Below are positions 1 through 64,000 of a DNA stretch of 64,000 nucleotides, piece by piece (position 1 is the stretch's first letter; every line of letters starts with the position of its first letter). Made by a program: the position numbers and the translations under genes. The notes below the pieces were generated by a model. The model did no database searches. It was not told the DNA's origin and worked only from the letters and a program-made list of their open reading frames with translations. Source of the stretch: a virus. Where the stretch lies: the IMG/VR virus record IMGVR_UViG_3300033146_001643, positions 12,984-76,983 of that record; one strand, written 5' to 3'.

Positions 1-2
1 GG

Positions 3-3000
3 AACAGACCCGCATTTATAACTGATAATAAAGTAGAACAAATAACTAGGTATAAAAAAGTACTTAAAAATAAATTAAAAGCAATAGAATCGCAATTAAA
101 GACATTTGAAAATGCAGATAATAAAATAGTTTTAAATAATACTACTACTGAAAACGCATTAACCGATATAGATAATATTACTGATTTATTAGTAGAAGAG
201 GAGTTACTTAAAATGAATAGTTTTGTTAATAACGCTTCTTATAAATATATAATTAAACGAAGTACTTTATCTAAGGTAAAAGAACAAAAAAATAAATTAT
301 ATGAAGCTACAAAATTAGCACAAAAAAAAGCTAGGGATAAAAAAGTAAAAGCTGTTAAGACTAGAATGGCTAAAGATATTAAGAATACTATAACAAGAAA
401 TAAGAAAAAAGATATTAAGAAAGCACAAGAGGTTAATACTACAGATAACACAACTATTAAAAATACTAAAGACGTTGAAATTAAAAATACTACATCTAAA
501 GATAATAATACAATCATTTCTGGTGAAGTGATAGTAAAACAAGTACGAGCACAAGAAGTGGTAGACGCCCTAAAAGCTATATTAGTATTATTAGATGATA
601 CAGAAGCTGTGCAAAAAATAGTACAACAATTAGACGATTTTAACGCTAAAAATCAATACAAGGAACAATTATCTACACTAATTGCTATAACTAAACAATT
701 AGTAATTGAATATAATGGTGATAGTTTAATAACTGATATTATCAATAAACAATTAGCTGAAGTTATTGTTTTAGAAAATATCAGGAACGCGAATAATACG
801 CAAACAAAAGTTAGCAATAAAATAGATAATTTAACTAATGAGCAGTTATCTACAGAGAAAGAAATTGATATAATAAAGTCTAGTAAAGTGGCTAAACCAA
901 TTCTTATTACGCCACAAAATACCGAAGAATTGGTGGGTATAATAGATATTCTAAAAACTATAATATTATTATTACCTGAAAATAAAGATACAAAAATAGT
1001 ATCTAATAAATTAGATACTTTAAATACAGAAACCTTAGATAGTACTGATATAGATAACTTATTAGCTCTAACAAATAATATAATAAATAGTTCAAAAATA
1101 GATGTAGATATAAAATTAACAATACAAAATTTATATAGTAACGCTATTATAAATAATAAAACTAGGTTAGCTAATAATGAAATAACTAATGCTGCTAATG
1201 ATTTATTAAACACTTTTGAAGCTATAACTTCAGATACTACAGCTAGTGATGCAATTAAAGCTTCTAAACGTGGAGCTGCCTTTTTAAATTTAATTGCTCT
1301 AGCTGCTAAAGATGTTAAATCAATAGGGTTAGATATGTATAGAGATACATATAAAAGAGTACTAGTTGCTAATAATTGGAAAGAAAATGATATTAAACGT
1401 ATTCACGAAATGTTTAGTACGCTTATACCATTTGCTGAGACATCTGTTGGACATGCCCCAAGTACTTATGATATAGCGTGGCAATTTAAAAATACCGTTA
1501 ATTATAAAGGCGATATTATTGATATGGCAGTACAGACAGGTAATACTGGTAAACCTTATGGATTTAGTGAAAATTCAAGTATAGAGCAACAAACTGAACA
1601 AGTAGCTATCACAGCTAAAAATTATAAAAAAGTAAATAATCCTTCAGAAAGTATTGCCAATAAAGAACAGGAAGGTGTATTGGATAAATCTACTGGTAAA
1701 TATATTAATGTAGATAATGTTACTACGTTCAGTGTAGCAGATAATATAAATATTGGTGATGAAATAATATTTAAGGTTGATACTCATTATGACGGATATA
1801 TAATTACAGATATAGGGGAACGTGTCATTTGGGAAGATTATAGTAAAAATCTGGGTAAAACTTCTTCTGAATATATTAACAATGTACCAATAAAAATAAC
1901 TACTAAAGATGGTAAACTATTAGGGTATCTACATACTATTAATTGGTTATCCGAAAGTAATAATAATGTACAAGATAATATTGATATAGCAGCACACAGT
2001 ACGAATCTGAATCAAATACGTAGAACTATTATAAATAGTGATACTCCCATTATAAGTACTGTAACTGTTAAAAAAGCTGGTTCTATTAATACAACTTATG
2101 ATAATAGTAAAAATTTAGTATCAGTACAAATGCCTAATTTAAAAAATGGGGCTATAGTAGTATTTAGAAATGGTAAGTTTGAACAAGTTAAGAACAAATC
2201 TGTAGCTGTTGATAATTTACATTGGTTTAATGATTTTATATTTAGTGGCATGCCAGCTGTACTCACCACAATGAGTAATGGTGAAACTTATGCTGTACCA
2301 GTAACTAGTACTAAATTAGGAGATAAAGTAAATAGTGAGTTATTAAATGGTATAATTAATTTAATACAACTATACGCTTCTCCAAAAACAGAAGAAAATA
2401 AAATAAGTAGGAACAATATTGCAAAAGAATTTGGTTTTGATTCTTTATCAGCTACTACTTTATATACTATAATTTCTAAATTAGTTTATTTAGAGGGATT
2501 TACAGATGAAACTATAATGGATTTAGCTGCTAATCAAGATAGTAAAGTACGAGACTTATTTAATATTAATAAAAAGACTGGAACTATAAGATTTGCTACT
2601 ACAGCTACTAATGATAAGATTACACCTTATACTATATATGAGTTACATCAAAATGGGAATATTTTTATTAAAAAGCCTAATAAGGATAAACAAATTTTAG
2701 ATAAGCAACAACTTACGAATAGTTTAGATGATATACTTGTTAAATTATCAAGTATTCTAAAAAATAAAGTAGTTAATACTGACTTGGAGATGTTAAATAA
2801 CTCTGAAGTATTTATGATACCATATACTGATGATGACGGTATAAAAGTTGTTAAATTTGAATCGTATGAAGAGTTTATTAAAACTAAACTCCTTACCAAT
2901 ATAGTAGAAAAAAGACAATCTATTGGTGGTAAAATTAAAATAATTCATTCAGTACAATCTACCGTAGAATTTGACTCTACATTCGCTAATACTACTAGGC

Positions 3001-6000
3001 AAGAAGATTCAGATATAGCTACTAATATTAAAGATAGTATTATAGAAAAAGAAACTTCTCCCTTAGATGATTTATTTGGTAAGCAAGAATCAATGGAAGA
3101 ATACACAGCTAAACAACTAAGTAAGCCTAAATTGACAATAACTTCTGAACAGCAAGAACAGCTTAAAAATCTTGGCTATACACAAGAAGAAATTAATAAA
3201 ATTAACCCTGCTGTTGTTACTTCAATATTAACTTATAAAATTAAACCAGCAGTAGAAGTTACTATATCTACTGAAGAAAAAAATATTAAATTAAAAGCTG
3301 CAAGGGAAGCTAGATTACTTAAAAGAAAGTCTAAGAAAAAAACTACTAAAAAGATTATCAATAGTTTTGAAGCCATAACATCTAATAATAATACATTTTC
3401 TGCACTAAGCAGCACTGATAATATTACTAATATATTAGATGCTGCATTAAAAGAATCATTAATACCTGGATTATCTAGTTATGAACAACATACTGTATTA
3501 ATGAATACAATTAATATTATTAAAGACCATATTGACGGAGACTGGACTAAGGAATCTATATCTCAAACTATAGAAGCGATATTTAATCATTATGTTGATA
3601 TAAGTATAGCTTTAGATATAGTTAAAGATGAACAAGAATTAGACGTAATTGAAGATATAAGTGAGGAGTCTGAAGCTATACAAAATTTAATTGATACATT
3701 TAGAAAATTATCTTTACCAAGAATACTTAGTATGAAATCAATATATGATGTTATTTCTGATGATGCTAATTATAATAAATTAGTTGATATAGTATTAAAA
3801 GATTTACAAACACATGGAATACAACTAACACAACAAGTAGATGCAATTGATGAAACAACTGATTCTGAAATGGAAAATGATAACGAAACTAGTGATATTA
3901 CTATTAGAAATAAATGGAATATAGAAAATGCTAGCGTAAATACATTTGATAGAACGTCAAGTGAATTTAAAGCTATAATTAGAACTATTCCGCAAATGGA
4001 TTTTGTGCATAATACTGATGGCACAATCAAATTTGAAAATGGTGAACCTGTTATGCAAAAAATACTTAATGTAATGGGGACAACTGAATTTGTAGAACCA
4101 GAAAGAATACAACAAGAACTATTTTTATTATTACAAAAATTTAGTCATTTATCAACTGGTGAAAAATATAATGCTTATATTAAAACACTATTATCAACTG
4201 ACCATAACACAGCTCATCTAGTCGTACTTGGAAAAATGTTTCAAGAAGCATCTGACAAGATAAAAGCTGAATTAATAAATACAATTAGTACCCAAAAAAC
4301 TAATGCTGCTATAGTAATATGGAAAAAGAATTTAGGTGTTGATAATAATGTGCATTATGGTATGTATGTTAAAAATAGTTCTAAACCACATGAGCTGGAT
4401 AAACTTAGGAGTATTTGGAATAGTCATCAGACACAGCAAATAACTAATAAACTTATTGAGAACAACGCTAAGGGTTTACCAATAGTAAAAGCAACGAGAG
4501 TCGCTTATTGGCAAAAGTATTATATGTCGATGCTTACTGATATAAAAGTTAAGAATTTACTAATACACGCTGAAAATAAAAATAATAAAAATAATAAAAC
4601 AAAGCGTAAATTACTAGAATTACCAAATATGCCTGATAATTTAGTACTTAAACTATTTAATGAGATAGGGATAAATTTAACTCAAGAACAATTAAATGAA
4701 TTAAAACATATAGAGACTAATGAATTATTAAAATCATTTTTCAACCATAAAAATATGCCTAGCGTATTTAGAATAACTAGATATCCTGATTTATTTATAC
4801 CCAATGGACTTATTGATACTATGATTAAAGACATGGGAAATCCATTAATAGATGAGTTATTATTTGAAAATAACCCATTAACTAGTATTAACTCAAAAGT
4901 GCTAGATGCTATAGCTAATGTACAATTAAGTATAGAAGGTGGGTATGGTACAACTACATTCACTAGAGGTAACGGAACTATGCAGCAAACATATAGCCAA
5001 AATACAGCTTTATCGCATAAAATGAATAGACTATTGGATATAAAAGAATTACCTAATGGTGGACAAGAGATGTCAAGTGAATTTAATATGCACGCAAATA
5101 GTAATATACAATATAGTGGTAGAGATAATAATGGGGAACATAAATCTAAATGGTTAGATGATATTGAAAATGGTAAGGCAGGGCAATTCCAAGTTGGGGT
5201 TGTAGATAGCTTAAAACAGGGGGGTGTTGATAAATCTGCTGTTTTACGAACAAAAGCTACTAGAAATGAATTATTAGTTGATGAATTAGCTAGATTTACT
5301 AATTCTGGTAATAAAACAGCACAATTTTTAATATTAGCTTTTTCTGATAAAAGTACAGCAGCAACAATAACTGCACCTAAAATAGTTACAGATATAAGTT
5401 TTTCTAATAATAAACCTAAATTTAGACAACTACAACGTAATCAAATTTGGCAATATATATTATTACCTGAAGTAGATAGAATAAATAATCATGCAAAACG
5501 AATTATTGATGGCACTATTACTAGGAATACTTCTGGAAATCAATATTATGAAGGTGGTCTTTTATTTCAATTAACTCCATACTTGAATACACATGAATTG
5601 ATGCTAGGTGATAAGGCTATGAGAAACGAAGATGGTACAATTGATGTTACTCCAGAAACTAAGCAGTTATTAATAGATGTTGTAGAAAAAGAAATATTAG
5701 CTAGTGCAGAAGAAACTAAGGCTGACATGTTATCAGCAGGTATGTTTAGAACTAGAACAGTAAAAAATAAAAATGATAATTCAGAGACTACTATTGATGA
5801 ATTACATTTTGTAGATAAACAATATTTAAGAACACTAGATAATACATTAACTACTAAACAAAAATTACAATATATAGCAATAGATTTTGCTTTTAATAAA
5901 GCTATTGCTACGACGGAGTTTACTAAATTATTTGGTGGAGATATGGCTAATGTATATAAGAATAAAGGAATATCTAAAAATAAACAATTAAATACATTTA

Positions 6001-9000
6001 TCAAAAATAATAAATTTAATTATGTACAATATTTAAACGCTAATAAAAATATACTGCAACAACAAATAGCTAAACAATGGGGAGAATATATTAAGAGAAT
6101 GGCTAAAGATATAGCTCCTGGTATAGATGGGTATTGGGTTGATAGTGAGGGGAGAAATCATAATATATTTAATCAAGCATATATTAATGACTTATCCCTA
6201 GATTTAAGTGGGTATACTGGTGTGGAAGGAGGCGATGCTCAACAATATTCTACATTAAAAGAATTTGTTATTGTACAACATGGGTATGGAAAAATATCTG
6301 ATGACACTTATTCAGAACTAATGGCTCAAATTGAAGAAGTCGAACTTATAAATAAAGAAATTATTGATAAAAATAAAGATAAGCCATTGAGTGAAATACT
6401 ACCATTATTAGAACATGTGGATTTAACTAATGATTATTTAACAGAATTAGAAGAAGCTGTTAGAATATCACCATTAAAACCTGTATACGTAGGAGATGTA
6501 ATTAACGAAGAACAAGGTAGAATTGATAAAAAATATATTAAAGTAGCAGTATTCCCACTTATAGGGAACGCCACTACTGGTACAGAGATTGATTATTTAA
6601 GAAGAAGAATGGAGTATGAAGAAATAATTACTGGTAAGCCAGTTAATATAACATATACATCAGGTGTTAAAATTGGATTAAATAATGTAAGTACTGTATG
6701 GAAACCTAATACTACTACTAATGCTACACATGCTGTAGCTAATAAACACGGCATAGAAAATATGCAATTTGAACAATTGCATAGAGACGGGTATAGAATA
6801 CAACAAGAAGAACCAACACATGTTCATACAGAAACTGTAACAGTTACACAAGCTAACAAATTGTTATGGAGTGGTATTATGCGTATATTAGATAATACTG
6901 GTGTACTTTCTGGGTTTAAACATAATGGTAGTGATATGAACGTTGAGGAGTTAAAAGAGCAATTTCACACAATTAAAAAACAATTATCAAATAATGGCGT
7001 AGACCAGTTAAACAGGCGATTAGGATTGAACACTGACGGTACGTTTAAAGATTTAACTAAATTAGTAGCATTAATTAAAGATGAGATGTATACAAGAAAT
7101 TACCCAGAATCTGATATAGCTAGTATGGAAATGACGTCTATTGATGGACAACAACAAATTAAATTACCAATAGCTTTTCAAGGTAATGGACAACGCATAG
7201 AAGCATTAATTAATTCAATAATAACTAAAGAGACTATTAAAACTAAAATGCCTGGCAGGTCTTATGTTCAAGTATCTGGACATGGTATTGGGTCAGTCAA
7301 ATCATTAAGCAATACACAAAAATCTGATATAGTTTTTACTGAATTATATACAGATAACCATTTAAAATTTGTAACTAATGAAAATGGTGTTGTTACCTAT
7401 GCTCAATGTTTAGTGCCGTTTAATATAACAGCTCCAAATGGAGAATTATACAAAATAGAAGATTTTTTAATTACTAAAGATGGTAAACAATTATTAGATA
7501 CAACTAGACTACCTAAAGATATATTAAAACTAATAGGGTTACGTATTCCTAATCAAGGGCATAGTTCAATGTTATTACTTGAAATAGCTGGATTTTTACC
7601 AAGTTATATGCATGATAATATAATAGTACCCCCAGAAATAACTGCTCAAATGGGGGCTGACTTTGATTTTGACCATTTATATACATATAGTTTTAATACA
7701 GAACAAAGATTAACTGCTGAAGCATTTAATACTTATAAAGAACAATTTGATAATTTAATTGATACTAGGGGTATAATAAAATATATGAATCAACAAGTAG
7801 CTGAAAAATATGTAGGCTTACAAAATAAATTACAAACAGCTACAGAAGATGATAAGAAAATTATCAGTAAAGAAATTAAAAAGTTACAATTAAAAGCTAA
7901 AAAGAAATTATATATAGAGTTTTTAAATAATGGAAATAATGTTGTTATTGCTAAAATTAATAGTGCTGTAACAGATTATTCTATAGCTTCTAAAGAGGAG
8001 TTACAGAATGCTTATGTAGAAACATTCCATACTGTACTTAGTCATACTGCTGTGGCTAAAAAAATGACTACCCCATTAGATTTGCCTTATTTAGCTAGTG
8101 AGGCTGATAAAATAGATAAAATTATAAATAGTATAGGGGAAAATAATTTCAACCCATTATCAACACGATTCTCTACTGATATGTATTTAGCTAATCAAGC
8201 TGGTAAATTAGGTGTAGCTATACAAAGTATAGCGTCAACATTTTTAGCTTTAATAGAAGATAAGTCTTTAAAATTAACTAACTCGGTAAATAGAAATAAA
8301 ATTGACCTTAACATAAAAATTAGTACTGATAATGGAGTAATTAAATTAAATAAACTTGGTCTAGGTAATTATACCAACACTAAAGGTGATAATATATCAA
8401 ATGCTGACATATTGTTAATGTTACAAAACGAAGCTGTAGATAATGCAAAAAATCTTAACCTAGCATCTTTGTTTTATAATAAAGATACAGCTAGTATTTA
8501 TAATGTATTAGCTATGTTGATTAGTAACAATAAAGAAACTTTACCATTAGAATTTCTAGTTAGATTTATAAACCAGGAAGCTATTAAAAGTTATATTAAT
8601 AAATTACAGGAAACTAGTAGCACTATAGCAGAATTTACACCTAATGCTAAACAAAAAATATTTGATGATTTACTAAAAGAATATATTAATAAAGGGGCTA
8701 ATAAAACAGAAATTAATAATTATGTGGGAACAATATCTAATGGAAATTATACTTATACATATACAGAGTCAGACTTATTAAAAGCATTAAAAAGTAAAAA
8801 GCGGGATTCTAATTATTATCAATTACAAGCAGAAACATTAATATTTGTAAAAACATTAATGGATAACGTTATACAACCAGTTCAAAATGTAATATCAGCT
8901 ACTAATGGCATAGACACAGTTGGATTAGGAAAAGATATATTTACTACTATAGCTAAACAACAAGCAGTACAAACATATTTATTAGAAAATAGTGTAGTAC

Positions 9001-11579
9001 TTGGAGCTGGGTCTATAATATATGATACTGATAACAATTATACGGAAATTGGTACTATGTACAATAATAGTGTAAACTTATCATTAAAAATATTAAGTAC
9101 TACAACTAATAATGACGGAACTTCTATTTTACCTTACACGTCTAAGTACGCAGAAAAAATATTTATGAATTATGCTGATATATTAGGTAAAGACATACTA
9201 TCTGTACAAGATTATAAAGATATATGGCGTGCTACTAAACAGCTTATAGTTAGTAAAATTATATATAATACTACTAATGCAGATAGTTTAGCAAACTTAC
9301 GTAAAAGTTTATTTTTTGGAGATACTTCATTAGGAGTACAGCTTAAAAACGTAGAAAATGAGCCGTGGTTTAAAGAAAATAGATTCTTACTAAATGGTAT
9401 AAATAGATTAATTGTTAAAGATGATAATGTTATAAAATATAATAAAGAAACGTCTAAATATGAAGCATTAAACAATACAACTCCTATATTAGTTAAATAT
9501 GAAATGGGGGTTAAGAAAGATACAGATGACTATAGAAATATAGAAGCTATATTAGAGTTATTATATACATCTATTAGTGAATATGAAACTATAAAAGATA
9601 ATATATTAGATACAGATATACATAAAGCTATTATTACTAAATATGAATTTGCTCAAAGTTTAGTTAACTATACTATATTAGAAGGAGGTATACAAAATGC
9701 TCAAAACTGGGTTAAGTATTTACCAATATCATATTTAGAAGCTATAGGATTTAATAAATCAATTAGAGATATAAACTTTAATTCTATTGATGTATATGAT
9801 ACAATTAGTAGCCCAGAAGTAATTATACGACAATATCTACAACATAACCCTAAAAAGGCTAAAACTTTTAATCCACAATATGTTAAAAGCACTACTAAAA
9901 ATAATAATATAATCACATTACCATCTGCGTATGAAAAAAATTCTCCATATAGCGATATTATAAAAATAGAGATTATAGCTGGTGAAGAATATAAATCTTA
10001 TCCACAATATATTAAATATTATGATGTAGCAACACATAAATATTATTTGTATGAAAACACAGATAAAAATAAAAATGAAACTGATATAATATTTAGAAGA
10101 TTGCCACTACTAGGAACTGATAAGTTAGGATTTAATGAATATGATGGAACAATACAGTATGCTCAAAGTAATTTAACAGATAAACAAATCTATACAGAAC
10201 AAGAATTAATTGAATTAAACAAAGTTACCGAGATAGCAACTATTCCTAATATGTTATCTAATATATATGATGATACAATATTAACAACTCCTACTAGTGA
10301 AAGTATTTGGAATAGAGTAGAGGAGTTAGCTAATAACAATACTATGTTTAGTGTAGCAGCTAAAATATTGTTGGCGAATAAAGATTTAGCTAAAGAATTT
10401 GAAGTAACTATTAATAATTCAGGTGCACGTGGTATGACTAGAGTACATAATAATACAAAAGATTTAAAAACAATAGATATATCACCTAGACTATTTGAAA
10501 CTACTAAAACTAGTGGTAATGTAGAAGCACAACAAACTGAATTAAATGAGATAGTTTTACATGAAATGTTACATGGAGTATTATCTAAAATTATAAATAA
10601 TGCTATGAATGGTGTTGGCAATAATAATACCATTAAAGCAGTACAAGAATTAGATAACTTACGAAAAAGTATAATAAAAAATAACCAAGTTGAATTTAAT
10701 GCTTATATGGATACTAGGGGTGTATCAAGTACAGCTGAAAATATAGCTAAATTTGAAGGATTAACTAATATACATGAATTTTTTAGTTATGCTTTTACTA
10801 ATAGCAGTTTTCAAAACTTTTTAAATACACAGGCTAGAACAGATAATGGTAAGGGTACTTTATTAAATCAATTATTAGAGTTATTAAGCGTTATTTTAGA
10901 TACTACTATATTAGAGAATATTGCAGAAGATAAAGCTTTATATCAAGTATTAAGTATGGGAGTAACTGCTTTTACTAAAATCATACCGCCTAATACTCTG
11001 ATAAATAATAATTCAAATAATAATTATTCAGCTATAACATCAAAATCTTTAAATCAAGCTTATATAGATAATAAGTTAATTAATAAAGATAATACGTATA
11101 AACGTTATAGTATAACAGATAATAACTATAAAAAAATATTAAAACAAGTAGCTAATATAAATAAACAAAAATTACCATATAAAGCTAAAATAATAAAAAT
11201 AGTTGGAGAACGTGGAGATAATAGACCTATGGCGGCAATTGATAAATATTATAAATATTCTGTAGAACAACAATTATATAATAACTCTTTTGTAGAACCT
11301 ATAAAACCGTTATCTTTGCAGGATATACAAAATAAATATGAATTAACTACTAAAACTGGTATTATGAAAGCAGTAATACCAACAAATAGTAATTATGAAA
11401 GATTACTACAAACAACAATAAAAATAAATAATGATATAGCAGTTAATCATATAGCAAATGTTATTAAAACCAAAATTAACAATAAAACAATGTATACAAT
11501 AGAGTTATTAAATACATCAACTCCTGTTGATATATTATATGCTAAAGCTACTAATAACACTAATAAAATAGACTGTTAA
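3..11579 (+). CDS. Giant virion RNA polymerase polyprotein (crAss-like, phi14:2 gp66-type core) with C-terminal zincin metalloprotease domain; 5'-truncated by the window
   Basis: Frame has no stop from nt 3 to the listed ATG at 213. RIPNQGHSSM (7542) and MGADFDFD (DFDFD 7659-7673) are the two-barrel RNAP catalytic motifs. HEMLH (10560-10574) plus downstream HEFFSYAF is a zincin signature. Confidence 0.92.
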   Translation, partial: NRPAFITDNKVEQITRYKKVLKNKLKAIESQLKTFENADNKIVLNNTTTENALTDIDNITDLLVEEELLKMNSFVNNASYKYIIKRSTLSKVKEQKNKLYEATKLAQKKARDKKVKAVKTRMAKDIKNTITRNKKKDIKKAQEVNTTDNTTIKNTKDVEIKNTTSKDNNTIISGEVIVKQVRAQEVVDALKAILVLLDDTEAVQKIVQQLDDFNAKNQYKEQLSTLIAITKQLVIEYNGDSLITDIINKQLAEVIVLENIRNANNTQTKVSNKIDNLTNEQLSTEKEIDIIKSSKVAKPILITPQNTEELVGIIDILKTIILLLPENKDTKIVSNKLDTLNTETLDSTDIDNLLALTNNIINSSKIDVDIKLTIQNLYSNAIINNKTRLANNEITNAANDLLNTFEAITSDTTASDAIKASKRGAAFLNLIALAAKDVKSIGLDMYRDTYKRVLVANNWKENDIKRIHEMFSTLIPFAETSVGHAPSTYDIAWQFKNTVNYKGDIIDMAVQTGNTGKPYGFSENSSIEQQTEQVAITAKNYKKVNNPSESIANKEQEGVLDKSTGKYINVDNVTTFSVADNINIGDEIIFKVDTHYDGYIITDIGERVIWEDYSKNLGKTSSEYINNVPIKITTKDGKLLGYLHTINWLSESNNNVQDNIDIAAHSTNLNQIRRTIINSDTPIISTVTVKKAGSINTTYDNSKNLVSVQMPNLKNGAIVVFRNGKFEQVKNKSVAVDNLHWFNDFIFSGMPAVLTTMSNGETYAVPVTSTKLGDKVNSELLNGIINLIQLYASPKTEENKISRNNIAKEFGFDSLSATTLYTIISKLVYLEGFTDETIMDLAANQDSKVRDLFNINKKTGTIRFATTATNDKITPYTIYELHQNGNIFIKKPNKDKQILDKQQLTNSLDDILVKLSSILKNKVVNTDLEMLNNSEVFMIPYTDDDGIKVVKFESYEEFIKTKLLTNIVEKRQSIGGKIKIIHSVQSTVEFDSTFANTTRQEDSDIATNIKDSIIEKETSPLDDLFGKQESMEEYTAKQLSKPKLTITSEQQEQLKNLGYTQEEINKINPAVVTSILTYKIKPAVEVTISTEEKNIKLKAAREARLLKRKSKKKTTKKIINSFEAITSNNNTFSALSSTDNITNILDAALKESLIPGLSSYEQHTVLMNTINIIKDHIDGDWTKESISQTIEAIFNHYVDISIALDIVKDEQELDVIEDISEESEAIQNLIDTFRKLSLPRILSMKSIYDVISDDANYNKLVDIVLKDLQTHGIQLTQQVDAIDETTDSEMENDNETSDITIRNKWNIENASVNTFDRTSSEFKAIIRTIPQMDFVHNTDGTIKFENGEPVMQKILNVMGTTEFVEPERIQQELFLLLQKFSHLSTGEKYNAYIKTLLSTDHNTAHLVVLGKMFQEASDKIKAELINTISTQKTNAAIVIWKKNLGVDNNVHYGMYVKNSSKPHELDKLRSIWNSHQTQQITNKLIENNAKGLPIVKATRVAYWQKYYMSMLTDIKVKNLLIHAENKNNKNNKTKRKLLELPNMPDNLVLKLFNEIGINLTQEQLNELKHIETNELLKSFFNHKNMPSVFRITRYPDLFIPNGLIDTMIKDMGNPLIDELLFENNPLTSINSKVLDAIANVQLSIEGGYGTTTFTRGNGTMQQTYSQNTALSHKMNRLLDIKELPNGGQEMSSEFNMHANSNIQYSGRDNNGEHKSKWLDDIENGKAGQFQVGVVDSLKQGGVDKSAVLRTKATRNELLVDELARFTNSGNKTAQFLILAFSDKSTAATITAPKIVTDISFSNNKPKFRQLQRNQIWQYILLPEVDRINNHAKRIIDGTITRNTSGNQYYEGGLLFQLTPYLNTHELMLGDKAMRNEDGTIDVTPETKQLLIDVVEKEILASAEETKADMLSAGMFRTRTVKNKNDNSETTIDELHFVDKQYLRTLDNTLTTKQKLQYIAIDFAFNKAIATTEFTKLFGGDMANVYKNKGISKNKQLNTFIKNNKFNYVQYLNANKNILQQQIAKQWGEYIKRMAKDIAPGIDGYWVDSEGRNHNIFNQAYINDLSLDLSGYTGVEGGDAQQYSTLKEFVIVQHGYGKISDDTYSELMAQIEEVELINKEIIDKNKDKPLSEILPLLEHVDLTNDYLTELEEAVRISPLKPVYVGDVINEEQGRIDKKYIKVAVFPLIGNATTGTEIDYLRRRMEYEEIITGKPVNITYTSGVKIGLNNVSTVWKPNTTTNATHAVANKHGIENMQFEQLHRDGYRIQQEEPTHVHTETVTVTQANKLLWSGIMRILDNTGVLSGFKHNGSDMNVEELKEQFHTIKKQLSNNGVDQLNRRLGLNTDGTFKDLTKLVALIKDEMYTRNYPESDIASMEMTSIDGQQQIKLPIAFQGNGQRIEALINSIITKETIKTKMPGRSYVQVSGHGIGSVKSLSNTQKSDIVFTELYTDNHLKFVTNENGVVTYAQCLVPFNITAPNGELYKIEDFLITKDGKQLLDTTRLPKDILKLIGLRIPNQGHSSMLLLEIAGFLPSYMHDNIIVPPEITAQMGADFDFDHLYTYSFNTEQRLTAEAFNTYKEQFDNLIDTRGIIKYMNQQVAEKYVGLQNKLQTATEDDKKIISKEIKKLQLKAKKKLYIEFLNNGNNVVIAKINSAVTDYSIASKEELQNAYVETFHTVLSHTAVAKKMTTPLDLPYLASEADKIDKIINSIGENNFNPLSTRFSTDMYLANQAGKLGVAIQSIASTFLALIEDKSLKLTNSVNRNKIDLNIKISTDNGVIKLNKLGLGNYTNTKGDNISNADILLMLQNEAVDNAKNLNLASLFYNKDTASIYNVLAMLISNNKETLPLEFLVRFINQEAIKSYINKLQETSSTIAEFTPNAKQKIFDDLLKEYINKGANKTEINNYVGTISNGNYTYTYTESDLLKALKSKKRDSNYYQLQAETLIFVKTLMDNVIQPVQNVISATNGIDTVGLGKDIFTTIAKQQAVQTYLLENSVVLGAGSIIYDTDNNYTEIGTMYNNSVNLSLKILSTTTNNDGTSILPYTSKYAEKIFMNYADILGKDILSVQDYKDIWRATKQLIVSKIIYNTTNADSLANLRKSLFFGDTSLGVQLKNVENEPWFKENRFLLNGINRLIVKDDNVIKYNKETSKYEALNNTTPILVKYEMGVKKDTDDYRNIEAILELLYTSISEYETIKDNILDTDIHKAIITKYEFAQSLVNYTILEGGIQNAQNWVKYLPISYLEAIGFNKSIRDINFNSIDVYDTISSPEVIIRQYLQHNPKKAKTFNPQYVKSTTKNNNIITLPSAYEKNSPYSDIIKIEIIAGEEYKSYPQYIKYYDVATHKYYLYENTDKNKNETDIIFRRLPLLGTDKLGFNEYDGTIQYAQSNLTDKQIYTEQELIELNKVTEIATIPNMLSNIYDDTILTTPTSESIWNRVEELANNNTMFSVAAKILLANKDLAKEFEVTINNSGARGMTRVHNNTKDLKTIDISPRLFETTKTSGNVEAQQTELNEIVLHEMLHGVLSKIINNAMNGVGNNNTIKAVQELDNLRKSIIKNNQVEFNAYMDTRGVSSTAENIAKFEGLTNIHEFFSYAFTNSSFQNFLNTQARTDNGKGTLLNQLLELLSVILDTTILENIAEDKALYQVLSMGVTAFTKIIPPNTLINNNSNNNYSAITSKSLNQAYIDNKLINKDNTYKRYSITDNNYKKILKQVANINKQKLPYKAKIIKIVGERGDNRPMAAIDKYYKYSVEQQLYNNSFVEPIKPLSLQDIQNKYELTTKTGIMKAVIPTNSNYERLLQTTIKINNDIAVNHIANVIKTKINNKTMYTIELLNTSTPVDILYAKATNNTNKIDC

Positions 11580-11603
11580 TATAAACATATAAATAATAAA
11601 TAA

Positions 11604-14600
11604 ATGAGTTGCCCTAATAAAAATAATCCAGCCTGGAAGCTTCTAGTTATGAAACTAGGAGCTGACAATGCTATGCGAATATTTAAAGAGAATAATGATA
11701 ATATACCACCAACAGAGATAATTAATCAGTTGTCAATTATGTATAATAATACACAAACTAAAGTATCTATATCCAATCAAAAGATACCACAGGTATTATT
11801 AGATGAAATAAATACTAAGTATAACCTTGCTGATAGTAAAGGGAGATTACGTAAATTTAATAATGTTGAGGCTATGTTAGATAACCTCAATAGATTGCCA
11901 GGTTTTACTTTTATAGAAGTTAATAATAATGATGGAACTTCATCTATACAAGCATTTCAACAAGTTGTTAGTAATACAGATAATGATGCGGAATTTGCAG
12001 CTATAAGCAGTGAAAAGCAAAAAGATAAGCTTAAAACAAGGTATATTACATTACGTAATATAGAAGAGCTAGTTTTACCAGAAGATATTAAATTGGGGGT
12101 ATTAAAATTGATTGAACAACGAGACTTGATTAGGTCAACAATGAATAGAGACAAGTCAAAAACCGCCGCTATACAACTTGAAATTGACGATATTAATCAT
12201 GTAATTACAGAAATAATTATAAGTAAGAAATCATTAGAGCTTGTAGATATAATGGAACATAGGATTAATAGTGCTACTGCTAGGTTGAAAACTTCGGGGA
12301 ATTTAACCCCAACTGGGTTAAGAATACTGTATTCTGAAATATTAGTTTGGACTGATTTAATTAATAAATGGCAAGACCCAGCTAATTCTCATTTAGAGGC
12401 TCATAATAACCCAATTGTACAACAAAGAATAGCTGGGCTATATGGTTCTTTATCAATAATACAAGCGGATTTTTTACATCTACAACAACAGCTTTATAAA
12501 AACGAAATGAATAAGTTATTGCCACGTGAGCTTAAAGATGAAGACTTAACAAGAAGTAGGGAAATAACTAAAGCCAGGAGAATGACTACTGATTTATCTG
12601 AAGTACGAGATAGACTAGTACAATCTATAGATAAACTATTAAAAGGAGCGGATAGAAGTAGTATGAATGATTACAATAAACAAGCTAAGACTTTAGAAAA
12701 TAAACTAGCGTATTTTAGAAAAAATGGACTACAATTAGATAGTAAAGAATTTAGAGATGTATTATTGCAAAAAGATAAAGATGGTGAATTAACTGGTGAG
12801 TTGGTAGATGAGCGTAGTGCTTTGTTTGAAGATATGGAGAAGAAAAATATAGCTGACAAAATATCACTTAGGTATATGGAGTCTATAAAAGGAATGTTTA
12901 GAAAAGTAAAAAGTATAAAATCATGGGAGTCTTCTGTATATATAACAGTTGATTTAGCGATGTTGCAAAATAATAAAAAGGTTGAGTTAAATAGATTAGT
13001 CGACTTAGTTGGCGAAGTTAGAGCTAAAACACTAATAGTCGATGCTGAACTTAAATATGAAGAATATAAAGCTGCTTTAGCCCACATGAAAATTATATTG
13101 GAAGAGCGTATAAAATATGATAATGATTATAATGAGGCAGATGCTACAATAGAAAAATTTATAGGTGAACAGTCAGAAAAAAATGCTCTTATAGATGAAA
13201 AAGTTTCAAATGCGATTAGAAAATGGGAAGATAGGAATAACCCATTAAATTATACTAAATATATAACTGATACAACGCCTACCACTTATGCTATGGAGAC
13301 TAATTATGTAGCTAAAACATTAAATAGGTCTGCGTATAATGGTAAAGTGTTCAATGAGCAATTTAAAGTTATTGAGGATAATGATTTAATGTATGAATTT
13401 TATATATGGTATGTAGAACAATTGCAAATACAAAAAGCTAAATTACCGCAAGATGTACTAGATAATATGAGCTATACATTTTTACCTGAAGTGTACAAAG
13501 AAATGACTGAAAAATTATCTTCTGGGAAAAATGGATTAGCCAGTGTGCCTGGAAGAATATTCGAGATGTTAAAGTCTGGGGAAATAGCTGACTCATTTTT
13601 ACAGAGTATAGCTGTTGACAATAAGGTAGATAATGATAATTTATACGATAGTGCAGGAAATAAAAAGCGTGCTATACTAGTTAAATACACTAATAATAGT
13701 ATAGAAATACATAAAAAAACATTAGATAACTTAGTTGTTAATAAAAGTGTATTGGAGGCTAAGCAAGCTAGTGCTTTAAAAATAATAGCTAATAATCCAT
13801 CAGGCACAAAGACATATATAGATGCATATACTTATTTAAAAAAATCTAAAAAAGAATTAGTTAAAATTGAGAAACAAGTTGAGATAACAACTAAAAAATT
13901 AGCTACTATTAGGCGTGATAGAAGTACTGATTTAGTGGGTGTATTAAAAGCTTTTACATTAATGGCTACGTATCATCAGCATAAAGCTATAGTAGAAGAC
14001 CATGTATTAGCGGGGAGGCGGATATTAGAAAATATAGCTATGGTAGAAACCAAAGATGGCTCATTTGTAAATAAGTCAGAAGGGGCTGTGCAATTAAAAG
14101 CTGCAACTGATTATGCTATAAATGCTGTATTATACGAAGAACAGCGTATAGATAGGCAACCAAGTGATAATGCTATATATATTAATAAAGATACTAGACA
14201 ACAAAAGAAAAAAATAGATAATGAAATGAAAGCTTTGGATAAAGAGTTTGCTAATGGCGATATAACAACCGAGGAATATAATATTGCTATAAAACATAAA
14301 GAACAAGAATTGGGGGAATTAACTGGTAAAGCTGTAAGTTGGAGTAAAGTATTTGATAAATTCTTAACATATACACAATTAAAAGGACTTGGTTACAATG
14401 TACAATCAGCAGCTATCAATTTAATATATGGGTTGATTTCTAATCAAATGTATGCAGCGTCCTCGGAAGATATAGATAATAAATCATTAGTAGAAGCTTT
14501 TAAGATTATGAAGGGTAGTATGATACAAAAAACATCTGGGATAGCTGTGGGTGAAGCTCGTAAAGTAGAAGCATTAATAGATAAATTTAATGTACTATTT

Positions 14601-15626
14601 GAAGTAAGTGAAGCTGCTTATGGAACTAAGAACACTTTATCCGACAAAATAAAGAAATTGGGAATATTATTGCCGTATGAGGGGCAAAAACGTGGGGAAT
14701 ATATTATACAAGGAATGTTATTAGTAGCTATGTTAAAGAGCAAAACGATACAAATTAATGGTAAAAATATAGCATTATACGAAGTATTTAAAGAGAATGG
14801 TGAATGGGATACTGAGAAATACGGAGAAGAACAAGAAGAATGGAGTACAGATGTTACTGGTTTAAGTAATAATAGTTATACTAAATTTAGGGATAGGATT
14901 ATACAAACTATAAAACGTGTTCATGGTAATTATGACCCTACATCAATGGTAGAGGGAAAAGCTACTAGTATAGGTAGAATGTTATTCCAGTTTAAATCTT
15001 GGATTCCAGCAGGTATAACTACTAGATTTGAGCGTAAACGGTATGACCAGTATTTAGACAGAGATGTTAAAGGCAGATATAGAAGTATTAAAGATATAGG
15101 CTATGGCACAGGTTTAAAGATAATGGCTAATCCATCTTATATACTCGGATTAAAGAAAATACAACTTGATTCTTTAGGGAGATTAGCAACTGCCGAGGAT
15201 TTAACTAATATGAAGTATAATCTACAAGAGATGCGTTGGGTATTATTATCTGTAATAACTAGTCTTACCTTAGCTATGTTAGGAGCTTTTGCGAGTAATG
15301 ATGACGAGGAAGAAAAATTGATTACCTTATTAATTAATAATGCAACTAGGTTACAGGGAGATATGACATTTTATTTAAACCCTATGACTCCAATAGATTT
15401 AGTTAAGAGCCCAGTAGCAGTATTAAAATCATTTACAGATATAGTTAAATTAGTAGATGCTTCTACTAAAATTATATATAAAGATGACCCTTATTACAAT
15501 ACAGAATATTACTTACGTAAAGTAGCTAAGATAATACCATTTTTTAGTAACGTTGACCAACTATATGGTGCTACACAACGTACTTATGATAAGCACCCAA
15601 TAATTGATGCGTTGATTAAGAAGTAG
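11604..15626 (+). CDS. Large virion-ejected (cargo) protein, 1340 aa
   Basis: Follows the vRNAP. MSCPN N-terminus and C-terminal VHGNY...GRMLFQFKSW plus a hydrophobic helix are typical of crAss-like ejection proteins. Confidence 0.75.
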   Translation: MSCPNKNNPAWKLLVMKLGADNAMRIFKENNDNIPPTEIINQLSIMYNNTQTKVSISNQKIPQVLLDEINTKYNLADSKGRLRKFNNVEAMLDNLNRLPGFTFIEVNNNDGTSSIQAFQQVVSNTDNDAEFAAISSEKQKDKLKTRYITLRNIEELVLPEDIKLGVLKLIEQRDLIRSTMNRDKSKTAAIQLEIDDINHVITEIIISKKSLELVDIMEHRINSATARLKTSGNLTPTGLRILYSEILVWTDLINKWQDPANSHLEAHNNPIVQQRIAGLYGSLSIIQADFLHLQQQLYKNEMNKLLPRELKDEDLTRSREITKARRMTTDLSEVRDRLVQSIDKLLKGADRSSMNDYNKQAKTLENKLAYFRKNGLQLDSKEFRDVLLQKDKDGELTGELVDERSALFEDMEKKNIADKISLRYMESIKGMFRKVKSIKSWESSVYITVDLAMLQNNKKVELNRLVDLVGEVRAKTLIVDAELKYEEYKAALAHMKIILEERIKYDNDYNEADATIEKFIGEQSEKNALIDEKVSNAIRKWEDRNNPLNYTKYITDTTPTTYAMETNYVAKTLNRSAYNGKVFNEQFKVIEDNDLMYEFYIWYVEQLQIQKAKLPQDVLDNMSYTFLPEVYKEMTEKLSSGKNGLASVPGRIFEMLKSGEIADSFLQSIAVDNKVDNDNLYDSAGNKKRAILVKYTNNSIEIHKKTLDNLVVNKSVLEAKQASALKIIANNPSGTKTYIDAYTYLKKSKKELVKIEKQVEITTKKLATIRRDRSTDLVGVLKAFTLMATYHQHKAIVEDHVLAGRRILENIAMVETKDGSFVNKSEGAVQLKAATDYAINAVLYEEQRIDRQPSDNAIYINKDTRQQKKKIDNEMKALDKEFANGDITTEEYNIAIKHKEQELGELTGKAVSWSKVFDKFLTYTQLKGLGYNVQSAAINLIYGLISNQMYAASSEDIDNKSLVEAFKIMKGSMIQKTSGIAVGEARKVEALIDKFNVLFEVSEAAYGTKNTLSDKIKKLGILLPYEGQKRGEYIIQGMLLVAMLKSKTIQINGKNIALYEVFKENGEWDTEKYGEEQEEWSTDVTGLSNNSYTKFRDRIIQTIKRVHGNYDPTSMVEGKATSIGRMLFQFKSWIPAGITTRFERKRYDQYLDRDVKGRYRSIKDIGYGTGLKIMANPSYILGLKKIQLDSLGRLATAEDLTNMKYNLQEMRWVLLSVITSLTLAMLGAFASNDDEEEKLITLLINNATRLQGDMTFYLNPMTPIDLVKSPVAVLKSFTDIVKLVDASTKIIYKDDPYYNTEYYLRKVAKIIPFFSNVDQLYGATQRTYDKHPIIDALIKK

Positions 15627-15643
15627 CCAATTATAAATTTTTT

Positions 15644-15683
15644 AAAAAGAGCATACCATTTGAATGATATGCTCTTATTTATT
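15644..15683. terminator. Bidirectional intrinsic terminator between convergent modules
   Basis: AAGAGCATA (15647-15655) / TATGCTCTT (15668-15676) stem with an A-tract on the left and a T-rich tract on the right. Confidence 0.8.
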
Positions 15684-16141
15684 TAAAGTTCAATAAAATC
15701 AGTCTCTTTGGATTCTAATTGTCCTAATCTATGTAAAGTTCTTAATATCTTGTTTAAGTCTGTATTATTATTATTACTTAATTTATTAGCTAATTTATCC
15801 AGTAAACTGGTTGTAGGATTTAATGCCTGTTGTATTGAAATATTTTTCGGGTAATACTTGATAATAGCAGTTTTAGCTCTATTACTAAATTTTGAATAAA
15901 GCCCTAATGTAAATAACGTGTAATCTACTATATATTTATCTGCGATTTGTATTTTTATATACTCTATCCCTGATTTATCTATAACAATACTAATATTTGG
16001 TAAATCTAATAATGTTGGTTGTATGTTTTTTATATATACGTATGCTTTTGTATCCTCTTTTCGTATTTTTCCTACATGTGGAAATTTATTTTCTGATATA
16101 GGCAACAATAATGGTATTAAGTATTTAGTAGTTCTATTCAT
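15683..16141 (-). CDS. Hypothetical protein (crAss-like DY..F..G.YSK.S type)
   Basis: 152 aa ORF, last gene of the minus module. Confidence 0.65.
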   Translation of the reverse strand: MNRTTKYLIPLLLPISENKFPHVGKIRKEDTKAYVYIKNIQPTLLDLPNISIVIDKSGIEYIKIQIADKYIVDYTLFTLGLYSKFSNRAKTAIIKYYPKNISIQQALNPTTSLLDKLANKLSNNNNTDLNKILRTLHRLGQLESKETDFIEL

Positions 16142-16143
16142 TT

Positions 16144-16881
16144 TTACATTCTATATTTAATCGCTGCTGCATTTATATAATCAGTATGCAATTTAATAGA
16201 TAAATATCTTTTATAAAATCTTTGTAGTCCTTCTACTTCACCATAAGAGATTACATATTCAGTTAACACATTTAATACACTGTCAGTAAAGTTAGTATAT
16301 TTAATGCTTATGTTACTAGTTATTTTACTATAACCAGTTACTTTGTTTTTGTCTAGTAGTAAAGCTGTTAAATTATTTTCAGCTTGCTGTTTATCAATAT
16401 ATTTAATATCTAATAGGTTTACAAATGATGTAGGTGTACAATGTACACCATTAAGTTGTTTGAGCTTATTATTATTGTGCAATAATAATGGACAGTTTTT
16501 ATGTAAAGCCATTGTACTAGTTATACCTAAGGATACAAAATGTTTATCTATATTAGTAGTATAGAAACGTTTATATAGTGTATACATAGCATTTTCCACG
16601 TCATTTACTTCTACCGCTCCCCAATGTACCTTTGTATTATTTTTTAAATACCCACCTTTTAATAATATAGATTTTATAAATTCTAAATGTGGCAATGTTA
16701 TTTGGCTGTATATAACTGCTGGTTTATTAGATAATAGTATATAGTAACTATTTGTTTTTATATACTGTAATATTTTATGCACATACTTATTACACATTGT
16801 AGTAATATGTGATTTTTCCATAGTATTTGCTTTAACAGCTAGCATTGTAAGTAGTAAATCACCGTCTATTATTGCTAACAT
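16144..16881 (-). CDS. Degenerate 5'-3' (flap) exonuclease-like protein
   Basis: N-terminal MLAIIDGD is typical of T7 gp6/PIN-fold exonucleases. The EADD, DKD and GD..DN motifs are not recognisable. Confidence 0.5.
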   Translation of the reverse strand: MLAIIDGDLLLTMLAVKANTMEKSHITTMCNKYVHKILQYIKTNSYYILLSNKPAVIYSQITLPHLEFIKSILLKGGYLKNNTKVHWGAVEVNDVENAMYTLYKRFYTTNIDKHFVSLGITSTMALHKNCPLLLHNNNKLKQLNGVHCTPTSFVNLLDIKYIDKQQAENNLTALLLDKNKVTGYSKITSNISIKYTNFTDSVLNVLTEYVISYGEVEGLQRFYKRYLSIKLHTDYINAAAIKYRM

Positions 16882-17228
16882 CTGATATAATGTATTGCTT
16901 CTTTATCTTCTAATCTTACAATATTATTTAATGTAACTATATTAATGTTAATATAGTTATTGTCTAGTGGTTTTTCTAAATCTATTGCCCCTATATGACT
17001 AGTAACACTTAAATCTAATAATCTAACAATTCTTGTTGTAAAATGCCCATTAGCTTTAATAAAAGTAACTCGTACTATTTCATTACTCTTTAATACTTTT
17101 CTTAGTACAGTAGTAAACACTCGTTTATTTACATATTTCGGGGTACATTTATTGAATTTTTTTAAAATTGTAGCTATTGGTAAATTCTTTAATCTTTTAT
17201 ATAATTGACCATCAATATATCTATACAT
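16875..17228 (-). CDS. Hypothetical protein, possible Sm-like/WYL-type beta-barrel
   Basis: VRVTFIKANGHFTTR motif; coupled overlap with neighbour. Confidence 0.5.
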   Translation of the reverse strand: MYRYIDGQLYKRLKNLPIATILKKFNKCTPKYVNKRVFTTVLRKVLKSNEIVRVTFIKANGHFTTRIVRLLDLSVTSHIGAIDLEKPLDNNYININIVTLNNIVRLEDKEAIHYIRC

Positions 17229-17243
17229 AATTAATCTGGTTAA

Positions 17244-19526
17244 TTATCCACATTTATCGTAATCACAGGTATCACACTTAGTACAACCATTTTGATAAAC
17301 TAACGTGCCTGTTTTACATTGCGGACAAGTTGATATTTTTATTTTTTTTGCATATTTACTTAGTATTCTAACTATTACAGCGGTAAATGTTGTAATAGGC
17401 AGCCTTACTTTCCGTAAATCTGCTATAATATCTTCGATGTTAGTACGTTGTCGTAATAACCTACTTATTAATCTAGTTAATGATTCTTCTTCTCCAACCG
17501 TGTATTGTGCAGCTAAATCTTTTATTGTTATATCTTTAGATTTAAACATATACGTTGGTTTATCTTTATTTTTAATCTTTATAATTTCCCCTGACTTAAC
17601 ATGTATTGTAGTATATGTATCTTTATAAGCAAATATTTCATAAGGTTGTGCATCGTATAATCCTATAAATACAGTCCAATAAGCTCCACCTATTTTAACA
17701 TTATGTACATCACATGGAAGTTTATTCGGGCGTTCTATAATAATATCGTTATTACTTTTACTTACATCATATATACCATCTCTTGAGCCATCTACATATA
17801 TAGTAACGCCTTTCAATCCTTTTTTATAAGCAGTTATATAGATATTTTCTACAACTTTTGTTGTTGTTCCTCTCGGCAAATTAATTGTGCTACTAATAGC
17901 TGAATCTACATATTTTTGAGCAATTGCTTGGGTAGCTATTCGTTTTTCCCAAGGTATTTCTAAAGCAGTTTTTCCCGCAAATGGGCTAACAGCTATTATT
18001 TCAGGTGTTATACTATCCATTATATTACAGGTATCTGCCCATAATAAAAATGTTGGGTGCACGTTATTAACTATCCGCCATTTATCCCCTACAGCATCTA
18101 TATAATCACACGACTTATTATCTAATACTTTTATTCGTCTTTTTCCTATTATATTATATACAGGCTCAATAGCAGGGCTTACTCCTAAGACTAAAGCACT
18201 AGTCCCTGTAGGAGCAATTGTGCTATTTGCTATATTACGTAATTTAATTTTACTTTCACTTGTTGCCTGACAATGCCCTCTAGTATTAACTAATTGTACG
18301 TTCATTTTTGCTTCTGCGGTATTTTTTGTTGCCATGATGTTTTCAATAAATACCATATCGTCTAATGGCTCACCTAGCATTATAATTGCATCTTGTACCC
18401 CCAATACACCAATCCCCATTCTACGAGATTTAACTAATTCATTACGTATTTTACTCCATAACGTAAATTCGGTAACTATTGTATGTTCTTCTGTTTTTTG
18501 TATTAGATTTATTATATTATCAATTTTATCAAGTTCTATGTTTACTAATGTATCTCCTATATTGTAAATATTTTTACATACCTGTATAAAACGTTGGTGA
18601 TTAAATTTAGCTTTTGATGTGAATGGGTCATTTACAAAAGCTGCTATGTTTATATGCAATAATCCACAACTAGCGTATCCAGGTAATGGTTGTTCTCCAC
18701 AAGGATTTGTACTAATTTCTTTGTACTCAAGACCATATTTTTGTGTACCATTTTCTAAAATAGTATCCCAAAACAAAACACCTGGCTCTGCACTAGCAGT
18801 TGCATTTTTAATAATTTTATCCCAAAGTTCTTTAGCTTTTATAATTTTAGTTATTTTTGGTTTAGCGGCATCTATTGGAAATTGTTGTTTAAATGAGTCG
18901 TTAGTAATAACAGCTTGCATAAACTCATTTGTTAGCTTTATAGATATATTAGCACCAGTTATTTTAGTTGTATCTAATTTTGCATTAATAAAGTCTATAG
19001 CATCAGGGTGTCGTACATCTAATGTAAGCATTAAAGCTCCCCGCCTCCCATCTTGAGCAACTTCTCTAGTTGCATTTGAATATCTTTCCATAAACGGAAC
19101 AATCCCTGTAGACTTTAACGCACTATTATTAACTGGGCTTCCTTTTGGTCTAATATATGATAAATCATGTCCTACCCCACCACCACGTTTCATTAATTGC
19201 GTTTGTTCTTGTTCTATCATATATATCCCACCGTAAGAATCTGGTGTCATATAATCCCCTATCACGTAACAATTTCTAGTACTTATAGGTTTATTAGTAC
19301 CAACTCCTACCATAGCTCTCCCCCCTAATATTATCTCTTTTTCCATAAACATTTTAAGTATTTCTAACGTAGGGACACCATCATCTATCCCATATTTCTT
19401 ATTTGCTTTTTTAATAGCATAAGCTATCCTATTAAATGTCCCCTCAATGTTTTTATCCCCTGGTTGTAACCATTTTTGTTCAAAAATGTCTTTGCCTAGT
19501 GGATTATTCTTAAAGTAATCGTGCAT
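17244..19526 (-). CDS. nrdJ: Class II (adenosylcobalamin-dependent) ribonucleotide reductase with C-terminal TSCPD/Zn-ribbon region
   Basis: NCYV, KRGGGVG, VAQDGRRGALM, TNPCGEQPL, TIAPTGT, ISSTINLP, KGVTIYVDGSR, and C-terminal CPQC...CTKC..C. Confidence 0.93.
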   Translation of the reverse strand: MHDYFKNNPLGKDIFEQKWLQPGDKNIEGTFNRIAYAIKKANKKYGIDDGVPTLEILKMFMEKEIILGGRAMVGVGTNKPISTRNCYVIGDYMTPDSYGGIYMIEQEQTQLMKRGGGVGHDLSYIRPKGSPVNNSALKSTGIVPFMERYSNATREVAQDGRRGALMLTLDVRHPDAIDFINAKLDTTKITGANISIKLTNEFMQAVITNDSFKQQFPIDAAKPKITKIIKAKELWDKIIKNATASAEPGVLFWDTILENGTQKYGLEYKEISTNPCGEQPLPGYASCGLLHINIAAFVNDPFTSKAKFNHQRFIQVCKNIYNIGDTLVNIELDKIDNIINLIQKTEEHTIVTEFTLWSKIRNELVKSRRMGIGVLGVQDAIIMLGEPLDDMVFIENIMATKNTAEAKMNVQLVNTRGHCQATSESKIKLRNIANSTIAPTGTSALVLGVSPAIEPVYNIIGKRRIKVLDNKSCDYIDAVGDKWRIVNNVHPTFLLWADTCNIMDSITPEIIAVSPFAGKTALEIPWEKRIATQAIAQKYVDSAISSTINLPRGTTTKVVENIYITAYKKGLKGVTIYVDGSRDGIYDVSKSNNDIIIERPNKLPCDVHNVKIGGAYWTVFIGLYDAQPYEIFAYKDTYTTIHVKSGEIIKIKNKDKPTYMFKSKDITIKDLAAQYTVGEEESLTRLISRLLRQRTNIEDIIADLRKVRLPITTFTAVIVRILSKYAKKIKISTCPQCKTGTLVYQNGCTKCDTCDYDKCG

Positions 19527-19534
19527 TTATTTAT

Positions 19535-20113
19535 TTATAAATTTAATATAGTGTTTATAATTGTCAATTCCGCTCGTGTTTTATCTCTAGTGTGTAATAT
19601 TATTGGTTTATATGTATAGTCTATTGCAGTATGCTCAAATAATGTATTACTGACGCATTTTATATCTAAAATTATATAATTATTAATATCTTTAATAGAA
19701 TTAATAAATTTTTTAACTATACTATAGTTAGCATGATTTTGTAGCGTCCCTAATTTATAATCTGTTATTCCTTTTATCCTATCACTATACACAAATAATT
19801 CTATATTATTTGATATAGTTTTTAAACGAGGTAATAATGTTTTATTTATTACTTGTTTTAAATATCTACCATGTAATTTTATCATATCTATACTATCATC
19901 TACAAATACCATTATTTTTATTGGTGCATTATCTTTTATGAGTTTATTATTTTTATACTTATAGCCATTAGCTAAAATAGTACGAATAAATCTATTTATT
20001 GTAATAGCGTTCTCTAGCCCATTTCTACGCAATACTTCATTTAAAGCTGCTTTTTTATATTTAGCTCTGTTGTATAATTCTACAGCAGTGCTAATATCTA
20101 CTTTCCCAAACAT
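19535..20113 (-). CDS. Hypothetical protein
   Basis: 192 aa ORF, TAATG-coupled to groES. Confidence 0.65.
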   Translation of the reverse strand: MFGKVDISTAVELYNRAKYKKAALNEVLRRNGLENAITINRFIRTILANGYKYKNNKLIKDNAPIKIMVFVDDSIDMIKLHGRYLKQVINKTLLPRLKTISNNIELFVYSDRIKGITDYKLGTLQNHANYSIVKKFINSIKDINNYIILDIKCVSNTLFEHTAIDYTYKPIILHTRDKTRAELTIINTILNL

Positions 20114-20394
20114 TATTCGGGAGTTATAGCTAAAATTATATCTTCTGGTATAATAATAAATTCTTCCCCATCTATATCTATCGGAATATAGCCAGCCCCA
20201 AATACTGTATATACAAAAGAGCCCTCTGTTAATAATAGGTTCTCTACGTCTAAACTAGTGGCTAATACTTTAAATTTAAGTAATTCTGGTTTAGTTGGAG
20301 TGGTATTTTTTTGTAAAATAATTCCGCTCTTAGTTTTCTTTTCAGCTTTTACTTCTTGAACAATTAAGTTCTTATTTATTGGTATTAAATTCAT
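20113..20394 (-). CDS. groES: Co-chaperonin GroES
   Basis: 93 aa; LIPINKNLIV, KTKSGIIL mobile loop, IDGEEFIIIPEDIILA. Confidence 0.88.
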   Translation of the reverse strand: MNLIPINKNLIVQEVKAEKKTKSGIILQKNTTPTKPELLKFKVLATSLDVENLLLTEGSFVYTVFGAGYIPIDIDGEEFIIIPEDIILAITPE

Positions 20395-20894
20395 TATATA
20401 GTATATTTTTTATTAAATGTATATTCTATAATATTATTTAAGTTTACTGGTCGAACATCTTTTGTACCAAATTCAAGTATTTGCAAATTCCCATGTTTTC
20501 TTACATAGCCATTAGCATTAGTTATAAATACCCCTGTCATAGTTCTTATCTCTCCGTGTTCACATGCTTCTTTAAATGCTGCGTTTGAATATTCTCCTTT
20601 TTGTGCTTTCTTGTACACTTCTATATAATTAGGTTTTTTATAAAATGTAATTGATATTGTTCTTCCACGCATTCCAGCTAATTCTTCGTTAAATTTTTTT
20701 AATAAGGCTGTTCTCGTTCCTAGTGCTTCACTATTGTTTACTCCGACTATTACTCTACTAGCTTCAGCTATAACTTTTGAAATTACTATTTCATCATTGT
20801 TATGTGCTACTGCTGTGTATGCCTCTATACCGTTAACAGTAGTCTTCCCAGTTATTTTTAATGTTCTGGTTAACTCTATAATTTTATCTTTCAT
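20394..20894 (-). CDS. Hypothetical protein
   Basis: 166 aa ORF with ITFYKK...RTMTG pattern; translationally coupled. Confidence 0.65.
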   Translation of the reverse strand: MKDKIIELTRTLKITGKTTVNGIEAYTAVAHNNDEIVISKVIAEASRVIVGVNNSEALGTRTALLKKFNEELAGMRGRTISITFYKKPNYIEVYKKAQKGEYSNAAFKEACEHGEIRTMTGVFITNANGYVRKHGNLQILEFGTKDVRPVNLNNIIEYTFNKKYTI

Positions 20895-20912
20895 TTTGTT
20901 ACTATTTATTAT

Positions 20913-21827
20913 TTATATTATAAAAAATTCTGTGTTTAATTGTTCTCCTTTAATTAACTGCTCATCTCTATATTTTATATTAGCTGTTATTTTATTTACC
21001 CAATTGGTAATATCTGTCTTTGTAAACGTACTAGAGTGTGTATTGTTAGGCATTATTCCTATAGTTGCTGCATAGTTTACACTCGTAAATGAATCGTCTT
21101 TATGGTGCAATAATACTATAGTAATATCTGAGTTAGCTTTAACAAATTCGGCTACTTTTAATTTATTTTGTTGACTACTATTTTCTCTGCCGTCTGTTAT
21201 AACTATTAAAGTGGCGTTTTTAATAGCGTTTAGTTTATTATACCCTAAAATAATAGCATCATTTAAAGCCGTTGTTCCCGATGCTTTGTGTGTATATACT
21301 GTTTCATCAATAGGGCTTACATCTCTAACACAGTAAGCATTGTAATCAAAATTTATAATCCCTAAATTGATATTAGGGTAGCTAGCTAATTGTTGTAACA
21401 AATTATTTACGGCTGTTGTTACATGTGAACTTATAGTACACATAGAAGTACTAGTATCAATTGCTAGCATATATGTATGTTCGGTTACTGACTTCCTGAA
21501 AGTTTTTTGTAATTTAGTTGGTGTTATTGTATGATAAAACATATTATTATCAAGAACGGATTTAAAAGTAACAACCTCATCTGTTATACTAATTATTGTG
21601 TATTTTATGTTTTTCTGCGTTCCGTTTTTTCTAATTATTTTATCACCAATTTCAAATTCTTGGTGTTCCTCTTTAGTATCTGTATTTTTGAGATTTGTCA
21701 AGTATTTACGTAATTGATAAACACTGGGATTACCAGTACTTGTTTTAAAACCATATTTCTCTGCCGCCCCAATTAACGTCATTGTATGTACGTCTCTTAA
21801 AAGTTCTACTTTATTTATATTTCTCAT
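20913..21827 (-). CDS. von Willebrand factor A (MIDAS) domain protein
   Basis: DTSTSM (DxSxS), GTTALNDAI, VITDGRENSS. Confidence 0.88.
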   Translation of the reverse strand: MRNINKVELLRDVHTMTLIGAAEKYGFKTSTGNPSVYQLRKYLTNLKNTDTKEEHQEFEIGDKIIRKNGTQKNIKYTIISITDEVVTFKSVLDNNMFYHTITPTKLQKTFRKSVTEHTYMLAIDTSTSMCTISSHVTTAVNNLLQQLASYPNINLGIINFDYNAYCVRDVSPIDETVYTHKASGTTALNDAIILGYNKLNAIKNATLIVITDGRENSSQQNKLKVAEFVKANSDITIVLLHHKDDSFTSVNYAATIGIMPNNTHSSTFTKTDITNWVNKITANIKYRDEQLIKGEQLNTEFFII

Positions 21828-21837
21828 TTGTTTAATT

Positions 21838-22575
21838 TTAATGTATTTTTATTAATATGTTTAAATTATTATTATTTTTACAATAGTTACATACCCTACA
21901 ATTTCCTCTGCATATAACTGTATTTTTATTAGTTTTTACTGGATATTCTATAACAGGTATGAAATTATTATCCAACATAAAGTTACTACCATTAATAACT
22001 AAATTTTGCATTTTACGTACAGTGCCGAAATATAAATCTTTTCTAGCTGTATAAGTGTAAAATATAATTCTTCGAGAAGAGTATTTATTTACTCTTTTAA
22101 CTATATTAATTAATTTAGTAATATCAGCCTGGTGTTTAAAATCACCAGATTCATTGAATCTAATGAATTTTACTTTTCTATTATTATGTAATAACTCTAA
22201 TAAATCATCAGCAAACTTATTAGCACTGACATTGTCCCAATATTTACGCTGATTTCTACGATATAACCCAGTTCTAAACCAATATTGCGTTTCAGCTTTT
22301 TTAGCATAGCACTTATCAGATAATGCACATAATCCTAATTTATCAGCTACACATTCAAATGCAGGTGTGATATTAAATATAAAAGTATCTTTGCCTATTT
22401 TTAAATTACCATTTGCTATTAATTGTGATAATGGTTTAATATCATCTGTTAATATAGCTTTTACATCATCTAGTACTCCTTTTATTGTACTAGTGTTAGT
22501 TTTGTTTTGGGGTTGCCTCTTGACTAAAAGCTCCAATCCACTTTTTATTATTGTAAATTTTGATTGCGGTTTCAT
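21838..22575 (-). CDS. Phage gp88-like Cys-rich protein
   Basis: C...C...CYAKK, IRFNESGDF, FYTYT, and C-terminal CRGNCRVCNYC. Confidence 0.75.
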   Translation of the reverse strand: MKPQSKFTIIKSGLELLVKRQPQNKTNTSTIKGVLDDVKAILTDDIKPLSQLIANGNLKIGKDTFIFNITPAFECVADKLGLCALSDKCYAKKAETQYWFRTGLYRRNQRKYWDNVSANKFADDLLELLHNNRKVKFIRFNESGDFKHQADITKLINIVKRVNKYSSRRIIFYTYTARKDLYFGTVRKMQNLVINGSNFMLDNNFIPVIEYPVKTNKNTVICRGNCRVCNYCKNNNNLNILIKIH

Positions 22576-23374
22576 TTAGAGTTGTTAATAAATTTATTCT
22601 TTGTAAAGGGTGAGCTTTTTTAAATGCCTCTGTAAAGAAATTATACATGTTCCATAAATTAGTTGTATTGTTTTCACTATTATACGGATATAAATTTTGT
22701 TTACTCCTAGCATACTTAAAAGCTGAATATACTAACTGTACTGGATATAAACGTAAAGCCTCACCAAATATTTGGTCTACTTGGTCACTGGATAAATTAA
22801 TATCTTTATAATTATTAATTAATTCTAGTAAATCATTGCCACTTGTATTAATAAACTTTATAGCATCGGCTATAGCATTTTCTATATAATACTCAATTCC
22901 ATCTACATGTTTTTTTCTAAAGTTATCTAACGTATTAAATAGCATACCGTTAGCACATGCTTTTAGATTATAACCAAAACCTATATTTAAAGCAACTGAT
23001 TTATTAATTGAATTTATAATAAATATTTGTTTATCAGCTATATCAGAATCATTTATTGTAATTTCTGTTAATATATATTGTATTTTACTTAGGTCTTCTA
23101 CACTAATATGATAATCATTAACTATATATTGTAAAATTTTAAATTCTACTTCCTTAGCATATTTTTTTTCTATGCCAATTGTGATATTGCATTTTTTTAT
23201 TGATAAGTTATTTTCTGCTAACTCCTCCAGTAGTAATCTAGTTGGCTTATATAGTTGCACAGGTTTCCAGCTTTTAGTGTGTGTTGGTGTTGGTATTCGT
23301 TTTAATAAATTATCTATTTTAGCACTTACTAAAGATAAATCAGTTAATTCCGTTGATATTAATTTTAATTTCAT
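22496..23374 (-). CDS. DUF932/DUF945-like phage protein
   Basis: FIINS...GFG...ACANGM...KH and terminal NLWNMYN..TEA.K motifs. Confidence 0.65.
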   Translation of the reverse strand: MKLKLISTELTDLSLVSAKIDNLLKRIPTPTHTKSWKPVQLYKPTRLLLEELAENNLSIKKCNITIGIEKKYAKEVEFKILQYIVNDYHISVEDLSKIQYILTEITINDSDIADKQIFIINSINKSVALNIGFGYNLKACANGMLFNTLDNFRKKHVDGIEYYIENAIADAIKFINTSGNDLLELINNYKDINLSSDQVDQIFGEALRLYPVQLVYSAFKYARSKQNLYPYNSENNTTNLWNMYNFFTEAFKKAHPLQRINLLTTLNETAIKIYNNKKWIGAFSQEATPKQN

Positions 23375-24296
23375 TTTGTAATATATTTTTTAATTGTTTA
23401 TAGTCTCTAGTCTTTTTAATTATATCTGAACAATCAGAACAATTACTTATATTTGGTAACCTTATATTAGTTATTATAGGATATTGTTCTATAATCTTAC
23501 TAGCGTAATTTTGTCCAGCATTTGTTTCCTTTTCAAAATCATTATCTAGTAACAGATAAATATTGTTATACTTTGTATATAGGTATTCAATAACTTTGTT
23601 TGGCAAATATTGCCCTTCCGATTGCATACCAATTACATTTGAATAACCACATTTTTTAATCACCATAACATCTTTAACACTCTTAGTTATTATTACATAA
23701 CCAATATTTTGTAAATTATGTATGTTATGATATATCAAATTAGATACCCCAGATAAATCAGAAATAAACCTATATTCTATATTTAATGGTTGGTATATTT
23801 TAGTGTACTTAATCCCCTTACGCCACCATGTATAAGCAAAAGTAATTGAATTAGTACAGTTAATAGTATAACCATTAATAGTAAAATACGCTACTGCCTC
23901 TATATTGTTTTCAGCAGTAATATCAGCAGTAGTAAGTAAATAATCCGCCCAGTATAACCTGTGTCTTTTTTGTAATTGTTTATACGCTGCGTAAATAATA
24001 TTATTACGACTTATTGGTTTTTTTGCACCTATTAATACCATAGGCTGTTTACAATCCCTAACAATATTATTAGTAGTTAATTCTAAAGTTTCTTTATACG
24101 AAATATGGTAGAGCTGTTTTAGTAAATCTATGCCATCACCATATTCTCCAGTAGCTTTATCCTTATATACAGCTTTTCTAGTTTTATTGTAGTATACACT
24201 AAATGAAGCTTTGTTTTCCTTCCTAAAAGGTGATTTTATGGTACACGGTATAGTTGATATATTCAAGTACTTTTTTAGTATTTCTTCACTAGTCAT
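23340..24296 (-). CDS. DNA primase (crAss-like, TOPRIM)
   Basis: SPFRKENKASF, IITKSVKDVM, QSEG, LLDND. Start moved to MTSEE (24296) because the upstream start sits in a terminator. Confidence 0.85.
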   Translation of the reverse strand: MTSEEILKKYLNISTIPCTIKSPFRKENKASFSVYYNKTRKAVYKDKATGEYGDGIDLLKQLYHISYKETLELTTNNIVRDCKQPMVLIGAKKPISRNNIIYAAYKQLQKRHRLYWADYLLTTADITAENNIEAVAYFTINGYTINCTNSITFAYTWWRKGIKYTKIYQPLNIEYRFISDLSGVSNLIYHNIHNLQNIGYVIITKSVKDVMVIKKCGYSNVIGMQSEGQYLPNKVIEYLYTKYNNIYLLLDNDFEKETNAGQNYASKIIEQYPIITNIRLPNISNCSDCSDIIKKTRDYKQLKNILQNEIKININGIN

Positions 24297-24297
24297 A

Positions 24298-24332
24298 ATA
24301 AAAAAGCTCAACTAAATTAATAGTTAAGCTTT
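24298..24332 (-). terminator. Intrinsic terminator after the SSB gene
   Basis: Minus strand AAAGCTTAACTA-ttaatt-TAGTTGAGCTTTTT; the G-U pair is valid only on the minus strand. Confidence 0.65.
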
Positions 24333-24358
24333 GTTTTATTTAAAATAATTATTATTTA

Positions 24359-25246
24359 TTAAAAAGGTAAATCATCGACAGGTACGGCGTTTTTTGTTGT
24401 ACTCCCACCAAGAAAATCAGATACTTCTACTAATTCTAAGTTTCTACTTTTATATAAGTAAGATTCTTGTATATTAGCTTTTTCAAAATAATCAAGAGAG
24501 TTATTTATTTTATAGCTACTTACTTTATTTAAAATAGTTTGTATAAGATATGGAGTACCATTACTTGAATCTTTTAATTTAACTCTACCAAATATAGTAA
24601 CTCTTTTATTTCTTTGTGTTTCTAACACCGTTGGGTGAGCTTCTAGTTCTGTAATTAATTCCTGTAATTGTGATATATCACCAATTATTAATTTATTAAT
24701 ATCAACAGGATAATTTCCCCTAATGCCATAAATACCATCAATCAACGCAAATAAATCAGATTCTCCTTCTTTAGTTATTCTAATTTTAAGTTTTTTACCG
24801 TCTCTGGTTTCTTTCTTGAAGTTATCGCTAAATTCAACAGCGTCTTTTGATAATGCCCATCTAGTTTGAGCTATTCCATTTGTATATTCATATTTATCAC
24901 TAGTTTTACCAGCCACTCTGTCATTACTAGTTAAATATAAACTAATAGTATATATATTATTTTTAAGTTTGTTAATTATATCTTTATTTTTTGTTGTATT
25001 CGACTCTTCTGTAACTTTAAAATAAAATTGTAATTGGAGTTGTTTATACCCTAATTTAGTTTTTGTCATATAATCTACTGCATCTTTATAATATTGTGTT
25101 TCTTCTTCTTCACCGTCTTTGTTTTTAAAAACTCTTACCCCATATTCTTTTTTCTGTTCATTTGTCATATTTATTATTGGGATAAATTCTGTGTTTATTT
25201 TTCCTGTAAAATTTAGTATTTCTTTATTTACGCTTATATCTAACAT
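24359..25246 (-). CDS. Putative single-stranded DNA-binding protein
   Basis: Acidic C-terminal DDLPF tail; lies between primase and helicase. Confidence 0.65.
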   Translation of the reverse strand: MLDISVNKEILNFTGKINTEFIPIINMTNEQKKEYGVRVFKNKDGEEEETQYYKDAVDYMTKTKLGYKQLQLQFYFKVTEESNTTKNKDIINKLKNNIYTISLYLTSNDRVAGKTSDKYEYTNGIAQTRWALSKDAVEFSDNFKKETRDGKKLKIRITKEGESDLFALIDGIYGIRGNYPVDINKLIIGDISQLQELITELEAHPTVLETQRNKRVTIFGRVKLKDSSNGTPYLIQTILNKVSSYKINNSLDYFEKANIQESYLYKSRNLELVEVSDFLGGSTTKNAVPVDDLPF

Positions 25247-25281
25247 ATAGTTATTATTTATTATTTATATATTGGTAGTAT

Positions 25282-26001
25282 TTATGCAAATATATCTGCG
25301 GTTGATGCAGAATTTGTATCTGTTTCTACATTGTTTTCTGTTGCACTAGTATCTGTTGTAGTATTTTCAGCTAATTTTTCTTTTAAATAATCTGGGTATT
25401 CACCATTTAGATTTTTGTATTCTTCGTTATAATCTCTAGTTCTAGTTAATTTGTACCCACGTTCAATAGATACTTCATCATCATTTATTTGATATGTAAA
25501 ATCTTCTAATTCTGTAGAAACAGCATACTCGTATTTATTAGTTATACTAAAGTCTATTAATTGTTCTCCTCTATTTATATATGCAGCTGAACTTCTATAT
25601 GTTCTAATTTGCCCTTTGGTGTAAGTAGCTGTTAAAACTCTCCCATTATCTTGCGGAGATAAAAATAAATCACCATTGTTATCTTGTAAAATTATAACTT
25701 TAGTTGATTTTGTTTTTAATTCCGCTCCAGGTTCATTAGAGATAACTTCTATTAATCCTAAAGCATAAGCATTATGTATATGTAATTCTACTATTTCTGT
25801 GTCATTAACTCTAGTTGTTACTAATAATACAAGTGTATTGGTTTGTTTGTCTCCTGGATTAATTTTTACATTAGCCCCACTTCTAAAAGTCTTAGTGAAT
25901 CTTTTTACTTTTTTTAACCTTGTTCCTGTTGTTGTATCTTTTGTTAAATCCACATCAGTAAGAGATGTCGTTCCTTGAATACGTCTTAATTTTAAACTCA
26001 T
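25282..26001 (-). CDS. Hypothetical protein with acidic tail (239 aa, start MSLK)
   Basis: ATG at 26001 lies just downstream of a consensus promoter; tail ends TDTNSASTADIFA. Confidence 0.7.
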   Translation of the reverse strand: MSLKLRRIQGTTSLTDVDLTKDTTTGTRLKKVKRFTKTFRSGANVKINPGDKQTNTLVLLVTTRVNDTEIVELHIHNAYALGLIEVISNEPGAELKTKSTKVIILQDNNGDLFLSPQDNGRVLTATYTKGQIRTYRSSAAYINRGEQLIDFSITNKYEYAVSTELEDFTYQINDDEVSIERGYKLTRTRDYNEEYKNLNGEYPDYLKEKLAENTTTDTSATENNVETDTNSASTADIFA

Positions 26002-26030
26002 GTCATGGTTTATTAAATTTATATATAGTG

Positions 26031-26062
26031 CAAATATAATACTTATGTTTTTAATGCACAAA
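26031..26062 (-). promoter_or_regulatory. Bacteroidota housekeeping-sigma promoter
   Basis: Minus strand TTTG (26062-26059) - 20 nt - TATATTTG (26038-26031); exact -33/-7 consensus. Confidence 0.8.
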
Positions 26063-27101
26063 TATTATTGATTTTATTATAGTTAGTTTCATTAGGTAAT
26101 TTTATATCAGCATATACACCAACTTCACCTATAAACAGGACTGGGATTAATTTATTTATATCACCATCTCTGTTTTTAGCTATCCTAAGTACCCTAAATC
26201 TATTTTTTAACGCAACGGTTGCTGTTCTACTAGGAATAATTTTATAACCTAGATAGCTACCTAAATCATGTTTATACGGATTACCAATGCTAATATAAAT
26301 ATCAGCATCTTGGTATGGATTTTTAGAATCTCTTAAATCTTGATGGCTTGGTAAAACACTTTGTTCTGCCGTATATGCTTTTTCTGGGTTAATTTGTTGT
26401 AATACTACAGCTATTAATTTAGTTGGTATTCTTGATGCATATAAAAATTTACTAACCTCATCTATTGCTGATTTTAGTGTTTGCCTACCAGTAGTTGTAA
26501 TAGAACCAATATGGTCTATTATAATTTGATAAATTTTAGCCTTGTTTGTAGGAGTGTATTTAATAATATTGCCGTCAATAATAGTTACTTCCCCATTATT
26601 ACGTAAGTATTTAAAAGTATTAGTTTTAATATTAGTAGTTGTTAAATACGGATAGAATGTTATTTTTTCCGCTAATAACTCTATAAAAGCGTTGCATTCT
26701 TTTGAAAATACTAAATCTTTTATTCTTAATGGTAATTTTAACCCATGTTTACTGAATAATAGATTAGTAGTTATTAATATACCCTTAGTCTTATATAACC
26801 AATAACATCTACCTTTTCCTAATATAGTTGCTGGACTTATTTCTGGTGTGTATATATCTATATGTATATCAAAATCTTTCTTCTTCAAGTACATATCTAA
26901 CATATTATATATATGCTGGTCATAAACAAAACTACTTTTACCAACATTACTTAAAGCTGCATATAAGTAATAAGTACTCGGCACTATATTAAGATATTTA
27001 TTTAATACAGATAGTCTGTATTCATATCCTTTATTTAACCCAAGTAATCCATCTTCTACCATTTTGTTACTTTCAGCTACCCAATTTCGTTGTTGCTCCA
27101 T
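26043..27101 (-). CDS. DnaB-like (SF4) replicative helicase
   Basis: ALSNVGKS Walker A, IIIDHI Walker B, VLQQIN, DLRDS..PYQDAD, IAKNRDG. Confidence 0.88.
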   Translation of the reverse strand: MEQQRNWVAESNKMVEDGLLGLNKGYEYRLSVLNKYLNIVPSTYYLYAALSNVGKSSFVYDQHIYNMLDMYLKKKDFDIHIDIYTPEISPATILGKGRCYWLYKTKGILITTNLLFSKHGLKLPLRIKDLVFSKECNAFIELLAEKITFYPYLTTTNIKTNTFKYLRNNGEVTIIDGNIIKYTPTNKAKIYQIIIDHIGSITTTGRQTLKSAIDEVSKFLYASRIPTKLIAVVLQQINPEKAYTAEQSVLPSHQDLRDSKNPYQDADIYISIGNPYKHDLGSYLGYKIIPSRTATVALKNRFRVLRIAKNRDGDINKLIPVLFIGEVGVYADIKLPNETNYNKINNICALKT

Positions 27102-27673
27102 AAAACTGTATCTGCTTTTATATTGCTTTCTTCTAATAATGTTAATAAAGTATTACTAGTAATTAATTCATTTGTATCTTTATCTTTTCTACTTTTATGT
27201 ATAAAATTATCAGCATTCATAGCATATTTATAGTTATCTTTAGCTGCATTGGCTAAATAATTTTCAGTTACTTCTATTATTTGTTTTTTATTATAACCAG
27301 CAGCTATTACTTTGTTCATGTGTTTTATACATGTAGCTTTACTACCCATACCTCCAGAACGTACTACTAAAAATAATCTCCTAAAGTCGTTTATCCAATC
27401 TATATCTTTTGTCAATTTTAATTGTGGCGACCTGTTTTTAGGCTTACTTTTTTGTCTAAAAGCATCAATAGTTTTTTTAGTATATTCTATATAATCATCA
27501 TGTACAATATACCCTAAAGATATTAATTTGTTTATTACATCAGTTTTATTATAATCCGAGTATCCCTCTAATATAGAATCAACGTAGTCATGCTTACCTT
27601 TATACAATAAATATAAGCAGATACTCTCCCTATAAGATAAATCTGATTGTAATATATTAGTTAGTATATTCAT
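27077..27673 (-). CDS. Putative replication initiator/helicase-loader-like protein (winged-helix N-terminus)
   Basis: Immediately upstream of the helicase; L...GYI wHTH-like pattern and Y...A..FI.K C-terminal motif. Confidence 0.45.
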   Translation of the reverse strand: MNILTNILQSDLSYRESICLYLLYKGKHDYVDSILEGYSDYNKTDVINKLISLGYIVHDDYIEYTKKTIDAFRQKSKPKNRSPQLKLTKDIDWINDFRRLFLVVRSGGMGSKATCIKHMNKVIAAGYNKKQIIEVTENYLANAAKDNYKYAMNADNFIHKSRKDKDTNELITSNTLLTLLEESNIKADTVLWSNNEIG

Positions 27674-28320
27674 TTATGTATTGCTCCATCAAAATCAATA
27701 TCTATTCTCCATATTCCTGTTATTGTACTAACAACTGCCTCGTGATGATATTCTCCTGCACTATCATCACTTTCGCCAACTATACCTATATTAAGTAATT
27801 CTACTGGTATCATTAGACCTTTTTGATAAGTAATTCCTAGAAATGTTGTATCTCTAAGTAATTCTAACGTGTAATTTTGAGTTTTAAATGTATATTTATT
27901 AATATTAAATATTTTTTTACTAATATATGGGGTTACTTCTTTTTTATTAATTAATACAAATTTACCTGTTTTTAGTTTTAGTAATATAGTATTTTCAGGT
28001 AAGTCATTGAGGTATTCAACTTCAACTCCTATTTGTTTAAATACGGTAACATCATCTACTATGAGGTTTTTTAATCTTGTATCAGATAAAGTTACCTTTT
28101 GGTATTTAGCACTTTCTTTATGTATGTACCATTCTTGTTCTAGGACTACATATTTTGTTTGGTCTAATAATCCCCAAATATCTGGCATATTATCAATATT
28201 TGTAATATTTAATAGTATACCCCTACAAATAAATGTAGTTGTTGTTAATCTTGTTATTACGTCCCCAACTTGAATGGTTGGTGGAGTATTTGAATATATT
28301 TTTAATAGTTTATATTGCAT
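27670..28320 (-). CDS. Hypothetical protein
   Basis: 216 aa ORF, ATGA overlap. Confidence 0.65.
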   Translation of the reverse strand: MQYKLLKIYSNTPPTIQVGDVITRLTTTTFICRGILLNITNIDNMPDIWGLLDQTKYVVLEQEWYIHKESAKYQKVTLSDTRLKNLIVDDVTVFKQIGVEVEYLNDLPENTILLKLKTGKFVLINKKEVTPYISKKIFNINKYTFKTQNYTLELLRDTTFLGITYQKGLMIPVELLNIGIVGESDDSAGEYHHEAVVSTITGIWRIDIDFDGAIHK

Positions 28321-28572
28321 TATAATTATTTTTATATATATATTTATTTTTAATTACCTTTTACGTATTAGTTTATAGTGCAGAGTTAATTGATTTGAGT
28401 GAGGTTATTATGTGCAACGAAACTAACCGATATATATAATAGAATTAAAATTAAACAATTACAAATGAAACGAGAAATAAAACTCGTAACATTTGCTATT
28501 ATTTACATGCTTGTTTATTAATTTATTTTGTTATAATTTTAAATATTTAAAAAAATTAATAATTGTAAAAAT

Positions 28573-29070
28573 CTAATATGTATTTACATACCCAATTAAA
28601 TTTCTATGGTTATTTATTTCCCATATAAACTTAATTCCTAATCCAAACGTAGCATTGAATTTGTTATACACACTATATTTAATATAAGGTAACATAGTGT
28701 ATGTCGCTCCAATAATAACACTCGTATAGGTTAATTTATTTGTAACATTATAGCCTACTAAAGTTCTGGCGTAAAATAATTTTGTACTTATGCCTAACTC
28801 TGTGCCAATTACTATCCTATTAACATAATCAAAATTAATAATAGCTGCTACAGTATTAGTGTATGGGATAGCAGTTAATTTAATATAAGCTATACCTGTA
28901 CTTAAATATAAATTATTTACTTTACTACCAATTACTGCATTATACGTTATATGAGTATTTATGTTATGTATGCCTATATTATAAGAGTTATCGCCACTTA
29001 AAAATATATTTTGTGTATATGCTTGTGTTAATATCATAAGCATAATAATTACTATTATTCCTTTTTTCAT
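28573..29070 (-). CDS. Exported, beta-strand-rich protein (possible small outer-membrane barrel)
   Basis: Sec signal MKKGIIVIIMLMILTQAYT|Q; alternating hydrophobic/Gly/aromatic strands. Confidence 0.5.
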   Translation of the reverse strand: MKKGIIVIIMLMILTQAYTQNIFLSGDNSYNIGIHNINTHITYNAVIGSKVNNLYLSTGIAYIKLTAIPYTNTVAAIINFDYVNRIVIGTELGISTKLFYARTLVGYNVTNKLTYTSVIIGATYTMLPYIKYSVYNKFNATFGLGIKFIWEINNHRNLIGYVNTY

Positions 29071-29080
29071 ATTATTCAGT

Positions 29081-29374
29081 TTAGTTATTAATTAATGTTA
29101 ATTCTCCGTCCCATTCTTTATCATTTAGATAAAGAATTTTATTTTTATGGTATACATGCACTCCATGTATACCATTTAAGCGTCTTTTAGTTACTGATGA
29201 ATCCCACCCACATGTTTGTATTAAAGTATCCTTAGCGCAAAATTTACGTGCAATTAAGTTGTCATGTAAATACATATCTACACAACAATTTGACACTACT
29301 ACACGTGTATTAGCTTTATGATAATTTTCCGTATCGCGAAAAGCAATTGCTGCTTCAGTTGTTATTTTATTCAT
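29081..29374 (-). CDS. Conserved phage hypothetical protein
   Basis: LHDNLIA and GW.S.VTK.RLN motifs, common in small phage early proteins. Confidence 0.7.
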   Translation of the reverse strand: MNKITTEAAIAFRDTENYHKANTRVVVSNCCVDMYLHDNLIARKFCAKDTLIQTCGWDSSVTKRRLNGIHGVHVYHKNKILYLNDKEWDGELTLINN

Positions 29375-30620
29375 TATACGTTTGTTTAGCTATATCTTTA
29401 AATATAGCATTTCTATCTTCAATAAGCATATATACAGCCCTAGCTAGTTCCCAATAATTATTTTTATTAAAAGTCTTACTTACAAATAATGTATTTTTAT
29501 ACTTGTCAGCAACTATTGCTACATTACTTATTTCCGCTAGTTTTACTTCAAATGTAATGTTTAAATTTAACTTAGATACAAGTTCTATTATATGATCCTC
29601 TATTGATATTTTATTAGTATCAATTATTGATTCTTTAATAATAGGGATTACTGATACAGTTTGATAATTTGTTTTTTGAGCAACTTCTAATATAAACTCG
29701 CCAATTTTAGCCCTACTATCCCTACTTATTAATTCTTTTAAATCCTTTGATATATTTAATTTATTTTGACTATATAATTCATTAATAACAGACATTACTG
29801 TATAACTACATGAACCATAATACCAGAAAGAGTCTTCAAATGTACCGATTGTATTATTACTAAAAAATTTAGTACTAAAGGTAATATTATTGTTATTTAA
29901 AATTCTGTTTACAATTATATCTTTATAATCGGAATAATTTAATAATTGTCTCATCTCGTCTAATTTAGCTTCTTTCCAGTCATATAAATATAGTGCTTTA
30001 ATATTATTATCTGATTTTATTAATATACCTTGTTTATATAATTTTAATGTACCAGTTATGTTTTCATAAATAGTTAAATCATTTGTTTCCAAAATTTTAG
30101 GTGTATCATAATTTAAAAAATAATTATCCCAGTTATTTATTGCAGTATTTGAATCATTATTACTATTATTTATGATAATAGTAGTAGTATTAGGTAAGTA
30201 ATAATTATTTAGTGGCGGTGTAAATAAAAACTTTACATCACCACCTTCATCTAAACAATTGCTATATATTTCTCTAAAAGCATGCCATACCTCCCAATTG
30301 TGTCCTAATTGAACAGCAAAAGCAGTTTGATGTGCACTTATAAATTTATCATTTAGATACACATTTAACATTAAAATATGTTTATGCTTACTTGTTGTTG
30401 TATCTTTAATTGTTTTAGCTGTATAACAATATTTATATTGCCCCGACCATATAGTAAAATCTATATTGTGTCTGTATAATATAGCTATTGCATATTTTAA
30501 TCCAGAGTCGAATTTACCAATTTTAGTATCATCATCTCTTTTACTGCTATCCCCCATTGTAAGTAAATCCAGAGTAGTTAATAACCCTGGATTACTGAAA
30601 TTTAATGCTTGAACTTTCAT
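29367..30620 (-). CDS. GHKL-type ATPase (circularly permuted motif order)
   Basis: FSNPG, MGDSSK...IGKFDSGLKYA, then WHAFREIYSNCLDEGG. Confidence 0.7.
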   Translation of the reverse strand: MKVQALNFSNPGLLTTLDLLTMGDSSKRDDDTKIGKFDSGLKYAIAILYRHNIDFTIWSGQYKYCYTAKTIKDTTTSKHKHILMLNVYLNDKFISAHQTAFAVQLGHNWEVWHAFREIYSNCLDEGGDVKFLFTPPLNNYYLPNTTTIIINNSNNDSNTAINNWDNYFLNYDTPKILETNDLTIYENITGTLKLYKQGILIKSDNNIKALYLYDWKEAKLDEMRQLLNYSDYKDIIVNRILNNNNITFSTKFFSNNTIGTFEDSFWYYGSCSYTVMSVINELYSQNKLNISKDLKELISRDSRAKIGEFILEVAQKTNYQTVSVIPIIKESIIDTNKISIEDHIIELVSKLNLNITFEVKLAEISNVAIVADKYKNTLFVSKTFNKNNYWELARAVYMLIEDRNAIFKDIAKQTYNE

Positions 30621-30884
30621 CTATAAATATCGTTTAATTAAATTTTTGATACTTTTATGTTCTAGTTCATAATGAGCTAAATTTTGTTCTTGTATCAATA
30701 TATCACGCCCAAGTACAATGGCAGGGTCTAATAAAATATCTTCTATAACCCTTTTAATTTTATTTATTTCTTTTTGATTATTAAGTAATAATAAATTAAG
30801 GCTAATTCTGTCATCTTCTGCTAATCTTTGTATATTAACGTCTTTGTTGTTTTTTGATTCTGTAATTAATTCACTTCGTGTCAT
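30621..30884 (-). CDS. Hypothetical coiled-coil protein
   Basis: 87 aa ORF abutting its neighbour. Confidence 0.6.
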   Translation of the reverse strand: MTRSELITESKNNKDVNIQRLAEDDRISLNLLLLNNQKEINKIKRVIEDILLDPAIVLGRDILIQEQNLAHYELEHKSIKNLIKRYL

Positions 30885-30903
30885 AATATTAATTTTTAAT
30901 TAT

Positions 30904-31215
30904 TTATAATTCTATATTAGTTGATTCTTTATTATTTAGATATAATTTTAAAGTATTTCTCATTATACTGTATTTTGAATACTCTGTTAATAGTTCTTGT
31001 AGGGTTTCACTTATATATCTAGGTAATTCATCTCCCCAATCACCACTATTTGGTAAAATATCTTTATTAGGCATAGCTATTATCATACCTAATTTTAATT
31101 CAATTGTGTGTATGTAGTTAGTAATATCAGAGAGTAGTTCTAATATATCTTCTAGTGCTGGTGTTATGGAATCCGCCTCTATTGATAACTCGGTGGTAAA
31201 ATATATTTTATTCAT
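30904..31215 (-). CDS. Hypothetical protein
   Basis: 103 aa ORF in gene train. Confidence 0.6.
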   Translation of the reverse strand: MNKIYFTTELSIEADSITPALEDILELLSDITNYIHTIELKLGMIIAMPNKDILPNSGDWGDELPRYISETLQELLTEYSKYSIMRNTLKLYLNNKESTNIEL

Positions 31216-31366
31216 CGCGTAAAGATTTTAATATTTCTAATAGTACGTACCAATTAAGTATTGGTATAAATGCTAATATTAAAACGTCAAATCTATCTGC
31301 TGCCATAGTAACTATTACTGGTATTATATATAATACAATTAGTATTAATGTTGTTTGTGTGTACAT
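31208..31366 (-). CDS. Small membrane protein, 52 aa (below the ORF-track cut-off)
   Basis: MYTQTTLILIVLYIIPVIVTMAADRFDVLILAFIPILNWYVLLEILKSLRDE; two hydrophobic segments; stop overlaps the next ATG. Confidence 0.6.
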   Translation of the reverse strand: MYTQTTLILIVLYIIPVIVTMAADRFDVLILAFIPILNWYVLLEILKSLRDE

Positions 31367-31539
31367 ATTAATTAGTTAAATAAAATTTGAATGTATAATC
31401 ATCTTTTCTAAACCCTAATTGGTCTAGTATAGATATTTGACTTATTGTGTACTTATTTAGATTACCTATATAAATAATCATTTTGTACAGCAAAACTGAT
31501 TTCGTTTTCTTGCCCCTTTAATTAATCTAGTTAATTTAA

Positions 31540-32583
31540 TCATACCTTATCCAATCTAAAGCCTATCATTATTGGAAATCTTGGTATATCATCATTAGTA
31601 TACTCAAAAAATCGTAATTCTGCTATTTTATTTATATATTTATTTTTATTAGTTAGTAAATCTGTTTTTTCAGCAGTAGTCATTTTTACCCCCGCTTTGA
31701 ATTTTTTACCAGCAGCAGTTTCAAATACAGGTATCCCTATATTATGATTTTTATCACTAGCTATTACATCTTTTAATGGTAAAGCCTCATCTATAAACTC
31801 TTTATACTTTAATAAAGAATCACTGCGTTTATTCACCTCATAACGCTTATTACCATGTCTAATAATAATTCCCTCGTACCCAGCTTCTACAAACTCTATA
31901 AATTTAAGCATTATCTCTTCTTCACTAAATACAGTTGTCGTAGGCACTATTTCTATATTATTTTTAGTCGCTATTAACTCGAATAAGTCGTTAAATCTGT
32001 CTACAAATGGTTTATCACTAATCATATCATATACATGATATTTAACAGTTACACTATCATTCCTGTGTTTTTTAATTAATCGCATATTCTCCTGGAACGA
32101 TAGCCCATGAGCATATAATTCCCCATCAATATATGGCAAAATTCCAGTTAATTCTGTTGCTATATGCGGTAATGTGGTTATAGGTGTATTTTTCCTAGAT
32201 AACATTACTTTATTATTAGCAATACACCGCATACCATCTAATTTTGGTTGTACAAAACATGGATAATTAATTTTATGCTTATGGTCTTTAAATTGTTTAG
32301 CTAACATAGGTAAAATAATACTTGAATCACTAGCTTCTTCTTCAGTTAAGAAATATCCCTCTTTTAGCTTTTTCGCTTTTATGCTAGCTAATTCTAATAA
32401 AGCTTGTTCACTACCAGTAGTTTCATTATTTTTCCCGATATTTTTAGGTGTACAAGTTCTAATTGTCTCCGTTAATTTACCGTGTAATATACCACTAGTC
32501 ATTAATAAGTTATTAGCGTTTGTAGTTAAGATTAATGTTCTAATTTTACCTTTAGTATCTTTTTTATATAATTGTGTTCTCAT
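31540..32583 (-). CDS. lig: ATP-dependent DNA ligase with N-terminal WGR-like domain
   Basis: PMLAK, QPKLDGMR (adenylated Lys), DGELY, YHVYD, GYEGIIIR, LLKYK, PRFP. Confidence 0.93.
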   Translation of the reverse strand: MRTQLYKKDTKGKIRTLILTTNANNLLMTSGILHGKLTETIRTCTPKNIGKNNETTGSEQALLELASIKAKKLKEGYFLTEEEASDSSIILPMLAKQFKDHKHKINYPCFVQPKLDGMRCIANNKVMLSRKNTPITTLPHIATELTGILPYIDGELYAHGLSFQENMRLIKKHRNDSVTVKYHVYDMISDKPFVDRFNDLFELIATKNNIEIVPTTTVFSEEEIMLKFIEFVEAGYEGIIIRHGNKRYEVNKRSDSLLKYKEFIDEALPLKDVIASDKNHNIGIPVFETAAGKKFKAGVKMTTAEKTDLLTNKNKYINKIAELRFFEYTNDDIPRFPIMIGFRLDKV

Positions 32584-32610
32584 AATGATTATTTGATTTA
32601 CACACCGCTA

Positions 32611-33426
32611 TTACCCGAAATCCGCACCTTCTTGTAATAATACAGGTGGCTGACCAATAGCTTTAGTTTCATTTTTATAAATTTTGTCCCAGAAAAAAGA
32701 AAATCCAAGTTCTCTCGCATAAGTTGTTATTAATACCTTTTTGTTCCGTAAATGTGGTGAAGATGACCCTACTAGATGGTCTCCTCCACCTTCAAAACTT
32801 ATGTATGTATTATTTTTTTCCCTATAAAGAAACCCTACTGCTTCAGCATTAGCTAGGATAATTCTACCTAGTTTACCAGATAAGTCTAATTGATGTTTAT
32901 TCATTACATCATCTTCATCTAGCGTTTTGTCTTTGGTATGTCCTATAAGTATTAGGTATTTAAAATATTTTTTAAGTTCATTTATAATATTTTTATATAC
33001 CATTCTAATATAAAAATATCCTCCACCATTAGGTAATTCTCGAATATCGGCGTCTAAATATTCACCAGTTTGTTTATTCTTTTTATAATTTTTACCCATA
33101 GATGTAGACCTGTATTTAGTTAAAGCCAAGCTTAAACATAAATGTTCCAAATCTGTTGCTGTATCTATAATTCCAAAAGTATAAGCATAAGGTTTTTTAT
33201 CCGATATAGCTTCTCTAAGTAATAATATTAATTCTTTTAAATCTTTTGGTGTATTAATTGTTACAGCTTTAGTTGCTACATATTGTTTAGAGTTATCTAA
33301 GTCAATATGTAAAGCGTCTTCTAATCCTTGTATAGCTGTAGTTTTACCTGATTTCGGCTTTCCAGTTATAACAAGAAATTTAGGATTAGCTTCTTTAATC
33401 ATGTTTCGTTTTTTTGGTAATTTCAT
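32611..33426 (-). CDS. AAA_24/Sak4-like ATPase
   Basis: GKPKSGKT, IIDTATDLE, LPNGGGY, LILIGH, LDLSGK. Confidence 0.85.
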   Translation of the reverse strand: MKLPKKRNMIKEANPKFLVITGKPKSGKTTAIQGLEDALHIDLDNSKQYVATKAVTINTPKDLKELILLLREAISDKKPYAYTFGIIDTATDLEHLCLSLALTKYRSTSMGKNYKKNKQTGEYLDADIRELPNGGGYFYIRMVYKNIINELKKYFKYLILIGHTKDKTLDEDDVMNKHQLDLSGKLGRIILANAEAVGFLYREKNNTYISFEGGGDHLVGSSSPHLRNKKVLITTYARELGFSFFWDKIYKNETKAIGQPPVLLQEGADFG

Positions 33427-33686
33427 ATTATAACAATATGTTCGTTTATGTTGTTTATTTTATTAATCCCCTTTACATGAATATCAGTAAAAGCTTTATT
33501 ATTTGAAATAAAGGCATCAAATAATTTATACCTAGTGTGTAATTTTTTAATGTTCGCTATTTTAATATTTATATTATCTATAACAGCTATTCTAGGTGTG
33601 GTCATATTTAGTTTATACACAGCTAAATTACCATGCTCTTTATGTATTTGTATTAGATTGGTTATTAAATCTTCTAATGTTCCCAT
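33423..33686 (-). CDS. Hypothetical protein
   Basis: 87 aa ORF overlapping the polA stop. Confidence 0.6.
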   Translation of the reverse strand: MGTLEDLITNLIQIHKEHGNLAVYKLNMTTPRIAVIDNINIKIANIKKLHTRYKLFDAFISNNKAFTDIHVKGINKINNINEHIVII

Positions 33687-35767
33687 ATAGTTGATATTAC
33701 TGGTTCTGCTGTCATAGGTATTATATCACAAAATACTTTTCCAGCTTTTTCCATTGAATATTTTATTATATCATTTACTAACTCACTATACTCTGGACTT
33801 GTTTCTATTAAAATTTCATCATGTATTTGAGCTATTAACATCGCTTCTGTAAATAAGTTATTTTTTATTAGCTCTTTTCTTGCTATATATAAAGCTGCTT
33901 TAGTCATATCTCCAGCTGTACCCTGTGTAGGAGTATTCATTGCTAGTCGTTTATACAGCGAAAATAACTTAATAAACGCATACAGGGTATTCTTATTTAC
34001 TTTATATTTAAAGGTATTTATTTTGTTCCCTTCTAGTAAGTTATTTTTTAAATCTTTTACTAATATAGTACCTATTTTTGTCGTTAGTGTTTGTTCATAT
34101 ACTTTATATTTGCTGTAATTTGGTAATTTTCTTTTTCTGTGCGTGATATTATTAATCATAATATAACCTCGCTCTATAGATATTTCAGCTATATCTCTAA
34201 AATATTTTTTTTTAACAGGGAAAGAATTAATGGCAGCATTGTATAATTTTTCAGCTTCAACTAATTTAATATCAAACGATGTAGCTATAGTTTTTGTACT
34301 ACCACCATAGTCTAATTTAAAATTTAATGTTTTTGCCATACTTCGTTTTTTTTGTTTAAATTGTTCAGAGTACCCTGGATCATTTTTAGAAATAGTTTGT
34401 GGTACACCTTCTATCAATTCAAACATAATATTAGCTAATAAAGAGTGTAAATCACCGTCCCCATGTAAAAAGAAATCTATTAATTTTGGGTCTTTACATT
34501 TATTAGCTGTGATACGTAATTCTTGTCCTGAATAATCACAATTAATTATTTTATTATTATTTGCTGGTGTAAAACATTGCCTAACTTCTTTATCTGATGG
34601 TATATTTTGAATATTTGGTTTAAAACTACTAGTTCTACCAGTGGAGACTATTTGATTAAATGACGTATATAATCTACCATTATACACATGTTTATTTATA
34701 AAAGCCTTACCGTAAGTACCCACAGCTTTAGTATATTTTCTAAACTCTAGTAATATTTTTATTATTGGGTGTAAGTCAATATTAGCCATTAAAACGTTTT
34801 TTCCAACACTTTCTTTTTTTGTAGCTTTATCTATCAAATCTATATTTTTAATACGTCTTAAAAGAGCTAATACTTGCTTATTACTATTATAATTTATAGT
34901 TATTCCAAATAATCCTAACTCATCATTTTTATACAATTTAGTTTTTTCAACTATTATATTTAATTTATTAAATGCTTCTAATTGTTTATTTTTAAAAACA
35001 GTCTCTAAGTTTAACCATTTTTGTACATCTATTGGCATACCATTATACTCCATATCCCCTAATGCTAGAGATACTTGTGCTTCAAATGTGGCTAAATTAA
35101 AAATGTTATTTGTAATTGTAAACTTATTACGAAATCCATTTTTTTGTAAATCTATATCTTGTTTAATTAAAACTTCTAATGGAGCTATTATATCTTGTAC
35201 ACCATATAAGATATGTTGTAATTTATAAGGAGCACTTCCTATAGATAAAAACATTTTAGTAGTTTCTTTATCTAAAGCTATATTAAAATAATCATAATAT
35301 ACCCCAGCCATAGAAAATTTACTAAAGCCATGTTTCTTTCTATAAATAGAATTTTTAGCCGTATCAGTTTCTCCACTATCTAGTATTTTACTATTTAGCA
35401 AAATATCCTCTGCTATATCTAATGTAATATTATATTGTTTTAACATGTTATAATCAAATTTTAAATTAGCCCCATAAAATTTATAATTTGAAAGTAACGT
35501 TTTTAATCTTGTTATATTATAAAGTCTAGTATCTATTACTATTTGATTATTAATGTTACCTAATTGTAACATTATTACTTTATCCTTGTGTGGAGATAAA
35601 CCTGTAGTTTCTGTGTCTAATATTACTGGTGTATTTTCTAATAGTATATTTTTTATAATATCAAACACGTAAAAATTATTTACATATTTTATTGTGTATT
35701 CTTTGTTTAAAATAGTTACTTGTTTATCAGGATATATATTCATATCCCCTACATAACAATATATCAT
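33674..35767 (-). CDS. polA: Family A DNA polymerase with 3'-5' exonuclease, no 5'-3' exonuclease
   Basis: DTETTGL, NLKFD, TGRTSS..PNIQNIP, DYSGQELR (A), RSMAKTLNF..YG (B), QGTAGD, QIHDE (C). Likely start MIYC at 35767. Confidence 0.95.
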   Translation of the reverse strand: MIYCYVGDMNIYPDKQVTILNKEYTIKYVNNFYVFDIIKNILLENTPVILDTETTGLSPHKDKVIMLQLGNINNQIVIDTRLYNITRLKTLLSNYKFYGANLKFDYNMLKQYNITLDIAEDILLNSKILDSGETDTAKNSIYRKKHGFSKFSMAGVYYDYFNIALDKETTKMFLSIGSAPYKLQHILYGVQDIIAPLEVLIKQDIDLQKNGFRNKFTITNNIFNLATFEAQVSLALGDMEYNGMPIDVQKWLNLETVFKNKQLEAFNKLNIIVEKTKLYKNDELGLFGITINYNSNKQVLALLRRIKNIDLIDKATKKESVGKNVLMANIDLHPIIKILLEFRKYTKAVGTYGKAFINKHVYNGRLYTSFNQIVSTGRTSSFKPNIQNIPSDKEVRQCFTPANNNKIINCDYSGQELRITANKCKDPKLIDFFLHGDGDLHSLLANIMFELIEGVPQTISKNDPGYSEQFKQKKRSMAKTLNFKLDYGGSTKTIATSFDIKLVEAEKLYNAAINSFPVKKKYFRDIAEISIERGYIMINNITHRKRKLPNYSKYKVYEQTLTTKIGTILVKDLKNNLLEGNKINTFKYKVNKNTLYAFIKLFSLYKRLAMNTPTQGTAGDMTKAALYIARKELIKNNLFTEAMLIAQIHDEILIETSPEYSELVNDIIKYSMEKAGKVFCDIIPMTAEPVISTIWEH

Positions 35768-35851
35768 ACCTAATTGAATAAAAAACCAAAGAGTATCATT
35801 AGAAGTACATAATCTATTTACGCACAAATAATAACACTCTTTGGTTATTAA

Positions 35852-36319
35852 TTATCTTACTTTAGTAAGTACTAATCCTGTGGTATCTTTACCAGTAAGG
35901 ATTATTTTTATTAATTTTGCTTTATCCGCTGTGTCTGTTATAACTTCATCATTTAAAGTTATTTTGTACTCCTGTCCCTCGCTACTATTAATTGCAGCTA
36001 ATAATAATAACAAAGCTTTATATAAATCTATTATTATAGTATCGTCAGTTATTCCTTTAAGGAGTATATTTGATACTAACGTAATTGTTTGCTCAATATT
36101 ATTATTTATAAAAGCCATTGCTGCTTCTAACAGTGAATTTTGTAGAATTATATGTTTAATTCTCGCAAAATTGTTTACACCAAATTTAAAATTTTTAGCT
36201 CTGCATGAACTTGTTGTTTCTATCAAAGCTCTAATCGTTTCTATTTGGGTACTTATAGCAACATCTGTTAATTCAGTTACTAGCGTAATAATAGTTTCAT
36301 TAACTTTATTATTTTCCAT
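35852..36319 (-). CDS. Hypothetical protein
   Basis: 155 aa ORF, TAATG coupling. Confidence 0.65.
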   Translation of the reverse strand: MENNKVNETIITLVTELTDVAISTQIETIRALIETTSSCRAKNFKFGVNNFARIKHIILQNSLLEAAMAFINNNIEQTITLVSNILLKGITDDTIIIDLYKALLLLLAAINSSEGQEYKITLNDEVITDTADKAKLIKIILTGKDTTGLVLTKVR

Positions 36320-36822
36320 TATTGTACATTTAATTTTTTATATTCTTTATCTAATTCTACTATTTCTTCCCAATAAGGTTTGGAAGAATTTTTTACTATA
36401 TCATAGTATTTATCCCCTTTTTTAATATTAGAACGATTTAATTTAGCATATCGTTGTGCCAAATACATTCCAGAAGTATTTGGCTTTAGTGCTGGTCGTA
36501 CTTTTATAACTGGTTTATTTAATATAGACACAGTTGGTTGTTTTATACTAGTTTCTGTTGTATCTACTGGAATTAAAAATCTAGGGGCATTACCTGATAA
36601 ATTAGTACTAATTATTTGTATAGTACTTTCTATAATTTCTTTGCTAATTTTGATTTTATCTTTGCATAATTTAATATTATGTAGAATACTTCTGTATTTA
36701 CTAGTATTAGTTTCATTTTTACGTTCTAGTTTTACTTTTCTACGTTGTTCTAAACGTAATTGATTAGTATAATAAACTAATTCACTAGCGTTATTTTTTA
36801 TGAATACTTTTTTTAAATCCAT
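36319..36822 (-). CDS. Hypothetical basic protein
   Basis: 167 aa ORF. Confidence 0.65.
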   Translation of the reverse strand: MDLKKVFIKNNASELVYYTNQLRLEQRRKVKLERKNETNTSKYRSILHNIKLCKDKIKISKEIIESTIQIISTNLSGNAPRFLIPVDTTETSIKQPTVSILNKPVIKVRPALKPNTSGMYLAQRYAKLNRSNIKKGDKYYDIVKNSSKPYWEEIVELDKEYKKLNVQ

Positions 36823-37328
36823 AATTTTTACTTTAATTATTTAATTACTCAAAAAATTACACACCATAGCCTTCTTCTACATAATGTAACCAGAGAGTGC
36901 CCTTTCTTCTGCTACAGTGTGCTTAATATTATTTAGCAGCGTTCATTTTCTCTAAAACAATATTAACCTTTACTTTATTACTAAGGCTGATTTTAGCTCT
37001 AGTAATAATATTAATGTCGTCAGATAATGCTTTAGCATAAAGTTTTGCTACTAATTGTTTTTTACTTTTTATTTTCACAGCTTATTAAAAATTTCTTTTA
37101 TTAAGTATTTTGTTAATTTTTTATAAAATGATACTATATTGCCGTCCTTATAAAAACAGTTATATACTGCCTCTAATTCTATTTACAGCATTAATTATAT
37201 GCTATATGTTATATTAAATACTAATCACTCAAGACGTTGTCTCCTGGGTGTAGTACTTCAATAAAAAGCTTTTATAATTTCTACTATTTTTTCTGTTTTT
37301 GCAATAGTTACATTATATAGTGTTATAA

Positions 37329-37664
37329 TTATTTCCATACTTTTATTTTTTCTTGCGGGTATAGTGTACAAATAGTTAAATAATCAGTTGCTGCTTGTAA
37401 TAAATTAGCATATTCTCCCCACTTATTAGCAGGATTAAATTGTTTATAGTATTCTGGATTATTTTGTAATTTTAAAATACCTTTAGTTAAATAAGGTATT
37501 AATTCTTTGCATTTAGTAATGCCCAATTCTTCTGGTCTCCACATACACTTATACAACCCGACTTCCATAGCCATTTTATTTAAGTTATGTGTTATATTGA
37601 CTTCAAATAGAGTTTCTTCTACTAATTGAAGCTTTTTTCTTGTTATTCTTATATCTAAACTCAT
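37329..37664 (-). CDS. Conserved phage hypothetical protein
   Basis: MSLD, NITHNL.KMA, W.PEE, FNP.N.WG.Y motifs. Confidence 0.75.
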   Translation of the reverse strand: MSLDIRITRKKLQLVEETLFEVNITHNLNKMAMEVGLYKCMWRPEELGITKCKELIPYLTKGILKLQNNPEYYKQFNPANKWGEYANLLQAATDYLTICTLYPQEKIKVWK

Positions 37665-37666
37665 AT

Positions 37667-38314
37667 TTAATAATTTAAGTCTCCAAATATATTAGTATTG
37701 CCACTAGTTTTACAAAAATCACATATAATTATTCTTTGATTTTTAGTTATTATAACTTGTCCACAATTAGGACATGTAACTATATTATATCCTAAAGCTT
37801 GTAACTCTTTTTGTAACAATAGTTGCTTACTTTTAGATTTATGCCTATACATAGCTTTTAAACTTGCATTAGTTGTAGTGAGAATGAAGTCTAATATAGC
37901 CCCTAGTATGTGTGAATCATTAAGTATATTCTCTATATCCCAATCACTTGAATTTGGGGCATTTGAATAATTAGATATAAATCCGTCGCAACTAGTATAA
38001 TTATTTTTTAAATAGATACTCCATTTATCTTTAAATTTATTCACTATATTTTTAATAGAAGTAATATTAGTATTTGTTAATATTATTTCTACGTCTATAA
38101 TATCATTTCTAAAGTTATACTCTCTAGGTGAGCTAACTTGCTCAAATATTATTTCATGTACAAATTTTCTTAATCTATTAGCTACATAATCTGTTATATG
38201 ATATGCTGCTATTTCGTTATCTTCAATGAAGTTCTCTTTAATCTTTTTTTCAAAAATTGTTCCGTAGAATCCTGGAAACATTGGTAACCACGTTTGTATT
38301 TTATATGTCTTCAT
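37667..38314 (-). CDS. Hypothetical protein with C-terminal Zn ribbon
   Basis: FPGFY, SPREYNF, YTSCDGFIS; CPNC...CDFC. Confidence 0.7.
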   Translation of the reverse strand: MKTYKIQTWLPMFPGFYGTIFEKKIKENFIEDNEIAAYHITDYVANRLRKFVHEIIFEQVSSPREYNFRNDIIDVEIILTNTNITSIKNIVNKFKDKWSIYLKNNYTSCDGFISNYSNAPNSSDWDIENILNDSHILGAILDFILTTTNASLKAMYRHKSKSKQLLLQKELQALGYNIVTCPNCGQVIITKNQRIIICDFCKTSGNTNIFGDLNY

Positions 38315-38663
38315 TTATTGTGTTATTATGTAAATATATACTAGAGTAGATTCTAAATTTACCGTCTATAAATATAATTGTTATTAGACAGTTATTAGTT
38401 GCTATATATTCTGCTGCTGTGCAGTTAGTCCCATAATAATTATCTGTATGCCATGGTGTATATAAAGTGAATTTAGTTGTATCCCGCCATTCATTAATAA
38501 TCATTACAGTTGTATAACTTTCATTAAAAACAAAAGTAGTTGTATTACATAATATTCCTAAATTACTATTTAATTTAGGGATATTCAATCCTAAATTATA
38601 TTGGGCAATAACAGCCCCATGTAATAACATTATAATTATTATTATTTGTATTAACTTTTTCAT
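38301..38663 (-). CDS. Exported hypothetical protein
   Basis: Signal peptide MKKLIQIIIIIMLLHGAVIA|Q. Confidence 0.6.
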   Translation of the reverse strand: MKKLIQIIIIIMLLHGAVIAQYNLGLNIPKLNSNLGILCNTTTFVFNESYTTVMIINEWRDTTKFTLYTPWHTDNYYGTNCTAAEYIATNNCLITIIFIDGKFRIYSSIYLHNNTINEDI

Positions 38664-38804
38664 AGTAGTTCTATTAAAAATTTATATTTGAAATTTGTAC
38701 CAGTATAACATACGATAGTTATTAATATTAATAATATTATCACCTCCAACTACTTCTTTCTCAACTAGTTATGTTGATATTCTAATAGCGGTGAACTGGT
38801 TTAG

Positions 38805-38846
38805 TAATTGACATTTTGAAAATGTCAATTATTTTGTATACCTTTG
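38805..38846 (+). promoter_or_regulatory. Antisense Bacteroidota-type promoter overlapped by a 27-bp palindromic operator
   Basis: TTTG (38815-18) - 20 nt - TACCTTTG (38839-46); TAATTGACATTTT-G-AAAATGTCAATTA (38805-38831). Confidence 0.72.
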
Positions 38847-38852
38847 CAGAAT

Positions 38853-38930
38853 CATTGTTAATAGGAAAAGGCTTTAGTGAGCAGAGCGAGCAGTTTTAGA
38901 TGTGATCACTAAGCTACCAATTAATAATAC
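38853..38930 (+). ncRNA. Candidate ~75-nt hairpin small RNA
   Basis: Starts at the predicted TSS. Outer stem ATTGTTAAT/ATTAATAAT has a G-U valid on +; inner stem TTAGTGA/TCACTAA. Confidence 0.45.
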
Positions 38931-38935
38931 TTGCC

Positions 38936-39781
38936 CTAATCTTTATTATCAATAATATATGTTTCTAATTTTGATATAATTTCTCCACCATATTGATTTT
39001 TAGTAGCTGATATAAATTCTGCTATGGTAAACTTATCATTTTTTAAATCAATATTGTTTTCTGCTATAAATGCATTTCTACCAATCTCACAAGAATTTGT
39101 TAATATGTGATGCCATGTATAAAGTATTTCAGCTTTATATTTATCCGTATTATTAAATTTATCCACAAATTCAATAATACGCTCTCTAACTGATAATCTA
39201 TCAAAAATTTTGATATTTAAAGCTTCTATAGCTTTTTGTATAGACTCCCCATGAGCAAATAGATTATCTTGTTTAGCTATATAACATTTCGTTATTGTTA
39301 AATCATTATTTACTATAGCTCCATAAGCAATATTTTTCTTAATATTGTATATAATAGTTTTGATTTTATCTATTAAATATATTCTATTACCATCTAAATT
39401 TATAATTTTATTGCTATTATCATAACCATAACCATTACCATAACCATAACCATCACCAGTACCATAACCAATACCATAACCATCACCAGTACCAGAACCA
39501 TCACCAGTACCAGCACCATAACCAATACCAGCACTATAACCAATACCATCACCAGTACCATAACCAATACCATCACCATCACCATCACCATAACCATCAC
39601 CAGTACCATAACCATAACCAATATCATCACCATCACCATAATCATCACCATCACCATAACCATAATCATCACCATAACCATAACCAATATTATCACCATC
39701 ACCATAACCATAACCAATATTATCATAACTATAATTATAAGTAATATTCGCTGCCCACTTATTGTAATCTATATTGTCCAT
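38936..39781 (-). CDS. Gly-rich (GYG/GDG) repeat protein with conserved C-terminal domain
   Basis: ~100 aa of G-x repeats, then FAHGE and WHHILT.SCEIGR..F. Confidence 0.8.
   Translation of the reverse strand: MDNIDYNKWAANITYNYSYDNIGYGYGDGDNIGYGYGDDYGYGDGDDYGDGDDIGYGYGTGDGYGDGDGDGIGYGTGDGIGYSAGIGYGAGTGDGSGTGDGYGIGYGTGDGYGYGNGYGYDNSNKIINLDGNRIYLIDKIKTIIYNIKKNIAYGAIVNNDLTITKCYIAKQDNLFAHGESIQKAIEALNIKIFDRLSVRERIIEFVDKFNNTDKYKAEILYTWHHILTNSCEIGRNAFIAENNIDLKNDKFTIAEFISATKNQYGGEIISKLETYIIDNKD
39421..39726 (-). repeat. Coding hexanucleotide-period repeat (GGTTAT/GGTGAT/GGTACT)
   Basis: On the + strand: repeated accata/accatc/accagt units. Confidence 0.9.
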
Positions 39782-40080
39782 ACGGGTACATTTTTTAAAT
39801 TAATTATTGCTTTTTTATTACAAGGAATTATCTGAATCAATTGTGTTATTACTATAGTTTCATGTGGTTTTGTAAATTTACATTCCTCTGGTCGAGAGAC
39901 TCCAGCATTTGCTAAATTTTCTACTGTGTATGCTCCAGCCCAATAATACAATTTTCTAGCATCTGTTAAGTTTATAGTAGTGCCAGATATTGTTTCTTCT
40001 ACATTTAATAATTTACCGAAAAATACGCCAGCGTTGTTACATCTAGCGATTACATATTTATTTAATAATTTATCATACAT
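39769..40080 (-). CDS. DUF6948-like protein
   Basis: YVIAR...AGVFFG, L.DARKLYYW.GA, LAN.GV; usual upstream partner of Gly-repeat genes. Confidence 0.7.
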   Translation of the reverse strand: MYDKLLNKYVIARCNNAGVFFGKLLNVEETISGTTINLTDARKLYYWAGAYTVENLANAGVSRPEECKFTKPHETIVITQLIQIIPCNKKAIINLKNVPVWTI

Positions 40081-40090
40081 AATTTTACTT

Positions 40091-40146
40091 TTTATTAGTT
40101 TTTATTTATTAGTTTCTATTTATTAGTTTCTATTTATTAGTTTTTA
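40091..40146. repeat. Tandem repeat, 4 x 14 bp TTTATTAGTTT(T/C)TA
   Basis: Units start at 40091, 40105, 40119 and 40133. Confidence 0.9.
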
Positions 40147-40912
40147 AATTAAATAATAAAAGCGAAAAGCTAATTATAGTAGAGTTACCTAAATAATTCC
40201 AGATTATTCGGACAATCACTTGTCTATTTCATAATGCTTAACTCGTAGTGTCTAAAGTAGGAATAATTTACTTATCTCAACTACAAGACTACATACATTA
40301 CCATAGGGTTTACTACTAAGCACCATATTCATAATATACTTGTTTAATAATTAACTTTTAACACGTCTGTTATTTTATCACTTTATTTCAGCACCTTTAT
40401 TACTAAAGATTAAAGTATGTAATGTATTGTCTACAGTAACGGGAATTGCCTCATTTATATACACTTCTTGGATTGTTGCTTTCATAAGCTATCATGTTAA
40501 TTCATGCTTCCTATATTACCTAACAGGATTTTACATACTCCAAGCTACACCATTAAGGTGATAACTTATACCGAGAACTTATTACCATAATATAGTAGGT
40601 TTACTGATTTTCTCCCGCTGTGATTTGAAACATATATTCAACAACATTAACATTATATTCAATATATTTATAATTTACTATAGCTACTACTTTTAGTGGC
40701 TCAATGTATTCTTTGTCGTCTCCCTTAAATCTATTTTCAGTAATAATTATTACTGCAACTAATTTTATTTGGTCTTTTATTTTACTTATACTTATTGCTA
40801 TAGCAAAGTAATTGCCATTTACCCCTATTTGATAAATTTTGTTAATAACCTCATAGTGTCAAGATTCATTATAAAGGATAATAGCATGATTCTATTGCCC
40901 TTTAGGTTATGA

Positions 40913-41551
40913 CTAATTTATAATAGTTAAATATATTTGATAAAATACTTTATAGTATTCTTTATTTGTATAATAACCTACATTATATAATTCTTTAAAG
41001 AATGTGAGTGGGGAAGCTGTTGTATGTATTGTTAGATAACGGTCAGATTCCCATAACTGTAGTAAGGTTGAAATAGCATTATCCACTGTAGTATAACTTT
41101 GAAAACTACATACTACTTCATAACGTTGTCCTCCGTAATACTCCACTGTAGGTGTTCTAATACCCATTCCTTTAATACCAAATGGATTATTTCGCTGCCA
41201 CAAATTATTAGCAAAAGGTGCTCCATGTGAAGTACTTGATTCTGATACGGCAATTGTAGTTATTACTGAAGCTAATTGCCTATAGTTTAAACTATAGGTG
41301 TTAGCTAAGGTTTTAAATTCTTTATTTGCTAGCACTAATTTCCTAAATAACATACCTACTTGTTTGCGGTCTTTATATGTCCAAGTAGATGTTTTTAATA
41401 TAATCGTTGTTTTAGTTGTTACTATATTATCTGTCTTTAGTATAGATAATATAGTTGACGTGTTATACTTTATAGGTGTTTTTTTAGTACTATTATTACT
41501 ATGTTGGTGTAGTAATAAGGCTAACGATAACATTAGTAATGTTTTTTTCAT
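40913..41551 (-). CDS. GH73/glucosaminidase (FlgJ-like) peptidoglycan hydrolase with N-terminal signal
   Basis: AVSES (catalytic Glu), NNPFGIKG, TVEY, FQSY, GYYTNKEY (YATDPxY-like). Confidence 0.8.
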   Translation of the reverse strand: MKKTLLMLSLALLLHQHSNNSTKKTPIKYNTSTILSILKTDNIVTTKTTIILKTSTWTYKDRKQVGMLFRKLVLANKEFKTLANTYSLNYRQLASVITTIAVSESSTSHGAPFANNLWQRNNPFGIKGMGIRTPTVEYYGGQRYEVVCSFQSYTTVDNAISTLLQLWESDRYLTIHTTASPLTFFKELYNVGYYTNKEYYKVFYQIYLTIIN

Positions 41552-41576
41552 ATAGAAAGTTTAGTTAATATTGGTG

Positions 41577-41584
41577 CAAATATA
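41577..41584 (-). promoter_or_regulatory. Probable -7 promoter box of the GH73 gene
   Basis: Minus strand TATATTTG(CAC) 26 nt upstream of the ATG; no clear -33 box. Confidence 0.5.
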
Positions 41585-41824
41585 AGTTGTTTCGGTGGTT
41601 GTTAGTTATTGGTTGGAAAAGCTATTGTTGGTTGGTGTTTTTAAGTGGGTAATAGTTGATGGTTATGTTGCGGTAGGGGTATAGCCTCCGAATTAAGTTC
41701 CCGCCCATCACATAATACCTATTTTAATCACCCACTTCTTACTAAGATACATTTCAAAACTAAATTTATTTATAATATATAGCTGTATTGTGTTTTTATT
41801 TTTGCGGTCTTTACAGCTTACGCT

Positions 41825-41864
41825 CCTCGAAGGCTAATCGGTATCACCTCGAAGGCTAATCGGT
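41825..41864. repeat. Direct repeat, 2 x 18 bp CCTCGAAGGCTAATCGGT
   Basis: Exact copies at 41825-41842 and 41847-41864 (22-bp period). Confidence 0.9.
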
Positions 41865-41960
41865 TACAAATCAGTGCTCCTCTGATAATACTGGTTTATA
41901 CCTTGTATGGTATAACTATTGTCTGAAAACACCTATAAACCATGGTGCAGCCAGAAATTT

Positions 41961-41999
41961 TTATAAAAGACACTAGCTAGTAGTTAGTGTCTTTTATAA
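41961..41999 (-). terminator. Intrinsic terminator-like long hairpin
   Basis: TTATAAAAGACACTAGCTA-G-TAGTTAGTGTCTTTTATAA, just after the stop of 42011-42367. Confidence 0.75.
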
Positions 42000-42010
42000 T
42001 TCCCTATATA

Positions 42011-42367
42011 TTACAAGAATAATAATGCATAGGAGTATTTCCCTCTTCGTGCTGTGCTACTAACTTTTAGGACTAATGTCCTCGAAGTAGTAGTTTCAAT
42101 TGTCAGTCCATCTAAATTGCCTGACAATATTATACCGTCCACGCTCATTGTAGTGTTTTCATCACCGCTAAATTGTATACGGTATTCCTTGTTAGCATTA
42201 AGTTGCAATGTTATCGTAGTAACATCGTTTCTTTTAACAATTCCAGAGAACCCTGTTAGCCAGATTCCTCTCCCTAAACTGCTAGCAACTGCATACTCGT
42301 CTAATTGTGCTGATGCACTTAGAGTAGTAATAATTGCCACTGCTAATAAAAATATATATTTATTCAT
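42011..42367 (-). CDS. Exported hypothetical protein (beta-sandwich-like)
   Basis: Signal peptide MNKYIFLLAVAIITTLSASA|Q. Confidence 0.7.
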   Translation of the reverse strand: MNKYIFLLAVAIITTLSASAQLDEYAVASSLGRGIWLTGFSGIVKRNDVTTITLQLNANKEYRIQFSGDENTTMSVDGIILSGNLDGLTIETTTSRTLVLKVSSTARRGKYSYALLFL

Positions 42368-42655
42368 TTGCTACATCGCTAGTAATGAACTAGTTTAATC
42401 CTACGATTACGATGTAGTTGATACTTATACCTGTATATTATAGACTTGTTCGTATGTTTCAGGTTGTACACGTATAAGTATTATTATAATTATACCGTCA
42501 ATCTCCAGTACAGGGATAAACAAGTTCGGCATATTTAAACTTCTGCTCTATTAATACATAGTTAATAGTAATACGCAGTTTAATATAGCGAGTGTAAAAT
42601 ACACCCCCACTCACGTTATTTATACTCCTGTGAGTTGGGGGGGGGGTAGAAAAAC

Positions 42656-43438
42656 TTAACGGATAACTTCTAAGTCTTTTCCTTTTATTAATTTACCAGC
42701 AAATTTGCTGACTAATTCTTCTTGTTTAGCCCATATAGAGCTAAGTCTTTTTTCGCTGCCTCCCATAGATGACAACATTTCTTCCACGTCTTGTAGAGTT
42801 TTAAGTGCTGTAGCAGCACTTTTCGGTAGTCTTGCAGCTGAGAAACTGCTTTCGTTATAATTCATATTTATTTGAGTGAACTCGTATACTCCAGTTTTTT
42901 CACTGGAATTATACTCTTCGCCTGCGATTCTAGCCTCAACAACTAGAGATATAGCACGTCCTTTTTCAAGTTTTATACCTCTATGTGAGATATATGATTT
43001 ATTCAAAATTACAGAAAATCCATTAGGGTAATCTGTACTTGTTTGAAGCGAGTCTCCCCAACCAAAATATTCTCTTCCATTAACTTCAATCGAGGAAATG
43101 GATTTACTATTCCCTGTAATGTTAGCTGCCCCGATAAAGTCATCTAGCATTTTATAAACATTGCCTTTGCAGGTAACGTTTATTTTTATACCAGATGTAT
43201 CTCTTCCTGTTTCAGGGTCGATATATTCTGGGAGTGGGAATACGTTGGAGATAACTCCGAGTAAAACTATTGATGACGATAATTTGTCATTATTTTTTAT
43301 AGAAGTTAATTCTTCTACATATTTTGAATACTCTTCAGTATTCAAGATAGCTTTCATTGACTCTAGGTGAGTCGCTTTGTTTTCAACGCTTAAAGTATTA
43401 AAAACTTCTACTGTTATTTTTTCTGCTAGTTCTGGCAT
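42656..43438 (-). CDS. Hypothetical protein, first gene of the minus (early) module
   Basis: 260 aa ORF next to the strand-switch region. Confidence 0.75.
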   Translation of the reverse strand: MPELAEKITVEVFNTLSVENKATHLESMKAILNTEEYSKYVEELTSIKNNDKLSSSIVLLGVISNVFPLPEYIDPETGRDTSGIKINVTCKGNVYKMLDDFIGAANITGNSKSISSIEVNGREYFGWGDSLQTSTDYPNGFSVILNKSYISHRGIKLEKGRAISLVVEARIAGEEYNSSEKTGVYEFTQINMNYNESSFSAARLPKSAATALKTLQDVEEMLSSMGGSEKRLSSIWAKQEELVSKFAGKLIKGKDLEVIR

Positions 43439-43859
43439 CTTTATTGGATTTTATGGTGAGTAATAACTCACCTGATTAAAAAATAGAATCGACTCTTTTT
43501 GCTACGACAAATGTAGCCCAGGTAGCCCTTTGCCTGTTATTTTACAATACCCAAAAGAAATATATGTAGACAACATATATTTAACATTAAACATGTAACT
43601 ATTAAGTACAACTATAAACTAACAACAAAATTGTTGTATGATTTATACTGCACCGTTTTCTCAGACAAATTAACTTGGCTAAGTAATTACACAATTTAAT
43701 GGCGAGGGTACTGTATCGCAAAATTTAGTAACGGTATACCACTAGGGTACTCACACTATACACACACGCATAAAAAATAAATACTTGCTAAAATTAAAAA
43801 AAATTTTTTTATACAGTGAAAACTATTATCTTTACAACAATATAAATGAACAATTAATT

Positions 43860-44615
43860 ATGCAAACACTTAAACAAGCAACTAAGACTACAACAGGCTT
43901 AGAATACAATGATAAACTCCATAAGTACTACTATAAAGGAAAGGAGTTAATATCAGTTACTACGTTACTAAAAGAATACGTAAAAGACTTTAATCCATTG
44001 TACCCAAGTATAAATGTTGCTAAAAAGAATAAAAAATTAAATATGCCTAATATAGATGCAGCTACTATACGGAAGATGTGGAGACTGCATGCTACTAGAC
44101 AACGTTGTATAGGAACAGCTACCCACACCTTTTTAGAACATTATGTATTAGATAATACTATAACACCAATTACTCCCTATGAAATAGCAGGAGTTAAAGC
44201 TATACAAGCTATAAGTAAGAATTGGGACATTCTCTCTACAGAGAAACGTGTTTATTCATTAGAATATGGTATAGCTGGGACATTAGACGTAGAAATAAGA
44301 CATAAAATAACCAGGCAACTAGGTATTGTTGATTGGAAAGTATCAACTAACTTAGATAAGGCTTATGGGAAGTTACTAAGAGAATTTAAACATTATAAAG
44401 CTAGTAAACATAACCAATATGTGATACAACTTAATATGTATGCTGTATTAGAAAATAAAGATATACCCAGTAATAATTTATTTATAGTACAACTGAGACC
44501 CGATAGTACATTTGAGGCAAGAAAAGCATTAATAGATAATAAGTGTATACGTACTGAAGTAACTAATGTATTAAAAAACCATAAATATCAAACTTCTAAA
44601 CTTTTAGATATATGA
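43860..44615 (+). CDS. PD-(D/E)xK exonuclease
   Basis: H.Y, ISVTTLL, GTATH, EKRVY, IAGTLD, IVDWK, QLNMY; likely start MQTL at 43860. Confidence 0.88.
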   Translation: MQTLKQATKTTTGLEYNDKLHKYYYKGKELISVTTLLKEYVKDFNPLYPSINVAKKNKKLNMPNIDAATIRKMWRLHATRQRCIGTATHTFLEHYVLDNTITPITPYEIAGVKAIQAISKNWDILSTEKRVYSLEYGIAGTLDVEIRHKITRQLGIVDWKVSTNLDKAYGKLLREFKHYKASKHNQYVIQLNMYAVLENKDIPSNNLFIVQLRPDSTFEARKALIDNKCIRTEVTNVLKNHKYQTSKLLDI

Positions 44616-44785
44616 TACCAATAATGGATATAGCTACTATATTAGATGATGCTGAATATATACATAGAATATATAATAAACAACTAGCAGTTATGCAAGA
44701 ACCTACAGGATATTCTATAGTAGGAATTATATATGCATCATCTATGTTACCTAGAGGTGCAAGAATTATAAAATTATTCTTATAA
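44612..44785 (+). CDS. Small hypothetical protein, 57 aa (missed by the ORF track)
   Basis: MIPIMDIATILDD...ARIIKLFL fills the gap exactly, with ATGA and TAATG overlaps. Confidence 0.7.
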   Translation: MIPIMDIATILDDAEYIHRIYNKQLAVMQEPTGYSIVGIIYASSMLPRGARIIKLFL

Positions 44786-45024
44786 TGGACTCGCAACTAA
44801 TAAAAACAGTATTAGAGAAGATAGCTGTTGAAGAAGGTATAGATTATAGTATAGTCAGGAATATAATGCTAGCCGAGTTTTCAGCTGTTAGACATGAACT
44901 TACGAAAGATATTGATATATTGGAGGATAAACAAATTCGTCTAGCTATGTTAGGAACATTTAAAATACATAAACTAGGTATAAAAAGATATTATAAACAA
45001 TTAGAAAGGGAGAAAAATGGATAA
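44785..45024 (+). CDS. IHF/HU-like DNA-binding protein
   Basis: 79 aa, two helices then IRLAMLGTFKI. Confidence 0.7.
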   Translation: MDSQLIKTVLEKIAVEEGIDYSIVRNIMLAEFSAVRHELTKDIDILEDKQIRLAMLGTFKIHKLGIKRYYKQLEREKNG

Positions 45025-45607
45025 TTTATTTGAAATAAACACAAAAAATATGATGGTAACAATAGCACCACAAGCATTACTAATGAAACCATTTGAGCTT
45101 ATTTGGGATAGAGATAAAACTAAAACTAAGAAAACTGCACTAAAGGAATTAACTTTTGTGTGGGGTATGGCATCTAAATCAAATAATAATATATGGAAGG
45201 AGTATAGAGATGAACATACTAGAGCTATATTAATAAAAGGGGATTTATTTGGCAAAACCTCTAACTGGAAGCCATCAACAGATATATTAAAAGCAATAGA
45301 TTTTTATAAAAGTCGTGAACCTATGACCCCTATGGATTTTTTATTAGAAGGAGCAGAAACTGCTATGATTAATTTAGGAAAACATTTGACTAATATTGAT
45401 TACGATGAACGTAATGAAAATACAGGGGCTTTATTGCAAGACCCTAAAAAAATACACTCTATAATACAAGGTATGGGGAAAACAGTTGAAGATTATGAAC
45501 GACTAAAAGAAATGATAGCTAAGGGAAAAACTAAACAAACTACAGTACGTGGGGGCGGCGAAATTGGTAGCTTTGAGGGTGCTGATAGTTTAAATGAATT
45601 TATATAG
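45017..45607 (+). CDS. Putative terminase small subunit
   Basis: Directly upstream of TerL; helical, with C-terminal VRGG..IG.FE. Confidence 0.5.
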   Translation: MDNLFEINTKNMMVTIAPQALLMKPFELIWDRDKTKTKKTALKELTFVWGMASKSNNNIWKEYRDEHTRAILIKGDLFGKTSNWKPSTDILKAIDFYKSREPMTPMDFLLEGAETAMINLGKHLTNIDYDERNENTGALLQDPKKIHSIIQGMGKTVEDYERLKEMIAKGKTKQTTVRGGGEIGSFEGADSLNEFI

Positions 45608-47801
45608 TATGAACAAGAAATTAAAACAACGTTATAGTCGAATATATGGAATAGAATTAGAGTTGGTAGAAAAAGTGTATACAATAGCAAGAAAATACGA
45701 TATTCACATATATGATGCCCTTACACTAATAAATCGCCACTCATACGCTATAGAAGCTAACGTAAATAAGTATACTTATGTAGAAAAGCTATCAAATTGG
45801 TATAGGGGCAAAAGATTATTAGTTAATACTAGTGCATATATACAAGCGGCTACTAACTACTCGAAAACAGGGAAATACACAAACGCTATAAAAAATAATC
45901 ACCCAAGTAGCGAATATATGAAATTCTGGACAGAGGAAGCTAGAAGATGCATATATGGTTATCATATAGGCACAGATTGGATACCTGGGTATTTTTACTT
46001 TTATCTCAATTATTCTCCAATAGAACTTGTAGTAGTAACTGATGATAGTGCTAAAGGTAATAAAGTAAGAGCAGAGAGGCAAACTGCTCTACCCGCGTTT
46101 TGGGACGGTGATTATTATTATTTTCATTACTTAGAGGAATGTGAAAGAACTGGTATGTCAGCCTCGGTACTCAAAGCTAGGGGGAGAGGGTATAGCTGGA
46201 AGGGAGCTTCCATGTTAGATAGAAATTTTTATCTAATACCTAAAAGTAAATCAATAGTGTATGCTAGTAGCAAAGAATATTTATCTGGTAATGATGGGAT
46301 ACTCACTAAAGCTTGGTCTATAATGCACCACATAGATACTAATACTGCATGGTCTAAACGTAGGCAAGTAAAAAATACTGATACACACAAAAGAGCTAGT
46401 TTACAGAAAACTGTAAACAATGTGAAAGTTGAGTATGGTTTTATGTCAGAAATATCTGGTGTTACTTTAGGAGACAATGTACATAAATTACGTGGTAAGA
46501 GGAGTAAATTAATACTATTTGAAGAAGCTGGGTCATTTAAAAATCTTATAACAGCATGGATAGTATCTAAGCCGTCTATAGAACAAGATGGTGCAGTATT
46601 TGGGTTGAGAATACCATTTGGTACTGGTGGTGAAGAAGGTAATGTATTTACTGGGTTGAAGGAACTATTTTATAAACCATTAGTACACGGCATTTGTGGA
46701 ATACCAAATTTGTGGAGTAAAAATTCGACACATATTAGAGTTGGCTGGTTTGTTCCTACATATATCAATATGTACGGATATTATGACAAAGATGGTAATA
46801 GCGATATAATTAAAGCTAAAGCATTTGTAGAACAGCAAAGGCAAGAAGCTATAGAAGCTAAAATGACCCCAAGCGATTATCAAAAGATGAAAGCTGAAAA
46901 CCCAATAATACCAGAAGATGCTGTATTACGAGCAATAGCTAGCCCATTTCCAGTAGAGCTTTTAACAGACCATTTAGGTAAATTAGAAACTGACACAGCT
47001 TATAGAGGAACAACTAGTGTGGGACAATTGTTAGAAACACCAGCAGGTGATATTTATTGGAAAGAGGATTTAAAGAATACAATTTCAATAATAGGTACTG
47101 ACGATATTAATGAATATAACCGAGTAGGTGGAATAGAAATATTTAATCACCCACCAAATAAGAAACCGCCTAATTATGCTTATATAATTGGAGTAGACCC
47201 AATTGACTTTGATATGAATGAAGTTGGTAAAAAATATTCCTTAGGGAGTACATTTGTGTTAAACACGTTTACTGAACAAATAGTAGCTGAATATACAGGT
47301 AGACCAGATAGTGCAGATACTTATTATGAGAATGTACGTAGGCTTGGTATTTATTATAATGCTAAAATAATGTATGAAAATAATATTAAAGGTATGTTTA
47401 CTTATTTTAAGAATAAATATTGTGAGCACATGTTAGCTTCTAAACCAACTATCTTACAAGATAGTGTAACTAATATGAGTATGGGGAATAGAAAATTCGG
47501 ATTTACTGCTACAAGTAATCAACACAGCTCTATTCTTAAATATGGTAGACAAGAAATTAAAAAGTGGTTAGAAAAATATATTGATGATGAGAATAGTATT
47601 AGAATATTGCACTCTATTAAAAGTACTGGTTTACTTAAAGAACTAATAGAATGGCACTATGATGGGAATTTTGATAGGGTAAGTGCATTAATAGCATTAA
47701 TGATATATTTGCAAGATACAACTAGATTACGTAAAAGTATAAAAGATAGTGTTATAGATATTAAAAAACAATCATTTTGGACTAAACCTTTTGCACAATA
47801 G
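45594..47801 (+). CDS. terL: Terminase large subunit
   Basis: LKARGRGYSWK, LRGKR, FEEAG, FGTGG, GVDPID, VAEYTGRP, YENN, GNFDRVSA. Start may be at 45609. Confidence 0.95.
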   Translation: MNLYSMNKKLKQRYSRIYGIELELVEKVYTIARKYDIHIYDALTLINRHSYAIEANVNKYTYVEKLSNWYRGKRLLVNTSAYIQAATNYSKTGKYTNAIKNNHPSSEYMKFWTEEARRCIYGYHIGTDWIPGYFYFYLNYSPIELVVVTDDSAKGNKVRAERQTALPAFWDGDYYYFHYLEECERTGMSASVLKARGRGYSWKGASMLDRNFYLIPKSKSIVYASSKEYLSGNDGILTKAWSIMHHIDTNTAWSKRRQVKNTDTHKRASLQKTVNNVKVEYGFMSEISGVTLGDNVHKLRGKRSKLILFEEAGSFKNLITAWIVSKPSIEQDGAVFGLRIPFGTGGEEGNVFTGLKELFYKPLVHGICGIPNLWSKNSTHIRVGWFVPTYINMYGYYDKDGNSDIIKAKAFVEQQRQEAIEAKMTPSDYQKMKAENPIIPEDAVLRAIASPFPVELLTDHLGKLETDTAYRGTTSVGQLLETPAGDIYWKEDLKNTISIIGTDDINEYNRVGGIEIFNHPPNKKPPNYAYIIGVDPIDFDMNEVGKKYSLGSTFVLNTFTEQIVAEYTGRPDSADTYYENVRRLGIYYNAKIMYENNIKGMFTYFKNKYCEHMLASKPTILQDSVTNMSMGNRKFGFTATSNQHSSILKYGRQEIKKWLEKYIDDENSIRILHSIKSTGLLKELIEWHYDGNFDRVSALIALMIYLQDTTRLRKSIKDSVIDIKKQSFWTKPFAQ

Positions 47802-47851
47802 CTAATTTATGCACACCTTATATATATAGTAAGATATAATATATTTGTAAT

Positions 47852-50158
47852 ATGAATAAATTTAAACATGTAGGCAGTACTAAGCTTAAAACTAAAAAAA
47901 CCATAATAGATTATGTTACTACATTAGAAACAGCAAGTACTACTGATATTTATACCAAGCGAAAAACAATTAAACAACGTAATGAAAATTACAATTTGGT
48001 TGTTGGAATCTTAGACAATGAGGCTTTAAAGAAAGCATTTAACCCTATGAATTTAGAAGGTGAGAATATTACTATACCTACTGGAGATGAGGTTATTCCT
48101 GTTATACACCCGAGTATTAATGCTTTGATTGGCGAAGCTTATGACAGACCTTTTGAATTTAGAGCTTATTTGACTAACCCTAGTGATATATCAACTAAAG
48201 AGGAAGAATTAAAATTACAACTTGATAATAAATTAAAAATATTAGTTAAAAACTCCGCTGTACAGGGAGAAGCATTAAAATTAGCATTAAATAAATTAAA
48301 ATATTGGGCAACGTACACATTCCAAGATGTGAGAGAACGTACAGCTAATCATAAATTAAAAGATTTAGTATTAGACCAAGATTTAATTAAAGTATTTAAA
48401 GATGGATTTAAAGATGTTATTGCTGTTAATGAGGAGCAATACCATATTGGTTTATATAATGGTAATGTTACTATTGAGAAAATAGAACCTAATGAGTTAG
48501 ATGTTTATCAATTAGGGCAGTCTAATAAAATTGAAGATGCAGGTATTCTAGTTTGGACTAGATATAGGTCTGCTAATAAAATTTTAGAGATGTATTATGA
48601 TAAATTAACTAAATCTGATATAGAGTACTTAATGGGGGATAAAACATCTTCTGATAATATTTTAGATAATTCATCTATAAAATCAGCTCCGATGGCAGCT
48701 GTTGACGAGCAAGAAATTGCTTACTTATCTGTTGATATAGAAAATAATACTATTAATAGTGATGATAATGTTTCACACAGAGCTGATGGAACATTTAGAG
48801 TACGAACAGTTTATTTTAGAACAACTAGGTTAGTTAAAGAAGTAACTGGATTAAATGAAAAAACTGGTATAGAAGAAACAAGATTAGAAGATGAGGCATA
48901 TACAATTACAACAAAAGAAAAAAGTGTTAATAGGTATATTAATGAATGGTATGAAGCTACTAGTATATCTAAAGATATATGGATTAACGTTCAACCTTGT
49001 CCAGTACAAGCAACTGATTTGAATAATTTAAGTATGAATAAGCCTCCTATTGTCGGTACTATATATTCTTATGGTAGTAGGATAGGAAAATCTATAGTAG
49101 ATATATTAAAACCAATCCAATATGAATGGACTATTTTTAGTAAAAAATTATCTTTGCTGTGGGCTAGGAACTGGGGGAAATTAGTAAAAATTGACGTTAG
49201 TAGAATACCTAAAGAGTTTTCATTGGACTTATTTATGAACTGGATTACCTCGTACGGCATTATAGTAGAAAACCCTTTTGAAGAGGGTAATAGAGGTGTA
49301 GCTGCTGGGTCTATGCGTGAAAGTGTAGGGGCAGTTGATGTAGGGTTAGGCAATGAAATTCAAGCAGCATTAGGGCATTTAATGTATCTAAAAGAACTAG
49401 CTGATGAGACTGTTGGTATTACTAGACAGCGTAGAGGTGAATTGATGGCTTCTGATGGATTAGGTACAACACAAGAAGCTATTACTAGGAGTAATAAAAT
49501 GACGGAAGAGCTATTTCAAGAGCATGATGCTGTTAGGCGTAGAGTATTAGAATTAGCGTTAGAGTATATAAAATTAGCCCTTAGAAATAAGACAGATAAA
49601 AAAGCTCAATATATATTAGATGATATGGCTACAGTTATATATGATACAGAAGGAGCAGGATTTACTGAAACTTCATTTGGTATTAGATTAACTAACAGTA
49701 CTAAAAGGTTACAACTAGAAGCTATATTCCAACAATTATCACATGCAGCTATGCAAAATGGTACTATTACTATTAGTCAAATAATGGAATTATATACTAC
49801 AGATAGTATGCGTGAAAAGATTAATTTGTTAAAAACAAAAGAAGAAGAAATTAGGATTCAGAAGCAAGAGGCGGAAAAAAGACAACAAGAGATGCAACAA
49901 AAAATGCAAGAAGCACAATTAAAGGATAATGAAGCAGCTAGACAAATTAAATTAGAAGAAGCTAAGATTAAAGCTGAAGCTACTATAGAGGTGGCACGTA
50001 TAAATGCAGAAGCTAGAATAACAGATGCTAGCATAGGAGCTAATATTTCAGAAAATAAAGAAGTAAATAATAGTATGCAACAAGCACAAGTTAATATGCA
50101 AAGACAACAAGAACATGCAGATAACTTGGCTATTAAGCAACAAAAATTAGCTAAATAA
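47852..50158 (+). CDS. Portal protein
   Basis: 768 aa after TerL; INALIGE, LKPIQY, GITRQRRG, Q/E-rich C-terminal coil. Confidence 0.9.
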   Translation: MNKFKHVGSTKLKTKKTIIDYVTTLETASTTDIYTKRKTIKQRNENYNLVVGILDNEALKKAFNPMNLEGENITIPTGDEVIPVIHPSINALIGEAYDRPFEFRAYLTNPSDISTKEEELKLQLDNKLKILVKNSAVQGEALKLALNKLKYWATYTFQDVRERTANHKLKDLVLDQDLIKVFKDGFKDVIAVNEEQYHIGLYNGNVTIEKIEPNELDVYQLGQSNKIEDAGILVWTRYRSANKILEMYYDKLTKSDIEYLMGDKTSSDNILDNSSIKSAPMAAVDEQEIAYLSVDIENNTINSDDNVSHRADGTFRVRTVYFRTTRLVKEVTGLNEKTGIEETRLEDEAYTITTKEKSVNRYINEWYEATSISKDIWINVQPCPVQATDLNNLSMNKPPIVGTIYSYGSRIGKSIVDILKPIQYEWTIFSKKLSLLWARNWGKLVKIDVSRIPKEFSLDLFMNWITSYGIIVENPFEEGNRGVAAGSMRESVGAVDVGLGNEIQAALGHLMYLKELADETVGITRQRRGELMASDGLGTTQEAITRSNKMTEELFQEHDAVRRRVLELALEYIKLALRNKTDKKAQYILDDMATVIYDTEGAGFTETSFGIRLTNSTKRLQLEAIFQQLSHAAMQNGTITISQIMELYTTDSMREKINLLKTKEEEIRIQKQEAEKRQQEMQQKMQEAQLKDNEAARQIKLEEAKIKAEATIEVARINAEARITDASIGANISENKEVNNSMQQAQVNMQRQQEHADNLAIKQQKLAK

Positions 50159-50180
50159 TAATAATAAATAACCACAAATT

Positions 50181-51281
50181 ATGGCAGGAGAAATTTCAGT
50201 ATCTATTAATGATGATACAGGAAGTATAACTACAGAAAATGTTACTACTTCAACAACACCGCAGACAGGAGAGAATTTAGAATTAGCTAATGATAAAACT
50301 GGGGAAACAAAATCCGCCCCAGAGAAACTTGAAGTAAGTTTACCAGATAAAGAAAATGCATCTAATAATACCGGAGGCGATAACGAAATTAGTAAAAATA
50401 ATTCTAATGATAATGTAGAAAAAAAAACAGACCAAGATTATGATGCAGCCGAGATATATAAGTATTTAGCAGATACTAATGTATTACCTATGATTGCTGT
50501 GGATAAAAATTTTGATTTTGAGGATTTAAGTACAGCTATTGAAACTAGAATTAATGACACAATAATTAGTAGAGAAAAACAATTTTTAGAAACTATGCCT
50601 AAAAAAGCAGCTGATTTATTTAGTCATTTACGTGCTGGTGGTGAGGTAAGTGATTTTCAAGCTGTACATAGTAATAGTTATAGCAATATACCAAAACAAT
50701 CATTAAAAGATGATACAGATTTACAAAATAGTATTATAACTGACTATTATAAAAAAACTACTAGTTGGGACGAAAAAAGTATTAAAACTGCTATAGATAG
50801 AATGAATACAGCAGGGAGTACCGAAAAGGAGTCAACTGCTATGTTAAAATTTTTACAGGATATAGAATTAGAAAATCAACGTGATTTAGCATATAATACT
50901 AAACAACAACAATTACAAATAGAGCAGCAACATAAAGAATTAATTAATAATGTTACTAATACTGTATTAAATACTAGAGACTTTTTAAATATCCCTTTAA
51001 ATATGGGGACTAAAAATAGGATATTAGATAATGTTATTAACGATGTTACTAGAAATAAATTAAATAGTAACTTCGAGAAATATAGAGTGCAGTTATCAAT
51101 GTTAGATGAGTTTGGCTTCTTTGATAACCCTTCTAAATTTTTACAAAACTTAGGGGTAGAACAAAAACAAAATGATGGTAATAAAAAACAATCTTATAAT
51201 ATGAAGAGAAGACCATCTATAATTACAAAAGGTAAAGTACGTAATTTAGATAAATTATTTGCTGACCCTTTTAAATATTAA
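50181..51281 (+). CDS. Scaffold-like acidic protein (conserved gene between portal and MCP)
   Basis: Synteny; disordered acidic N-terminus and coiled coil. Confidence 0.65.
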   Translation: MAGEISVSINDDTGSITTENVTTSTTPQTGENLELANDKTGETKSAPEKLEVSLPDKENASNNTGGDNEISKNNSNDNVEKKTDQDYDAAEIYKYLADTNVLPMIAVDKNFDFEDLSTAIETRINDTIISREKQFLETMPKKAADLFSHLRAGGEVSDFQAVHSNSYSNIPKQSLKDDTDLQNSIITDYYKKTTSWDEKSIKTAIDRMNTAGSTEKESTAMLKFLQDIELENQRDLAYNTKQQQLQIEQQHKELINNVTNTVLNTRDFLNIPLNMGTKNRILDNVINDVTRNKLNSNFEKYRVQLSMLDEFGFFDNPSKFLQNLGVEQKQNDGNKKQSYNMKRRPSIITKGKVRNLDKLFADPFKY

Positions 51282-51312
51282 TAGTTAAATATAAATTAAA
51301 AATCAATTTACA

Positions 51313-52821
51313 ATGAGTGATTACAAATTATTACCATTCCAACTAACAACTGCGAAAAGTTGGTCTGGGCTTACTAAAGAAGAACATTTCACTAATGTAT
51401 TTGGGCAAGACCCAATTTATATTGATAAAACAGTAACAATGTTGCATCATGTAAACGAAGGTGGTAATTTACTACGCTACTTAGACCAGTTCCCAACAGT
51501 TGAAATAGATGAAGATAGACCTTATAGATGGAAATTAGCTGGTAGAACTAGAAGAAAAATATCATTACTTAGAGCGTGGGAAGATTTAGCTGGTACTGTT
51601 CCTGTTGGAACTACTAATGCTAGACCTGGTTTTAATGGTACTAGATTTTATATGGATTTTCCAGAACATTACTTCACGGTAACTCATGTTATTGTTGGTG
51701 ATAATCCAAATTTATTCCACTTAAGAGTTATGGCTGATGCTGTACAAGTTGGTAAAAATTGGAGATATGAAATGCAGTTAGTTACTAATTCTGATTCACA
51801 CTTTATTCCTGTTAGTAAATTAATAGCTGGTAGTGAGTGGAGTATTCATTATTCAATTAGTGAACAAACTCTTAGTAAAGAGGCTTCTGATATTGGATTT
51901 ACATCTCCATTTGATATGGAAAATAGTATTTCAATGTTAAGAAAACGACATGTTGTTCCTGGTAATATGATTGATAAAGGTAAAAATAAACCTTTACTTT
52001 TCTTATTTAAAGACCCTGAAACAGGTAGTGTTAGAAAATCTTGGATTGCTGAAATAGATTATCAATTTACTAAACAATTTGATGAAGAATTAGCATCACT
52101 AATTTATTATGGTAAATCTACAGTTAGAGAAGATGGTACTACTACTATGAAAGGTGGGAGTGGTAATTCGTTGAGAGCTGGTTATGGTATACAAGAACAA
52201 TTTTCACCATCTAATAAGTATTATTATACTAAAATGACTATGGAATATTTAACTAAAGTTATGTTAGAGATTTCGTATAATAAAATTAGACGTGAAGACA
52301 GAAATTTTACAATCGCAACTGGTGAGTGGGGACTTAAAATGTTACATGAAATGTGTGTTGCTGAATTAGGTGCTAATGATTACAGCTGGTTACAAGATAC
52401 TACTGGCAGAGCATTTTCTTGGGACGGTAATAACTTATCTGTTAAAATGGGGCAATTTGTTGGTTATGCAACTATAAATGGTATTAATGTTAAATTTATG
52501 TATATGCCATCTTATGATGATAATATTACTAATAAAATTGAACACCCAGATGGAGGTATAGCTTCTTCTTATAGATTAACTATTATGGATATGGGGTCTA
52601 AATCAGAACCTAATATTCAAAAAGTCAGAATTAAAGGACAATCTCCAGCATTTACTTATATACCTGGTTTACGTAATCCTTATGATAAAGGTGGTAAAGG
52701 AAAACTTATAAGTGCAGCATCAGAAGTTGATGGTTATACATTGAATAAAGCAGATTGGGTTGGTGGTCGAGTAAAAGACCCAACTAGAATTGTAGAGTTC
52801 ATTCCAGCAATATTGAAATAA
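51313..52821 (+). CDS. Major capsid protein
   Basis: 502 aa; WSGLT..H, Y.WKL.G, TGEWG, YIPGLRNP; synteny; strongly biased codon usage. Confidence 0.9.
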   Translation: MSDYKLLPFQLTTAKSWSGLTKEEHFTNVFGQDPIYIDKTVTMLHHVNEGGNLLRYLDQFPTVEIDEDRPYRWKLAGRTRRKISLLRAWEDLAGTVPVGTTNARPGFNGTRFYMDFPEHYFTVTHVIVGDNPNLFHLRVMADAVQVGKNWRYEMQLVTNSDSHFIPVSKLIAGSEWSIHYSISEQTLSKEASDIGFTSPFDMENSISMLRKRHVVPGNMIDKGKNKPLLFLFKDPETGSVRKSWIAEIDYQFTKQFDEELASLIYYGKSTVREDGTTTMKGGSGNSLRAGYGIQEQFSPSNKYYYTKMTMEYLTKVMLEISYNKIRREDRNFTIATGEWGLKMLHEMCVAELGANDYSWLQDTTGRAFSWDGNNLSVKMGQFVGYATINGINVKFMYMPSYDDNITNKIEHPDGGIASSYRLTIMDMGSKSEPNIQKVRIKGQSPAFTYIPGLRNPYDKGGKGKLISAASEVDGYTLNKADWVGGRVKDPTRIVEFIPAILK

Positions 52822-52846
52822 TAATAATTTTTAAAACCACTATATA

Positions 52847-53731
52847 ATGAACAAATTTGCATTACCATTAAATAAAGTAATTGTATTAGTTCCTATAGTA
52901 AGGAAAAAAAGCTTTATGGGAAAGCCTAAGCATGATGGAGTATTCATGTATACAGGAACTAGTATAAACTTTGTTTTACCAAAATCATCAAGTACAGGTA
53001 AACATGTAGACCCATTAACAAAGGAAGAAAGAGAATTTTTAGAAAAAGAATTATCTATTAATTTAAACATACATCAAAAAGGTAAATATGAAAAAGGGAA
53101 ATTAATTTCTGGGAACATATACGATACTTATAATATCACAGTTAAAAAATCTAGTGAAGATTTAAGTAAGTTAAAATTAACTTTACATATAAGTGAAAGT
53201 GCCGAGGATTATCTTAAATATAAGATTTTACTTAAATGTCCTAATGTAGCCCCAGCTTGGGAAAATAGAAATGATACACCAGAATATGAATGGGCGTTAC
53301 GTGATAAAAATGAAGAATTTGTAGAAAAACAAAATATAGCACAATTACGTAGAGAAGCTTATATTTGGTTTAGTAAAATAGCTGGGAATAAAACTAAATT
53401 AATAGACTATTTAAGACAACTTGGAGAAAATGTTGATAATGGTAGTACATTATCTGAATTAGAGCCTTTAGTTGATAATTATTTACAAGACAATTATAGA
53501 GTTAGAAAAGTAATAGAATTAATAAGAGATAAAAGTATAGATGACAGAATTTTTCTTGATAAAGCTATTAGAGTAGGAGCTATTAAACATTCTTCTATAG
53601 GCAAATATACTAATATACATGGTGAAATACTTGGGAACAACAGAGATGAGGTAATTACATTTTTTAAAGATAAAGTAAATAGCGTGTTCGTTAATAGTAT
53701 TAAAGATAAAATATTAAGTCAAAAATTATAA
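52847..53731 (+). CDS. Conserved crAss-like head-module protein (gene after MCP)
   Basis: Synteny; LT.EE..FLE..L and DYLKYKIL motifs. Confidence 0.7.
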   Translation: MNKFALPLNKVIVLVPIVRKKSFMGKPKHDGVFMYTGTSINFVLPKSSSTGKHVDPLTKEEREFLEKELSINLNIHQKGKYEKGKLISGNIYDTYNITVKKSSEDLSKLKLTLHISESAEDYLKYKILLKCPNVAPAWENRNDTPEYEWALRDKNEEFVEKQNIAQLRREAYIWFSKIAGNKTKLIDYLRQLGENVDNGSTLSELEPLVDNYLQDNYRVRKVIELIRDKSIDDRIFLDKAIRVGAIKHSSIGKYTNIHGEILGNNRDEVITFFKDKVNSVFVNSIKDKILSQKL

Positions 53732-53734
53732 AAC

Positions 53735-54484
53735 ATGACGGCAAACGAAATGAGAAACTTAGCTAAAGAGCTATATGATGGTGCAAGTTCAGTTGAGATG
53801 GGTTATGATGATAGAGAAGTATCTAGGTTTCTCAACGTAGCTGTTAAGCTTGAATTAGATAAAAGAATATTTGCTAATAGAAACCAAGTACAAGAGGGAG
53901 TAGAAATTGGTAGTAAGCGAGGTTTAGAGCTTACAGAGCTAAAGAAAAAAGTTAGTGTATATAAATTACCAGATGGTAGTTATCAACAAGAACTTGAAAC
54001 TATTACTAATGTTGGGTTTATTGGTAAAGATTCTTTTGACAATGGGTGTATAGTAAATTTACCTTCTGACTTCATGTATCATCTTAGAGATAATGCTGAT
54101 ATTAAATATAAAAATAAAATATACAGGGTAAAAATAGAAAGTGTTAATGAAGATAATTTAGAAGAGGAATTAACTAATACATATAAAAGACCTACTAAGT
54201 ATAAAGCACTGAGAACTTCAATGGCTAAAGGTATTTTGCCAGATTCATATAGATTAAAACTTTATATAGTTGACGGAGCTGAATTATACAAATACAATTT
54301 AGTATATATACGTAAGCCAATTGATATAGTTGTTGATATACTTACACCTATAAATCAAGTTAATTGCGACATAGATGAAGCATTGCATATAGCAATAGTA
54401 AAAACAGCAGTGCAAATTATGTTGGGCAGCATTGGTAGTAATAAATACCAGATAGCTGTAAATGAAAATATGAATAATAATTAA
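53735..54484 (+). CDS. Head-tail ring/adaptor protein
   Basis: MT..EM, GY...E.S.FLN, E...KR..EL..L, Y...YIRKP, C.....H..IV..AV. Confidence 0.75.
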   Translation: MTANEMRNLAKELYDGASSVEMGYDDREVSRFLNVAVKLELDKRIFANRNQVQEGVEIGSKRGLELTELKKKVSVYKLPDGSYQQELETITNVGFIGKDSFDNGCIVNLPSDFMYHLRDNADIKYKNKIYRVKIESVNEDNLEEELTNTYKRPTKYKALRTSMAKGILPDSYRLKLYIVDGAELYKYNLVYIRKPIDIVVDILTPINQVNCDIDEALHIAIVKTAVQIMLGSIGSNKYQIAVNENMNNN

Positions 54485-54498
54485 ATAATTAAATAATT

Positions 54499-55761
54499 AT
54501 GCAAGATTTAGTTAATGGTACATATTTATATGTGCTTAAAGATATAGCTAGACAAGCTACATCAATTTTAGATGACTCGGTAGCTACATACCTTAAAGAA
54601 GGTGAAGCTGTTATTGCTGACGCATCTGGGAAATTACTTACTACTACTGCTGCTTCTTATACTGGGAAAGATGAAATGTATGTTTATTACATGAAAGGTG
54701 GTAAAGTAATCAAAAGTCCAGTATTATCAGCTAGTAATTTAAAAGAATACAAAGTAGTACCTTATGAAGCTACTGTACAAAAAGTAGTCTATGTTGGTTA
54801 TAATGGTACAGATGGTTGTTTAGAAAATAACACTTTTATTCCTGGGACTGATTATATGGTAACATTAAAACAAAATTCTATGTTAGGGCACGTAGAAGAT
54901 AATATTAGAAAAATTAGAATTGGTAGTTATTATAATGAATTAATAACATCTGGTGAAGCAAAAGTAGCTGCTGGTTTAGTCAAATCTTTAGTAGAGAATT
55001 TAACTGATTCACACAATGCTACTAATTATGCTAATGTTACTATGGTAGCATCTGGAGCATCAACTGCTGCAACTGCCGCATTAAAATTTACTAATGGTAG
55101 TGAATTAGCTATTGGAACGGCTGCCCATGGTATTACTGCTGGTATGTATATTAGAATGTCTACTACACTTACTGATGCAGTTTATAAAGTAAAGGAAGTT
55201 ACTACTAAAACTATCACATTAGATACACCATTTCAAGGAGTTAGTGCATCTGTTACAGTTCGCAGAATTACAACACCTGCTACATCAGCATTTGGTTTAA
55301 AATTTATTGGTAATACTGCTAAATTTGCAGTTGGTAAATTTAATTATGATATATCTAATTTTACTATATTATTAACTAATTTTGATGATACATTAGTAAG
55401 AACAGCTACAGCTCCTAATATTGGTAACGGTATATGGAAACAAGTCGCTGAATTAGAGTGGGAACTAGAACAATCAGAAGGTTATACTAATCGTAGAGAT
55501 TCTATATCTTCAGTTAGAACAATTTTAACTGACAGTTCTAAATGTTATGATTTATTATCATTAAGTACGGCTAATAATAAACATACAGGGTTAAATGAGA
55601 AAATCGTAAGTCCTTATACTATTATATTTGCTATTCCGCAAGCCTGTACACAAGGCGATGCTGCTGGGAGTGCTACTGTTGCACCTGGCATTGCTACCGC
55701 ACTAGATTTATGGTTAACTGCTAATTTACCTGGTACATATAATGAAGATGCAAAATTGTAA
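54499..55761 (+). CDS. Virion structural protein (auxiliary capsid-like)
   Basis: Ala/Thr-rich, G.G.W.QVAELE motif, followed by a strong terminator. Confidence 0.65.
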   Translation: MQDLVNGTYLYVLKDIARQATSILDDSVATYLKEGEAVIADASGKLLTTTAASYTGKDEMYVYYMKGGKVIKSPVLSASNLKEYKVVPYEATVQKVVYVGYNGTDGCLENNTFIPGTDYMVTLKQNSMLGHVEDNIRKIRIGSYYNELITSGEAKVAAGLVKSLVENLTDSHNATNYANVTMVASGASTAATAALKFTNGSELAIGTAAHGITAGMYIRMSTTLTDAVYKVKEVTTKTITLDTPFQGVSASVTVRRITTPATSAFGLKFIGNTAKFAVGKFNYDISNFTILLTNFDDTLVRTATAPNIGNGIWKQVAELEWELEQSEGYTNRRDSISSVRTILTDSSKCYDLLSLSTANNKHTGLNEKIVSPYTIIFAIPQACTQGDAAGSATVAPGIATALDLWLTANLPGTYNEDAKL

Positions 55762-55774
55762 TCTAAATATACAT

Positions 55775-55807
55775 AAAACAACTAGGGTAATACCTAGTTG
55801 TTTTTAT
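55775..55807 (+). terminator. Intrinsic terminator
   Basis: AAAACAACTAGG-gtaata-CCTAGTTGTTTTT. Confidence 0.88.
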
Positions 55808-55818
55808 AATTATAATAT

Positions 55819-56391
55819 ATGAAAAGCTTAAAATCAAGAGTAACACTTGTAGAAGATGCAATACTAAAGTTATGGGCTAAAGTAAGTAGCGGTATAACAG
55901 TAACTGTAACAGCTTTTAATGAACCTTTAAAATTTATACGCAATGGAGCATTATCAGATGTAGTTGAAGATACTACAACACCTGCTAATAATGTACCATT
56001 ACCAGTAAAACTAACAGGAACAACAGGAGACATTAATATAACAGCAGGTGATTTGAATGTACAATTATCACATATAGGAACTAATTATGATAGCACTAGA
56101 ATAGGAGATGGTGCAGATTTATTAGGAATTAACAGTGATGGTAGCATTAATATAGTCGCTAGTAGTGTACAACAAGTACCTACTAAAAATACAGTAACAA
56201 CTAGTGGAATAGTTATATCAGGAGTTACCAGTGTTACATTTATAACAAGTTCTAATTTTATTGGGACTATTCTGGGTGATATAGCACAAGCCAATGGTAT
56301 ATATACATATACAGCTAAAATGAATAATACTTTAGCTCAACTTTCATATACAGTTAATACTGGTAGTATGGAAATAATGGAGGTACGATAA
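55819..56391 (+). CDS. Virion/fibre-associated protein
   Basis: 190 aa, Thr/Gly/Val-rich. Confidence 0.55.
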   Translation: MKSLKSRVTLVEDAILKLWAKVSSGITVTVTAFNEPLKFIRNGALSDVVEDTTTPANNVPLPVKLTGTTGDINITAGDLNVQLSHIGTNYDSTRIGDGADLLGINSDGSINIVASSVQQVPTKNTVTTSGIVISGVTSVTFITSSNFIGTILGDIAQANGIYTYTAKMNNTLAQLSYTVNTGSMEIMEVR

Positions 56392-58052
56392 TGGGGTTAA
56401 CAGATTTTCAATTACTATCTACTGGTGAACCTATACGATTAACATATAGCGAACTAGTTACATTACGTGATACATCTAAATTAGATATTGGGAGACAATA
56501 TATAACTATTGATACAAGAACTAAATATTCACAACCAGTTACAGGAGTATTAAAGGAAGCACCAATAGAAGAATTAATACATATTGCACTGGGTATAAAT
56601 AAATTAAGTACTAGAGTATATAGTGTTGATTATCCACAAGATATTATAAACTATGATATTGATGATAATGTAGTGGAAACATCTATTTCAGAACATACTT
56701 ATACTACTGTAGATTTAACCCCTTCACACCCATTCCCAGTTAACATAGTTACTGACTGGTCTGGTATGACTGGGGTAGGAGCTACTACTACATTATTTTT
56801 AAAAATAGCTGGGTTTAGTAGTGCGTGTATTATTTATACCGATTCAGCTTTTTCTAATGCGGTTGCATCTATTAGTATTAGTGGTACAGGTATAAAAACT
56901 GTAACTGAACTAAATGCTTCTGGATATGGGGGAACAGTAATCGGTGCAGCAGTTCCAGGCGATAGTGCTGATAGAAAAGCTCGATTGGATATAACTAATG
57001 TAACAGTATATCCAAGTAGAACTGGTAAAATTTATTACAGGGAAGATACTATAACAGGAAATAATACTGGTTATGATTGGAGACACGTATTTTTTGCTCG
57101 CTTTAAATGTAATCATAATAAATATAATAGTACTATAACTTATGTAGAGAAAGATTTAATAAGGATTGCTGGAGACGGTATTTATATATCCGTTGAAAAT
57201 AATAATTTTAATAATGCTCCAGCAAGTAGTCCAAATAAATGGTATAAGATATTAGATTTAAGTAATACCGCTTATTTAGGTACAACTACAAATGTTAATA
57301 ATATATCATTTGATATTACTGATTATATTGAAGTACCTACATTTTGGATATTAGGTGAAGAAACTAACACTACTGGAATAGTTAATGGTACAGGTGTATA
57401 TGGGGGAATGGCAGAAGCTGGGTTTTATAATTATACTATAAAATCTACTTACATTGCTGAAAATATCCTTAATTATTGGGGTGGTGATGCTAGTACTTAT
57501 TCTTATTGTAATACTGTTTTTATGCTTATTCCTGATTGGGAAAATGAGACGTTTGCTGGATTTATAACTATTGGCACGTCAAGAAATACTGAAGAGCTGG
57601 CTTTGTCTAAAGAGAATACTTTTATTATTAATAATAAACAAAGTAACATATATATAAATACAGCTATACAGAATATCGGTGATTTTTCTGGCGGTGATGT
57701 TAATATTAATATATTTATGAATAATACTATTTATAATAGTAAGTTTGAAGGCTATTTTCAAAAAATAATTTCAAATTATTTTTTTAATACGTATATTTCT
57801 GGGATATTGAATATCTCTAATAGTATTCTTTATTATATATGTAATACTAATAATCTAATAAGTATTAATAACTGCATTATTGATAATTTATGCCATATAT
57901 TTGGTGATGAATTAAGTAACTTAAATTTAAAAGATGCTACTATAATAAAAACAGCTTACACTAAACAATTATTTATTGATACTGCTAGTACATTAAAATT
58001 ATCATATATAGATAGTAGTAACACAATACAATATGTATTGCCAACTGCATAA
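56391..58052 (+). CDS. Tail fibre/spike-like protein (mosaic; chitin-binding-like module, Asn/Ile-rich beta-helix-like C-terminus)
   Basis: TYSELVTL...YPQDII.YD, G.IYYRED..NN..YDWR, YNSTITY...IY.S...N...P...W. Confidence 0.6.
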   Translation: MGLTDFQLLSTGEPIRLTYSELVTLRDTSKLDIGRQYITIDTRTKYSQPVTGVLKEAPIEELIHIALGINKLSTRVYSVDYPQDIINYDIDDNVVETSISEHTYTTVDLTPSHPFPVNIVTDWSGMTGVGATTTLFLKIAGFSSACIIYTDSAFSNAVASISISGTGIKTVTELNASGYGGTVIGAAVPGDSADRKARLDITNVTVYPSRTGKIYYREDTITGNNTGYDWRHVFFARFKCNHNKYNSTITYVEKDLIRIAGDGIYISVENNNFNNAPASSPNKWYKILDLSNTAYLGTTTNVNNISFDITDYIEVPTFWILGEETNTTGIVNGTGVYGGMAEAGFYNYTIKSTYIAENILNYWGGDASTYSYCNTVFMLIPDWENETFAGFITIGTSRNTEELALSKENTFIINNKQSNIYINTAIQNIGDFSGGDVNINIFMNNTIYNSKFEGYFQKIISNYFFNTYISGILNISNSILYYICNTNNLISINNCIIDNLCHIFGDELSNLNLKDATIIKTAYTKQLFIDTASTLKLSYIDSSNTIQYVLPTA

Positions 58053-58063
58053 TATTAAATATA

Positions 58064-59470
58064 ATGGGAACTAAAACACAAGCTATACCATATAATGAAT
58101 ACACTACAGCTGAAATTGCTGCGTTAACTAATATGGTAAAAGGAGAAATTGTTATAAATACAACAACACATTTAAGAGAAACGTATAATGGTAGTTCATG
58201 GATAAGTGAGACTAAAGCTGGTACTGGATTATTTGGTGATGTAGTAGGTGGAAATTATGCTGCGTTTGAAGCAGATGGTACTTTAGTATTTTATGGTGCT
58301 GCTACTATGTGGGAAAACTTACAAGTAAATGTTAATTCACTCCCTGTATCTGGAACACGCTCACCAGAAAGAGTAATAATAGCTAATGATGGCACAACTA
58401 CAATAGGACACGCTATGAGTTTTGACGGGGGTAATGATAATGGTACAGTTGCTTATTATGCTGGTATGGATACAACTAATTTAACTATAGCCATGTGGAT
58501 AAAACCTAATGTTGTTAATAATATTGAGTTATTGGATAGAAATATACCCAATGGGTTTGAATTTTATATAGATAACGGAAATTTGATTTTTGCACCGAGA
58601 GGTGGTACTAGAGTAACTGCTAATGGCATAATAGCTGGAGCAACTCAGTTTATTGTAGCAACGGCTAGAGTTGAAGGTAGTAATTTACGATGTAAATTAT
58701 ATATAAACGGAACTTCAGTAGCTGAACAAGTAATAGCCGCATCTTTAGCACAAGCATCTGGTGGGTATATTATAGGCGAATATAAAAGTGGTGGTTGGAA
58801 TTATGACGGTATTATAGATAACTTACAAACATATACAATAGTATTAACTGATGCTCAAATATTAGAGTTATATAATAATGGTGCTGGAACTAATAATTTG
58901 CCTACAGGTATAACGGCTAGTAAAAGTTTAATAATGTTCTTTCAAGATGATTTAATTAATCAAACAACTATGCTAGGAGCGTTAAATTTAGTACAGCATG
59001 GATTTACCTTTGTAGATGGCTTAGTTGGAATAACGTCTGGTAGTTTTGGTGTTACTGCTTTAAAATTTAAGGCTACATCTATAACAGAAATATTTTTTAC
59101 AGCTCAATTACCTCATTCTTATAAAGAGGGGACTGATATAGAGCCTCATAGTCATTGGGGTAAAATCGGTACTGCTACTGGTAACGTTCATTGGGGATTT
59201 GAATATATCTGGGTAAATGTTTCTGGTACTTTTAATAATACTAGTATAATTACAGCAAATCTTACTCCAAGTATTTCTAAAAAGCATGATGCAACCAATA
59301 TAGCAACATTAACTGGAACTGATAAAAAAATTAGTTCTATATTAATGTGTAGATTATATCGAGACCCCACTAATGTGGGTGATACATTTAATGATGATAT
59401 ATATTTGTATGATTTTGATTTTCATTTTCAACGGAATACATTAGGTTCACGCACTACGTGGGTAAAATAA
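58064..59470 (+). CDS. Fibre protein with LamG/concanavalin-like domain
   Basis: AMSFDG, TIAMWIK, KLYING, IIG, YDG.IDN.Q.Y...LTDAQI..LY; C-terminal QLPHSYKEGTDI.PH.HW. Confidence 0.8.
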   Translation: MGTKTQAIPYNEYTTAEIAALTNMVKGEIVINTTTHLRETYNGSSWISETKAGTGLFGDVVGGNYAAFEADGTLVFYGAATMWENLQVNVNSLPVSGTRSPERVIIANDGTTTIGHAMSFDGGNDNGTVAYYAGMDTTNLTIAMWIKPNVVNNIELLDRNIPNGFEFYIDNGNLIFAPRGGTRVTANGIIAGATQFIVATARVEGSNLRCKLYINGTSVAEQVIAASLAQASGGYIIGEYKSGGWNYDGIIDNLQTYTIVLTDAQILELYNNGAGTNNLPTGITASKSLIMFFQDDLINQTTMLGALNLVQHGFTFVDGLVGITSGSFGVTALKFKATSITEIFFTAQLPHSYKEGTDIEPHSHWGKIGTATGNVHWGFEYIWVNVSGTFNNTSIITANLTPSISKKHDATNIATLTGTDKKISSILMCRLYRDPTNVGDTFNDDIYLYDFDFHFQRNTLGSRTTWVK

Positions 59471-59481
59471 ATTTAATTACA

Positions 59482-60129
59482 ATGACATATTTAAAAGAAA
59501 TATTATTAATAGCCCTACCTATATTAGTGGGGCTAACTACAGCAACAATGCAAAGAGTGTGGTTACGATACAAAACTAATAAGTTCAAGTTAACTGACCA
59601 CCCATTATTTACAGATTTATCTACAAGCATATCTGAATTATATTCCTGGCAACCTAAAGAAAGCAGGGTTGTATTTATAGACGCTTTAAGAATTAAATTT
59701 AGAGCTTGGAAAATTGGTGGTTTAGAATTAGCTACTACATTACAAAAAAATGCTTATTCTAATACACAATTAAAAAATACTGTTATTATATGGGCAACTG
59801 ATACTGTTAATACATATACTAAATCATGGGAAGAAACTGGTATTCCGCCTAAAGTAATTGGGCGTATATCAGAAATTCATCAAGAGAAGGTAGAACAATT
59901 TATACAGGAAGTAAAAAATATTACATATAATAATGATATGTATCCATTTAAAATGCAGAAATGTATTGCTATATTCGATTTATTAAGATTATTATTATCT
60001 GATACAAAAAATGATTTTAATAGGTTAATACATAGAGAACGTTATAATGGGGCATTTAAAGGTTGTTTATATAAAAAAGTACCTTTAAATGATGATGAAT
60101 ATAAAGAGTATTTATTAAAACTTGAATAA
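59482..60129 (+). CDS. N-terminally membrane-anchored protein (holin-like candidate)
   Basis: Single hydrophobic segment ILLIALPILVGLTTA, then HPLF; likely start MTYL at 59482. Confidence 0.45.
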   Translation: MTYLKEILLIALPILVGLTTATMQRVWLRYKTNKFKLTDHPLFTDLSTSISELYSWQPKESRVVFIDALRIKFRAWKIGGLELATTLQKNAYSNTQLKNTVIIWATDTVNTYTKSWEETGIPPKVIGRISEIHQEKVEQFIQEVKNITYNNDMYPFKMQKCIAIFDLLRLLLSDTKNDFNRLIHRERYNGAFKGCLYKKVPLNDDEYKEYLLKLE

Positions 60130-61051
60130 TATGACACGAACTATAAATTTAGAATTAATCCAGGATAAGGATACCAATATAATTATATACGATGGGTCTA
60201 ACGAAGGTAATACTACTATAGATTGGTTACCTGTTGATAAGATAACTAGCATATATTTTTCATTTTTAGGTACGTCAGATAATTTAACCCACACAAAAAC
60301 CTTTATAATGGATAATAGCAATAAAGCTATTACTATTAGTAATATAGATTATTCAGGTAATGATTTTAGTACTTATCTAGCTGACAAGACTACAACATTT
60401 ATTATAAATGGAGAACAACGAGAGGTACATTTGCTAACTAATATTCCTAATATATCAGCATTGGTTATTGAATTAAATAATCAATTAACTGGATTAGCAG
60501 TTGTTACTGCTTTTGGTAATAGATTAAAAATAGCAACAATAACAACTGGCAGTACAGCGAGTATACAAATATTAACTGGTACACTTAATGGAGTTATTGG
60601 GTTAGAGGAAGGTATTTATAGAGGAAATGATATTTATTGGAATACTGCTAATATAACAAGAAGAGATTTATTATATGTTATATATCCAGAAGATATGGGG
60701 TTTGTTGATGAGTTTCCTATAAGTAAATGGGATATTACTTATACTGTATCACATACAGATATAACAACACCTATAATAAATGTTAGCTATACAGAATATA
60801 CTTTTAAACAAATAGAGTTATATAGGGCATTAACGTTAGAGCATTATGCTAAAACTCTGCCTGCATTTACAGAGGTAGAACAACGATTACTTACTGATTA
60901 CGAAGTACATATAAACTCATTTATAGTATTTGATAGTGCTTATAAAGCATTTAAAGCTGCTATAAATGTTGGGAATTATCTTGTAGTAGATAAATTATTA
61001 CTATATTTGTCTGACTATATAAAAAATAACCCATTAATACTTGATGTATGA
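60122..61051 (+). CDS. Tail structural protein
   Basis: Position; beta-rich, with LNNQL...TTGSTASIQI..G...LGL module. Confidence 0.55.
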   Translation: MNNMTRTINLELIQDKDTNIIIYDGSNEGNTTIDWLPVDKITSIYFSFLGTSDNLTHTKTFIMDNSNKAITISNIDYSGNDFSTYLADKTTTFIINGEQREVHLLTNIPNISALVIELNNQLTGLAVVTAFGNRLKIATITTGSTASIQILTGTLNGVIGLEEGIYRGNDIYWNTANITRRDLLYVIYPEDMGFVDEFPISKWDITYTVSHTDITTPIINVSYTEYTFKQIELYRALTLEHYAKTLPAFTEVEQRLLTDYEVHINSFIVFDSAYKAFKAAINVGNYLVVDKLLLYLSDYIKNNPLILDV

Positions 61052-61314
61052 CATTTAGAGAAGAATTACAATATATAAGTGAATTACAATATGATATAAG
61101 CGAATTTGCTAAAGATGTAATTAATTGTGTTAAACCATTTGTTAAGAAACAGTTAGATTTAAGATTATATTTATTAACCGAGTTAGTAGAATTAATAGAA
61201 ATTAATAGTAGTACTCCAGCTTACGTTAAAATATTAACCGCAGTAGAACTAACTAATATACAAATAGCTATTAATGCTATAATTAATAAAAATTATGCTT
61301 ACAAATTTGAATAA
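61048..61314 (+). CDS. Hypothetical (tail module) protein
   Basis: 88 aa, ATGA overlap. Confidence 0.6.
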   Translation: MTFREELQYISELQYDISEFAKDVINCVKPFVKKQLDLRLYLLTELVELIEINSSTPAYVKILTAVELTNIQIAINAIINKNYAYKFE

Positions 61315-62704
61315 AAATAATCCTTTTAATAGGGACATATCCAGTAAAAAATTAAATACTGACTTAAATTTTCAATTTGAAAGGGGGTGGTCTGCTGTAT
61401 TAGCCCCAATTAAAATACTAGATAGGGTAGTATTCCAATTAGTTAATTGGGTAGGTGGTGAAGGAGAAAAACCTTTATCATTAATAACTCCATTATATTT
61501 AGGCAGTACTGGTTATGTTACTAATCCTATTAATGCTGTTAATATAGCTGATGGTTATATTAGTTCAGCATACCTAACTAAAATAATTGATAGTACTACT
61601 ATGGTATTTTCCAAAGTAGCTACTATAGGTGCAACTGGTGTGCAATATTCTTTACAGTTAGCTTATAATAATTTAGACGGTAGTTTTGATACAATTGTAG
61701 AAGAATTATTTAGTACTGATTCAACATTAACTAATTACCCTGATTTAGGTATTACACGTAGTGCTTTACAAACATTATTAGATAATTTAAAAGATTATGT
61801 TGTAGTAGATGATGTAACTATGTTAGGTAACTATATAGATAGAGCACCTTCACAACATAGTGTAATAGAGTATATAAAAAATCTACACACGTTGATTAAT
61901 ACCCCTATAATGGATTTAACTACTTCTATAATTCATACAGTTGAAGGATTAGGGGCATCATTAACAAATCCATATTATATACTAGTCGGGAATGATTTAA
62001 GAACAAGTGGTAGGCACACAACACCATGTACAGTACCTGGTGGTTGCGGTTGTGATGAAAACGAGGGATATGAAGAAATGGGTAATACAATTGGTATTAC
62101 TGGTTGCTTATGCGACCAAGGTGTACCAGAAGTTAATGCTGAGTGTTTAGTAACTATTTTAACAACTGGGGCTGCTGGCGATACTTTTATAGTAACTGTT
62201 AATGGCAAAGTATTAATGCACTATTCAATGTTACTAGGAGACACAACAACTGATATAGCAGCTGGGTTAGCCGCTAGTATTAATAGTAGTTGTGGTGGAG
62301 CTAGTGATGAATGTATTATTGTTTATACTGGCGGTAATACTATAACTATAATTGCTGCTGATGGATTAGGTAGTTTACCTAATGCTTATGTGAAATCAAT
62401 AAGTAATACAGGAACAGGTACTGGAACTATTACACAAACGATAATGGGGGTTGATTATATTCCAGCTACATATAGGGGAGTGAGTAAACATTTAATAGCC
62501 TTTGATGGCACTACTTGGAGAGATTTTGGTAATGCTATGGCTAATACTACTACAACAACAATAACTAATACAGGTATAAAATATCATTTGGAACTAATTG
62601 ATAATGTAACTGTAGCTCCATATTATCAATATATTGTACATGATTACTTTATAGTTGATGGGACGTTTACATTAGACGTTAATGCTGAATTAGTAATATT
62701 ATAA
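61295..62704 (+). CDS. Tail/fibre protein with Cys-rich insert
   Basis: GW.....I..RVV.Q...W.GG.G.KP N-terminal motif; DT..DIA.GLA.SIN module. Confidence 0.6.
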   Translation: MLTNLNKNNPFNRDISSKKLNTDLNFQFERGWSAVLAPIKILDRVVFQLVNWVGGEGEKPLSLITPLYLGSTGYVTNPINAVNIADGYISSAYLTKIIDSTTMVFSKVATIGATGVQYSLQLAYNNLDGSFDTIVEELFSTDSTLTNYPDLGITRSALQTLLDNLKDYVVVDDVTMLGNYIDRAPSQHSVIEYIKNLHTLINTPIMDLTTSIIHTVEGLGASLTNPYYILVGNDLRTSGRHTTPCTVPGGCGCDENEGYEEMGNTIGITGCLCDQGVPEVNAECLVTILTTGAAGDTFIVTVNGKVLMHYSMLLGDTTTDIAAGLAASINSSCGGASDECIIVYTGGNTITIIAADGLGSLPNAYVKSISNTGTGTGTITQTIMGVDYIPATYRGVSKHLIAFDGTTWRDFGNAMANTTTTTITNTGIKYHLELIDNVTVAPYYQYIVHDYFIVDGTFTLDVNAELVIL

Positions 62705-62723
62705 ATTTTAAATTTTAAAATAA

Positions 62724-63272
62724 ATGGCAACAATAACAATTACAGGACAAACTGGTACACCAGTAAATCCACCCGCTAATAAATATACCGCTTGGATAGA
62801 TTTAGCCACAGGTATTATTAAATATGTAGACTCTGCTGGGACTGTTAGAGAAATAGGCAATACAGCACATAATCATGATGATAGGTATTATACAGAGACA
62901 GAAATAGACGGAATGCTAACAGGTTATTCTGTTACAGGGCATACACATGACGATAGATATTTTACAGAAACAGAAACAAATGTATTGTTAACAGCTTTAG
63001 AAGATGATATTAGATTTGAGGAAGATGGTTTTGGTAATATCACAACTAAAAATGCTAATGCTATATTAGAACCACAACATTTTATGTTTGTAGACGATGT
63101 TACTGATACAAGTGGTTGGGGAGCGGCAGAAGCTGGTAGAATGAAATTTACTACTGCTGTGTTAACTCCTTCTGGGTATACTACTAATGGGTTATATGTA
63201 TGGGGAGTCAATGACGATGGTACGTATGATTGGCAAAAGGTATGGTATAACACACAAAATTTACCAACTTAA
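62724..63272 (+). CDS. Tail fibre protein with two HxHDDRY(Y/F)TETE repeats
   Basis: Repeats at 62868-62903 and 62940-62975. Confidence 0.7.
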   Translation: MATITITGQTGTPVNPPANKYTAWIDLATGIIKYVDSAGTVREIGNTAHNHDDRYYTETEIDGMLTGYSVTGHTHDDRYFTETETNVLLTALEDDIRFEEDGFGNITTKNANAILEPQHFMFVDDVTDTSGWGAAEAGRMKFTTAVLTPSGYTTNGLYVWGVNDDGTYDWQKVWYNTQNLPT

Positions 63273-63275
63273 AAA

Positions 63276-63962
63276 ATGAATTTACCAAGCATAATAGATG
63301 ATTTGCTATTAATAGTGAATCATGGCAGTATACCACAAGCTCATAAAATACGAAGAGAACAACTAGTTCAATGGGTAACTAATCAACGAGCTTTGTGGTT
63401 AAGTCGTGAGTATAACAAAGGTAGGGGTATAAAAAATAATGAGATGCAGACTTTAGATAACGTACAACTAGAAATTGTAGATGAGGCTAATATGTATGCA
63501 GCATTTAATTGTACTATACCACTACTCCGTTCAACAAAAAAATTACCAAGGTCGCTACAATTATTGTTTAGCGATACTATAGTAAGTATAAGACCGCATG
63601 GGATTGTACAAGCTAGAATAAATTATGTTTCAAGGGAACAAGCTGTAGTAAGTGGCAATGGAATATTTAATAGGAGTCATGTATATGCCTTTATATATAA
63701 TGACTACTTATATATAAAATATGGGAGTAAGGCTAATAAAGGCAACATTATAAAAAAAGTGAATGTTGAAGGTGTGTTTGAAAATCCATTAGCTGTTGAT
63801 ATATTTAATAATATAGATGATGCTATATTACTAGGTAAAGCTGAATACCCAATAAGTATGCAATTTATAGAATATATTAAAGGGCAAATATTACAAGCAG
63901 ATGTACAAGTGTTATTGCAAATGCCAAAAGATATAACTGCTAATGATGAAGCTGATGCTTAA
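63276..63962 (+). CDS. Tail tubular/ring protein
   Basis: W...QRA, Q.L..V.LE.VD, LRST.KLP, Y.FIYNDYLY, V.GVFENP, EYPI; crAss-like ring-protein pattern. Confidence 0.75.
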   Translation: MNLPSIIDDLLLIVNHGSIPQAHKIRREQLVQWVTNQRALWLSREYNKGRGIKNNEMQTLDNVQLEIVDEANMYAAFNCTIPLLRSTKKLPRSLQLLFSDTIVSIRPHGIVQARINYVSREQAVVSGNGIFNRSHVYAFIYNDYLYIKYGSKANKGNIIKKVNVEGVFENPLAVDIFNNIDDAILLGKAEYPISMQFIEYIKGQILQADVQVLLQMPKDITANDEADA

Positions 63963-64000
63963 TAGATACGCAAGCGGCGAATTAAGAAGTTACTTCTATA
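63955..64000 (+). CDS. Start of the next gene, truncated by the window
   Basis: ATG overlapping the previous stop; open frame MLNRYASGELRSYFY to the edge. Confidence 0.4.
   Translation, partial: MLNRYASGELRSYFY

Follow-up and report, generated by a model that had tools for sequence, protein, structure and literature searches.

A recurring seam peptide in the giant cargo polyprotein of a crAss-like phage and its possible role in processing

The cargo polyprotein and its modules

The window (the whole stretch of 64,000 nucleotides that was analysed, positions 12,984 to 76,983 of IMG/VR record IMGVR_UViG_3300033146_001643) begins within the gene for a giant cargo polyprotein, which is followed by the gene for a second large cargo protein. 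The main features are:

1..11579, + strand: giant cargo polyprotein ORF, 4,552 aa; true start at genome position 10904, which is 2,079 nt before the window
1629..2993, + strand: Block B (aa 1237-1691), an alpha/beta domain flanked by seams 1 and 2 and folded with confidence (AlphaFold pLDDT 67-91); HMM coordinates
7659..7673, + strand: RNAP catalytic motif DFDFD (aa 3247-3251), a DFDxD motif in the region homologous to crAss RNAP
11604..15626, + strand: next cargo protein, 1,340 aa, homologue of crAss001 gp49 (E 2e-6)

The polyprotein is of the Crassvirales type: 50 giant homologues were found, and its RNAP core is similar to crAss001 gp50 (BLASTP E 4e-23). The genome also carries crAss-type structural genes, with the domains PF25710 (CrAss_Ring_3_4) and PF25725 (crAss_CARG1) both above cut-offs, and PHROG matches to terminase, portal, and major head protein. 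The phage is uncultured; as homologues were detected in crAss001 virions (PMC10172136), its polyprotein is probably packed in the virion and injected. Among human gut viruses, crAss-like phages are the most abundant (PMC10172136), and the polyprotein bears on the packing, delivery, and activation of their giant injected RNA polymerase proteins.

BLAST identifies four blocks that the polyprotein has in common with its relatives, namely A (aa 10-440), B (aa ~1197-1711), C (aa ~1976-3277), and D (aa ~3295-4326). Along the cargo chain, the order of modules is the N-terminal module, Block B, the RNA polymerase with a zincin, and the gp49-like next protein, and these modules are variously split or fused among relatives. 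Block B, for which we found no fold match in the PDB, also lies within shorter separate proteins of other phages (P0054, 756 aa; P0052, 1675 aa; P0055, 1826 aa). P0054 starts ~13 aa past the equivalent of seam 1, and P0052 and P0055 extend ~150-190 aa beyond the equivalent of seam 2.

A recurring hexapeptide and its counterparts in relatives

A sequence-only reading had reported five copies of the motif [FY]xA[IL][TS]S in the two giant proteins. All five hexapeptides are present as described, with exact translations:

1215..1232, + strand: seam 1 motif FEAITS (aa 1099-1104), 132 aa upstream of Block B; pLDDT < 50, helix end then loop
1245..1265, + strand: SDAIKAS (aa 1109-1115), a second motif-like element right after seam 1 (L-INS-i alignment)
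3366..3413, + strand: seam 2 tandem FEAITS-NNNT-FSALSS (aa 1816-1831); pLDDT < 50, basic helix end, loop, new helix
11025..11042, + strand: seam 3 motif YSAITS (aa 4369-4374); coil, pLDDT ~30, 37 aa after the zincin core
11994-12011, + strand: FAAISS in the next cargo protein (aa 131-136)

The four copies in the polyprotein begin at aa 1099, 1816, 1826, and 4369, and every A[IL][TS]S in the two proteins has [FY]x before it. The repetition is at the protein level, as had been claimed: the two FEAITS copies have three synonymous differences and their flanking DNA is identical at 44 of 78 positions, so this is not a DNA repeat. BLASTP self-comparison found no longer internal repeat bearing the motifs, and there is no further copy in any ORF of at least 90 aa across the whole 76,983-bp genome.

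Five copies are far above the ~0.03-0.04 expected from the composition of the two proteins. We also enumerated 288 pattern templates per hexamer without using the earlier motif as input (the residue classes are the analyst's choice, but FY, IL, and ST are in standard use). Across the two proteins, [FY]xA[IL][TS]S ranked first of all patterns, with p of 7e-10, which none of 37 global or local shuffles reached (best 2e-9, median ~1e-7). The same enumeration gave best patterns of 1e-8 to 3e-8 in the giant proteins of three relatives. Corrected for the look-elsewhere effect, p for the motif is roughly 0.005-0.03.

One explanation is chance, or a generic helix-capping sequence without a specific role. 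The motif was defined post hoc, a BLOSUM-neighbour test did not single it out, ~2 exact 6-mer repeats are expected in 5,900 low-complexity residues (analyst's estimate), and [TS]-S ahead of a helix is a common N-cap. However, this explanation, already disfavoured by the motif's top rank in the enumeration and by the shuffles, must also account for three other lineages whose cognates keep the same spacing to Block B and for a private motif at matching coordinates in phage Fpv1 (below). We consider it very improbable. The data support a motif that marks module joints and is not there by chance.

All four polyprotein copies fall between conserved blocks, where BLAST cannot align the relatives. 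All sites lie in AlphaFold segments with pLDDT < 50, outside the confident folds at aa 1237-1691 and 4203-4332 (the models rest on shallow alignments of 8 and 15 sequences), and a helix is predicted after every copy. The motifs had been said to mark domain borders. They are in low-confidence linkers and none is inside a fold, but a gap of over 100 aa separates the sites from the ends of the confident domain at aa 1237-1691. The proposed pieces of ~717 aa and ~2,538 aa and the 178-aa tail that follows YSAITS stand; the N-terminal part has to be corrected to 1,098 aa, since the ORF starts upstream of the window.

The strict motif occurs in none of the close relatives and is thus private to this phage, not a code of the whole family. 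In its place, a cognate peptide, E-Y-D-N-A-I-x-F/Y, is found within the corresponding linkers, which cannot be aligned, of the three closest polyproteins (P0002, P0003, and P0004), whose RNAP cores are 39-43% identical to the one here. At seam 1, the cognate lies 135 aa (P0003), 138 aa (P0004), or 140 aa (P0002) upstream of Block B. The distance is therefore 132-140 aa in four lineages, with no BLAST-detectable similarity among them in this region. In the L-INS-i alignment, SDAIKAS pairs with the relatives' Y/S-D-N/A-A-I. The cognate is also present at seam 2 and at the C-terminal seam of all three relatives: it is 40-56 aa after Block B (126 aa here, because of an insert of ~80 aa) and 11-25 aa from the protein end. 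P0003 and P0004 show enrichment of D-x-A-[ILV]-x-[FY], with 3-4 copies vs. 0.28 expected. Finally, Flavobacterium phage Fpv1 has a private NDMIxN at aa 1189, 1847, and 4385 of its gp33 (vs. 1099, 1816, and 4369 here), and its DYDID and HExxH are at matching positions too. As to positional conservation in relatives, then, a cognate peptide is kept at the polyprotein seams, but the strict motif is not, and FAAISS has no positional counterpart in the relatives.

That relatives have their own version at the same joints argues for a real functional tag and a possible cutting site. Over nine residues, identity is 4.3/9 within a genome, 2.2/9 at the same seam between genomes, and 2.0/9 between other seams. 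Because the copies are alike within a genome and unlike across genomes at the same seam, there is probably one co-evolving reader. The motif is thus real, located in linkers, conserved in position, and evolving in concert.

The reader need not be a protease. The seam peptides could be uncut docking or packaging tags, that is, short linear motifs that bind one common receptor (perhaps the portal barrel, the inner capsid surface, a scaffold, or a chaperone). This receptor would load the chain into the capsid cargo zone, put it in order there, or hold it in place. The flexible and often acidic context, the several copies, the positional conservation, and the concerted evolution also fit such tags. 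In the relatives, some copies are near protein termini, the usual place of targeting peptides, and we could not recognise a head protease in the genome. On the other hand, the receptor is hypothetical, and the motif here does not have the relatives' acidic lead and trailing aromatic residue, which is a large change for a binding motif. We regard docking as possible but doubtful; computationally, it is indistinguishable from cleavage.

The zincin-like module and the terminal cysteines

The features that bear on a candidate enzyme and on how the cargo proteins are joined are:

10527..10916, + strand: zincin-like helical core (aa 4203-4332), AlphaFold pLDDT 78-93
10560-10574, + strand: HEMLH at aa 4214, on a predicted helix; H, E, and H invariant in 15 aligned sequences
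10776-10778, + strand: conserved Glu4286, invariant in 4 sequences and nearly so in 15
11574..11576, + strand: C-terminal Cys4552, the last polyprotein residue; the 4,552 aa contain just two Cys, this one included
11610-11612, + strand: sole Cys of the next cargo protein, at residue 3

The built-in HEMLH zincin, a putative peptidase, is the sole candidate enzyme that we see in the genome. Its HExxH is intact and followed by a conserved Glu, which speaks for cleavage; Glu4286 may be the third zinc ligand. Thermolysin-like zincins favour hydrophobic residues at P1', and a cut ahead of I/L/V would fit this preference. The region has no Pfam or PHROG family match. The best structural match of the core is the PhiM1 ejection protein gp48 (8vb2; Z 9.1, 109 residues, rmsd 4.5), other matches are a putative metal-dependent hydrolase (3dl1, Z 5.5) and the centre of lethal factor (Z 4.0), and sequence matches are weak (E 0.003 to the internal virion protein 9sfn_G, and E 0.078). 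That its closest relatives of solved structure are ejection or internal virion proteins of podophages counts against cleavage. In the AlphaFold models, neither YSAITS nor the tail was docked into the zincin, and no motif was placed in its cleft. Alternatively, the target of the zincin core could be the cell wall, a suggestion also made by Drobysheva et al. (10.1101/2020.03.07.982082).

The C-terminal Cys of the polyprotein faces an N-terminal Cys of the next protein, and this arrangement is also found in Fpv1, L008, P0002, and crAss001. Among 55 proteins surveyed, 35 have a C-terminal Cys and 25 an N-terminal one. Five proteins without a terminal Cys are Cys-free throughout 4,130-5,660 aa, and an ORF in L007 to which the homologue of the next cargo protein is fused (E 3e-69) has 0 Cys in 6,385 aa. 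Because Cys occurs almost only at ends that face the next protein and is lost in fused forms, there seems to be selection for an unbroken chain. The pattern suggests that the cargo proteins are kept joined in the virion; an unbroken chain also counts against cleavage.

A seam might be a relic: the former C-terminal connector of a once-separate cargo protein, consisting of a linker, the motif, an amphipathic helix, and a terminal Cys. Such a connector would dock onto the module that follows, in the manner of cyanopodophage A4, and, after gene fusion, persist as an internal hinge, with no common reader. In A4, gp26 has a cleft that receives the C-terminal helix of gp27, and a disulfide between the C-terminal Cys1715 and Cys5 holds the helix there (PMC12002296). 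Similarly, P0003 and P0004 end with the motif, a helix of ~16 aa, and a Cys. The predicted helix after every motif here, the terminal-Cys rule with its loss on fusion, and the differences in module splitting and fusion among relatives are also in favour of a connector. However, independent partners that dock in cis do not predict copies in one genome that are alike and change together. Also, the seam 2 equivalent in P0052 is ~190 aa from the protein end, and the C-terminal copy here is 178 aa from the terminal Cys. We think that this origin is quite unlikely.

Possible cleavage at the seams and comparison with known systems

We propose that the single most likely reading (with a probability of about 0.38) is this phage's own variant of a conserved seam peptide at the flexible joints of the cargo chain, probably with one co-evolving reader and with proteolytic processing. 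The linker location, the relatives' cognates, and the likeness within the genome are what one would expect of a cleavage code with a single enzyme that reads it and evolves along with it. A protease would cut in or beside the invariant small-aliphatic pair (A/M then I/L/V), to separate modules or to trim tails, most plausibly during or after delivery and not in the head. We infer the cutting itself, as well as its site, enzyme, and timing, and a docking or connector role fits about as well. Several observations count against cleavage. First, since the C-terminal copy of the relatives is so close to the protein end, a cut there would free only a small peptide. Second, the natural gene split near seam 2, in P0052, is ~150 aa past the motif. 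Third, the giant vRNAP of coliphage N4 works uncleaved. The crAss001 virion study makes no mention of cleavage or a protease (PMC10172136).

A more specific version of the cleavage reading is that the seam peptides are a lineage-private code read by the embedded zincin, and that the cargo is one continuous thread that is dismantled after injection. The thread would be held together by gene fusion or by putative end-to-end terminal disulfides, and two routes would act jointly after injection: disulfide reduction, and cleavage by the zincin at the seams, whereby the RNA polymerase would be set free. This version seems unlikely to us.

A lineage-private, positionally conserved seam peptide gives the exact residues to look for. 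Because Fpv1/FpV4 is a cultured phage with such a motif, the cleavage question is accessible to standard virion proteomics. If the sites are cut, then a protease-substrate code is embedded in a phage ejection protein; if not, they are a new docking element of the cargo chain.

Viral maturation proteases read short codes, such as L/I-x-E for gp21 of T4, S/A/G-x-E for gp175 of phiKZ, and Q/G for picornavirus 3C. As with these codes, a short degenerate peptide is repeated at domain joints in exposed linkers, with copies that are similar within a genome and different between lineages. Unlike these codes, the motif here has no acidic or Gln P1 signature, cutting is only inferred, no head protease is recognisable, and the candidate enzyme is a zincin embedded in its own substrate.

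The giant vRNAP of coliphage N4 is packed in the virion and injected, with flanking packaging and ejection modules (PMC13434306). The polyprotein resembles it in being a giant RNA polymerase of this kind with flanking modules, but the N4 enzyme belongs to the T7-like single subunit family and is used uncleaved. We know of no seam motif in it.

In cyanopodophage A4, the likeness is in the joint between gp27 and gp26: the polyprotein likewise has a Cys as its final residue, and the sole Cys of the next protein is residue 3. A4 belongs to a different phage group, no sequence similarity was detected, and a recurring seam peptide was not reported there. The internal virion or ejection proteins of T7-like podophages (PhiM1 gp48 and 9sfn chain G) match the HExxH helical core in fold and, weakly, in sequence, but only a module of ~130 aa is common to them and the polyprotein, and they are proteins of ~1,300 aa, not polyproteins that include an RNAP.

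Another close comparison is with the crAss cargo module itself, which occurs as gp47/gp50/gp49 in crAss001, as gp65/gp66/gp67 in Cellulophaga phage phi14:2, and as a fused "huge polyprotein"; cleavage of the fused forms has only been suggested, and no seam motif or cleavage site was described (10.1101/2020.03.07.982082; PMC10172136). The locus described here has the DFDxD RNAP core, the adjoining gp49 homologue, the HExxH zincin module, and crAss ring protein and cargo protein 1 domains nearby, with modules fused in one ORF as in the literature. In contrast to crAss001, where the zincin is at the end of gp47, the zincin here comes after the RNAP.

The two giant cargo proteins and their hexapeptide

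The source of the window is a crAss-like phage, as established by PHROG matches (terminase, portal, and major head protein), Pfam domains (CrAss_Ring_3_4 and crAss cargo protein 1), and BLAST matches. The IMG/VR virus record is 76,983 bp in length and has 114-bp terminal repeats; the window spans its bases 12984-76983. The polyprotein (4,552 aa), whose ORF begins 2,079 nt before the window, carries DFDFD (aa 3247) and the HEMLH of the putative zincin (aa 4214). Its core is similar to gp50 of phage crAss001 (E = 4e-23), and the adjoining protein (1,340 aa) is similar to crAss001 gp49 (E = 2e-6). Neither giant protein matched any family in Pfam or PHROGs. The two ORFs share one frame and have two TAA stops between them, seven codons apart (window 11577-11603). 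Readthrough is unlikely because of these two stops and because the corresponding pair in the cultured Flavobacterium phage Fpv1 (gp33 and gp34) lies in different frames.

A sequence-only reading had proposed that [FY]xA[IL][TS]S (the strict motif) is a protease recognition site in the linkers, or seams, between modules of these proteins. Translation places all five copies exactly where they had been reported:

Window 1215-1232: FEAITS, aa 1099 of the polyprotein (seam 1)
Window 3366-3383: FEAITS, aa 1816 of the polyprotein (seam 2)
Window 3396-3413: FSALSS, aa 1826 of the polyprotein (seam 2)
Window 11025-11042: YSAITS, aa 4369 of the polyprotein (C-terminal seam)
Window 11994-12011: FAAISS, aa 131 of the next protein

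The copies do use different codons, as had been claimed: the two FEAITS copies differ synonymously and their DNA flanks are unrelated. Composition predicts 0.034-0.039 copies in the two giant proteins (5 are observed), [FY]x precedes all five occurrences of A[IL][TS]S in them, and every other ORF of 90 aa or more in the genome lacks the strict motif. Because the motif had been chosen post hoc, we enumerated all hexameric patterns of its kind, allowing a residue, a residue class, or a wildcard at every position. Among them, the strict motif scored best in the two proteins (p = 7e-10), and 37 shuffles, global or local, all fell short of it (best shuffle 2e-9, median ~1e-7). The best patterns in the giant proteins of three relatives reached 1e-8 to 3e-8. 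Given the shuffles and these relatives, the significance of the motif after correction is moderate (~0.005-0.03). With BLOSUM62 seed neighbours, the motif did not stand out (FSALSS came in 4th place, p = 1.5e-4), and this test was too permissive to be informative. A search of the giant proteins for internal repeats carrying the motif gave only weak low-complexity alignments, with the motifs unaligned. Four residues separate the FEAITS of seam 1 from a downstream SDAIKAS (window 1245-1265); motif-like elements may therefore be paired in tandem at seam 1, as they are at seam 2.

Related peptides at the seams of relatives

A query with the RNAP core found 50 giant homologues. P0002, P0003, and P0004 are the closest (39-43% core identity, each with HEMLH). 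Searches for relatives with aa 1001-2000, aa 4001-4552, or aa 1000-1900 (near length) yielded nothing useful, nor did a search of viral and metagenome contigs with the A1 alignment, and only 6 hits came from an exhaustive search of representatives with aa 1050-1850. The strict motif is missing from P0002-P0004, from Fpv1, and from the related loci L007 and L008, and turns up only sporadically elsewhere among the relatives (2 hits in 50 proteins). As even the closest relatives lack it, the strict form is not a family-wide code.

BLASTP divides the polyprotein into conserved blocks A (10-440), B (~1197-1711), C (~1976-3277), and D (~3295-4326), and the unalignable gaps between these blocks contain all four polyprotein copies of the motif. 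The same gaps in P0002-P0004 contain an evidently related peptide with acidic surroundings:

Seam 1: EYDNAINYN, EYDNALQFS, ESDAAINFT
Seam 2: EFENAISYS, EWDDAVLYT, EDAILYS
C-terminal seam, ~20-25 residues from the C-terminus: KYDNAIEFN, DQAIDYI

Global MAFFT alignment misaligned the seams, and comparing them required a Block B HMM as an anchor together with local L-INS-i alignments. With this anchor, the motif of seam 1 is found upstream of Block B at a distance of 132 aa in our protein and of 135, 138, and 140 aa in the relatives. The seam 2 motif follows Block B by 40-56 aa in relatives and by 126 aa in our protein, which has an insert of ~80 aa between the two. A small, fairly confident helical element is inserted there (aa 1739-1771, beginning LKNLGYTQEEINK; window 3135-3233). 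P0052 has a similar L-x-x-LGYT element at another place, and a SAP-like stretch follows Block B in P0054. For FAAISS of the next protein, relatives offer no counterpart, and the case for it comes from the within-genome statistics only.

Fpv1 gp33 has the same layout as our protein (4,401 aa, DYDID at 3222, HEVIH at 4179, with gp34 next) and has a private motif, NDMIxN, preceded by an acidic D-F. It occurs at aa 1189, 1847, and 4385, as compared to 1099, 1816, and 4369 in our protein; this match of seams is by coordinates alone, since the Block B HMM failed to detect Fpv1. All versions of the seam peptide share a two-residue core, with a small residue, A or M, in the first position and I, L, or V in the second.

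In nine-residue windows around the sites, identity averages 4.3/9 within a genome, 2.2/9 for the same seam across genomes, and 2.0/9 for different seams. As copies within a genome are more alike than copies of the same seam across genomes, they evolve in concert, which suggests that a single shared reader recognizes them. This reader might be a shared docking receptor that binds the seam peptides, which would explain most of the facts. In any case, the seam peptide is real and functional.

Predicted structure, module joints, and the proposed reader of the seam peptide

We ran AlphaFold on aa 1040-1900 (alignment of 8 sequences) and aa 3990-4552 (15 sequences). In the first prediction, aa 1237-1691 form one confident alpha/beta domain, and both flanks, including seams 1 and 2, have pLDDT < 50. 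Each FEAITS lies at the end of a predicted helix; a loop and then another helix come next. The motifs had been expected at domain borders: they do lie in linkers, but >100 aa from the edges of the confident domain. In the second prediction, a confident helical core (aa 4203-4332, window 10527-10916) surrounds HEMLH, and YSAITS is in coil (pLDDT ~30) 37 aa past this core. Given their low pLDDT or placement in coil, the motifs are not buried. Foldseek found no match of Block B to a solved fold.

The natural boundaries of the modules can be seen in relatives with other arrangements. P0054 (756 aa) includes Block B, and its residue 1 corresponds to ~13 aa past our seam 1. P0052 (1,675 aa) and P0055 (1,826 aa) contain blocks A and B only. 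P0052 continues for ~190 aa past a seam-2-like FENKI, so the natural split is at the start of block C (~aa 1976-1999) and not at the motif. In L007 (IMGVR_UViG_3300035698_002871, 1133-20287), the polyprotein continues into a homologue of the next protein (E = 3e-69), the two forming one ORF of >6,385 aa, and in crAss001 the zincin is located at the end of gp47. Thus, relatives have shuffled, split, and fused the modules, with the seams close to module joints yet not exactly on them. A second alternative is that the seam peptides are connector relics of once-separate proteins, which also explains most of the facts.

The 178-aa tail past YSAITS (window 11043-11576), where relatives have 11-25 aa, contains two ~85-aa modules with weak mutual similarity (p = 0.012); no significant similarity was seen for the N-terminus of the next protein (p = 0.24-0.42). 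The next protein of our phage lacks HExxH. The protein encoded downstream of P0002's polyprotein (L010:23515-25278) starts with MAHC and has its own HEIVH near aa 290.

Is the HEMLH module a protease? Structurally, its core is closest to gp48 of phage PhiM1, a tetrameric ejection protein (8vb2_A, Z = 9.1, 109 residues, rmsd 4.5), with Z of only 4-5.5 to ordinary zincins, and by sequence it is similar to the "internal virion protein" 9sfn_G (E = 0.003). Given these similarities, the "zincin" may be a general ejection-protein module. Rather than cutting the seams, it may act in cell-wall penetration. Also, AlphaFold did not dock any motif into the zincin, nor the C-terminal cysteine, and the tail was of low confidence. 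A head protease, the other proposed reader, is not recognisable in this genome. A 366-aa ORF without a Pfam or PHROG match (window 50181-51281) lies between the genes for the portal and the major head protein, a position that is often occupied by a scaffold or head protease.

Zincins usually want a hydrophobic residue at P1'. We consider a putative proteolytic cleavage at the seams to be the best single reading of these sequences because the copies evolve in concert, they are located in linkers, an intact HExxH is present in the same chain, the presumed P1' residue is hydrophobic, and cleavage of fused crAss polyproteins has been suggested (Drobysheva et al., 10.1101/2020.03.07.982082).

Terminal cysteines of the cargo proteins

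We compared cysteines across the two giant proteins of the window, P0001-P0055 (homologous proteins), and the related loci L006, L007, L008, L010, and L011. Cysteine makes up ~0.07% of these cargo proteins, and 39% of all cysteines are among the N-terminal 8 or the C-terminal 12 residues. Of 55 proteins, 35 have a C-terminal cysteine, 25 have a cysteine at position 3-7, and the five with neither have no cysteine at all. P0003 and P0004 end with the C-terminal seam motif, a helix of ~16 aa, and a terminal cysteine. The cysteines of the main examples are:

Our phage: polyprotein, Cys3163 and the last residue (window 11574-11576); next protein, residue 3 only (window 11610-11612)
Fpv1: gp33, a single Cys at 4400/4401; gp34, Cys at residue 3
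crAss001: gp47, a single Cys at 2339/2341; gp50, Cys5 and Cys2404/2412; gp49, Cys5 only
L007 fused ORF: none in 6,385 aa

A terminal cysteine that faces the N-terminal cysteine (residue 3-5) of the next protein, and that is lost in fully fused forms, suggests a head-to-tail chain of disulfides. This speaks for a chain that the phage maintains unbroken in the virion, and any cuts at the seams would more plausibly come after delivery. The atlas of the crAss001 virion makes no mention of a protease (PMC10172136). A measured precedent comes from cyanopodophage A4: gp27 inserts its C-terminal helix into gp26, and a disulfide between Cys1715 and Cys5 holds the helix in place (PMC12002296).

Follow-up and report, generated by a model that had tools for sequence, protein, structure and literature searches.

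Within a 272-bp non-coding spacer of a crAss-like phage, the two boxes of a host-type promoter lie on the plus strand, opposed to the minus-strand genes on either side, and are followed by an imperfect rod-like hairpin. The account we prefer, tentatively and at a probability put somewhat below even, is that this promoter is real and fires against the gene block to give a non-coding antisense transcript, the palindrome that overlaps its -33 box being a hairpin or terminator and not an operator. A Bacteroidota sigma-A promoter would then fire on the plus strand from about 38851–38853, and the non-coding transcript, opening with a moderately stable hairpin, would run antisense into the 3' end of the neighbouring gene for a Gly-repeat protein. 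Such a transcript could lower expression of the Gly-repeat gene, or read-through into the genes downstream of it, by RNA–RNA pairing or by head-on collision of polymerases, as with lambda OOP on cII. The palindrome would stop plus-strand transcripts coming from the left and would only incidentally provide the -33 box. If real, a host-polymerase promoter directed against early genes would amount to a simple shut-off once host-dependent transcription takes over. The spacer element is a single candidate and carries small weight.

Genomic setting of the spacer

The window, meaning the whole stretch of 64,000 nucleotides that was analysed, comprises bases 12984 to 76983 of a 76,983-bp IMG/VR virus record with a terminal repeat of 114 bp. 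Its layout is crAss-like, as the original prediction held. On the plus strand, a virion RNA polymerase gene of giant size, exceeding 3,800 codons, precedes a block of minus-strand genes, and a plus-strand structural block comes after it. The minus-strand block, described earlier as about 28 kb of genes around the element, was mapped at 15683–43438 and encodes RNR, primase, helicase, ligase and PolA, followed by small genes without assigned function. Matches to the capsid protein were all to crAss-like phages, and exclusively to those of Bacteroides, Flavobacterium and Cellulophaga (identity at most 34%), so the host is likely a member of the Bacteroidota. A host search among bacterial genomes returned no close match to the RNR gene of the phage.

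The spacer is one of the few truly non-coding gaps in the genome. No open reading frame of at least 30 aa is present on either strand, merely short stop-to-stop frames, and the earlier statement that no plus-strand reading frame lies behind the promoter is thus correct. The features of the spacer and of the two genes that border it are collected in Table 1.

Table 1. Positions in the window of the spacer, its sequence features and the bordering genes
Feature	Position	Strand	Description
120-aa gene	38301–38663	-	Signal-peptide-like N-terminus; downstream of the spacer
Non-coding spacer	38664–38935		272 bp between two minus-strand genes; three successive stem-loop domains
Second -7 box	38683–38690	+	TATATTTG, without a -33 box; ~115 nt upstream of the palindrome
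Multi-branch stem-loop domain	38699–38800		Closed by ACCAGT/ACTGGT; fold predicted on both strands
Palindrome	38805–38831		Perfect 13-1-13, TAATTGACATTTT G AAAATGTCAATTA; arms 38805–38817 and 38819–38831
-33 box	38815–38818	+	TTTG, at the palindrome centre; minus strand reads TTTC here
-7 box	38839–38846	+	TACCTTTG, 20 nt past the -33 box; fits TAnnTTTG
Predicted transcription start	38851–38853	+	Placed by the usual distance past a Bacteroidota -7 box
Imperfect rod-like hairpin	38853–38930	+	78 nt; outer stem 38854–38862/38920–38928, inner stem 38874–38880/38906–38912
Gly/Tyr/Asp-repeat gene	38936–39781	-	281 aa, conserved C-terminal domain; stop-codon end borders the spacer

The Gly-repeat protein is one of a family in which the N-terminal Gly/Tyr/Asp repeat varies and a C-terminal domain of some 150 aa is conserved; the family is present at five further loci and has no match in Pfam, PHROG or the PDB. 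The gene sits after a DUF6948 gene in three phages, and a distant homologue in a Riemerella phage was annotated by its depositors as 'ribonuclease inhibitor'. Signal-peptide-like starts were seen on three genes of the early side (38301–38663, 40913–41551 and 42011–42367), one of which encodes a glucosaminidase-domain protein; such a grouping of exported proteins in the early-side part of a crAss-like genome is unusual. Within the spacer itself, the plus strand at 38739–38747 has ATCACCTCC, which agrees in every base with the anti-Shine-Dalgarno end of 16S rRNA, and the minus strand reads GGAGGTGAT, possibly by chance. The host phylum of the phage is mostly without Shine-Dalgarno sites.

Conservation of the region could be followed solely over large distances. 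No close phage relative was found by blastn, and protein scans of IMG/VR with four neighbouring proteins and PolA recovered distant loci only. The closest homologues of the Gly-repeat protein, from a search of 5.8 billion proteins, are 58% identical over the conserved domain, whose gene lies upstream of the spacer, and a metagenome scan gave three loci. At all five loci examined that carry the Gly-repeat gene (protein identity at most 58%), the next gene abuts it and the spacer is absent. The nearest phage, with a PolA that is 54% identical, has the replication genes in common with this one but not the stretch in which the spacer lies. A covariance model built from the single rod sequence and run against 25 sources and five whole records matched only itself, the relatives being distant at no more than 58% protein identity. 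That a homologous element was found in no relative counts against the antisense transcript.

The candidate plus-strand promoter and its palindrome

Promoters read by the Bacteroidota sigma-A factor, in Bacteroides and Flavobacterium, consist of a -33 box TTTG about 19–21 nt upstream of a -7 box TAnnTTTG, and the distance from the -7 box to the start is sufficiently regular to place a start position. The promoter described in the original prediction, TTTG-N20-TACCTTTG on the plus strand, is present exactly and follows this consensus, with both the -7 box and a -33 box at 20-nt spacing. By itself, however, the motif is not significant, since its counts lie near expectation: the full two-box pattern occurs five times in the window (3.18 expected) and TAnnTTTG alone 102 times (109 expected).

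The position of such boxes relative to genes is more informative. In the 80 nt preceding a gene start on the same strand, TAnnTTTG was found 11 times against 3.8 expected, as judged with crude gene calls, and seven of these 11 boxes are TATATTTG, the commonest form in the phage. Boxes of this form stand 20–75 nt upstream of gene starts at 25287, 26031, 37684 and 41577 on the minus strand and at 59407 and 61009 on the plus strand, and probably serve host RNA polymerase as promoters of middle and late genes. Across the window, TATATTTG occurs 12 times on the sense strand and six times on the antisense strand. A start codon comes 20–39 nt after three of the 16 TTG-N18-22-TAnnTTTG sites (26031 and 37684 on the minus strand, 61009 on the plus strand). 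The gene-proximal two-box spacings of 18, 20 and 21 nt include the 20-nt spacing seen at 38815–38846. Host polymerase thus probably reads motifs of the TAnnTTTG type on this genome, and a perfect consensus in non-coding DNA is likely bound by it. As promoters of this kind seem to serve genes of the phage itself, initiation by host RNA polymerase at the predicted start, against the gene block, is plausible.

The coincidence of promoter and palindrome was also considered. The chance of a -7 box falling at the right spacing from the central TTTG of the palindrome was about 0.004, a post hoc estimate based on 117 sites per 154 kb, and the central base of the palindrome completes TTTG on the plus strand only (TTTC on the minus strand), likewise a post hoc point. 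The chance of some antisense consensus anywhere in the non-coding DNA of the window was estimated at 10–15%. A search for a promoter or motif shared among the gaps of the phage returned AT-rich noise only.

The perfect 13-1-13 palindrome reported earlier as centred on the -33 box was located there, its central G (38818) being the last base of that box. It has no second copy in the 76,983-bp genome and exceeds every other perfect palindrome there in length. When the genome was shuffled under a first-order Markov model, arms of at least 13 bp arose in 11 of 200 trials; the palindrome is unusual, not overwhelming. As RNA it folds into a hairpin with a stem of 12–14 bp (ΔG -12.0 on the plus strand and -10.1 on the minus strand, z about -5). 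On the plus strand the flank directly after it is the T-tail TTTTGTAT, so that a stable hairpin runs straight into a U-tract as in an intrinsic terminator, whereas the minus-strand flank, CTAAACC, has no U-tract.

For comparison, the genome was scanned for hairpins directly before T-runs. The intergenic terminator hairpins of the phage (15648–15675, 24304–24331, 41969–41991 and 55778–55801) have near-perfect stems of 8–12 bp and short loops; all four carry the T-run on the strand of the flanking genes and three carry one on the other strand as well. The palindrome resembles them in stem, short loop and T-run, but it alone has its T-tail solely on the strand opposite the flanking genes, and it overlaps a promoter. 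With the shape of the phage terminators and a T-tail on the plus strand, it looks like a plus-strand terminator as much as an operator, and judged on sequence it is more likely a terminator-type hairpin of the kind used elsewhere by the phage than the operator of a repressor.

In the original prediction, the palindrome was instead the site of a dimeric repressor, of phage or host, that would cover the -33 box and gate a discrete sRNA, a hairpin of about 78 nt. The perfect dyad symmetry centred exactly on the -33 box, the standing of the palindrome as the longest in the genome and the presence of a repressor (LexA) site in the lambda promoter pO (PMC5869508) all speak for such a design, which is nevertheless unlikely. 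The site is a single one, with no second copy found in the genome; no HTH or repressor family was detected among the 28 phage proteins scanned with Pfam; the form is that of a terminator; and the RNA would lack a defined 3' end. The SOS boxes of Bacteroidetes are GGA-N5-TCC and CTAA-N5-TTAG (PMC8565304), and as the palindrome fits neither, its identity as an SOS box was rejected. Searches of phage and bacterial genomes for the palindrome, as had been proposed, gave no further support. Its 20-nt core has three matches in 185,579 genomes, in unrelated contexts; a pattern with 16 specified bases has 25 unrelated matches in IMG/VR; and of the 41 IMG/VR matches to the palindrome plus -7 box, 26 belong to one coding family and the remainder are scattered, so that the arrangement does not recur beyond that family and chance matches.

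Fold, extent and possible roles of the predicted RNA

The stems described in the original prediction are present. RNAfold pairs 38854–38862 with 38920–38928, including one G-U pair, and pairs TTAGTGA with TCACTAA in the inner stem, and the other listed features of the rod are likewise in place. The fold is asymmetric, at -18.5 kcal/mol (z -3.1) on the plus strand and -11.6 kcal/mol (z -1.5) on the minus strand. The rod stands 520th among the 25,636 stretches of equal length in the genome, or within 2.7% after GC correction. A positive control for structure is provided by 35765–35862, between the gene for a 155-aa protein and PolA, where the minus strand forms a 26-bp hairpin followed by UUUUUUAUU and folds at -31 kcal/mol (z -7.3; plus strand -15.3); this is evidently a genuine terminator within the co-directional block. 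Being in the top 2–3% of windows and far weaker than this terminator, the rod is modestly structured.

The rod is followed by ACTTGCCCTAATC, and the proposed 78-nt RNA does not close with a hairpin and U-tract; no terminator-like site was found on the plus strand between 38144 and 42697, nor any stable fold in the region downstream of the rod. With no terminator behind the rod, a discrete 78-nt RNA is not predicted, and the small hairpin RNA proposed originally, whose fold is ordinary for this genome, was not borne out in that form. Transcription from the predicted start would instead read on into the Gly-repeat gene in antisense. The stop codon begins at 38936, 6 nt beyond the end of the rod, so overlap with the gene requires read-through; the position of the gene end agrees with the earlier remark that read-through would be antisense to it. 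The Rfam comparison that had been suggested matched no family: none reached its gathering score anywhere in the window, and with E values of up to 10 allowed for the spacer, chance-level matches to unrelated families were the only ones. A tRNA/tmRNA search found none, although the inner hairpin ends in ...GCTACCA.

Some of these results weigh against the antisense transcript, namely a promoter pattern at chance frequency, the missing terminator, the modest rod and a whole gap that is more structured on the minus strand. The same results fit a passive intercistronic spacer, whose stem-loops would serve the minus-strand polycistronic mRNA as a 3' stabiliser, weak terminator behind the Gly-repeat gene or processing sites, the plus-strand promoter being fortuitous or noise. 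We regard this as nearly as likely as the antisense transcript, with about one chance in three in its favour expressed loosely. The gap lies within a 28-kb co-directional block; read on the minus strand, the rod begins 6 nt past the stop codon and its inner stem is followed by TTTTCC; and the whole gap folds at -55.1 kcal/mol (z -2.9) on the minus strand against -53.0 kcal/mol (z -1.4) on the plus strand. A promoter motif at chance frequency is also what AT-rich DNA would give. In addition, no host-type promoter was found on the minus strand ahead of the 120-aa gene, so its expression needs read-through across the spacer. The minus-strand fold, however, lacks the geometry of a terminator, as the loop enclosed by the terminator-like stem would measure 25 nt; the palindrome has no U-tract on that strand; the real minus-strand terminators of the phage are far stronger; and the wobble pairs of the rod favour the plus strand.

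An RNA acting in trans, either a host-style sRNA resembling FopS and GibS or a decoy RNA, for example one that mimics a solitary CRISPR repeat, is very unlikely. Its predicted 5' end (AAUCAUUGUUAAU) is complementary to a start-codon-like region, and a FopS-like sequence is known from a Bacteroides phage (PMC11697453). The pairing with phage start regions was, however, equalled by 124 of 200 shuffled RNAs, and no Rfam family matched even at E up to 10. A 5' seed that is single-stranded, together with a terminator, defines the FopS and GibS families (PMC11697453); in the spacer RNA, the 5' end is paired in the outer stem and no terminator hairpin follows. The likeness to FopS/GibS of Bacteroides thetaiotaomicron lies in a Bacteroidota sigma-A promoter before a gene-less unit of less than 150 nt, and the spacer RNA differs in having no Rfam match, a paired 5' end and no terminator. 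As for a decoy, two 20-mers of the rod, searched for exact matches only in 185,579 genomes, gave none and one chance match, and hence no matching CRISPR repeat was found among exact matches. For the anti-defence decoy or carrier-state regulator imagined originally, there is no evidence at all.

The antisense transcript that we favour has its nearest counterpart in lambda OOP (pO-oop-tO), a short non-coding antisense unit that acts on cII and has a LexA site in pO (PMC5869508). Like OOP, the spacer unit adjoins the 3' end of a gene, would be transcribed against it by host RNA polymerase and has a palindrome in its promoter, and the proposed effect on a convergent mRNA is common to both. Unlike the spacer rod, OOP is provided with a terminator hairpin and covers the final 52 bases of cII. 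The two are unrelated in sequence, and no repressor for the spacer palindrome was found among the 28 phage proteins scanned.

No small RNA of crAss-like phages is described in the searchable literature, in agreement with the earlier statement that no such element was known in them. To our knowledge, almost nothing is known of how crAss-like phages control gene expression beyond the virion RNA polymerase.

Possible further gene-less units and minor observations

The second -7 box in the spacer suggests a more elaborate arrangement. An RNA that began near 38696 and stopped at the palindrome with its T-tail would be gene-less and about 140 nt long, with a predicted fold of -29.8 (z -3.1). The spacer would then hold two tandem gene-less plus-strand RNA units, the terminator of unit 1 forming the -33 region of unit 2, as a coupled terminator–promoter switch. 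Unit 1 would comprise the -7 box at 38683, a body at 38696–38800 and the palindrome as terminator, and unit 2 the consensus promoter and the rod; transcription or termination of unit 1, or a protein on the palindrome, would gate unit 2. We hold this to be improbable. If true, a terminator–promoter switch would set the antisense pressure on the early genes of a crAss-like phage.

The perfect 9-mer of the DnaA box, TTATCCACA, occurs six times in the window (0.68 expected), a count reached in none of 100 shuffles. The copies are dispersed, at 9998, 17244, 39159, 50498, 56630 and 58494, and with at least two of them in coding sequence the excess may be a codon effect. Positions 40081–40912 form an 832-bp region without a credible open reading frame, in which tandem TTAGTTTCTATTTA-like units occupy 40098–40145. 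A 460-bp gap after the gene for a 118-aa protein may be another gene-less unit. In its 41797–41997 part, a plus-strand -7-like box (TATTTTTG at 41797) is accompanied by a direct repeat of about 18 nt, CTCGAAGGCTAATCGGT, present twice within 41826–41865, and by an 18-bp bidirectional terminator at 41960–41997; the fold of this part has z of -3.8 and -3.4 on the two strands, showing no strand preference.
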